This document shows, one piece after another, positions 1-32,041 of a stretch of DNA of 32,041 nt (within the stretch, counting starts at the first letter, position 1; each line of letters opens with the position of its first letter). The notes beneath the pieces were generated by a model. The model made no database searches. It was given only the letters and a program-made list of their open reading frames with translations, and was not told where the DNA came from. The stretch spans positions 1-32,041 of the forward strand of contig JBIOZG010000021.1 in assembly GCA_044870765.1 (NCBI GenBank), in the 5' to 3' direction. The translations under genes were made by a program, and so were the position numbers. The stretch is from Nitrososphaeraceae archaeon (lineage in GTDB: Archaea > Thermoproteota > Nitrososphaeria > Nitrososphaerales > Nitrososphaeraceae).

Positions 1-474
1 ATTTCTTAAATGTTCCTTTGATGTATATGACATGCATCACTTGGACTGGAATATGAATAAGAATTGTTTGCCTAATGTTACCAAACGGTATGAAAAATGG
101 AATTAAAAATTAAACACTTGTTTCATATTTGTAAGTAGCAATTAGCCTTGCATGGCATACTTTGCAAATCATCATATTAGACAGGCCATAAAGTGAGTTA
201 GTTCTTTGTTTGCAATAGTCATATGTCATGTCGCTAATAGAGTTTGAAAGAAATGCTAGGGACAGTTTTATCTCAGAAAGCAAGAGCACTGTTGGAAAAT
301 GCTCAAAGTTTCTTTTTTGAAGCTTCGAAAGAATTGACGTTGGATAGGAGCCTGAATTAATCACTGTGTTTGTGTCTATATTCCAAGTTTATTTTTTGGT
401 AAACTTATTCGTGGAATTTATAAGAGCGTGAACAGAGGCTTATTTAAGATTAAATTGTTACTTAGACCAGATAC

Positions 475-1041
475 ATGGAAATAGTCATACAACCAGTTTT
501 AACGGGTCTTGATGATAATACACTTAATGAATTAACAGAGGATATATGGACTGAACTTGAACAAATAGAATTAACGGATATTAATCTGGTCCATAATCCT
601 ACTATAAACCAGTTCAACAGGGATGTAGCCTTTGAATCTGCATTTGATATTCACAGAAACCAATGGAATTCTCCCCTGTTACTGGATTGGGTTTATAAAA
701 GTTTCAAGCCTAAAAAGGATAGAATAATACTTGTCATACTAGACGTAGACGCGTATTCAAGTGGCTTGAACTTTGTCTTGGGAGAAGCGTTTCCACATAG
801 ACGACTGGCAGCTGTATATTTATCCAGAATTAAAGAAGAGTACTACGGTCTCAAATCAAATGCCGAGTTTTTACACGAGAGGATGGTGAAAGAGTGCATA
901 CACGAGTTAGGACATATTTTTGGTTTTAATCATTGTCCTAACATGCTATGTGTAATGCATTTTAGTAACTCGTTGAGCGATACAGACTTCAAGACGAAAA
1001 GTTTTTGCACTATATGTAGAATAAAGAAGCCAATATTTTAG
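475..1041 (+). CDS. amzA: Archaemetzincin family Zn-dependent metalloprotease
   Basis: HELGHIFGFNHC-x4-CVM...CTIC matches the archaemetzincin HExxHxxGxxH plus Cys4 signature; also DAYSSGLNFVLGEA motif. Confidence 0.93.
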   Translation: MEIVIQPVLTGLDDNTLNELTEDIWTELEQIELTDINLVHNPTINQFNRDVAFESAFDIHRNQWNSPLLLDWVYKSFKPKKDRIILVILDVDAYSSGLNFVLGEAFPHRRLAAVYLSRIKEEYYGLKSNAEFLHERMVKECIHELGHIFGFNHCPNMLCVMHFSNSLSDTDFKTKSFCTICRIKKPIF

Positions 1042-1080
1042 AGCGAGTAGAATTTACCAAAAAAACGATATTGGAAACGA

Positions 1081-1512
1081 CTATCCGCTTGTGATGCTCC
1101 ATTCGTATGCAGTTGCACAGAATTCATCAGAGTGGACTGAACCAGCCAATTCGACGACTATAATCAGACTATTCATCCAGGATAAATTTTGGGATTTTGT
1201 AAATCCCGTTACAATATTCAATCCCCTAATCTTGCCATCCTCAAGAACCCTACTTTTTTCATGAGACCACCACATGAACTCTTCACCATTTTCCGTCGTC
1301 AGCGTACCTTGCCAAGCTGCATCAATTATGCCATGAGGATATCTAGTCATGGTGCCTGAAGCAATATTTTTGCCGCTTGGAAAGCTATCTGTGCCTCTAA
1401 TCTCTGACCTGAAAGTAACCTCTGTTGTTACTCCTTCGATAGGATGAACCTTTGTCAACCTAAATGCTGTTATTTTGCCAGCTTCCTCAAAGAGTTTTTT
1501 TCCTAACCCCAT
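1081..1512 (-). CDS. Hypothetical protein (beta-rich)
   Basis: 143-aa ORF with ATG start, normal composition and an AT-rich TATA-like element about 20-25 nt upstream. Confidence 0.8.
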   Translation of the reverse strand: MGLGKKLFEEAGKITAFRLTKVHPIEGVTTEVTFRSEIRGTDSFPSGKNIASGTMTRYPHGIIDAAWQGTLTTENGEEFMWWSHEKSRVLEDGKIRGLNIVTGFTKSQNLSWMNSLIIVVELAGSVHSDEFCATAYEWSITSG

Positions 1513-1784
1513 ATCTAATGTAACTTGACCAGATTAATATTTGAGACTTACCAAACCTTATTACAGCGAAACGTCAATGCTGGGCTGAGTTCAATGAGGC
1601 TAGAGACTATTATTTATTTTGAGAAGAAAATATGATTGCCATGCCCAGCCGCAAGCATGCCGTATCATAGCTACTCAAAAGATTTCGGATAAGAATGTTT
1701 TATATTGAATACTTGCAATAGGTTAATACTAGATTAGAAAAATTCATATTTCAAATCACTCATAAATGGTATAAGGTAGAGAAT

Positions 1785-3428
1785 ATGTCTGCATCTCAAC
1801 CAGACCGAATGCCTATTATTCTATTAAAAGAAGGTGCTACTGAAACAAAAGGAAAAGACGCAAGAAAAAATAACATCACAGCTGCAAAATTAATTGCGCA
1901 GGTTATTCGTTCCAGCTTGGGTCCTAGAGGCATGGATAAGATGCTGGTCGACCCTACAGGCGATGTAACAATTACAAACGATGGTGCTACCATCTTCAAG
2001 GAAATAGAAATTGAACATCCCGTAGCCAAAATGTTAGTAGAGGTTGCCAAATCTGTAGATAATGAGGCAGGAGATGGAACCAAATCTGTGGTTGTGTTCG
2101 CTGGCTCTCTAATCGAAAATGCTGAAGAGCTTCTCGACAAAGATGTTCATCCTACGATAGTTGTAGAAGGGTTTAGGCAAGCCTCTAAGAAAGCAATTGA
2201 GTTTCTCAAAGAGATATCCGTTGAAATCAATCCAAAGGATAAGATATTTCTGAATAAAATCGCCAAAACTACCATTGCCACTAAGTTAGTCACTACAAAT
2301 TCTGAACTATTATCTAAACTTGTAATTGATGCAGCTCTGATGGTCGCTGACGAATTGGGAGATAATAAATTTAAAATTGATTTAGATGATGTTAAAGTAG
2401 AGAAGAAAGCTGGTGGCTCGTTTCAGGACAGCCTGCTAATACAGGGTATGGTAATTGATAAAGAGGTCGTTCATGCAGGAATGCCCAAAAGAATTCAGGA
2501 TGCTAAAATCGCGTTAATAAATTCTGCATTAGAAATTGAAAAGCCAGAGTTTGACACCAAATTGAATATTACTTCACCCGAGCAAATGCAAAAGTTTCAG
2601 AGCGAAGAGGAGAGAATGCTAAAAGCCATGGTTGATAATGTCGTTTCTTCTGGAGCAAATGTAATTCTGTGTCAGAAAGGAATTGACGATATTGCGCAGC
2701 ACTATCTGGCTAAAGAGGGAATAATTGCAGTCAGAAGAATTAAAGAGAGCGACATGACAAAACTTGCAAAGGCCACAGGTGCAAAGATAATTACTAACAC
2801 AGAGGAGCTATCTAAAGATGATATTGGTCATGCAGATTTGATTGAAGAACGAAATGTAGAAAATGACAAGTGGTTTTTTATTGAAGGCTGCAAGAACCCG
2901 AAATCAATCACTATCCTAATTCGTGGCGGCTCGCAGAGAGTTGTAGATGAAGCAGAAAGGTCCATCCATGACGCGTTAATGGTCCTCAAAGATGTTGTAG
3001 AGTATCCTTACGTGGTTGTGGGAGGAGGTGCACCTGAAGTAATAGTTTCTAAAAAGTTGAGAGAATGGTCCAGCTCACTTGCAAGCCGCAAACAGCTAGC
3101 TGTTGAGAAATATGCCGATGCTTTAGAATCGATTCCACTGGCGTTGGCAGAAAATGCTGGTATGTCTGTGGTCGACGCACAAGCTGAATTGCGCACAAAA
3201 AGTCAAACGACAGGTAAACCAAGGTTTGGAGTCGATGTCTTTAAGGGAAAAATTGTGGACTTGTCATCAAGAGATGTTTATGAACCGCTCTCAGTTAAAA
3301 ACCAGGTCGTAAATTCAGGAACGGAAGCAGCATGTATGATATTACGCATAGATGACATAATATCTGCAGGCTCACCCAAAGGTTCCCCGAGTCCCTCCAC
3401 AGGTGGATACACCGGCATGACTGAATAA
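1785..3428 (+). CDS. ths: Thermosome (group II chaperonin) subunit
   Basis: SSLGPRGMDKMLVD, TITNDGAT, GDGT, QKGIDD, GGGAPE and ILRIDD motifs; 547 aa. Confidence 0.97.
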   Translation: MSASQPDRMPIILLKEGATETKGKDARKNNITAAKLIAQVIRSSLGPRGMDKMLVDPTGDVTITNDGATIFKEIEIEHPVAKMLVEVAKSVDNEAGDGTKSVVVFAGSLIENAEELLDKDVHPTIVVEGFRQASKKAIEFLKEISVEINPKDKIFLNKIAKTTIATKLVTTNSELLSKLVIDAALMVADELGDNKFKIDLDDVKVEKKAGGSFQDSLLIQGMVIDKEVVHAGMPKRIQDAKIALINSALEIEKPEFDTKLNITSPEQMQKFQSEEERMLKAMVDNVVSSGANVILCQKGIDDIAQHYLAKEGIIAVRRIKESDMTKLAKATGAKIITNTEELSKDDIGHADLIEERNVENDKWFFIEGCKNPKSITILIRGGSQRVVDEAERSIHDALMVLKDVVEYPYVVVGGGAPEVIVSKKLREWSSSLASRKQLAVEKYADALESIPLALAENAGMSVVDAQAELRTKSQTTGKPRFGVDVFKGKIVDLSSRDVYEPLSVKNQVVNSGTEAACMILRIDDIISAGSPKGSPSPSTGGYTGMTE

Positions 3429-3680
3429 TTCAGAACTCTCCCGATGTCTTGTCCGAAAAAACAGAATCGTTCCTCCAAGTTCATTTAACGATTTTCCGTT
3501 ACACCTGCTTCGTACGTATTCAGTTCTTCCCGTACCCTTTAATATGCTATGGTTGACTAGGTCTCATGTTTCTAAACGGAAGAAAAGAACAAGTCAGGCT
3601 GGCCAACTGAAACGTCTTATGTAACATCATCTGTTGTTAATTTTTCATGTTGTTTCCTTTTCCTGATATTTTCCAGTTTA

Positions 3681-4829
3681 TCATATTAATTGCTCATCGT
3701 ATCTGTTTTCTCTAATTAATTTTGAGATATTTACCGCACCTGTTATTGTTCGCTTGATATCTGTCCTCATTGCTGCGCCCTCGTTTGACATCATTGTATT
3801 ATAATTGTTCTCAGTATCTTCAGCATACCATCCTCTAGTCCAACCCGCGAACGGGAATTTACCAAACACAAATCCTAGCTGTGCCCAAAAAGTTAGCATC
3901 TCTCCAGCAACGTGCTGAACATTGTCCTGACCTCCTGTTATTATAAAAGCCGCCGTCTTATCCCGAATTAAGTATTGTTGATTAGTAACTGATTGATTTT
4001 GAACACAATTCATCCTTTGAACCATTTGATAATATAGAGAGCTTGCATTTCCCCATCTTATCGGAGTTGAAACAAGGACAACGTCTGACCATATTATTAC
4101 CTTTTCATAGACTTTTATCATTTCATCTTCTTTATCCATTTCTGAAATCGAACAAGGGAAAATGCAAGCCTTTGCGTTTTTAGAATAATATCCTTCGCAG
4201 TGCCTAAATTTCATGTTTCTCAGTTTAATCATATAACTATCTGCACCTAGTTTATTTTTGGCATAATCTAAAGCAAATTTCAGTGAATCTTCAGATGTGC
4301 TTTTTCTTGGAGCCACTTCATCATTAGTATTGGTTGTAGAAATACCCAAGACGTGAATTTTGTTATCACTTTGAATTATCGAGTCATTATCCTTATGCGA
4401 CAAATAATTTCTAACAGAGTCTCGTAGTTCAACATACGCTTTGTGAGGCCTATAGGAAGTTGTTCCTAGCCGTGAAGGAATCAAATCTAGATACAATTTG
4501 TTACCAATGAGGTGTATTTTGTAACTATTCACGCTATCTCCTCCTCGATGTGGCGATTGTCCATTAAAAACATTATATTTCCATCCGTGCCAAGGACACG
4601 TCACTATACTATTTTCCAAGGTCCCCTGACTTAGTGGACCTCCTTTGTGTGAACAGACGTTGGAAATTGCACAAAACTTATCGTCTATATTAAATACTGC
4701 AATTTCTTGCTTAATGCCTTTATCTAGAGAAATCGAAAATGCCTTCGATTCACCTTTTTTTATCTCAGTTTTATAACATAAGTAATACAGGCTTGAAGGT
4801 TGCTTGCGCTTAGCTACAAATCTTTTCAT
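3681..4829 (-). CDS. Rieske [2Fe-2S] domain fused to a flavodoxin-fold (NADPH-dependent FMN reductase / iron-sulfur flavoprotein-like) domain
   Basis: N-terminal CSH...CPWH Rieske ligands; C-terminal HVLGISTT, CEGYYS-x5-CIFPC, STPIRWG and AFIITGG flavodoxin-like segments. Confidence 0.88.
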   Translation of the reverse strand: MKRFVAKRKQPSSLYYLCYKTEIKKGESKAFSISLDKGIKQEIAVFNIDDKFCAISNVCSHKGGPLSQGTLENSIVTCPWHGWKYNVFNGQSPHRGGDSVNSYKIHLIGNKLYLDLIPSRLGTTSYRPHKAYVELRDSVRNYLSHKDNDSIIQSDNKIHVLGISTTNTNDEVAPRKSTSEDSLKFALDYAKNKLGADSYMIKLRNMKFRHCEGYYSKNAKACIFPCSISEMDKEDEMIKVYEKVIIWSDVVLVSTPIRWGNASSLYYQMVQRMNCVQNQSVTNQQYLIRDKTAAFIITGGQDNVQHVAGEMLTFWAQLGFVFGKFPFAGWTRGWYAEDTENNYNTMMSNEGAAMRTDIKRTITGAVNISKLIRENRYDEQLI

Positions 4830-4946
4830 AATCTCATATCTACATTATACGTCATAGCCTTTACCATAGCCTCTCTTATCTAGTATCAAAACTCGGCTGA
4901 ATCCAAGGATACTCTTTTTCATAACCTTCCTACCATAATTCGGAGT

Positions 4947-5423
4947 TTACTTTATTTTTGACGTAGCAACCATTTCCGATTCAATATTTTTTATTAGTTC
5001 TTGAAGTATTTCTATCAATCTTTTCCTTTGTGCCTTGTCAGATGAGCTCCAATTATCCCTTTCAGCACGTTTATGGGCCAGTTTGTATTTTAATCCTATC
5101 ATAGAAGTGGTATAGTTGTTTGCATCGAGTTTTTTTACATTTTGATTTGCAAGAATGTACCAATGGTACTCTGTTCCCACAGGAACACCTGACCCTTCTG
5201 GTGCATTTCCTGCCCTTCTTTTGCTAACACTATAGCTAAATTGCCATTTATCGGGAGTTAATTTTTTCTCTTTCCACTCCCCCTTGTCGTAATACCATTT
5301 GTGAGTCCTGCCCACCTTCATTCCCGTGTATTTCTTTCCTTCAAATTCTTTGAATTGACTATAAGACTTTGAAATATCCTTTTTTATTACGTTATTCTTT
5401 TTTTGAATACTTTCTTGTCGCAT
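4947..5423 (-). CDS. Conserved-looking basic hypothetical protein
   Basis: 158-aa Lys- and aromatic-rich ORF (YTGMKVGRTHKWYYDKGEWKE; GTEYHWYILA); TTAAAT upstream. Confidence 0.82.
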   Translation of the reverse strand: MRQESIQKKNNVIKKDISKSYSQFKEFEGKKYTGMKVGRTHKWYYDKGEWKEKKLTPDKWQFSYSVSKRRAGNAPEGSGVPVGTEYHWYILANQNVKKLDANNYTTSMIGLKYKLAHKRAERDNWSSSDKAQRKRLIEILQELIKNIESEMVATSKIK

Positions 5424-5595
5424 GCAATACTCTGTAAAAAAAAATATTTAATTGTTTTATCTCAGTTCAAATTGAGTAGTTTCTTCTGATAATACTGTCT
5501 CAGCGTCGTAGAGTTCCTATCATTCCTGTGAGGTTGAGCCATTATAGTTTCGCAATTGGAATCCATCAGTGCAACTAGTCTTCAATGGTTACAGA

Positions 5596-5663
5596 GCAAC
5601 TAATTGGAGGAATTATTGGATTGAGTGATGAACAAGACCACACTCAATAATCCCATCCGCTGC
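5596..5663 (-). ncRNA. Candidate structured ncRNA, hairpin family copy C
   Basis: Shares a 19-nt identical block (gattgagtgatgaacaaga) with 21514-21532; folds on the minus strand with a G-U pair in the basal stem. Confidence 0.5.
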
Positions 5664-5914
5664 CTGTGTCTAAGCAAACCAATCATGATGGAAAGGTTCG
5701 AGTTGCCCTGTCCGATTTTCAATTGACTTTTGTAAAAAATTAACAAACTATAATTGTATTTATTTAATATTTAATTTTTAATATCCACTAACATCCAACA
5801 GCAACTCTTCTAGTTAATAATTAGGACATTGCGAAGAAGAAAGGATTGATTGACAATCATCTGGAGGTCTATTTGCGCTAGACTTATTACGTTGGAACTG
5901 TGAGCAAATACTGA

Positions 5915-6310
5915 ATGCCAGTAGACAAACCCCGTGTTATGATAGCTATAGAAGACAAAGACGCAATGGCAAACATTGCTGGCCTTTTGTGGTTCAAAGG
6001 TTATGAAGTCTACAAATCGAATAGTGCAGAAGATTGCTCGTTGAAAATGAATGAACTTAAAGACCGAAACATGCATGTTGTGATAGTGAGTCAACAAGTG
6101 GCATTGGATAGGAGAGCAATGTTAATTGTAAAGGTGAAAAGAAGTAATATTGATACGAAAGTACTGGTCATAGCAGATGAAGATAATGAGAAGACCAAGA
6201 TACTAGATTATGGAGCAGACGAATTTACTCTCAAGCCGATAAGTCCCGAAAATGTGGCTGATAAGTTATTCATGCTGCTGACTAGGGAAGTAGTTTCTGA
6301 AAATAAGTAA
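5915..6310 (+). CDS. Atypical response-regulator receiver domain protein
   Basis: Receiver-like segments VMIAIED, KGYEV and GADEFTLKP; phospho-acceptor Asp position appears to be Ser (VVIVSQQ). Confidence 0.82.
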   Translation: MPVDKPRVMIAIEDKDAMANIAGLLWFKGYEVYKSNSAEDCSLKMNELKDRNMHVVIVSQQVALDRRAMLIVKVKRSNIDTKVLVIADEDNEKTKILDYGADEFTLKPISPENVADKLFMLLTREVVSENK

Positions 6311-6402
6311 TTAATAATGTTCCCTGCGATACAATTTCTCTAGAATCTTGACTAAGGCGCTGTATTTTTAGACTAAAATAGTATGTCGCACAAAACAGTT
6401 AG

Positions 6403-6996
6403 GTGAAGAGCACAATTAGTCAACCTAAAGTCTCTGATATTCCTAATAATCTAGTTTCACGATTGCTAAAACTGAAGTTAGGTACTCATTACCTTATTAT
6501 ATATCCAAATATAGAAACAGTTAGGAAAATTTATGCCCAGTACATACGAGTGCTTTTGGAAGAGAATAGAGTGGCAATTTTGTTTTTCCCTTATTATGAC
6601 ACAACAGATAAAGTTAGACAGGAGTTGATGCTCAAGGGTATCGATGTAAAAAAATATCAGCGTGACAACTCTCTTACACTGGTCGATTTTGCCAAAGTAA
6701 TTGATAACCCCTATCTCGGGATTCCCGCGGCCTTTGGCCTCAAAGAGTTCGTAAGCAAAATCAAACGTTTTCACAGCAAAAAATCTCTAATTGTTATTAC
6801 AGACATGTCTCTTTATAACCATCTTGGCGATATCGATGACCTCTTAAAATATGAAAGCTTTGGTCATCATGGTTCTGACGCTCTAAATTGGAAACAAATA
6901 TGTTTGTATCACAAACTAGATTTTAATTTGATGTTTACTAGTAAACAAAAACAGAAAATCTTTGATTACCATAAGGATAAAATTATTATAATTTAG
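6403..6996 (+). CDS. MEDS-like sensory domain protein
   Basis: GTHYLIIYP...YYDTTDKVRQEL...GIDV...QICLYH pattern typical of thaumarchaeal MEDS-like proteins; sits between two receiver genes. Confidence 0.65.
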   Translation: MKSTISQPKVSDIPNNLVSRLLKLKLGTHYLIIYPNIETVRKIYAQYIRVLLEENRVAILFFPYYDTTDKVRQELMLKGIDVKKYQRDNSLTLVDFAKVIDNPYLGIPAAFGLKEFVSKIKRFHSKKSLIVITDMSLYNHLGDIDDLLKYESFGHHGSDALNWKQICLYHKLDFNLMFTSKQKQKIFDYHKDKIIII

Positions 6997-7018
6997 CTTT
7001 TATAGGAGCGCGGGAGCT

Positions 7019-7453
7019 TCATCTTTGTTCTTGTACTTGTTGAATTTTTACTTGATTCTCTACTTCGGTAACTAAATTTTTCATTGTTATGGGCTTCTGT
7101 AGGATATAATCAATGAGGTTTCCTTTTTTATATTGGTGAAATACACTGTCTTCAACTTCAAAAGCCGTAATGAGTAATGCTCGAATGTTAGGATTAATAG
7201 CTTTTATTTGTTTTATTAACTCTATTCCATCCATACCTGGCATTCTCAAATCGGAAATTATAAGCACATACGAATTCCTATTAACCTTAAAATGTTCTAG
7301 GGCAATTAGTGGATTTGTAAATGCGTACACTGAAAAACCTGAAGCTAGTAATGCGTCACGGTAAAGCTGAACAATATCCCACTCATCATCGATTACTCCG
7401 ATGACTCCCGTCTTGTCTACCAAAGGACTTGCACTTCCTACTGAAATATCCAT
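7019..7453 (-). CDS. Stand-alone response-regulator receiver (CheY-like)
   Basis: VIDDE, IISDLRMPGMDG, LITA and QKP: all canonical receiver residues present. Confidence 0.93.
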   Translation of the reverse strand: MDISVGSASPLVDKTGVIGVIDDEWDIVQLYRDALLASGFSVYAFTNPLIALEHFKVNRNSYVLIISDLRMPGMDGIELIKQIKAINPNIRALLITAFEVEDSVFHQYKKGNLIDYILQKPITMKNLVTEVENQVKIQQVQEQR

Positions 7454-7689
7454 CCCTGTAAAACAAAGTTAATCCACAAGTTATTTAATAACTTTTTCTG
7501 GCGTCTAAAGCAAATTGTACACGAGGTTTTGGAAGAACTTAAGCAAAAGGATTTTGGAAAGGCAAAGACTTAAAGCTTACCTTCTTGATATGATAAGTTA
7601 AGAAATCCTCCATTAGAACTGATATCGTCAAGCATCCCTCCGTGTTTCTGTATTTGTCAAAAACGATTAACAACCGTTTCGGCCTGTGA

Positions 7690-8094
7690 CCAATTATAGC
7701 CGTAAATTCTTCCACCCATATAGTTTATGTACCTGATTCTCATCGAGATTTTATTCAGATATTTACCAGTGATGGTAACCTTTTAGACAAGCGGAGTGGA
7801 CAATTTAATAATCCGACAGGAATCACTGTTGGCGCTTCAGGACAAATGCGTGTTGCCAATGCGGGGGTCAATTCCGTTGTAGCTTTAGGAACTGGAGGCA
7901 ATAACTTTTTCACAAAGTGGCGAGGAAGTTACGGTTCCTACCCTGGTCAATTTAAAGAACCTAACGACGTTTCGCTAGATTCCTCGCGACTTGTCTATGT
8001 GGTTGATACTTGGAATCATCGCATCCAGGTATTCTATTGGAAGACAGATGTGCGAGAAACTGGTGGAGCTGTGCCAATTATCTGCAAATCATAA
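7690..8094 (+). pseudogene. NHL-repeat (beta-propeller) protein remnant
   Basis: Frame is open from 7690 (IAVNSSTHIVYVPDSHRDFIQIF...GQFNNPTGITV...GQFKEPNDVSLDSSRLVYVVDTWNHRIQVF) but preceded by in-frame TGA at 7687 with no start codon; only about 3 degenerate repeats. Confidence 0.72.
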
Positions 8095-8099
8095 TTAGC

Positions 8100-8369
8100 T
8101 CATTCCTTCTTTACCCATTCATCGCCTTGTTTCTTGTACTTTTGCTTAACAGCAGCCCATGCCGCTTTATGAGCGACTTCTTCAGCGCTTTGACTTTTAC
8201 CTCCTCGTCTTTTTGCAGGATTTTGATACTGTTTTATTGCGCTGGCGTGTGCTTTCTTGAAAATATGTTGGGCGTGCTCAGGTAATGAATCGATTTGCTT
8301 TTTTGTTCTGGCTGATAACGCCGTATCTATTTTGGTTTTTTTTCCACTCGAATTCTTTTTTTCAGGCAT
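8100..8369 (-). CDS. chaB: ChaB family protein
   Basis: LPEHAQHIFKKAHASA...AHKAAWAAVKQKYKKQGDEW is the ChaB signature. Confidence 0.92.
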   Translation of the reverse strand: MPEKKNSSGKKTKIDTALSARTKKQIDSLPEHAQHIFKKAHASAIKQYQNPAKRRGGKSQSAEEVAHKAAWAAVKQKYKKQGDEWVKKE

Positions 8370-8448
8370 GTATTATTAAATAGACAAAATCCTATTTATC
8401 TGGAAATACCTGCTAATTTTATGTTGATTAGTTATTTTTAATTTTGAA

Positions 8449-8548
8449 TCAGGTACAATTATTGCAAGCGTATTTCAACTGACCACTAACATTCTTTTGC
8501 TCTATTTCCACTTTCCCGCGTACCACATACTTCACAAGTTCCTTTCAT
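8449..8548 (-). pseudogene. Frameshifted Cys4 zinc-ribbon microprotein
   Basis: MKGTCEVCGTR in one frame and VEIEQKNVSGQLKYACNNCT* in the +1 frame; span is 100 nt (33 codons + 1). Confidence 0.55.
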
Positions 8549-8640
8549 TTGAATAAAATGACTCTTCAAAGTATTTATCGATTCACAAACGTCGATACAC
8601 AAAAAAGAAGTTGAATGTGGGGCTCTGAATAATCAATTTT

Positions 8641-8646
8641 TTTATA
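8641..8646 (+). promoter_or_regulatory. Putative archaeal TATA box of the 8669 microprotein gene (leaderless spacing)
   Basis: TTTATA ending 23 nt before the ATG. Confidence 0.5.
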
Positions 8647-8668
8647 TTTTGATGCTGTAAAATATAGT

Positions 8669-8842
8669 ATGGTCGTATTGGTCAAGTGTAAGAAGTGTGG
8701 CCAAGAATATCCATCAAAATTAATACAAGCAATTGATGAACAAGCACTGAAAAATAATATATTTACAAACATGAGTGAACCCTGTCCAAATTGCGGTCAA
8801 ATCTCTAGTTACGATAGTCCAGATTTTTACTGGAAGTTATAA
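8669..8842 (+). CDS. 57-aa zinc-ribbon protein (CKKCG...CPNCG)
   Basis: Hand translation MVVLVKCKKCGQEYPSKLIQAIDEQALKNNIFTNMSEPCPNCGQISSYDSPDFYWKL; TTTATA box about 25 nt upstream. Confidence 0.85.
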   Translation: MVVLVKCKKCGQEYPSKLIQAIDEQALKNNIFTNMSEPCPNCGQISSYDSPDFYWKL

Positions 8843-9110
8843 AAAACCGACGAAAGTTTACAGATAATTAACAAACGTGGACGTTACAGAATCTGATTAA
8901 ACCACTCTTTGTGAGCATAACTATACACTTTTTGAATACGTATTAAGAAGCGATTACATACGAAAAGGGACCGATTCAAAAAATGGTAAGCCCCCAGAAT
9001 AACACAAGCAAAAGTATATTCATCAGATAAAGAACAAACTTCTCACTATGATTTACTTGATGGATTAAGATTAAGTTTGAGGAGTTATAATATTAAATAA
9101 AAAATAAGTT

Positions 9111-9281
9111 CTACTTTGATTGTACTAAAATAGGTTTAGCAAAGTCAAAATTGTGTAATCCATTTCTTATTGCAGTAATCGTGCAGGGAATATTATTTTC
9201 CATAAAACTTGACCACATAACCTCACATGTTCTGCACTTAAATTCGCCTGGAGCGACATCTGGTTTTATTGTTCATGCCAT
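9111..9281 (-). pseudogene. Small Cys/His metal-binding protein with an in-frame TGA at codon 3
   Basis: MA*TIKPDVAPGEFKCRTCEVMWSSFMENNIPCTITAIRNGLHNFDFAKPILVQSK*; CxxC...C...H. Confidence 0.5.
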
Positions 9282-9365
9282 ATTATTATTATAGACCACG
9301 AGGTATATCAATCCTTTCTAATCACATGAGAAAACAAAAACAGAATTCAAAAAAATTATATTTCA

Positions 9366-9974
9366 TCAATCAATTCTTATAGATTTACTTTTTGCCTTAT
9401 CCTTTGACTTCTTGTTCAAAGTTATTTCAAGCAGTCCATTGATAAATGTGGATTTTACACTATCAATATCTACTTCAGCGGGTAAATCGATAAGCTCATG
9501 ATACTTCCTTTTCGGGTCTTCTGTTTTTATATCCACCTGACTCTCATTCGCATCTATCTTAATTTGTTCCTTAAAAACGCCTGGTAGTTCTACTGTAACT
9601 TTTACTTCTTTATCAGTAGTAGAGACCTCGGACAATGGCTGTCGTTCTGGCAAGATATTTGGTCTTGACCCTGCTCTCATTCGAGGCTTGACGTTTCCGA
9701 ACTCCCTTACGATGGGCTTCCCATCGGCCCCTATTGTGGTTGTAGAACCATACACTAATGGACCAATTTCCCTAACTTTCGCGCCGTCTTCTGTCACATA
9801 TTCTCTTATCAAATCTTTAGGTACTTTATTCTCGATATCTCTAAGATTTTCTTCAAATTCTCTTTCCATTTCTCTTCTCATTTCGTCAAATCCTTCAAAT
9901 AGACTGTTCCTTCGTCCAAAAGGCCTACTACCTGAGAAAAATCGATTAAACCAGTCGAAAGGCTCGATACTCAT
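9366..9974 (-). CDS. hsp20: Archaeal small heat-shock protein Hsp20
   Basis: GPLVYG...GKPIVREFGNVKP, VELPGV and FINGLLEITL alpha-crystallin-domain motifs. Confidence 0.95.
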   Translation of the reverse strand: MSIEPFDWFNRFFSGSRPFGRRNSLFEGFDEMRREMEREFEENLRDIENKVPKDLIREYVTEDGAKVREIGPLVYGSTTTIGADGKPIVREFGNVKPRMRAGSRPNILPERQPLSEVSTTDKEVKVTVELPGVFKEQIKIDANESQVDIKTEDPKRKYHELIDLPAEVDIDSVKSTFINGLLEITLNKKSKDKAKSKSIRID

Positions 9975-10629
9975 GGTAATTTATAACCATCATTATATTT
10001 AAAAATTAAATTTTTACTTTAAGATAAAAGGACGCTAATTATGGCAGAAAAAGTAAGAGTAATTTTTTTATAATATTTTTATGGTATAAGTATGACTATT
10101 CACACTGATGGGAGGGCTTTTTCTATTGGTGTTATGTATGTGGACGAAATTTTCGTCTGCAGTTGTTCCCTCCTGTCAGGTTTTAACTTTCTTATAATTT
10201 ATTGGCAATATCATTATCACGAACGTACTGAAGGCATCATACGTTCCCTGGTGGAACTATTTTCGTCCGTTATCGCGTACGGCTCTAGTTCCACCAGAGT
10301 AACTTTTTAAAACAAAAAGAATTATCATATGATATTAAGAAAATGAGTAAATCATTGGAAGTCAAAGACGTGACAGGCAATACACAAAAAAGTTTTGAAC
10401 TATTCAGAGACAAACTCATTTGATAATTTGTTCAAAGTTAAGACAGGAAACATTGGTCCAGGGTCTTATAGGTGGAACCACGGGGGAGACTATTCTAGTT
10501 CAACTAAACAGAAAAGACCAAGCTGGAAGAATCTCTACAAAATAAAATTACTTTGGTCCTTCAATACAACATAGTAATTAAGGCTTAGTCTAAAGCTGTT
10601 AAATATGAAGATAAGCATAAACTATTACC

Positions 10630-10809
10630 ATGACGAAATTTCGAGAGGAATCAAAAGACCCGATGTCACCTGAGAAAATAGCTGCACATGAACCAACGGC
10701 AGTAAGAAGAAATGCTAACGACCAGGAAATCGCTCAGGGCGGAAGGACAGGTGCTGAAACTCCCGAAGCAAAAGAGAAACTTAGAAGAAGCGGAATGACA
10801 AAACTGTAA
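10630..10809 (+). CDS. 59-aa hydrophilic hypothetical protein
   Basis: Hand translation MTKFREESKDPMSPEKIAAHEPTAVRRNANDQEIAQGGRTGAETPEAKEKLRRSGMTKL; TTAAAT about 25 nt upstream and a T-run downstream. Confidence 0.75.
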   Translation: MTKFREESKDPMSPEKIAAHEPTAVRRNANDQEIAQGGRTGAETPEAKEKLRRSGMTKL

Positions 10810-11059
10810 CCACCCGAAACTCGTCTATTTTTTTTTCAATTATTCAAATACTAAAACAAAAGTCTAATCAAACTAAACTAGGATAGATGAAACCTTTCCC
10901 AAAGGGCCTTGACCTTCTGAGTCGGGGCCATTGCGGAAGCTCCCATCAGCTCCTTAACCTTCTAATGCGTTCTTTGTCACTTTCTACTACTCAAAAATCT
11001 CGTTACCTTACACCAGAATAATTATTAATTGCTCCATGCAAAATATAGCAGCCAAACAC

Positions 11060-11126
11060 AGCAGCTGATGGGGCTCGGTTGTTTCTTGTTCATTCAACGG
11101 GCTTGCCTTCAAACCCATCACTTGCT
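11060..11126 (+). ncRNA. Candidate structured ncRNA, hairpin family copy A
   Basis: agcagctgatggg/cccatcacttgct stem, gttg/caac upper stem, loop tttcttgttcatt; TTATTAAT about 30 nt upstream. Confidence 0.55.
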
Positions 11127-11214
11127 AACTATTGTTACTTTAATAAGAGTTTCTGATGTGATTACCTTCTAATAAAGTCGATTTTAATGTTACTCTAAGT
11201 GAGTTCATTGCAGT

Positions 11215-11571
11215 TTAGAGGCCTTGTAATAATGTAAATATCTTTATTTCTATTCCACTTACTTTTGCATATTGTAAAAGTTCTGATGATGGATTGCCAT
11301 ATATTGTCAACGAACTAGGTGAGCCAAATTTTTTAAATAGTGCAAGCAACGGTTCACGAATGTTGGATTGATGCCTTAGAACAGCCTTTGAGCTCTGGTA
11401 CTTTTCGCGAATTTCACACTCAGTCTTATCGCTATTAAGAAACCAATCATATTGAATAGTTTCCGTATCTTTCTCTTTTGCGTGTTTTAAACACTCAGCA
11501 GCATGTTGGTTGAATTCCTCCAGCATACCTTTGGGAATTCTAAACTTGGCACTGACTTGTATCTCTGACAT
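11215..11571 (-). CDS. Antibiotic biosynthesis monooxygenase (ABM) domain / putative quinol monooxygenase
   Basis: AKFRIPKG..EEF...KEKD..TIQYDWF...CEIREKY.SS.AV..H ferredoxin-like ABM pattern. Confidence 0.85.
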   Translation of the reverse strand: MSEIQVSAKFRIPKGMLEEFNQHAAECLKHAKEKDTETIQYDWFLNSDKTECEIREKYQSSKAVLRHQSNIREPLLALFKKFGSPSSLTIYGNPSSELLQYAKVSGIEIKIFTLLQGL

Positions 11572-11730
11572 AGGTTCACCAATAATACCACGATTTAATT
11601 AAGTCTCTGATTGAGTGGTCTTAGATTATCTGCGTATTCTATTTGTTAGACCTCCTTTGACATCCTTTAAGAAGATTCTCTTATTCTATATTACACGAAT
11701 GTTGAATGCCACTCGAAAACTTGGGCCCAG

Positions 11731-11767
11731 AATTTGTGTCAATAACAATTCACATCCCCTTGGGCCC
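11731..11767 (+). repeat. Dispersed 37-bp repeat, copy 1 (copy 2 at 15275-15311)
   Basis: aatttgtgtcaataacaattcacatccccttgggccc vs aattcgtgtcaataacaattcacttccacttgggccc, 34/37 identical. Confidence 0.9.
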
Positions 11768-12058
11768 AATTTGATTACGACGCTTAAATGTTGGCCAACT
11801 GACAAAGAGTTGGGGGAAACATTGCTAGTCCGGTTAGCAAACTATGGTATATTTCTTGTTCCGGAAGGCGAAGTCGAGTGTTGGCTCAAGTTCTTGAATG
11901 TTTCTGGCCACGGTTCGGATTGGTTAGTAACGATATTTTCAAAAATTGGACAAAATGAAGATGATTCTGATTACATAAAACCAATCTCTGATAATGTTTG
12001 GAAATTCCTAGAAACCATATCCGAATGGATTCAAGATGCGAATAGACTAAGTACATGA
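11768..12058 (+). pseudogene. C-terminal fragment resembling OLD-family / ATP-dependent nucleases
   Basis: LANYGIFLVPEGEVECWLK...GHGSDWLVTIFSKIG...YIKP...VWKF resembles C-termini of such nucleases (recognised from memory, not searched); no ATPase domain upstream. Confidence 0.45.
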
Positions 12059-12404
12059 CAAACACGGCCGATCTAAAGATGGATGTAAATAAAATAAGAA
12101 TTCTTTACTTTCGTCCCTTAATAGGGCATTATTTGCAGTTTCATAATCTCCCGGCGTTTTACTTGAATTTTGCAGAATAATCAACTATAATTGTACTTAA
12201 TGTATTAAATCGCAATATTGTCAATCAAAAATATAGGGTAAATTGGTTGGTTGCAATCAAGTAGAGGTAATAGCGAAATAATGAATCAAAGTTTTTAATA
12301 TGAAAGATGATATTATTATTCGATAATCTGTCTAGATCCCTGGGACAAAAACTAAGTGCTAATGGAAGTAAGACTTATGTAGTTTTGCTAACATTCCAAG
12401 CGTA

Positions 12405-13370
12405 ATGCTTGGCAGTAGACGTATCACATTAATTGTCGTTAGTATTACTCTATTATCATTAGTGATCGTAGCTACAGTTTCCGGAGAAACTTTTTTTATT
12501 TATGCACAAAATAAATCAAAATATGCAGCAAAATTGATTGGAAAAAGTGTAGTTCCCCCAGTTAATACAACTGCAGCCGGTAGTGGGGAGCTAAGAGGAA
12601 CTATCAAAATACAAAATGGTAACACAACAACACAAATTGCAAGTAATAATAATACTGACGATGTAAACTCTTTCAAAAATAAAGACTCAAATAGTACTGT
12701 TCCTACGAAGGCAACTTCTACTGCAACTACCGGCTTAGCTACCACAACTGATACCATATCAACTTTCGGTAATCCTAATGAAAATAATCTGGTTGATGAA
12801 TTAGTGAAAACAGGAAACTTTACAGAAGCTGAAGCCAGAGAATTCGTGACTAATGATATGCAGAGTGAAAATGGAACTAATACTACATCCGATACCAACG
12901 CAACTTCTAATGCAGATACCAATACTGCTGATACCAACGCAACTTCTAATGCAGATACCAATACTGGAAATAGATCTAAGTCCGATGATACTTCCTCGAC
13001 CAACAACGAAGACATCAATGATCAATCTTCAAATAATAACAACAATAATCCTAGACACTACGATGACCTTGACGAGTTGGTTAACGACATTAAGAATAGC
13101 GATGTAGACACTGAAGAAATATCATTGAATGCTTTCCAAGATTCAGGTGCTTATCAAGGAGCTGATCAAGAAACCCGAGACTGTATAGATCTAGCGGGAA
13201 AAATAGGACATAATCTTGGTGATCAGGAAATAGTGAACTGTTCGGAGGATCCGAGCTTTTACAAGAACGAAATATCTAACAACAATGACAACAACAATGA
13301 CAACAGTGCTGACGACAGCAGCAACAGCGCCGACCAGATCAGCGACAGTGGCAACGACAATAACAATTAA
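12405..13370 (+). CDS. Secreted Asn/Asp/Thr-rich protein with truncated CHRD-like N-terminus and an acidic C-terminal domain
   Basis: Hydrophobic signal segment; YAAKLIGKSVVPPVNTTAAG is CHRD-like; low-complexity linker; C-terminal domain similar to 15727-16065. Confidence 0.75.
   Translation: MLGSRRITLIVVSITLLSLVIVATVSGETFFIYAQNKSKYAAKLIGKSVVPPVNTTAAGSGELRGTIKIQNGNTTTQIASNNNTDDVNSFKNKDSNSTVPTKATSTATTGLATTTDTISTFGNPNENNLVDELVKTGNFTEAEAREFVTNDMQSENGTNTTSDTNATSNADTNTADTNATSNADTNTGNRSKSDDTSSTNNEDINDQSSNNNNNNPRHYDDLDELVNDIKNSDVDTEEISLNAFQDSGAYQGADQETRDCIDLAGKIGHNLGDQEIVNCSEDPSFYKNEISNNNDNNNDNSADDSSNSADQISDSGNDNNN
12891..12966 (+). repeat. In-frame tandem repeat, 39-bp period (DTNATSNADTNT)
   Basis: 37 identical nt at 12891-12927 and 12930-12966. 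Confidence 0.95.
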
Positions 13371-13547
13371 TGAAATCATCTAATGATGCTGGTAACAAGG
13401 TGTTATATCTCAATTTAGTAACATCTTCATATTTCTAAATTATTATAATGGTAGGTAAATAAATGCATGAAGATGTGTTGCAAAGATGTTCTATCTCTTA
13501 GTAACATTGTCTCTGTGTCGAATCAACCGTACTGGGTTATTAATTGG

Positions 13548-13802
13548 TTAATAAAACAACCAATCAATTTTCAACAGATAAATGCTACCTGTGTTGGCAT
13601 CTACAACAAATAAATCATTTTTGTAGTCAATACCCATCTTCTCGGAATTATAGAAATTTATCGCTGTTGGCGCAATTGGTGTATTCCAAATCAATTCAGG
13701 ATCACTATACTTACCAGTGCTATCAAAATCAACCCATTCTATCATCGGCAGTGGGATAAACATAGACTTTGGAAAGACCGAAATCAACAATATGGCTATC
13801 AA
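13548..13802 (-). pseudogene. Internally deleted PQQ-dependent (glucose/sorbosone) dehydrogenase remnant
   Basis: FDSTGKYSDPELIWNTPIAPTAINFYNSEKMGIDYKNDLFV parallels the C-terminal part of 16549-17856 and is joined directly to a signal-peptide-like segment. Confidence 0.75.
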
Positions 13803-13839
13803 TATTACCCGTATAAATTCTCAAGGTGGCAATCCTTTT

Positions 13840-14076
13840 ATGAACCAGAGAATTTCTGACAATGACACTAAGATAACATATTACCAGATTTCAAAACTAA
13901 TAGATACCGAAATCACTGATGAAAGAGAAAGACAAGAGGATAGAAATACACTTGAAGAAATAAAAAAGGATATTAATTCTAAACGGATTCCATTTCTTAT
14001 TTTACAGAAATTAAAGAAATTTGAAAAAATCTATCCAATGGCATTGCCCTGGGTCATGAAAGCGATTGAGCTTTAA
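13840..14076 (+). CDS. 78-aa helical hypothetical protein
   Basis: ATG at 13840 with TATAAAT about 22 nt upstream; avoids overlap with the opposite-strand remnant. Confidence 0.6.
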   Translation: MNQRISDNDTKITYYQISKLIDTEITDERERQEDRNTLEEIKKDINSKRIPFLILQKLKKFEKIYPMALPWVMKAIEL

Positions 14077-14298
14077 ATGAATAATGGATCAGTTAATTTA
14101 TAAAATATGGAGTTGTGCAAAAAACAGGACAAAAAATTTTCAGCAAATGGATCTTTCAAAGTAAATATTGTGGATATCTATCGGGGTTATGCTAGATTTT
14201 AGTTCAAGAGTTTCGACAGTCTTACGTAGTTTAAATATCTAAATTCTATAGTTTTAATCTTGAATAACCTTATAAAGAAGTTCTTCATAACTTTGGGA

Positions 14299-14877
14299 AT
14301 GTCGAGACTCCGAAGAAACGAAAAAGTGATTATCTTAGGCGTGTTTACTTTAGGATTAGCCGCCATGTTGGGGATACTAATTGCACCGCTAGCCTTCGCG
14401 CAACAACCTGGATTTACACCAGCGGCACAATTATCGCATACTATATCAATCCAACCAAATGTTACTAAGCCAATATATGTTCCTATGAACTCGAACGATT
14501 ACATCAATGGGGGTATTACACACAGCAGCACTAGAAACCCAGCTGATGTAATTATCAATCAAGATGGATCTTACCTAATCGTAGCAGCAGGTCAGGTGGG
14601 AAAGACTTCAGGTAGTACAACTTGTAATGTTGATTTGTGGCTTAGTCAGAATGGTGAATATGTAGGAAATAGTAACACTCGCGCTTCAGTCAATGCAGTA
14701 AATGATACCATTGTTCTCGTGTCACAAGCAATTATGCCATTGAAGGCGAATGATATCATAAATACAGTAATGTCAGTATCTGCTACCAATCAAGGTTGTG
14801 GTCTCATTAATACTGCACCACCTAGTGAACCCAATATTCCTGCTATCATATTCTCCCTTGTAAGGATAGGTAATTGA
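14299..14877 (+). CDS. Secreted C1q/TNF-like (BclA C-terminal-like) jelly-roll protein
   Basis: Signal peptide ending AFA-Q; IINQDGSYLI...LWLSQNG...QAIMPLKANDII strand pattern; start could also be 14260. Confidence 0.65.
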   Translation: MSRLRRNEKVIILGVFTLGLAAMLGILIAPLAFAQQPGFTPAAQLSHTISIQPNVTKPIYVPMNSNDYINGGITHSSTRNPADVIINQDGSYLIVAAGQVGKTSGSTTCNVDLWLSQNGEYVGNSNTRASVNAVNDTIVLVSQAIMPLKANDIINTVMSVSATNQGCGLINTAPPSEPNIPAIIFSLVRIGN

Positions 14878-15043
14878 TAAATCGTTCAGTGGCATAGGAT
14901 CAGTAGCAGACGGCCTAGGTGGAGCCCTCGTTTCATTCCTTTAGCGATCGCTCATCACGCTGCCGTTGCTGTAATGGGGTCCTACAGATTTTAAATACCT
15001 AAATTCTAAAGATTTTTATCTACATAAATAATTTTTCATAAAT

Positions 15044-15289
15044 TTGTTAGATGAAAGATCTCGCCTTCCAACTATTATCAACAATGTAATAGTTTTTGTC
15101 TTGGGAGTTTTAATAGTTGTTTCACTTTACCATTATCTTAAAACTAAATTTGACAATCCTCAGCCCTTCGTGATTTATGAAGACACTATGGCTCGGGCAC
15201 TCAATGTAAACGAGAAGTTGATTCTACTTTTTACAGGATTCCAACATGAATTTAGGGTTAAAAATTGGGATAAAAATTCGTGTCAATAA
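15044..15289 (+). CDS. Possible small membrane protein or gene fragment
   Basis: One hydrophobic helix; TTG start; 3' end runs into the dispersed repeat at 15275. Confidence 0.35.
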   Translation: MLDERSRLPTIINNVIVFVLGVLIVVSLYHYLKTKFDNPQPFVIYEDTMARALNVNEKLILLFTGFQHEFRVKNWDKNSCQ

Positions 15290-15311
15290 CAATTCACTTC
15301 CACTTGGGCCC
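15275..15311 (+). repeat. Dispersed 37-bp repeat, copy 2
   Basis: 34/37 identical to 11731-11767. Confidence 0.9.
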
Positions 15312-15387
15312 TAACTAGAGTCTTTCTTTATAGATACAGTACGGTATCAAAAAAGGATAATTTAGATGAAGTTAACTAGTAGTAATG

Positions 15388-15467
15388 CTTTCAGTAGACA
15401 GGACTTAATTTTAAAAGGTTATTCGCACTTTCAGTAGACAGGACTTAATTTTAAAAGGTTATTCGCA
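15388..15467 (+). repeat. Perfect 40-bp tandem duplication
   Basis: ctttcagtagacaggacttaattttaaaaggttattcgca twice, followed by ctt. Confidence 0.97.
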
Positions 15468-15663
15468 CTTAAAACTGTTAGATATACGGGAAAGAAAAGA
15501 CTTTGGTGTACAAAGGAATCGGGTCAAAATAGATGTTGTAGTAGTTGATACCTATTTAGAATATGAAGATTGTGGAAAAATCGCCAATTGAAATGTTTTT
15601 GTCATCCTAATGGGACTCGACATCGCTCGTAGTGGTACGTGCCAGGTCAGGTAAATGCGATTG

Positions 15664-15696
15664 CATTTAAGTCTTGCTTAAATTAGATCCTCAAAT
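15664..15696 (+). repeat. 33-bp direct repeat, copy 1 (copy 2 at 16358-16390)
   Basis: 30/33 identical; contains TTAAG-N5-CTTAA palindrome. Confidence 0.9.
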
Positions 15697-15726
15697 GCTA
15701 ATAGTTAAGGAATAATCGATTTTTCG

Positions 15727-16065
15727 ATGAACAAGAAACTATTAGTGAATAGGATGTTCCTATTGGCATCATTTTTAACCATAATGCTAGGCGCCTCAAT
15801 TGTTGCAGCGAATGGTCACGTGTTTGCGGCTAAAAATATCTGGGATGATGATGACACTATGGAGGAACTTGTCAAAGATATTGACAATGGTAAAGATGAT
15901 GACAATTCGATGAATTGGCACGATTTCAAAAATTCAAAAATCTTCAAACAAGAAGATCTTGAAACACAAGAGTGTATAAAAAATAGACAGGAACTTTCAA
16001 ATAATCTCGCAGACTATGAAGTTCTACGATGTTTTGAAGATTCAGATTACGCATACGACAAGTGA
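15727..16065 (+). CDS. Small secreted acidic protein
   Basis: MNKK + hydrophobic core + VFA-A signal peptide; two-Cys acidic domain shared with 12405-13370. Confidence 0.85.
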   Translation: MNKKLLVNRMFLLASFLTIMLGASIVAANGHVFAAKNIWDDDDTMEELVKDIDNGKDDDNSMNWHDFKNSKIFKQEDLETQECIKNRQELSNNLADYEVLRCFEDSDYAYDK

Positions 16066-16357
16066 ATCGCGAGTAATTCAACTTTTCTTATTTCTTCTTT
16101 TAGTAACAAAGATGAATATGAAATGAATAATCAATATTCAAGGAGTATATTTAATTACTAATATCATCGCTAGCCTTGTAGCCCCTAAGTTCCTTTAATA
16201 TTGCTTGTTGGCTATAGTCGAATACGTTTACTAACTTTGTTAAGCGCACTCATAGATTCCGCTCGAATACTTGTAGATCATTATGATTATATAAAGTTTT
16301 TAGCTTAATGATGAGATAGTGGGTGACGAATGTATTCTCCATTCAGCATGTAACGTC

Positions 16358-16390
16358 CACTTAAGTCTTGCTTAATTTAGATCCTGAAAT
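16358..16390 (+). repeat. 33-bp direct repeat, copy 2
   Basis: cacttaagtcttgcttaatttagatcctgaaat vs catttaagtcttgcttaaattagatcctcaaat. Confidence 0.9.
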
Positions 16391-16548
16391 CTTATTAAAT
16401 TTTAAACCTTATTCATCTTGCAAATCGACATCTCTTCATTGAAACTGGTGGGGGAATCGAGTTTCAAACAGCCCACCAGTTTTACATCGAATGGTTTTCT
16501 ATTAGCGCTGTAATATTTTCAACCCTTGATTATTTTTTATAACATGAT

Positions 16549-17856
16549 CTATTCTGGCATTATTCGAAATATTTTGCCCTGACCTATAGATACCACGTAT
16601 AGGTAACCATCTGGGCCTACTGTAAGGTCTGTGACTCCGCCAAATCCGTCGCCGAATATTACATCCTCAGCCCCGACGTTGATGGGGTTCTGAATATATC
16701 TCTGTGCAAGGCCTCGGGGGAGCAAAAGGTCATTCCTTTCTTGGTTCAACTTGAAATGATATATATGACCATTATGAACGCTGCCCACGAATATATCGTT
16801 TCTATATTGGCTCCCCAATTTATCAGAGTATAAAAATATGATTGCGGTCAGTCCTGCGCTCTTGGTCCATACTAACTTGGGTTCTCCATAATGTCCTCTG
16901 TTATCAAAAGTTATGAGTTCGTCGGTGTCAAAACTTTTCTGGGATGAAGAAAATCCATAGATTTTATTCCATCCACTATTGAATCCTGGTTCAACAAGAT
17001 TTATTTCATCGCCATCTTGTGGCCCGTTCTCCGTGTCCCATAAGAATCCTGTTATGGGATCGAAATTTAATCCAAAACTATTCCTTATGCCATACGCATA
17101 ATACAATCGTAAAGGCATAGAATCGGAGAGTATGCCTTCATCTACAATTTTCCCATCTTGCGTTAACCTTAAAATTCCACTGCGTCCGTCCGCAACTTTT
17201 CCACGGTCAAAATTTTGCGTCTGTGTTGCTTCAAAATCTATTTTAAATGAACCATCCACATCTCCGACTGGAATGTATATGTTCTGGTCAGGGCCGATTT
17301 CTATTGCACCACCGTTATGTCTCGGTCCGGGGTAAGCTGGTAAGTTCAAAAGAAGTTTTGGATTTACAAGCTTATTATCAACAAATTCGTACCTGTAGAG
17401 GCGGTTTCCAATTGGCGCTGTTCCCTTTCGATCATCCCCATCTTTTCCATCAATTTCAGTAAAGTATAGGAAAACATATGTCTTGAGACCGTTTTTAGAA
17501 ATTGCAATCCCACACATTCCTCTTTCAACAGAGTTCGCAACATTGACATCAAGAATTGGCTCGTCTAAAATTTTTCCGTTTAACACGCGCATTACGGTGC
17601 CCTTATCTTTCTCCAAAACTAGAAAATCGTCAGGACCAAGGAAGGCCATAGTCGTAGGAGTTTCTAACCCATTTACCACCTGTTCAACTTTGAGTCTAGA
17701 ATCAAAAACATGCGGATCGTCTGGACTTAAGCTAAACGGTCGTTCTCGTAATATTATTTGACCGTATGTCTGAGAAAAATAAAAAGTGATAGTGACGATT
17801 ATGATAACCGCAATAATGAGAGAAATATACTTCCCCGTCGCCAAACGACAATACAA
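16549..17856 (-). CDS. PQQ-dependent sugar dehydrogenase (glucose/sorbosone dehydrogenase family)
   Basis: ERGMCGIA, HNGGAIEIGPD, YAYGIRNSFGLNFDP, DEINLVEPGFNSGW and GPDGYLYV motifs; N-terminal TM helix. Confidence 0.93.
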   Translation of the reverse strand: MYCRLATGKYISLIIAVIIIVTITFYFSQTYGQIILRERPFSLSPDDPHVFDSRLKVEQVVNGLETPTTMAFLGPDDFLVLEKDKGTVMRVLNGKILDEPILDVNVANSVERGMCGIAISKNGLKTYVFLYFTEIDGKDGDDRKGTAPIGNRLYRYEFVDNKLVNPKLLLNLPAYPGPRHNGGAIEIGPDQNIYIPVGDVDGSFKIDFEATQTQNFDRGKVADGRSGILRLTQDGKIVDEGILSDSMPLRLYYAYGIRNSFGLNFDPITGFLWDTENGPQDGDEINLVEPGFNSGWNKIYGFSSSQKSFDTDELITFDNRGHYGEPKLVWTKSAGLTAIIFLYSDKLGSQYRNDIFVGSVHNGHIYHFKLNQERNDLLLPRGLAQRYIQNPINVGAEDVIFGDGFGGVTDLTVGPDGYLYVVSIGQGKIFRIMPE

Positions 17857-18134
17857 ATTTGAATTTCGATTTCAGAGCATGAAAAGACCAATATTAATTT
17901 TCGTTAGTAGAAATGCCTACCCAGTACTGCAATCGAAGATGCGCAGTTTGCTAAAGATATTATTTATATCCGGACTACAGTTAATCTAGGAACCTCTTGT
18001 GAGCTATATGATAAGGTGAAAAGTAGGTTGGTCGCCGCTTCCTTTGCTTCTTGACTTTTAAAGTATTAAAAGAACATTGTTCTGAATGGGGACACCAACT
18101 AAATTATATACTCGAATTTTGTGAAAGAGGGGCA

Positions 18135-18923
18135 ATGACCAACCATACCAAAATCAAATTATCAGGTTCGCTGCTTTTCATAACGATAGTTTTCATGATT
18201 TTCTCTTTGAGCTTTATCAATTCAAATCATGTATCTGCCGCAGGAGAGTTTTCAGTGGAGGCTAAAATAAATCTAAAAAAATTAAATCATCCCGATAAAC
18301 TGAAGGTTGTTGCCTCGGCTAATGGTGATACCGAAACAAAATATCTAACAGGTAACGATCTAGATTCAAATACTGCTATCGTTTCATTTGAATTCAACCA
18401 GAAGAATGACATTGTTACTGTCGGTAGTAGGGATGAGTATTTGGTTTGTGCATACGCCATTGATGCTGTAACAGCTCAGATGGAATCCTATTCTTGTGCT
18501 GAGGGTAATATCGAGCATCTAAATGGAAAAAACACAATAAGCTTGGGTTCTGGGAGTGCAAAGACCTTGTCCACTGGGTCGTTCCAAACTGTTAGTGGGG
18601 GTGAAATAAAGAATCCGACTATTAGAGTCTGGATACCGCTTTCCGATAGAAAGGATGTAAAGGATCTAAAAGTGGTTGCCATGATTAAAGGTGAATTCGC
18701 ATCAAAGACAATAGATGCACATAAGTTACTCAAAGAATCTGACGACAATACACTAATCATTCCACTAGTATTTGATAAGACTCCTGAAATTGGCGCCATT
18801 CAGAAGGGGGATTTAATATTTGCTTGCGTATCTGCCGATGAGTTAAATCCGCCTGAAGGAACAGAATGTGAGCACAGAGTAACATCACATACTGGTCACA
18901 TCCATAACTTAGTTGCAAGATGA
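18135..18923 (+). CDS. Secreted protein with two internally duplicated beta domains
   Basis: Signal peptide from ATG 18135 (ending VSA-A); LKVVASANG...DEYLVC and LKVVAMIKG...DLIFAC repeats. Confidence 0.8.
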   Translation: MTNHTKIKLSGSLLFITIVFMIFSLSFINSNHVSAAGEFSVEAKINLKKLNHPDKLKVVASANGDTETKYLTGNDLDSNTAIVSFEFNQKNDIVTVGSRDEYLVCAYAIDAVTAQMESYSCAEGNIEHLNGKNTISLGSGSAKTLSTGSFQTVSGGEIKNPTIRVWIPLSDRKDVKDLKVVAMIKGEFASKTIDAHKLLKESDDNTLIIPLVFDKTPEIGAIQKGDLIFACVSADELNPPEGTECEHRVTSHTGHIHNLVAR

Positions 18924-19059
18924 AAATAAATTAGCCCGAGCCAAAATTAATCCAAAAAATAATTGCAAAGCTTAATTTTATTTCTTGACTTGTTTAATGC
19001 AAGAGAATTAAATTATTAGATCAAAAAAGTCAAATGTGATAATAATGTATCTATATATC

Positions 19060-19338
19060 ATGAAAATAGAATTCAATTGTTTTGGGTCAAGTACATGTAT
19101 GAGCATTGTTTTCCTGGTTTTCGTTTTCTCATATTTTTCTTTTTTTCCCTACTCTTTTGCCCAATTTCAAGCAAATATTAGTTCAAACTGTGAAAACGGA
19201 AATTGCACCACAACTATTTGTATCGATGATAATCCTTGCAAAACAACCAATTCAAATTCCACAAATATGACATCAATGAATGATTTATTACAAAATAAAA
19301 CTAATCCAAATCCTAATTTGCCTGGAGAGATTGTTTAA
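19060..19338 (+). CDS. Small secreted Cys-rich protein
   Basis: Signal peptide ending SFA-Q; CENGNCTTTICIDDNPC; exact start uncertain. Confidence 0.7.
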   Translation: MKIEFNCFGSSTCMSIVFLVFVFSYFSFFPYSFAQFQANISSNCENGNCTTTICIDDNPCKTTNSNSTNMTSMNDLLQNKTNPNPNLPGEIV

Positions 19339-19853
19339 TATCAGAATTGCATCTTCAGTTAAGGACGAATTCTAATTTTACTTCAATTCTTTACCAGATT
19401 TAGAACTTAGAAGTAATTGATTCTCTAGATGGATCGCATCAATTAAAATACTAAAAACATGTGACGATATATTAGATCACTCTAATTAGATATGAAAAGA
19501 AAAATAATTAAAATTCAAATGATATCGCCAATAGTAAATTACGCATAAATCAATTTCTGGAATTATAAAGGCATTGGGAACCGGTGTGATTACCGGCGTT
19601 CAGACGATATTCAAATGTGAAAGGTTGATCACATTTGGAATGATGATCATCTCTGGAATTGTAGTGTTGCTGTAGTTAAGACCATATATCTAAATGTATC
19701 ACTGGCAATGCTTGTTTATTTGTAAAACTGAAATTGAAGGAAAAGATCATGTATTGAACTATAGCCGTTATTAAAATAAAGCCTAAATCCTTATGACTTT
19801 TTTTTATTTTTTAATTCTCATAAATTTATTTTAGAGTTAGTAACGAGAAACGA

Positions 19854-20309
19854 TCATTTGGCTACTAATACAGGACAATGGGCGTACGTTACCACACCAC
19901 CGGCTACGCTTCCTACGAGCATTTTTTTAATTCCAGAAAGACCCCTACTGCCAACGACAATCATGTCTACTTTGTTCTTGTCGGCGTATTCCACAATCTC
20001 CTTTACGACTGATGAGATGCCCATAATAACATCTGTTTTTACCTTTACACCTTTTTCTTTTGACTTCTGCTTTACCTTATCCACATGAGTCTCTCCTCTT
20101 TGCGTTGCAACCATCATGACATTCTTTAGAGCCCGGGGTAATCTGGGCGTTATTGTGTCTTCAAGATAATTATACCTGATATCCGGCGATATAACATATA
20201 TCGCGATTAATTCTGCATCAAGTCTTTTGGCTATGTCTATTGCCTGGGAGCTCGCATTAAGAGAGGGCTTGGAACCATCGACTGCTACCAGTATCCTTCG
20301 AATTGTCAA
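19854..20309 (-). CDS. uspA: Universal stress protein
   Basis: ILVAVDGS, DMIVVGSRGLSG...GSV and HCPVLV motifs. Confidence 0.95.
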   Translation of the reverse strand: MTIRRILVAVDGSKPSLNASSQAIDIAKRLDAELIAIYVISPDIRYNYLEDTITPRLPRALKNVMMVATQRGETHVDKVKQKSKEKGVKVKTDVIMGISSVVKEIVEYADKNKVDMIVVGSRGLSGIKKMLVGSVAGGVVTYAHCPVLVAK

Positions 20310-20468
20310 CTTGTCAACTAGTTTGAGTTGGGATTTATTATTATATAGGTATTTAGTAGTATGGACTGCTTGTGCAAGAAATTTAATAAAGTGCGAGGCA
20401 GATCAACACGTGACGTCAAAAACTAAAGTATATAATTTAGAGAGCAAATTGATGTGCATAGAAACAAA

Positions 20469-20645
20469 ATGAAAGATGACCTGCTTATTTTTGTTATTAT
20501 CGCTGTAGTAACAACATTGGCTGTCATAATGTTCATTCTTTATGCTAATGCTCCAGTATATCCTACTCAATCTATTAACTTTAATCTTAATTCCAATATA
20601 AAGAACGAATTTATTAATGGTTACACCTTAGTCTTTATGAAATAA
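20469..20645 (+). CDS. Small single-TM protein
   Basis: MKDDLLIFVIIAVVTTLAVIMFILYA hydrophobic helix. Confidence 0.5.
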   Translation: MKDDLLIFVIIAVVTTLAVIMFILYANAPVYPTQSINFNLNSNIKNEFINGYTLVFMK

Positions 20646-20836
20646 AAAATGCAATTAAAAGAAACAGCATTCAGTTATTCACATAGTTAGCAGAGTTGCG
20701 TAATCAGAAAAAACTTTATTTTCCATTCCTTATTCAATTTTTAATATTGAAAACAAATTGAAATGTAGTCACAAGCCACCTGATTGAGACATAGATAAAT
20801 TATTTGTTGGACTAATTCTAAAGAGGGGGAACTGAT

Positions 20837-21187
20837 TTACATAATAAAAAAAAACAAAGACAACGATTTTTTAAAATTCGCGTAGTATTAGCCCTCGGAC
20901 TGTCACTTGTAGCTGACCTTCTTGATTATGTGGCAGCACCAATATTTGGAGTACCAATAATAGGTGACGTATTTGATGTTATTGTATCGGGCTTGTTGTT
21001 TTCGATAACTAGAAGTAAAGTCTTACTTATAATGAATCTAGCCGAGTTTATTCCATTTCTTGGTGACTTTCTACCAGTGTATACTATTTCTACCTTAATG
21101 TGGATACTTAGAGAGCAGGAAGAAGAAAATAAACTCGATCTACTGAAACGCGTCGCAAGGTTACTTTCAAATAAAAGTACAAGATAA
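20837..21187 (+). CDS. Small multi-TM membrane protein; start uncertain
   Basis: Frame open from 20822: ...KIRVVLALGLSLVADLLDYVAAPIFGVPIIGDVFD...AEFIPFLGDFLPVYT; first canonical start is GTG 20930, inside the hydrophobic region. Confidence 0.65.
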   Translation, partial: LHNKKKQRQRFFKIRVVLALGLSLVADLLDYVAAPIFGVPIIGDVFDVIVSGLLFSITRSKVLLIMNLAEFIPFLGDFLPVYTISTLMWILREQEEENKLDLLKRVARLLSNKSTR

Positions 21188-21490
21188 TTAAATTGAACAC
21201 AGGAAAAATTTTATATGTTGCCAGTAGAAATTAATTTAAACAATAATTCGATACATTGCACACTATACTAACTTACAGTAAACGATCTGTACGAATTCCA
21301 TACGAATTCCACCGTGCTTAATGGAATTGTGACGATTAGAAAAAGGCTTCCGTGTCACACCAGGCCAAAAAATTAATCGAATTCTTTTATTTAATGATTG
21401 AAGTGTTCTTACATCCGAAAATAAATTATGATCAGAAGACACGTCTTATATGAAATTAATTTCATCTCTTCCAATTGGTCTTTTAAATTG

Positions 21491-21558
21491 GACAACTGAT
21501 GGGATTTTGGGCCGATTGAGTGATGAACAAGAAACAATCAAGCACCCCATCAGTTGTT
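21491..21558 (-). ncRNA. Candidate structured ncRNA, hairpin family copy B
   Basis: Perfect 12-bp stem acaactgatggg (21492-21503) / cccatcagttgt (21546-21557); gattg/caatc upper stem; TTTATA on the minus strand at about 21593-21598. Confidence 0.55.
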
Positions 21559-21740
21559 TCTGGTTGCGTTAAAAAGTTGTTCGCAAACAAAGTATAAAAA
21601 TACTGTAGTTACAATCTTCTATAAGATTCATTTCAGGGACTTTTTATCTACCTATCGGCCATTGCTATCTAACACATTATAACACTATATCGTACTTTGT
21701 AATGCCACCTTTCTTATAATATCAGTGGTACCCACAATTA

Positions 21741-21914
21741 ATGAAAAGTGGTAGATTCTGTGATCTATGTAGGAAAGAAATCCCGAACAGTGATGTGATA
21801 CCCATGGAAATACAAGGAGAAAACTACATTTTTGATAGCTATGATTGTGTCAGGATATTTCACAAATTAAATGCGGTGTACGGCAATATACTTGTTGGAG
21901 AAACATCACATTGA
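21741..21914 (+). CDS. 57-aa TRASH/YHS-like metal-binding protein
   Basis: Hand translation MKSGRFCDLCRKEIPNSDVIPMEIQGENYIFDSYDCVRIFHKLNAVYGNILVGETSH; CxxC...G..Y.FDS..C; TTATAA upstream. Confidence 0.82.
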   Translation: MKSGRFCDLCRKEIPNSDVIPMEIQGENYIFDSYDCVRIFHKLNAVYGNILVGETSH

Positions 21915-21964
21915 TAGTATCATCAGGTTCTACCATTAGTAACAACAACTTACACGGCGCTCAT

Positions 21965-22477
21965 TTGAACGGAGTTAAAGATCTCGTATTCTCATTACCG
22001 ATTTTCGTGTTTTCGTTGATATTAGTTGCAAGCCATCCCGCATTTGCAGCTTCGGCGCTTGACCCATCAGATTCTATTCTAGCAAAGTGGTATGACAAGG
22101 CGCTTTCTGTAAACCAGAACAATCTTCCAGCGTTAGTAGAAAAAGGGACTGACCTTGTCACTCAAGGGGATGGAGAACAAGCCATAACATGGCTTGATAA
22201 AGCACTGAATATAGATCCAAGCAATTTAATGGCATTAGTGAGCAAAGGTTCTGCCCTTCGAGACATGGGTAAATATCAGGAGGCAATTGTAGTGTACGAC
22301 AGAGTGCTAACGATCGACCCAAGTGATGTCTACGCAATAGGCGGCAAAGCAGATTCTCTATATGGTTCTGGACAACATGAACAAGCCGTTGTCTTGATAG
22401 ATAAGGCTCTGGAACTAAATCCAAGCGACGGTAAGATACAGCAGGTTAAAGAGTCATTTCAGCAACCTATAAACTAG
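21965..22477 (+). CDS. Secreted tetratricopeptide-repeat protein
   Basis: TTG start gives a signal peptide ending AFA-A; 3-4 TPRs (WYDKAL, ALVSKG, YDRVLTIDP). Confidence 0.88.
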   Translation: MNGVKDLVFSLPIFVFSLILVASHPAFAASALDPSDSILAKWYDKALSVNQNNLPALVEKGTDLVTQGDGEQAITWLDKALNIDPSNLMALVSKGSALRDMGKYQEAIVVYDRVLTIDPSDVYAIGGKADSLYGSGQHEQAVVLIDKALELNPSDGKIQQVKESFQQPIN

Positions 22478-22564
22478 TTCAGCAAACAATTTTTTCACCC
22501 CGCCACTCGTAGTCTACTACCGGTTTACCTAACATAATATTCGTGATTAAAAATAAGAATCAAA

Positions 22565-22594
22565 CACGCACATTTCTGACACGCACATTTCTGA
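22565..22594 (+). repeat. Perfect 15-bp tandem duplication
   Basis: cacgcacatttctga twice. Confidence 0.9.
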
Positions 22595-22602
22595 AGCTGC
22601 TT

Positions 22603-23337
22603 TTACGGCAAGCTTCCGAAAAACCTAGTTGGATCACGATCAAACGTCCTATCCTCAGGTCTTTCTTGGCCTTTAGCATCCCTTATCGGCCGTCTGCGAT
22701 GAGGTTTTCTCATCGAGTTAATTTCAACTGACGATGCGAATGTTTCTTCAGATGAATTTTCAAAGCCCTCTCTGATAGCATCGAAAATTTCTAACAATTT
22801 ACGATTCTCCCTAGTCAATTCTAAATTCTCTTTCTCTACCATATCTAACTTCCTTAATGGTAATAGTTTTCTAAGTAGGGATTCATATTCGAGGTTCATG
22901 TGCTTGAACGTACGATATTGGCTTAATGCCCAAATTGCTTCCTCGGCTGAGATATCTTCTATTTTCATCTCTCTATACAATGTCAACAAAGACGGCAGGT
23001 CCCCTCCAGCTGTCCGATAGAGCCTTAGCAGATCATCGTCATCATTCAGAATCAAATATTCCTTTCGATATTCTAGCATCTCCTTCGCAGACAAGTCCAA
23101 TTCCATGGCAATATCCACATCCGTTTTACCTTCCCGGATTAGCTTCAGCGCCTGACTTCGTTTGCTTGGTCTGCCAGTGTCCTCATCATCAACATTAAAA
23201 TATTTTCGTCTGATTTTTTTTATTTGAGTAAAATTTAGGTGCTCAATAGATGCTATTTCTCTGACACCTTTTCCTTGTCTAATCATTTCACAAACCCTCT
23301 TCTCTTTTTCCTCCCTGCCTGACGGAAATTTCTCCAT
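22603..23337 (-). CDS. Protein with two HTH-like motifs and a coiled coil
   Basis: QGKGVREIASIEHLNFTQIKKI and RSQALKLIREGKTDVDIAMELDLS; Leu/Glu heptads downstream. Confidence 0.75.
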   Translation of the reverse strand: MEKFPSGREEKEKRVCEMIRQGKGVREIASIEHLNFTQIKKIRRKYFNVDDEDTGRPSKRSQALKLIREGKTDVDIAMELDLSAKEMLEYRKEYLILNDDDDLLRLYRTAGGDLPSLLTLYREMKIEDISAEEAIWALSQYRTFKHMNLEYESLLRKLLPLRKLDMVEKENLELTRENRKLLEIFDAIREGFENSSEETFASSVEINSMRKPHRRRPIRDAKGQERPEDRTFDRDPTRFFGSLP

Positions 23338-23645
23338 GCAACAATACCGTGATACAGACTCATAGGTTTTGCTACTCTCTTGTTCTCTCTTGCTACTATC
23401 TAGTGCTGTTTGTTATCTCTTGCTACTTGACTGTTATTGTTGATACCACCTAGCTACCAAATTATTCGAGGATTATCTGTCTAAAGATTTATAATTGAAC
23501 CACATGTAATTTTGACAGAAAAACTTTCGATAATTTTTGATTAAAAAAATCTCCTAATTTTCAGGAACTATTAAACTAATTTTGGGAGTTTAGACAAATC
23601 TAAAAAGAACTCTAGCTCTATAACGCACCAAATCTTTCAAAATCA

Positions 23646-24380
23646 TTAGGCAAGTTTAGAATATTTCATTTTAACATTTACTAACCAGTATACATCACTG
23701 CAAGTTTTCGATAACTTTGCTATTCTTATTGCATCTCTAACATCTTTTGAGTTCAAGCGATTCCAAACATTGTTTGCTATTTTTTCGGATATATCGTCAT
23801 CCATACCGTATTTTTTTCTTAGAATGTTTCTGACAATATCCTCAAATTCTTCATAAGAATATTCCTTCAAGTGTAACTCCAGAAATCTGGATCTTAATGC
23901 CTTAGACAACTTGTCAACATTATTACTTGTGGCGAAGATCCATAGTTTCATCTTTTTTTGTCTAGTCTTTCCATTTAGTTTAGTTTCAGAAATAATTCCA
24001 GTTTCCATGACATTGAGTAAAGCTGCTTGGTCCTTTGCCTTCATTTTATCAATCTCGTCTATTAACAAATATTTCGTATCATGACCGAACAAGTAGTCAA
24101 TCATTCCTGCTGATGTAGCGCCAGTTGCATCCACAAAATAAGCATTGCTCAAGGCGTCTCGCATTTCCAAAACAAACACAGTCTTAGATGAGGATGGCGG
24201 CCCGGTCAATAATACATTTACCGGTTCTTTTGATACTACAGATTTCAATAATAATTTCTTTATATCTGAATGCCCAACAATATTGGAGAAAAATTTATCC
24301 TCATATGTAAGAGGGTGTTCTCGACCATCAAATACTGATATTTTCCTGAATAAGTTCTTGAACACGAAGGACTCGTACAT
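23646..24380 (-). CDS. Stand-alone AAA+ ATPase (AAA_5 / MCM-ATPase-like)
   Basis: Walker A LTGPPSSSKT, Walker B LLIDEIDK, ALLNVMETG, sensor ATSN, Arg finger LRSRF. Confidence 0.9.
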   Translation of the reverse strand: MYESFVFKNLFRKISVFDGREHPLTYEDKFFSNIVGHSDIKKLLLKSVVSKEPVNVLLTGPPSSSKTVFVLEMRDALSNAYFVDATGATSAGMIDYLFGHDTKYLLIDEIDKMKAKDQAALLNVMETGIISETKLNGKTRQKKMKLWIFATSNNVDKLSKALRSRFLELHLKEYSYEEFEDIVRNILRKKYGMDDDISEKIANNVWNRLNSKDVRDAIRIAKLSKTCSDVYWLVNVKMKYSKLA

Positions 24381-24583
24381 CGTGACAGTAAGATAATAAT
24401 AAATTGTGTGGAATTACCTTCTATGGCTACACGACTAGGTAGCAATGTTTCAAGATAGAAATAAGTTTCTTTTTTTATGGCAGTGTTCTGATATGTAGAA
24501 TCAATACAGTATTCGTTGTCATTACTTCCGGTTAGTTAGCCCACGTATATATTGAAATTACCCAGAACTGAAATAATCGAATA

Positions 24584-24838
24584 CTATAATATGTGTTCTA
24601 TAGCCTTCTGAACGTCTCCTGCATCTATAACATCTCCGTCAATCATTGCTTCTAGCAATCTTAATACGATGAGTTCTCCGGTAGCTCCAGCAATCGTTTG
24701 TGGAACAACTACACAGACATCATCTACAATCACCGTAACTTCATCGTCGGCTCCGCCACTCCAATCTTTTGGGATACGTATGTAGAAATTCTCAGAGTCC
24801 GCATTCTCATGTGGGTTCTGATATAAAATTTTAACCAA
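24584..24838 (-). CDS. Small hypothetical protein, weakly AbrB-like
   Basis: FYIRIPKDW...DEVTVIVD resembles a swapped-hairpin motif. Confidence 0.55.
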   Translation of the reverse strand: MVKILYQNPHENADSENFYIRIPKDWSGGADDEVTVIVDDVCVVVPQTIAGATGELIVLRLLEAMIDGDVIDAGDVQKAIEHIL

Positions 24839-25102
24839 TACGAATTTCTCTTAGTTGTAACTTAAATCCTTAGCTCCAGGAAATCATTTGTCAAAATGCT
24901 TATTTTTTAAGAACGTCTTGCGACATCTCAGCGTCTAAGTTAAGGAATGTCTTGGTAGCAAATGGTACGGCTTTCAGTTGAGTTTGAAGATTACAAACTA
25001 AAACGTTGCCATTACTTTCCAAAATATCTGTTTTAACAAAAGTGATCATATCAGAATTTACATAGGCTTTTATAATACTTGTTTACAAAGTTTTTTTGCA
25101 CG

Positions 25103-25258
25103 ATGAAACTTAAACATCAACGGAGAGTTGGCGAATTAATTACTATATGCTGCGGTATTGGAGTGGCCGTTGCAGGATTATTTGTCAGCGTACCCCCAGT
25201 GACCTATGGTGGTCTGTGTATAATGGGTCTGGGCGTGATTTCTGTGTTTTGGAGATAA
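25103..25258 (+). CDS. 51-aa two-TM membrane microprotein
   Basis: Hand translation MKLKHQRRVGELITICCGIGVAVAGLFVSVPPVTYGGLCIMGLGVISVFWR; TTTATAA about 28 nt upstream. Confidence 0.8.
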   Translation: MKLKHQRRVGELITICCGIGVAVAGLFVSVPPVTYGGLCIMGLGVISVFWR

Positions 25259-25356
25259 CATCTTCCTAGAATTTGCAGTCGTCAGTCTTTAATTGAATGT
25301 TATATTATTACATTGAGGGTGAGGATTATTTTTACCGCACAATGAGAAATTCCTTT

Positions 25357-26643
25357 TTAATTCTCTGCCGATGTTAAGGAATACTTTGTATTTGTTAACT
25401 CTACCAAATTTTCTTCGATCTTTTGTTTCAGAGTCTTTGATGCGGTATCAAGCTCAGCGATAATATTCTTTGTTTCCTCCGTTCTTGCAATATTTTCAGA
25501 ACGATTTTTTTCGTTTATTTCGATGTTATTTTTTATATCTTCTATATGTGTCACGTTAGTTGAGTCAACTGACGATTCTAATTGAATAAGTTGTTCATTT
25601 AGGTTTTTTAACTTTGAAGACAATGCAGGTAGAGAATTTACAATTTCATCTATTTGATGAATTGTTTTTTCCGGATCCTTAACTTGAATACTTTTATTGT
25701 CCACTTGTTTCCTAAGTTCGCTAAATAGTTGCAAGTATTGAGAATTATCCTTGAAAATTTCTAGAGGCTGATTTAATATTGTGGCAAGTCTTCCTTGCGT
25801 CTCCTTCGAGGCTTGATAAGAAAATTTGGTTATTGGTCGTGAAAGAATAGATACCTTATTTATCATGCTCTTCTCAAACGTCACGATTTCCTTTTTCTTA
25901 TCGTCAATTATTGCTAAAGTTTTTGATGTGTTTAGAAATTCTTCTGATTTTCTGAGATCTTCGTATTGTCTTTTTCCTTCTTCAATATTTTTATCAACGG
26001 TTTGTGTTTCTTTAATTAGTTCTGCAAGTCTAATCTCCTTGGCTCTTGTTTCATTCATTTTTTCATCTAATAAAATCAAATCCGCCTTACATTGTATGCA
26101 CGAATTTATTTGATTTTCCTTGGTAGATATTATTTTAGTAACTGTTTTTAGTAACGATGAAAGATTATCGAATTCACTTTTTAATTTGTTTATCTGTTTC
26201 CTCATGAATTCGTTGAGGATCCTATTATGTGAATCTCCAACTTGGCCAAATCTATTTATTAGTAGTTCCAAGTTATTTTTGAACTTTATCGCATCTTCAT
26301 AACTCTTTATTTGGTAAGATTCTATGAGGGATTCCTTTTTAATACTGGTAATCAATATTTTTTTTGAAGTATTAATTAACGATTCAAACTGAGGACTTTC
26401 TGCTTTTATTTCTTGTTCTTCAAGTTCATCAGCGTTGTTTCTAAGACGATTTAGGCAATCTAAAACCAAGTTCCTCGTAGGTTCGAGATTATCTATCAAG
26501 TCCTTTTCAAGTACTTTTTTTTCGTTTTCTACTATTTCCAATAATTCTTTATTTGAAACGGAGTGAACAGAGTCATCTTGACTTTCTTTGTGATGAAAAT
26601 AGTCAGGTGTCTTCCTCTTAAAAAAGCCAAATCTGGGAGACAA
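25357..26643 (-). CDS. Long coiled-coil protein
   Basis: 428-aa K/E/L/N-rich ORF with central LSRPITKFSY motif; no Walker motifs seen. Confidence 0.85.
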   Translation of the reverse strand: MSPRFGFFKRKTPDYFHHKESQDDSVHSVSNKELLEIVENEKKVLEKDLIDNLEPTRNLVLDCLNRLRNNADELEEQEIKAESPQFESLINTSKKILITSIKKESLIESYQIKSYEDAIKFKNNLELLINRFGQVGDSHNRILNEFMRKQINKLKSEFDNLSSLLKTVTKIISTKENQINSCIQCKADLILLDEKMNETRAKEIRLAELIKETQTVDKNIEEGKRQYEDLRKSEEFLNTSKTLAIIDDKKKEIVTFEKSMINKVSILSRPITKFSYQASKETQGRLATILNQPLEIFKDNSQYLQLFSELRKQVDNKSIQVKDPEKTIHQIDEIVNSLPALSSKLKNLNEQLIQLESSVDSTNVTHIEDIKNNIEINEKNRSENIARTEETKNIIAELDTASKTLKQKIEENLVELTNTKYSLTSAEN

Positions 26644-26918
26644 TAGATTATTTTAATATTAAACTACTAAAAAACCTAACACAAATTTCTGACGCCTTGC
26701 ATATAATTATGTAGCCGGCCGTTTGCACAGTTAATACTTGTATTTTAAATTCCAAGAGAAATTCGTTCAATGACTGAAAATGCATGGCCTCTGCACTTTA
26801 AATTCAATGGGAGTGTAAAGTCCATGACTTTGAATTCTGACGACGGTTCTGTAGTTAGATTCCAAAGTTTTTATTAACAAGTAGCCTGCTAATATCTTGA
26901 AGATTGTATCATTTGAAA

Positions 26919-27341
26919 ATGCTGGTATTTACAACAATAGGATTTGCTTTTGGCTTTTTTAGTCTTGCAGGTATGTTTGTATCAAGTGCATTTGCCGAAC
27001 CCAAAGTTGATATTTCTCCTACTTGCGGACCTGCTGAACCAGGATTTAATATTGTAATAAACGCAAATGGATTCAAGGGAAACAGTACTGTTGCCTATAA
27101 GTTTGTGGGGTCCGATAGCAAAATTCCACTGTATGGGTATTTTGAAACAAACAGTACGGGTGGATTTAACGACGTAACGTTTGCAGATGATCTCAAGGCA
27201 GATAAATACAAGTTGTACTTTGCTGATGATGTCAACAGTGATGGGACATTCGATATTGGTGCCAAGCGGGTATATGCGAATGTATCTATTCCATGTGAAG
27301 GAAATCAAAATAATCAAACTGGCAATATGTCCGCAAATTGA
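26919..27341 (+). CDS. Secreted Ig-like beta-sandwich protein
   Basis: Signal peptide ending AFA-E; ISPTCGP...GF...ETNSTGGF pattern; two Cys; start 26904 or 26919. Confidence 0.75.
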   Translation: MLVFTTIGFAFGFFSLAGMFVSSAFAEPKVDISPTCGPAEPGFNIVINANGFKGNSTVAYKFVGSDSKIPLYGYFETNSTGGFNDVTFADDLKADKYKLYFADDVNSDGTFDIGAKRVYANVSIPCEGNQNNQTGNMSAN

Positions 27342-27437
27342 GAGTAATCGGTGAGTTTAATTTGTATTCTATAGCCTCTCGCTAAACTTTCTAAAAACAA
27401 AAATAGTTGTTATTAATAACATTACCCAGCAGGGTTA

Positions 27438-29552
27438 GTGGGATTGATTATTATTCGTATTTTTGGCCTTCTCAATACAAAAAATTTATCCAAATTCTTC
27501 CTGGTACTCTGCTGGTCAATGTTAATCTTATCTTCATCTCAAATTAATTTTAATTCTGTCAATTTAGCTAGTGCTCAATCAGGAAGCTACCACTATAGCC
27601 CGAGTTTTACTGCTACAGGTTCCAGTTTTTTTGATGTGGCTAGTATGTCCTCATTGCAGCTATCTCAATTCAGTGTTGCAGCATGGTTTAAGACATCAGC
27701 AGACTTTGGTTCTGATGTCATGATAGTAAACAAGGGTGGTTTTGGAAGCGAGACTGCGGGACAGAATATTAACTATGGTATCTGGATGAATAGTGCTCAA
27801 AAAATAAAGGGAGGGTTTGAATCAAGCGCCGGTACAGACTACTATACCACCTCACCTAACTCATATAATGATAACCAATGGCACTATGCAGTGGTAACGT
27901 ACGGTGGTTCAACTGTCATATTGTATATAGATGGTGTTCAAGTGGCAAGCAAGTCAACTTCAGGTGCATCGCCTGACAGTGCCGGTACAAAGCCCGTAAG
28001 GGTTGCAGCCAATTCTAGAACGACCCCACCGACAAGTAATTTCTTTATAGGAGAGGTGGACGAAGTGCGAGTATGGAAAGATGACCTAACTGCAACAGAA
28101 CAGGCAAACGCATTTGCCGGTACTTCTTTTAACTCCGGTGACCAGGTTTTATATCTTGACTTTTCTGGAGGTGATGGAGGTGAATACGACTATGCACCAA
28201 GCTTTACTGCCACAGGTACCAATTATTTTGACGTGGCAAGCTCTCCTTCCTTGCAGCTCTCGCAGTTTAGTGCCGCAGCTTGGTTTAAGACATCAACAAA
28301 CTTTGCAAGTGAGTCATTTATATTAAACAAGGGAGGCATAGGCAGCGATAGCGCTGGACAGAATCAGAACTACCAAATATCCGTAACCAGCGCGGAGGTC
28401 ATAAAGGTAGGATTTGAAACAAGTACGGGCGCTGACTTTTTTGTTAGTTCCCCGAACACATACAATGATAACCAATGGCACTATGTTGTAGTAACATATG
28501 ATGGTTCGGCTAATCTCATATTATATATTGATGGTGTGCAGGTTGCTTCAAAATCAACAGGAGGCGCTTCACCTGAAACCTCTGGAACAAAACCCGTCAG
28601 AATAGGAGCTAACTCCAGAGTTACTCCACCAGGAAACTTCTTTACTGGTGAAGTTGATGAGGTACGTATATGGAATGATGATCTAACAACACAACAAGTA
28701 ACAGATGCATTTTTAGGAAATTCGTTCAATACTGCGGAACAAGTACTTTATCTTTCATTTTCGAGTGCTAATCCAGGTACTGACATTTTTGGAATTAAAA
28801 AATTGTATCCTACAAAGAGTAACGGAGAAGAATGGTATATGGACATGAATAATCCCACTGGCGACAGTAGATTTAATCCGCAAAACACAATTACAAAAAA
28901 TCCAGATGGATCTTGGAAGATGAAAGCGACACAGGTACGAATGGCAGTTTATACTTCCACTGGCTATGATGGAGATGATATCCCAACCCTTGATCATAGT
29001 TCGATAGCAACAAAGGGCTACATGTTGAGGTCAAATGATTGGAGAAATTTTGAAATGACACAATATGTTAAAGTGAATACTTCTCCAAGTGATGATAATT
29101 TTTCACCAAATGGCAGGGGCGGTAGACATACTGGCGCCGGAGCACCTGAAGGCTGCGAGGGTTCATCGATGAAGGGCGATGTGTTCTTTTCAGGTAAGGT
29201 ACGATTTGCGAAAGAACAGTGGCATGTAAGCTACGTTTTTACAAATCTCAAAACTCCAACAAGTTCGATAGAGGATAAATGGATTGGAATAAAGTTCATA
29301 GTGTATAACTTTGTAGAAAATAACAAAGTAGTAGTGAAGACGGAGCTTTGGCTTGATACAAATAACAGCGGCAATTTTGTAAAGGTTGATGAGAATGTAG
29401 ATAGAGGCGGTTGGGGGACAGAAGGGACAGAGTGCGGCGGAGCACCAGACCAGATAATAAGTTGGGGTGGTCCGATTACAACATTTAGATGGGACACGGC
29501 GACCGACGTTGATTTTAAGAATTTGAGCGTCCGAGAAATAACTGCACCTTAA
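27438..29552 (+). CDS. Secreted protein with two tandem LamG/concanavalin-like domains and a C-terminal jelly-roll-like domain
   Basis: Duplicated FS.AAWFKT...NDNQWHY.VVTY...LYIDG...F.GEVDEVR.W; C-terminal DIFGIKKLYPT domain. Confidence 0.9.
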   Translation: MGLIIIRIFGLLNTKNLSKFFLVLCWSMLILSSSQINFNSVNLASAQSGSYHYSPSFTATGSSFFDVASMSSLQLSQFSVAAWFKTSADFGSDVMIVNKGGFGSETAGQNINYGIWMNSAQKIKGGFESSAGTDYYTTSPNSYNDNQWHYAVVTYGGSTVILYIDGVQVASKSTSGASPDSAGTKPVRVAANSRTTPPTSNFFIGEVDEVRVWKDDLTATEQANAFAGTSFNSGDQVLYLDFSGGDGGEYDYAPSFTATGTNYFDVASSPSLQLSQFSAAAWFKTSTNFASESFILNKGGIGSDSAGQNQNYQISVTSAEVIKVGFETSTGADFFVSSPNTYNDNQWHYVVVTYDGSANLILYIDGVQVASKSTGGASPETSGTKPVRIGANSRVTPPGNFFTGEVDEVRIWNDDLTTQQVTDAFLGNSFNTAEQVLYLSFSSANPGTDIFGIKKLYPTKSNGEEWYMDMNNPTGDSRFNPQNTITKNPDGSWKMKATQVRMAVYTSTGYDGDDIPTLDHSSIATKGYMLRSNDWRNFEMTQYVKVNTSPSDDNFSPNGRGGRHTGAGAPEGCEGSSMKGDVFFSGKVRFAKEQWHVSYVFTNLKTPTSSIEDKWIGIKFIVYNFVENNKVVVKTELWLDTNNSGNFVKVDENVDRGGWGTEGTECGGAPDQIISWGGPITTFRWDTATDVDFKNLSVREITAP

Positions 29553-29759
29553 GACTTTATTTTTCTCGTATAAGGATTTTTCAAAACTCAACCACTTAAA
29601 TAAGTTACATTAATTGCACAGAATAAATCGGCGGAAGCACCAATATTTTGACACTCTAATAATATCTTTTTTCTCCCAAGATTATTTTATTATAAAAATA
29701 TTACTTTGTTTCAAGATTAATTACTTTTTATTATAGAACATACAAAAGTTATACGACAT

Positions 29760-31283
29760 TTGTCATTTCAAGCGTTCAAATATCACCTGAATCTGCGCAA
29801 AAAAGAATGGTTGCTTTTATTAGTGATAATTCTTGGCGCATCCTTTGTCCGATTGTGGGACCTTGGTGCTAATGGATTTAATAATGATGAGTCAATCTAT
29901 GGTGGGCAGGCAGCAAGTTTAGCAGGATACGAAGAATTTGAAAAACATTTCTCGATATATCGAGCTCATCCTCTTCTTTTGCAATTTATGGTATCGATAA
30001 TTTTCGGTAGTTTTGGCGTACTTGATAACGTTGCAAGAGTGGTTCCCGCAGTGTTGGGTATCCTTACAGTCCTAGTTACCTACTTGATAGGAAAACAATT
30101 GTATGACACAAAAGTTGCTTTGATTGCAGCGCTGGTTTTAGCGTTTCTGCCGTATCATGTCATACTTTCAAGACAGGTACTGTTGGACGTATCATTGACA
30201 TTCTTCTTTACATTGACACTTTATTTTCTAGTTCGCTATTTAAAGAGGCCACAGGATATTCAGTGGTTATTTTTAGTGGGTGTGTCAGCAGGCCTTACTT
30301 TTTTATCAAAAGAGGTCGGAATATTTGCACTCATTGTTTCTATTGTGTCTTTATTTCTTACAAAGAGCTTTACTTTAAGAAGGATAGGTGTCATTGTTTC
30401 AGCGTTTCTCTTTGCGACATCGCCGTTTTGGCTTCCAATCCTGACTGTGCCTCAAGCCTATGACGCTGCACTTGCTTATTGGAATTGGCAGACAAGCAGA
30501 GATCAAAACCAGTCAGCAGACTTTTATTTTGGCCTGATATGGCAGGAGGCACTGGGATATGTTCTTACAGGCCTTTTTGTCTTTTCCATTGTTTACGCCG
30601 TCAAAACGGGTGCCATAAAGGAGCCCAGAGTATTCACGCTTATGCTTTGGATAGGAATCCCATTAGTAATATTTCAATTCCTTACTGTGAAAGGATACGC
30701 ATTCTTATTACCAATAATCCCTCCTTTTGTTCTTTTAGGAGTATCATTTCTGTTTAGCGATTGGATGAAGAAAGTTCCTCATTATAGAATCCTTGTAATA
30801 ATAATTGTTCCGCTCATTTTTGTATTTGTGGGTCCGATGCTACACTACATATTTCAGCTACCGCCGATTCATCTAGTAGGATCAGAAGGAGAACCTTACT
30901 CGAGGGCAAGCGCTTTATGGATTAAAGATAATCTTCCACAAGGAGTATTTTTAACACTAGACACTCGAACAGCAAATGTCATAAAGTTTTATTCCAATAA
31001 TGACGCAGTTGCACTGCATTCAAACAACAATCCGGCATACACGCAAATAGTAAATCCCGACCTACCAATTTTGAATGGAAAAATAAACTATCTAGTCTAC
31101 GAAGCATTTCTTGCTGACCAATTACCTTATCTTAAACAGGAGGCCAAAGAATTAAACCAGCTAGTTATCAAGTACAATGCAGTTCCTGTTCATATTGAAT
31201 ATGAATCTGTGGATGGTAAAAAGACAACAAAACCAGTCTTGATAATTTATGCATTGAACGCTCCCAATAAATCAGTTGAATGA
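29760..31283 (+). CDS. GT-C glycosyltransferase (GT39 PMT / ArnT-like)
   Basis: FNNDESIY, HPLL, SRQVLLD and GLTFLSKE motifs; many TM helices. Confidence 0.88.
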   Translation: MSFQAFKYHLNLRKKEWLLLLVIILGASFVRLWDLGANGFNNDESIYGGQAASLAGYEEFEKHFSIYRAHPLLLQFMVSIIFGSFGVLDNVARVVPAVLGILTVLVTYLIGKQLYDTKVALIAALVLAFLPYHVILSRQVLLDVSLTFFFTLTLYFLVRYLKRPQDIQWLFLVGVSAGLTFLSKEVGIFALIVSIVSLFLTKSFTLRRIGVIVSAFLFATSPFWLPILTVPQAYDAALAYWNWQTSRDQNQSADFYFGLIWQEALGYVLTGLFVFSIVYAVKTGAIKEPRVFTLMLWIGIPLVIFQFLTVKGYAFLLPIIPPFVLLGVSFLFSDWMKKVPHYRILVIIIVPLIFVFVGPMLHYIFQLPPIHLVGSEGEPYSRASALWIKDNLPQGVFLTLDTRTANVIKFYSNNDAVALHSNNNPAYTQIVNPDLPILNGKINYLVYEAFLADQLPYLKQEAKELNQLVIKYNAVPVHIEYESVDGKKTTKPVLIIYALNAPNKSVE

Positions 31284-32041
31284 CAATGGATACTATTAAC
31301 AGTAGCGCTTCTAACAATCTTCATTTTGGTACTATTCTCTTGTCACTGACTGTGCTTACTGTTGTCATATATCTTTTGATTGCACATTATATCATGGTAG
31401 CCTACGGTATAGCTGACTCTGATCTGAAATCCAATACTCCAATCAAGCATGTTATAGTCATATCACAAGGAAAGAGGAGTTTTGATAATTATTTTGGAAC
31501 ATTCCCTGGTGCCAATGGACTTCCCCCTAACACAGCAATTCCCTTAAATCCTTTTCCTCAACCCGTTACAAAGTTTACTGTTTCGATATGGTTCAATACG
31601 AACAATTCTCTACCAAAAACCGGATTTTTGATAAATAAAGGCGGTATTGGAATTGACACTCCGGGGAAAAATTTGAATTATGGAATCTGGATGAATGCTA
31701 AGGGCAATATTATAGCGGGATTTGAAACCAAAAACGGCACTGACTATCAAGTAAGCTCAAATGGTACTTTTAACGACGGAACCTGGCACAACGCTATAGT
31801 TACCTATGATGGGAACTCTGTGATGAGTCTATTTTTGGACGGTGTGCTGGCAGATGAGGCTCCTACTGCTGGTGCCATTCCTGACACCAGTGATATCCTC
31901 CCGATAAGAATCGGAGCTAACTCGCTCAAACCAGAGGATTTCTTTGCCGGTTATATTGATGAGATAAGAATCTGGAGCAGAGCATTGCAATATCCAGAAA
32001 TCTTAAAGACCTATAATAATACAGTTGATACAACGGGGCAA
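31280..32041 (+). CDS. Phosphoesterase (phospholipase C / AcpA family) protein with an inserted LamG domain, 3' truncated by window end
   Basis: ATGA overlap with the upstream stop; TM helix, TPIKHVIVISQGKRSFDNYFGTFPGANG, then FTVSIWF...NKGGIG...WHNAIVTYDG...IDEIRIW. Confidence 0.88.
   Translation, partial: MTMDTINSSASNNLHFGTILLSLTVLTVVIYLLIAHYIMVAYGIADSDLKSNTPIKHVIVISQGKRSFDNYFGTFPGANGLPPNTAIPLNPFPQPVTKFTVSIWFNTNNSLPKTGFLINKGGIGIDTPGKNLNYGIWMNAKGNIIAGFETKNGTDYQVSSNGTFNDGTWHNAIVTYDGNSVMSLFLDGVLADEAPTAGAIPDTSDILPIRIGANSLKPEDFFAGYIDEIRIWSRALQYPEILKTYNNTVDTTGQ

Follow-up and report, generated by a model that had tools for sequence, protein, structure and literature searches.

A family of putative small RNA genes found almost only in one genus of soil ammonia-oxidizing archaea

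Antisense RNAs that act by kissing, as in plasmid copy control and type I toxin-antitoxin systems, begin to pair through a loop with the 5' end of the target mRNA, after which the duplex extends. They are encoded opposite or beside their own targets. The gene for sRNA162 of Methanosarcina mazei is present in single copy. According to its published description, this RNA masks a ribosome-binding site in trans through an unstructured linker and also has a cis-encoded target (PMC3510493). LhrC1-5 of Listeria monocytogenes are five copies of an sRNA with a loop motif that binds the mRNA of a cell-surface protein and impedes its translation, the RNA rearranging structurally upon binding (PMC4132741).

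The hairpins considered here were noticed in a stretch of 32,041 nucleotides, analyzed over its whole length and called the window in what follows. The sequence-only reading of the window described three intergenic elements, A, B, and C, and took them to be copies of an independently transcribed, structured sRNA, with a MITE-, REP-, or attC-like DNA element as the alternative. Further analysis makes it most likely, going by sequence, that they belong to a new, genus-restricted family of archaeal sRNA genes within a larger set of hairpins, and it suggests how the RNAs might act.

Occurrence and inheritance of the hairpins

The window is contig C21 of a 59-contig, 2.02-Mb assembly that is 96.65% complete and encodes an archaeal AmoA. 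The closest match to the thermosome of the assembly is a protein from a Nitrososphaeraceae MAG (80% identity), and the sequencing runs that contain window sequence are of DNA from soil, wetland, and rhizosphere. The window is rich in stress genes (Hsp20, Usp, thermosome), and ARAGORN reported no tRNA.

All three elements were found where, and on the strands on which, they had been placed (Table 1). On that strand each folds into a single long hairpin more stable than its own shuffles, with energies of -22.6 kcal/mol (z -2.61) for copy A, -26.6 (z -3.89) for B, and -28.3 (z -4.28) for C; the corresponding values for the opposite strands are -19.4 (z -1.44), -23.2 (z -2.03), and -19.4 (z -2.46). 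Folding reproduced the basal stem and the apical TCTTGTTCAT described earlier, as well as upper stems that differ in sequence and yet keep their pairing. A covariance model, R1, trained on 11 copies under a manually specified structure, gives copy A 58.7 bits (E 6.9e-10), copy B 73.4 bits on the minus strand versus 30.9 on the other, and copy C 50.0 bits.

Table 1. Features of the window, in order of position
Feature	Position	Strand	Basis
Copy C hairpin (weakest basal stem; loop UCUUGUUCAU)	5596..5663	-	fold; R1 match
Promoter-like motif TTATAGTTTGTTA, ~80-90 nt upstream of copy C	5741..5753	-	read from sequence
Second-family hairpin, closing stem CUGAUGGGAGGG / CCCUCCUGUCAG, own TATA-like box	10105..10179	+	
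Third-family hairpin, closing stem CUGGUGGAACUA / UAGUUCCACCAG	10248..10297	+ (tentative)	z -6.1 on both strands
TATA-like box of copy A (AATTATTAAT)	11020..11029	+	consensus match, 33-42 nt before hairpin
Predicted 5' leader of copy A, with AAACAC	11047..11059	+	leader motif; start predicted
Copy A hairpin (basal stem, upper stem, loop UUUCUUGUUCAU)	11060..11126	+	fold; R1 match
3' tail of copy A, conserved along with hairpin	11127..11157	+	DNA matches in relatives
Gene of 112-aa secreted protein, family unassigned; first 13 nt (ATGAACAAGAAAC) exact complement of family loop	15727..16065	+	
Short hairpin, family closing stem CUGGUGGG / CCCACCAG, without loop motif	16445..16479	.	weak R1 match
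Copy B hairpin	21491..21558	-	fold; R1 match; synteny
TATA-like box of copy B (TTTTTATAC)	21592..21600	-	consensus match

The family had been called multi-copy, and it is, though three proved an undercount. R1 gives 21 matches at E <= 1 in the assembly, on 17 distinct places (the remaining 4 fall on the other strand of places that had a match already); copies F, K, and M among them lack the upper stem. An nhmmer profile recovers 8 copies at E <= 3.2e-13, with weaker ones beyond. The exact loop 10-mer occurs 27 times on the two strands of the 2.0-Mb assembly, in 7 cases within such hairpins.

R1 also finds matches in 22 of 24 other genomes of the genus (a tally that takes in the unpublished G020), from 1 to 31 in each, and none in 16 genomes representing 16 other families of the order. 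A model rebuilt from 104 copies, R2, is positive in 18 of 21 genomes in a second draw from the genus. Outside it, 129 genomes representing 17 other genera of the same family gave a single positive, G123, which carries 6% contamination. Within the genus, genomes of 2.7-3.7 Mb have 0-3 matches and those of about 2 Mb have 4-31. These counts are samples and apply to the genomes searched; among them, the family occurs almost solely in one genus of soil ammonia-oxidizing archaea.

The elements had been assigned to no known class, and this agrees with Rfam 15, which has no match at gathering score anywhere in the window and none at E <= 10 in the region around copy A (10950-11250). Over 9950-12100, the sole match, HIV_GSL3, lies outside the element and is at chance level (19 bits vs a gathering score of 42). 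The literature searched on sRNAs of Nitrososphaera, Thaumarchaeota, and ammonia-oxidizing archaea yielded nothing on such a family, nor any description of regulatory RNAs in ammonia-oxidizing archaea. Six viral contigs carry the 18-mer and none of them has the hairpin; the model covers positions 14-49 alone, at 18.6-19.6 bits.

Several copies occupy the same place in different species. In G000, copy B is flanked by an 85-aa gene and a TPR gene, and it has the same flanks in six other genomes, where the TPR protein is 52-73% identical; copies D (between a CHRD gene and the gene for seryl-tRNA synthetase) and H (near a DEAD helicase gene) are each syntenic in one further genome. For 91 of the 104 copies the most similar unit is in another genome. 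In one similarity cluster, 13 genomes contribute 16 copies, none of them more than 2. In another, 13 genomes contribute 39 copies, of which as many as 10 come from a single genome; expansion within genomes thus happens too. We propose that the family consists of old paralogs, vertically inherited within one genus of Nitrososphaeraceae-like ammonia oxidizers. No neighboring gene is common to the copies, judging from the 31 ORFs of the window and 35 ORFs beside other copies.

Structure, strand, and flanking signals

The structure was examined in an alignment of 104 matches at E <= 1e-5 from 99 stretches (102 of the copies distinct; the unpublished L044 was left out). In the 102 distinct copies, 87.9% of the pairing cells are occupied by pairs, versus 83.2 +/- 0.4% in shuffles (none of 500 reached the observed value) and at most 41.3% in registers slid along the alignment; since the alignment was fitted to the model and the copies are related, the shuffle control overstates the significance. 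Changes on both sides were found at 13 of the 18 pairs. The clearest pair of columns is 7/96, flanked by invariant neighbors, with 43 GU, 32 GC, 27 AU, and nothing else. A left-arm A never stands there opposite a right-arm C (0 of 102), about 8 such cases being expected if the arms were independent. Covariation is thus present, exceeding both controls, where its absence had been named as grounds for giving up the RNA interpretation.

Over all pairs, G-U and U-G cells number 209 and A-C and C-A cells 38. A single doubtful pair contains 16 of these 38. The excess of G-U over A-C fixes the strand: the folded molecule is the one chosen by the sequence-only reading, as RNA or in principle as single-stranded DNA. 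All 104 matches at E <= 1e-5 lie on a single strand of their own place, and where looser thresholds give matches on both strands, the other strand scores about 35-42 bits lower.

Counted from the first base of the hairpin, 84 of 103 copies have a TATA-like hexamer with its start between -50 and -33; the reverse strand, put to the same test, has 29 of 103, and four control windows have 10-19 of 103. The TATA-like boxes that had been noticed upstream of A and B are there, and the block around that of copy B, TTTTTATACTTTGTTG, is conserved in the orthologous loci L029-L034. No such box lies at the usual distance from copy C. The promoter-like motif farther upstream of that copy resembles a TTTATA..TTTGTTG block upstream of other copies and is a candidate promoter. 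The promoter block TTWAWNNWWTGTWG, taken alone, is not enriched in the assembly (51 matches vs 46 for the reversed motif).

Between box and hairpin, 61 of 104 copies have a leader motif, A(A/C)ACA or ACACA, in the 16 nt next to the hairpin, compared with 10 of 104 on the reverse strand. Archaeal TATA boxes are usually centered about 26 nt before the start of transcription, and from this spacing we infer a start 10-15 nt before the hairpin. Runs of at least four T's are weakly enriched in the 60 nt downstream, where 62 of 104 copies have one (reverse strand, 39 of 104). DNA matches of 83-88% identity in relatives cover window positions 11054-11157 (1755-1858 of the query), so that the sequence conserved along with copy A extends past the hairpin.

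Taken together, each element would be an independently transcribed small RNA gene in which a TATA-type archaeal promoter, some 40 nt ahead of the hairpin, is followed by a leader and then by the hairpin itself. The RNA would begin with a short single-stranded leader, (Y)UAAACACA, and continue into a hairpin of 55-70 nt. The closing stem of the hairpin (CAACUGRUGGG / CCCAYCAGUUG) and the apical loop are conserved, and the middle stem and an internal bulge on the 3' side vary. That the elements are transcribed, structured sRNA genes is, on these grounds, highly probable.

The family belongs to a larger set. Two hairpins with unrelated interiors lie in the intergenic region before copy A, each with a TATA-like box and a CUGRUGG...CCAYCAG closure. 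One folds (region 10096-10182) at -30.5 kcal/mol, z -3.79, within a block, 10054-10204, that is a dispersed repeat in the genus. The other is likewise a dispersed repeat in the genus and has a paralog, C55:29652-29795, with wobble and compensatory changes. In the whole assembly, the pattern CTGRTGG-N15-75-CCAYCAG occurs at 28 places, compared with 3 and 3 for two half-reversed controls. One of the 28 is the short hairpin without the loop motif, which R1 matches at 29.4 and 27.3 bits on its two strands (fold -19.9 kcal/mol, z -4.16). A stricter pattern, with an 8-bp stem, is found at 4-23 places in 12 of 14 genomes of the genus and once or twice in 4 of 106 genomes of other genera, its backward control having no match in any genome but one. 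The interiors of the hairpins fall into several families, each conserved across species. The common closing stem may reflect shared descent, or else a shared partner or processing step.

Complementarity to the start of a secreted-protein gene

The loop UCUUGUUCAU is the complement of AUGAACAAGA, and UCUUGUUC is found in 84 of 104 copies, located in the loop. The assembly has three exact occurrences of the 13-mer ATGAACAAGAAAC outside the elements, two of them at start codons: that of C2:67267, the best predicted target, and that of its paralog in the window (75% identity; Table 1). Both genes encode proteins of about 110 aa with an N-terminal hydrophobic segment. Neither Pfam nor NCBIfam has a family for the protein encoded in the window, and its nearest Atlas cluster is labeled 'hypothetical protein' (Nitrososphaerota, score 0.85). 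When the assembly outside the elements is compared with each copy, the longest exact antisense run measures 20 nt for copy I, 19 for D, 18 for A, and 15 for B, and all four fall on the start codon of C2:67267; the 18-nt run of copy A is perfectly antisense to C2:67266. Among the 104 copies, 22 have the full 18 nt, 53 have at least 15 nt, and 51 have at most 13 nt. A 17-nt antisense match of copy G inside a long coding sequence, C31:15639, was set aside as about what chance would give across 17 sRNAs.

The gene is conserved at the same site. Of 24 orthologs of C2:67267 from the genus, encoding proteins 62-77% identical, 21 start with the identical 18 nt. All three variant sites are changes of A to G, so a G-U pair would be kept. 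In the 95 usable columns, nowhere but at codons 2-5 do three or more invariant codons stand in succession, and this run makes use of the minor codons AAC (0.30) and AAG (0.35).

By eye, homology between the 5' region of the gene and the reverse-complemented element might seem to extend further. Profile alignment and a flank-shuffle test did not support this, the similarity staying inside a core of 18-22 nt (the control is not valid for copies E and J, where the core was not located). A match without flanking similarity argues against simple shared ancestry of gene and element.

Other results bear on the target as well. The 13-mer with up to one mismatch is not enriched in the assembly (14 occurrences vs 4-16 for shuffled words), and just one ORF of at least 60 aa has ATGAACAAGA at its first ATG. 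In a reduced genome-wide ranking, the duplex energies are unremarkable, with z -3.8 at best against a background sample that probably included the target. G003, G004, and G006 carry copies of the element, and the target gene was not found in these three; in each of G004 and G006, one of the copies sampled has the entire 18-nt antisense run. It is not parsimonious for 4-31 sRNA genes to serve one or two target genes, and the 5' ends of genes may be constrained for other reasons. That mRNA of the C2:67267 type is the true target of the family is put forward tentatively, with somewhat more doubt than confidence.

If it is the target, the loop could act as an antisense seed that kisses the first 12 nt, AUGAACAAGAAA, of the mRNA of the secreted protein of about 110 aa. 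The pairing would then grow to as many as 18-20 bp by taking in the 5' strand of the upper stem. That the part of the sRNA able to pair consists of the loop and this strand suggests such an order of events, loop first and opening of the stem afterward. The duplex would cover the start codon and so block the initiation of translation or alter the stability of the mRNA. The explanation as a whole, sRNA genes whose loops work as antisense on the mRNA of a secreted protein, accounts best for the features of the elements and has, in our estimation, an even chance of being right.

Alternative explanations and comparison with known systems

The elements might be DNA repeats of the MITE or REP sort, spread by transposition, their arms serving as terminal inverted repeats or as a single-strand hairpin recognized by a transposase. 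Conserved arms around variable interiors would suit such repeats, as would a copy number that ranges from 0 to 31 among species, the many copies near contig ends, and the cluster of three copies about 1.6 kb from an integrase gene on C59. Copy C, moreover, is missing from its position in all 10 of 10 relatives, which have no hairpin beside the neighboring 158-aa gene, though homology stops about 35 nt from this gene and so no clean empty site can be aligned. One would then expect a unit bounded by its arms. The conserved unit is instead asymmetric: the promoter-like block and leader run about 50 nt past the 5' arm and have no inverted counterpart downstream. No target-site duplication is visible in 46 printed pairs of flanks. 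The Y1 transposase of IS200 and RAYT (PF01797) has no match in the assembly, near complete as it is, and was found in 6 of 14 control genomes. Nor would double-stranded inverted repeats be expected to avoid A-C at pair 7/96 or to favor G-U over A-C throughout, and orthologous copies hold syntenic positions across species, with their nearest relatives mostly in other genomes. In four DNA runs, contigs bridge copy A in every run, and no joint skips a hairpin. (One X7 contig joins 21174 to 21469, losing the spacer downstream of copy B and keeping the hairpin; this is silent on mobility.) The MITE, REP, or attC alternative raised at the outset is weakened accordingly, and we regard a mobile DNA repeat as quite improbable. 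Placing the hairpins in adjacent mRNAs, as 5'-UTR switches, RNA thermometers, or terminators, is less probable again. A same-strand ORF does begin 173 nt downstream of copy C and 189 nt downstream of copy E, and a neighborhood of stress genes would fit, but for A, B, and D the facing genes are convergent or the next gene on the same strand is at least about 0.5-1.2 kb away, the neighbors at the 17 places have no family in common, and most copies possess a TATA-like box of their own.

Perhaps the reverse strand instead holds a short coding sequence that starts ATG AAC AAG (MNK...); in A, B, C, and several other copies, the ATG of that strand is the start of an ORF 12-32 codons long. This is hardly credible and was rejected: the conserved CCCATCAG lies in different frames in A and B, owing to single-base indels; diverged copies have ACG, ATA, or GTG in place of the ATG; in one copy a stop follows the sixth codon; and the G-U asymmetry places the selected structure on the opposite strand. 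An ORF on the forward strand, from the AUG or GUG of the 5' arm, was discarded too, the loop being in different frames in copies B and E. More serious, if still unlikely, is an account in which the RNA is real and its loop is a determinant of structure or protein binding (a decoy, a scaffold, or a substrate for processing), the 18-nt match being due to shared ancestry or chance. In its favor, the closing stem is common to many hairpins with unrelated interiors, within the assembly and in most genomes of the genus, which points to a common partner or processing step and not to specificity in base pairing. The other hairpin families, furthermore, have, once matches of the loop family itself are set aside, no antisense sites beyond the chance expectation of 14-15 nt (a 21-nt match is a nearby direct repeat), and copies persist in G004 and G006 where no target gene was detected. 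Against it stand the position of the match, exactly at the start codon; its restriction to the core, with no similarity in the flanks; and the invariance of synonymous sites on the mRNA side, where the changes are solely those compatible with G-U.

The antisense reading and the common stem might be joined in one scheme. The leader and the closing stem, CUGRUGGG / CCCAYCAG, would be a handle for some as yet unnamed protein of the genus, and the interior would be an exchangeable guide, UCUUGUUCAU being the most expanded class and aimed at one mRNA 5' end. This seems rather improbable; if true, the genus would operate a programmable, RNA-guided system, and each genome would hold dozens of guide genes under promoters of their own. 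More modestly, the analysis defines about 4-30 candidate sRNA genes per genome in an uncultured genus of soil ammonia-oxidizing archaea, together with their structure, strand, promoter position, and candidate target. Should transcription be confirmed, the family would provide a natural case of start-codon masking, along with covariance models ready for the annotation of soil metagenomes and metatranscriptomes. To our knowledge, it would also, if transcribed, be among the largest families of paralogous sRNAs in archaea.

On the defining features that were examined, the hairpins are neither box C/D nor box H/ACA sRNAs. Box C/D sRNAs have a C box, RUGAUGA, near the 5' end and a D box, CUGA, near the 3' end, which together form a K-turn. 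In the present family, CUGAUGG is the sequence of the 5' arm in 27 of 102 copies and CUGGUGG in 75; this arm is fully paired with the 3' arm and is followed by no CUGA at a fixed place downstream. H/ACA RNAs have an ACA (ANA) box 3' of the lower stem, a K-turn or K-loop with G-A pairs in the upper part, and a two-sided pseudouridylation pocket. Here the consensus after the stem is U-U-A-A-U-U and the motif containing ACA lies 5' of the hairpin, the loop UUUCUUGUUCAU lacks GA, and the internal loop is mainly one-sided, on the 3' strand. A conserved loop seed matched by conservation on the target side is what one would look for in a trans-encoded sRNA, and this the family has, with pairing predicted from the sequence.

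MITEs (e.g., the Correia elements of Neisseria) and REP sequences are short, dispersed, intergenic elements with conserved inverted arms and variable copy number. The present elements are like them in all of these respects and unlike them in the asymmetric unit with its promoter-like block, which leaves no terminal inverted repeats at the unit ends, in the strand-specific G-U bias, in their syntenic positions, and in that neither a Y1 (HUH) transposase, as expected of REP/RAYT or IS200/IS605 systems, nor end duplications were found. Integron attC sites, which share one orientation and form cassette arrays beside an integron integrase, are a poor match as well: in the window, copies occur on either strand at spacings of 5-10 kb, surrounded by unrelated genes, and no cassette array was seen at any of the 17 places in the assembly. 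From kissing antisense RNAs, the family differs in that its best candidate target is on another contig and encodes no toxin-like small hydrophobic peptide.

Judged by their published descriptions, LhrC1-5 and sRNA162 would be the closest functional analogs. Like LhrC, the family would comprise several paralogous sRNA genes per genome, with their own promoters and a conserved single-stranded loop motif (PMC4132741). Unlike LhrC, it is archaeal and not bacterial, has no relation to it in sequence or structure, and reaches a much higher copy number (17 places in the assembly and up to 31 matches elsewhere). The predicted seed, 12-18 nt over the start codon, also differs from the short CU-rich sites used by LhrC (PMC4132741). 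The likeness to sRNA162 is that of an archaeal sRNA proposed to mask the initiation region of an mRNA encoded elsewhere (PMC3510493). The present family would differ from it in carrying the seed in an apical loop, in being encoded by a large family of genes, and in having a closing stem in common with other families of hairpins.

Repeated genes and short elements around copy A

Copy A lies in a mosaic region, made up of genes that occur in repeated form and of short elements (coordinates in the table below). The Hsp20 gene has a second copy, 92% identical, elsewhere in the home assembly, and the 118-aa ABM-like gene is multi-copy across the genus. Between these genes stand two hairpin units in tandem, each preceded by a TATA-like box and each with a closing stem of the same type as the family's; the blocks of both units are dispersed repeats throughout the genus. 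A block of about 290 nt, repeated in many genomes of the genus at 75-81% identity, contains a 59-codon ORF (MTKFREESKDP...) that is shorter than the ORF length cut-off applied and whose product may be a small stress-type protein. Two overlapping 48-nt stretches, in which the palindromic word TTGGGCCCA recurs, fall within a nominal ORF and show 91-94% identity to sites in several genomes, as well as to one in the home assembly.

Features of the window and related sites in the home assembly G000 and other collected loci (L)
Feature	Window	Elsewhere
Hsp20 gene (region)	9366-9974 (9326-10051)	C4:29473-30175
Tandem hairpin units (region)	10105-10179, 10248-10297 (10054-10344)	C55:29652-29795 (one paralogue)
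Repeated block; its ORF	10559-10849; 10630-10809
ABM-like gene (region)	11215-11571 (11211-11637)
48-nt stretches; nominal ORF	11722-11796; 11615-12058	C41:417-464
Replaced intergenic sequence	19339-19834
Skipped intergenic sequence	21174-21469
Three-copy cluster (L005); duplicate of its segment		C59:20026-21031; C28:20420-20788
Phage-integrase-family gene		C59:22637-23719
Different hairpin with UUUCUUGUUCAU loop		C15:56760-56840
D-type copies with additional 3'-arm sequence		L001:2960-3008; L035, L042, L045-L047, L050, L056

Strain-level indels and a cluster of copies

Since contigs of wetland DNA runs replace about 490 nt of one intergenic stretch of the window with 52-60 other letters and skip 294 nt of another, there are strain-level indels at these places, the first adjoining the Usp gene and the second lying downstream of copy B. 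Elsewhere in the home assembly, three family copies are packed into a stretch of 1 kb; a gene of the phage integrase family lies about 1.6 kb away, and a segment of about 430 bp from this locus, bearing two divergent copies, is duplicated on another contig.

Variant hairpins

A different hairpin, with arms TAGAAGGC / GCCTTCTA, also displays UUUCUUGUUCAU in its loop and may be a degenerate relative. In D-type copies the 3'-arm sequence is present one additional time, as CCCACCAGTTG or CCCATCAGTTG, after the TATA-like box and before the leader; this additional copy, if transcribed, could pair with the 5' arm, or it could be a site acting at the level of DNA.

Follow-up and report, generated by a model that had tools for sequence, protein, structure and literature searches.

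We report a multi-copy family of structured hairpin RNA genes, in one genus of soil Nitrososphaeraceae, with a nearly invariant loop, UUUCUUGUUCAU, that is complementary to the start-codon region of a few gene families. Judging from sequence, we consider it fairly probable that these hairpins are trans-acting antisense sRNAs, which would pair with the 5' ends of a few secreted- or membrane-protein mRNAs and mask their start. The window, by which we mean the whole stretch of 32,041 nucleotides that was analysed, is contig C21 of a 2.02-Mb archaeal genome with 36% GC. A thermosome, an archaemetzincin and other genes are consistent with an archaeon.

Hairpin copies in the window

The hairpins of the window, with the putative promoter element of one of them, are the following.

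11060..11126, plus strand: candidate sRNA copy A (covariance model score 70.2 bits, E 4e-16)
21491..21558, minus strand: candidate sRNA copy B (79.5 bits, E 7e-19)
21591..21599, minus strand: TATA-like UUUUUAUAC, 33-41 nt upstream of copy B
5595..5664, minus strand: candidate sRNA copy C, a diverged member with the loop UGGUCUUGUUCAUCAC (fold -28.8 kcal/mol, z -4.25)
16445..16479, plus strand: clamp hairpin with another loop, CUGGUGGG...CCCACCAG, outside the anti-AUG subfamily

Copy B folds at -26.6 kcal/mol (z -4.29), and 0 of 200 shuffled sequences fold as well. It has a 14-bp outer stem with the clamp CUGAUGGG/CCCAUCAG, an inner helix UUGAUUG/CAAUCGG, which makes it a GAUUG-arm type, and a 16-nt loop, UUUCUUGUUCAUCACU, carrying GUUUCUUGUUCAUC. 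The core of this loop is predicted to be unpaired with a probability of 0.94. The TATA-like element is conserved in orthologous loci and would be the promoter of copy B, given how far TATA boxes usually lie from transcription starts in archaea.

Copy A has the arm CGGUUG and carries GUUUCUUGUUCAU in its loop, at 11081-11093, with an AAACAC box (11054-11059) directly abutting the hairpin. Copy C scores weakly with the covariance model (20.5 bits, E 0.097) and better with nhmmer (E 1.6e-4).

Four RNA runs (X15-X18) were compared with positions 5000-22000 of the window, as assembled contigs that carry no strand or end information. These contigs give no cover of copy A, and the cover of copy B comes from long contigs that are only about 93-95% alike (X15 record 8) and that likewise have no strand or end information.

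Copy B is a vertically inherited gene in conserved synteny. Among 28 loci examined, 9, all from other genomes, have the same TPR-gene neighbour, and 7 of these 9 also have the neighbouring 85-aa ORF. The flanking proteins are 53-87% identical at these loci and the loop is unchanged.

Extent of the hairpin family

The genome of the window was searched with nhmmer and with a covariance model (CM R1) built from five copies. Both together gave 13 strong and several weaker members. The covariance model alone gave 20 hits at E<=1, one of which repeats another locus on its opposite strand, leaving about 19 loci in the genome. Elsewhere in the genus, 30 of 36 other Nitrososphaeraceae genomes gave hits, as many as 31 in a single genome; among 24 genomes drawn from 19 other families of the order, 0 did. 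These tallies take in one or two unpublished genomes (G020, G034), the sequences of which are left out here.

A family-wide draw of 141 genomes gave hits in 14 of 18 genomes of the genus, in 1 of 7 of one other genus, and in 0 of 115 genomes of 16 further genera. The one genome of the other genus (G131), a 4.9-Mb bin with 6% contamination, has two hits, the best with an E of 5e-8. These could be contamination by the genus of the window, or this could be a real second genus that holds the family.

The exact 19-nt loop pattern occurs in 109 stretches of public genomes. Among the 80 matches listed, 52 are titled Nitrososphaeraceae, Nitrososphaerales, Thaumarchaeota or Thermoproteota archaeon, including the isolates TA_21, TA_15 and the TH series; the remaining 28 comprise scattered bacteria plus a single Woesearchaeota record.

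Rfam 15 has 0 hits in the window, and the best hit for the family is mir-245, with 22.3 bits against a threshold of 70. A full-text search of the published literature found no description of the hairpins. This is a new family; the kind to which we assign it, the trans-acting antisense sRNA, is itself known.

Structure and strand

The hairpins are a genuine structured-RNA gene family. Across 33 distinct copies, for the most part the best of each genome, 92.7% of the cells of the two-helix structure are paired, against 19-49% in slid controls. Ten of the 21 stem pairs have changed on both sides, and none of 500 column shuffles reaches the observed covariation score. The stems hold 72 G.U cells and only 9 A.C cells, an excess that places the selected fold on the strand carrying GUUUCUUGUUCAU.

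The loop consensus is UUUCUUGUUCAUCAYU, of 16 nt. The exact 13-mer is present in 22 of the 33 distinct copies, and CUUGUUCA in 30. For the copies of this genome the loop core is predicted to be mostly unpaired, with a median probability of 0.70 and with 7 of 15 copies at 0.8 or above.

On the same strand as the loop, a TATA-like box lies 33-41 nt upstream of the hairpin and a T-rich tract follows it, with a (C)UAAACAC(A) or AACGCAACCAGA box directly abutting the hairpin upstream. Going by the usual archaeal spacing, transcription would start some 10 nt ahead of the clamp. A structured part of about 65 nt, with a short 5' leader and a 3' tail, would probably make up a transcript of 85-95 nt.

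As for the class of RNA, the family has a covariation-backed conserved structure and a conserved seed, predicted to be accessible, with a conserved complementary target site, by which a base-pairing sRNA is recognised. Other classes were considered and rejected. The boxes of an archaeal C/D box sRNA are missing, since the RNA strand has CUGAUGG or CUGGUGG as its 5' clamp and CCAYCAG on the 3' side; some copies do have a C-box-like GUGAUGA, but solely on their opposite strand. Directly 3' of the stem come UCC, AAC, UUA, CAA and others, and none of the ACA triplets that an archaeal H/ACA sRNA would have. A type I toxin-antitoxin was set aside because the targets are 110-319-aa proteins, predicted to be secreted, at other loci. 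The family was also compared with MITEs and other mobile repeats: the clamp does form an inverted repeat, but copy B keeps its synteny in 9 genomes, and what distinguishes the copies is compensatory change.

The loop matches the start of a secreted-protein gene

The gene facing the loop, with its surroundings, comprises the following features.

15664..15703, plus strand: repeated upstream element (family D8, 85% identity) with the TATA-like TTAAATTA at 15678-15685
15726..15739, plus strand: loop-complementary site on the putative target mRNA, GATGAACAAGAAAC, identical to 21522-21535
15727..16065, plus strand: candidate target gene (group 1), a 112-aa ORF that starts MNKKLLVNRMFLLASFLTIMLGASIVAANG and is signal-peptide-like

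The site at 15726-15739 is made of one base before the ATG, the ATG itself, codons 2-4 and one further base. The initial annotation had noticed that this sequence spans the start codon of a secreted-protein gene and occurs again at 21522-21535, and direct location of GATGAACAAGAAAC, on the plus strand at both places, agrees. The complementarities that it described could also be read directly off the sequence: 14 nt for the loop of copy B (16 of 17 when extended), 13 nt for copy A at 11081-11093, and 11 nt, GATGAACAAGA, for copy C. The loop duplex with this site has an energy of -21.2 kcal/mol, which is the joint best among 2330 candidate starts.

Base composition predicts 4e-4 occurrences of the 14-mer in the window. 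For the 13-mer it predicts 0.15 in the 2.0-Mb genome, where 7 exact ones are seen. Five of these lie in loci of the hairpin family (C21:11081, C21:21523, C28:36830, C59:20693 and C15:56784), two coincide with the ATG of paralogous genes, at 15727 of the window and at C2:67267, and none is found elsewhere in the genome. The match is not due to chance; the site is conserved across the genus as well.

The number of targets appears to be small. The initial annotation had proposed that hairpins with an anti-AUG loop regulate a whole class of secreted-protein mRNAs. A structured family, an invariant loop and a few gene families are what is left of this proposal, and a general MNKK regulon is not, as the loop motif is not enriched at start codons genome-wide. 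When the duplex energies of the 18-nt loop were computed against 2330 first-ATG start windows, 8 duplexes reached -16 kcal/mol or lower; 60 shuffled loops averaged 3.3 such duplexes and reached 16 at most. The codons AAC-AAG are used in 4 of 19 MNK starts (21%), equal to the background of internal N-K pairs (20.7%). Given this lack of enrichment and the background codon use, the targets would be a few defined gene families and not MNKK signal peptides generally. The 9-mer AACAAGAAA follows 1 of the 2330 first ATGs, and the same is true of five of its permutations.

The candidate target gene, its paralogues and its surroundings

The product of the gene at 15727 looks like a secreted protein, from its signal-peptide-like N-terminus, and has a small, helical, acidic domain with two conserved Cys. 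It has no Pfam or NCBIfam match. The AF2 model has a mean pLDDT of 72.5, with 0 Foldseek hits against the PDB and a best VIA Z of 3.1, and the only Atlas match is to a Nitrososphaerota hypothetical cluster (0.85). One soil metatranscriptome contig covers positions 15836-15989 with 1 difference.

An intact 110-aa paralogue, 75% identical to the protein of the window, is encoded at C2:67267, and homologues are present in 37 of 39 other genomes of the genus. Within the window, a 321-aa ORF with Thr/Asn-rich repeats (12405-13370) has a C-terminal part (13062-13259) homologous to the domain of the target protein. Soil RNA-library contigs pile up at 12371-12937, which only hints at high expression, as contig depth measures expression poorly.

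The element at 15664-15703 is probably the promoter region of the 15727 gene. This 40-nt repeat recurs at 16358-16397 and upstream of another paralogue, C5:3121. The copy at 16358-16397 stands upstream of the clamp hairpin at 16445, and the repeat looks like a promoter module shared by a protein gene and a hairpin RNA.

Other repeats were also observed. A perfect 40-nt tandem duplication (CTTTCAGTAGACAGGACTTAATTTTAAAAGGTTATTCGCA, twice; family D7) occupies the intergenic positions 15388-15467, upstream of the target gene. A 52-nt repeat (family D6) is found at 11716-11767 and 15260-15311, with 85% identity and with the ends CCCCTTGGGCCC and CCACTTGGGCCC. Finally, large Laminin_G_3 repeat proteins with internal 597-nt repeats are encoded at 27438-29552 and 31280-32041; these appear to be ordinary surface proteins.

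Conservation of the candidate target sites in relatives

Co-conservation in relatives, one of the checks named in the initial annotation, is seen at the start of the gene. The exact 13-mer starts 24 of 28 homologue loci examined. In the 23 group-2 orthologues (those of the C2 type), which are 62-76% identical to the protein of the window, the first 18 nt are ATGAACAAGAAACAACCA, so that the 5' complement is kept without synonymous change. Codons 2-6 use a single codon each (5 of 5), compared with 9 of 62 other conserved degenerate columns; the p value of 6e-5 is naive, because the orthologues are related. AAC (30%) and AAG (35%) are minor codons genome-wide. The upstream region and codons 7 onward drift.

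This 18-mer is the perfect complement of UGGUUGUUUCUUGUUCAU, that is, of the loop and the 5' arm of the inner helix in the GG-arm copies. The only changes seen in it are A to G (L184, L189 and L199), all of them still able to pair, as G.U, with the U-rich loop. In this genome, the predicted C2 mRNA matches the GG-arm sRNAs over 19-22 nt, with a continuous 22-nt duplex of -45.7 kcal/mol (duplexfold), and cofolding the two gives a ddG of -15 to -17. The 15727 target pairs over only 14 nt, and copy B stays closed in a pseudoknot-free cofold (ddG -2.2), a weak value that is uninformative because such a cofold cannot model pairing between a loop and a linear strand with the stem kept. An extra pairing of the 3' part of the sRNA with sequence upstream of the C2 gene was dropped, since that sequence is probably upstream of the transcription start.

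The same start is found in other families of the genus. MNKKQSM... proteins begin with ATGAACAAGAAACAATCAATG, which complements the GAUUG-arm sRNAs. A 319-aa protein, which we take to be metallophosphoesterase-like from recognised motifs, begins with the 13-mer, as do small membrane proteins of the MNKKQP(P)IAK... type. Furthermore, a family of 133-aa MNKKLL... proteins (group 5) is orthologous to C35:715-1110 of this genome, which starts ATGATGAACAGGAAGCC and is tied for the best loop duplex. ATGAACARG is kept in 19 of 22 full-length MNKKLL... orthologues, and most of the changes are again A to G.

In three genomes without an sRNA hit (G001, G031, G033) and in one with a single hit (G006), the group-5 homologue starts ATGCATATTGAG. 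This pattern is weak but consistent support, as it is probably one evolutionary event. With the query used, no group-2 orthologue was found in the sRNA-bearing genomes G004, G009, G003, G006 and G028; G028 has other genes with the start motif.

Strict covariation between loop and target, another check that had been proposed, did not emerge. One sRNA variant, at C59:20024-20086 (UUUCCUGUUCAU), has a 12-nt match to the start of the group-5 gene in this genome. Its only other occurrence found is in G011, where the target lacks the corresponding change. The 12-mer has 38 matches in the genus, compared with 34 for a reversed control. Among 30 of these loci that were fetched, 2 are family members, and the rest are mostly unrelated sequence, in which the ATG opens a frame of only 5-25 codons.

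The only close linkage of an sRNA and a target seen is in G025, where a copy at C133:34555-34620 is convergent with a target-family gene at 34774-35094 (MNKKQSIRN...), about 150 nt apart.

As for the 5' ends of the mRNAs, the additional genes that start with the 13-mer have a TATA-like box that stops 21-25 nt short of the ATG. Transcription should therefore start at or next to the AUG, and these mRNAs are probably leaderless. The 15727 gene, with its TATA-like box 41 nt upstream, would have a leader of about 17-20 nt.

Proposed mechanism

The reading that we favour would work as follows. The covarying two-helix scaffold presents the loop, and the loop, followed by the 5' arm of the inner helix, would pair with the first 13-22 nt of mRNAs beginning AUGAACAAGAAAC. 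Candidate targets in this genome are the 15727 gene of the window and its paralogue C2:67267, with C35:715-1110 as a looser fit. A free 5' end on the mRNA would let the duplex begin in the loop and then zip into the stem arm. Most target mRNAs appear to be leaderless, and the duplex would thus bury a 5'-terminal AUG and block initiation. The analysis establishes the family with its structure and strand, the invariance of the loop, its complementarity to the starts and the conservation of the target site in sequence; we infer transcription of the sRNAs, leaderless starts, pairing in vivo and repression as the direction of regulation. Counting against an antisense role is the copy number of the hairpins, which is far above the number of targets found.

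We also give some thought to a wider possibility, which is speculative and which we would not expect to hold. In a scaffolded antisense system with several regulons, in which leaderless 5' ends are captured, the anti-AUG hairpins might form the largest branch. Different antisense loops would then be displayed on one shared hairpin scaffold, which might have a protein partner of its own. The clamp CUGRUGGG/CCCAYCAG frames at least 24 hairpins in the 2-Mb genome, many with other loops.

Counted as CTGRTGG...CCAYCAG, 24 clamp loci are seen, against about 1.5 by chance (a back-of-envelope estimate). About 9 of the 24 carry the anti-AUG loop, and many are followed by T runs. Within the window, clamp hairpins with unrelated loops lie at 16445-16479 and 10248-10297. 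The clamp hairpins may be a wider scaffolded sRNA superfamily.

Alternative readings

The alternative that survives best is that the hairpin genes are relics, derived by inverted duplication of the 5' end of an MNKKQP gene, with a loop that is now kept for another reason (a protein partner or other targets, for instance) and with no regulation of these mRNAs involved. In some copies the reverse strand is indeed identical to the gene beyond the loop, over 19-22 nt, with patches upstream of the ATG as well; the hairpin copies far outnumber the targets, and there is no general enrichment at starts. A relic fails to explain, however, why 23 orthologues have frozen synonymous sites at the target when the gene is otherwise drifting, as is the region upstream of it. 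Nor does it account for an identical start of 13-17 nt in genes for non-homologous proteins, the metallophosphoesterase-like one among them. We regard this origin without function as unlikely, although it deserves to be kept in mind.

In a second alternative, the 13-18-mer is a signal in DNA or mRNA that is read by a protein (an operator, or an element for leaderless initiation or secretion targeting), and the hairpins are decoys or share the site. The motif does lie at the probable transcription start and is conserved at the nucleotide level. A DNA site, however, needs no scaffold, whereas the covarying stems and the G.U excess indicate selection on a folded RNA of the complementary strand, and a protein with affinity for AUGAAC... 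RNA would leave the complementary RNA unbound. This makes a protein-read signal quite improbable.

It is more improbable still that the other strand is the functional one, with small ORFs or 5' gene fragments that begin MNKKQ(P/S) and the inverted repeat serving as a terminator or attenuator. Most copies read ATG AAC AAG AAA CAA CC/TC on that strand, and the loop change G to A in C28:20747 is synonymous there. We rejected the small-ORF reading because several copies have lost the start codon (GTG, ACG, CTG, ATA), L056 and L058 have a stop at codon 4, and the reverse ORFs range from 13 to 32 codons without conserved length. Moreover, the stems have 72 G.U against 9 A.C cells, and both the TATA-like box and the T tract have the orientation that fits the loop strand.

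Lastly, a chance match in AT-rich DNA, aided by common MNKK signal-peptide starts, is hardly credible: the genome does have 19 MNK starts, A-rich codons after many ATGs and other permutations of the 9-mer once each at starts, yet the exact 13-mers far exceed expectation, fall into only two classes and are conserved at the site across the genus.

Significance and relation to known systems

The genus consists of abundant, uncultured soil nitrifiers. Leaderless mRNAs are common in archaea, and how they are controlled at initiation is an open question, for which an invariant loop and a frozen AUG region offer a concrete, testable pair. If the wider scaffolded system proves true, it would be a general answer to how leaderless messages are controlled at initiation. 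Since the targets are lineage-specific secreted proteins, the antisense sRNA could point to a coordinated cell-surface or secreted response. A 2014 review states that no sRNA study existed at the time for Thaumarchaeota (PMC4152357). The regulatory RNAs of ammonia-oxidising archaea are essentially uncharted.

In bacteria, the sibling sRNAs Qrr and LhrC are encoded by several paralogous genes per genome, with a shared seed and their own promoters. They depend on bacterial chaperones and on pairing at the ribosome-binding site. The hairpins are like them in being multi-copy paralogous genes with one conserved seed; there is no relation in sequence or structure, and Rfam gives no hit.

The closest mechanical likeness is to RNA-OUT of IS10, where the loop of a stable antisense hairpin pairs first with the 5' end of the RNA-IN mRNA and then along one side of the stem. 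The resulting duplex covers the start codon and blocks translation, RNA-OUT being encoded in cis, opposite its single target in the transposon. Pairing that begins in the loop at an mRNA 5' end and proceeds into the stem arm is what we propose here. Unlike RNA-OUT, the hairpin family is trans-encoded, multi-copy, chromosomal and vertically inherited, and it would face several host-gene targets that are archaeal and probably leaderless.

Finally, sRNA162 of Methanosarcina mazei is an archaeal trans-acting sRNA that uses a single-stranded region to mask both the start codon and the ribosome-binding site of the mRNA it targets (PMC4152357). In the same account the masking region is an unstructured linker, the gene is single-copy, the sRNA also acts in cis, and the target mRNA is leadered and bicistronic (PMC4152357). 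As archaeal trans-acting sRNAs, the hairpins would resemble it in masking a start codon. Compared with sRNA162, the family reported here differs in showing its seed in a hairpin loop, in being multi-copy, with 2-31 covariance model hits per genome, and in facing what would be 5'-terminal AUGs. The hairpin family lies outside both the IS10 RNA-OUT and the sRNA162 families.
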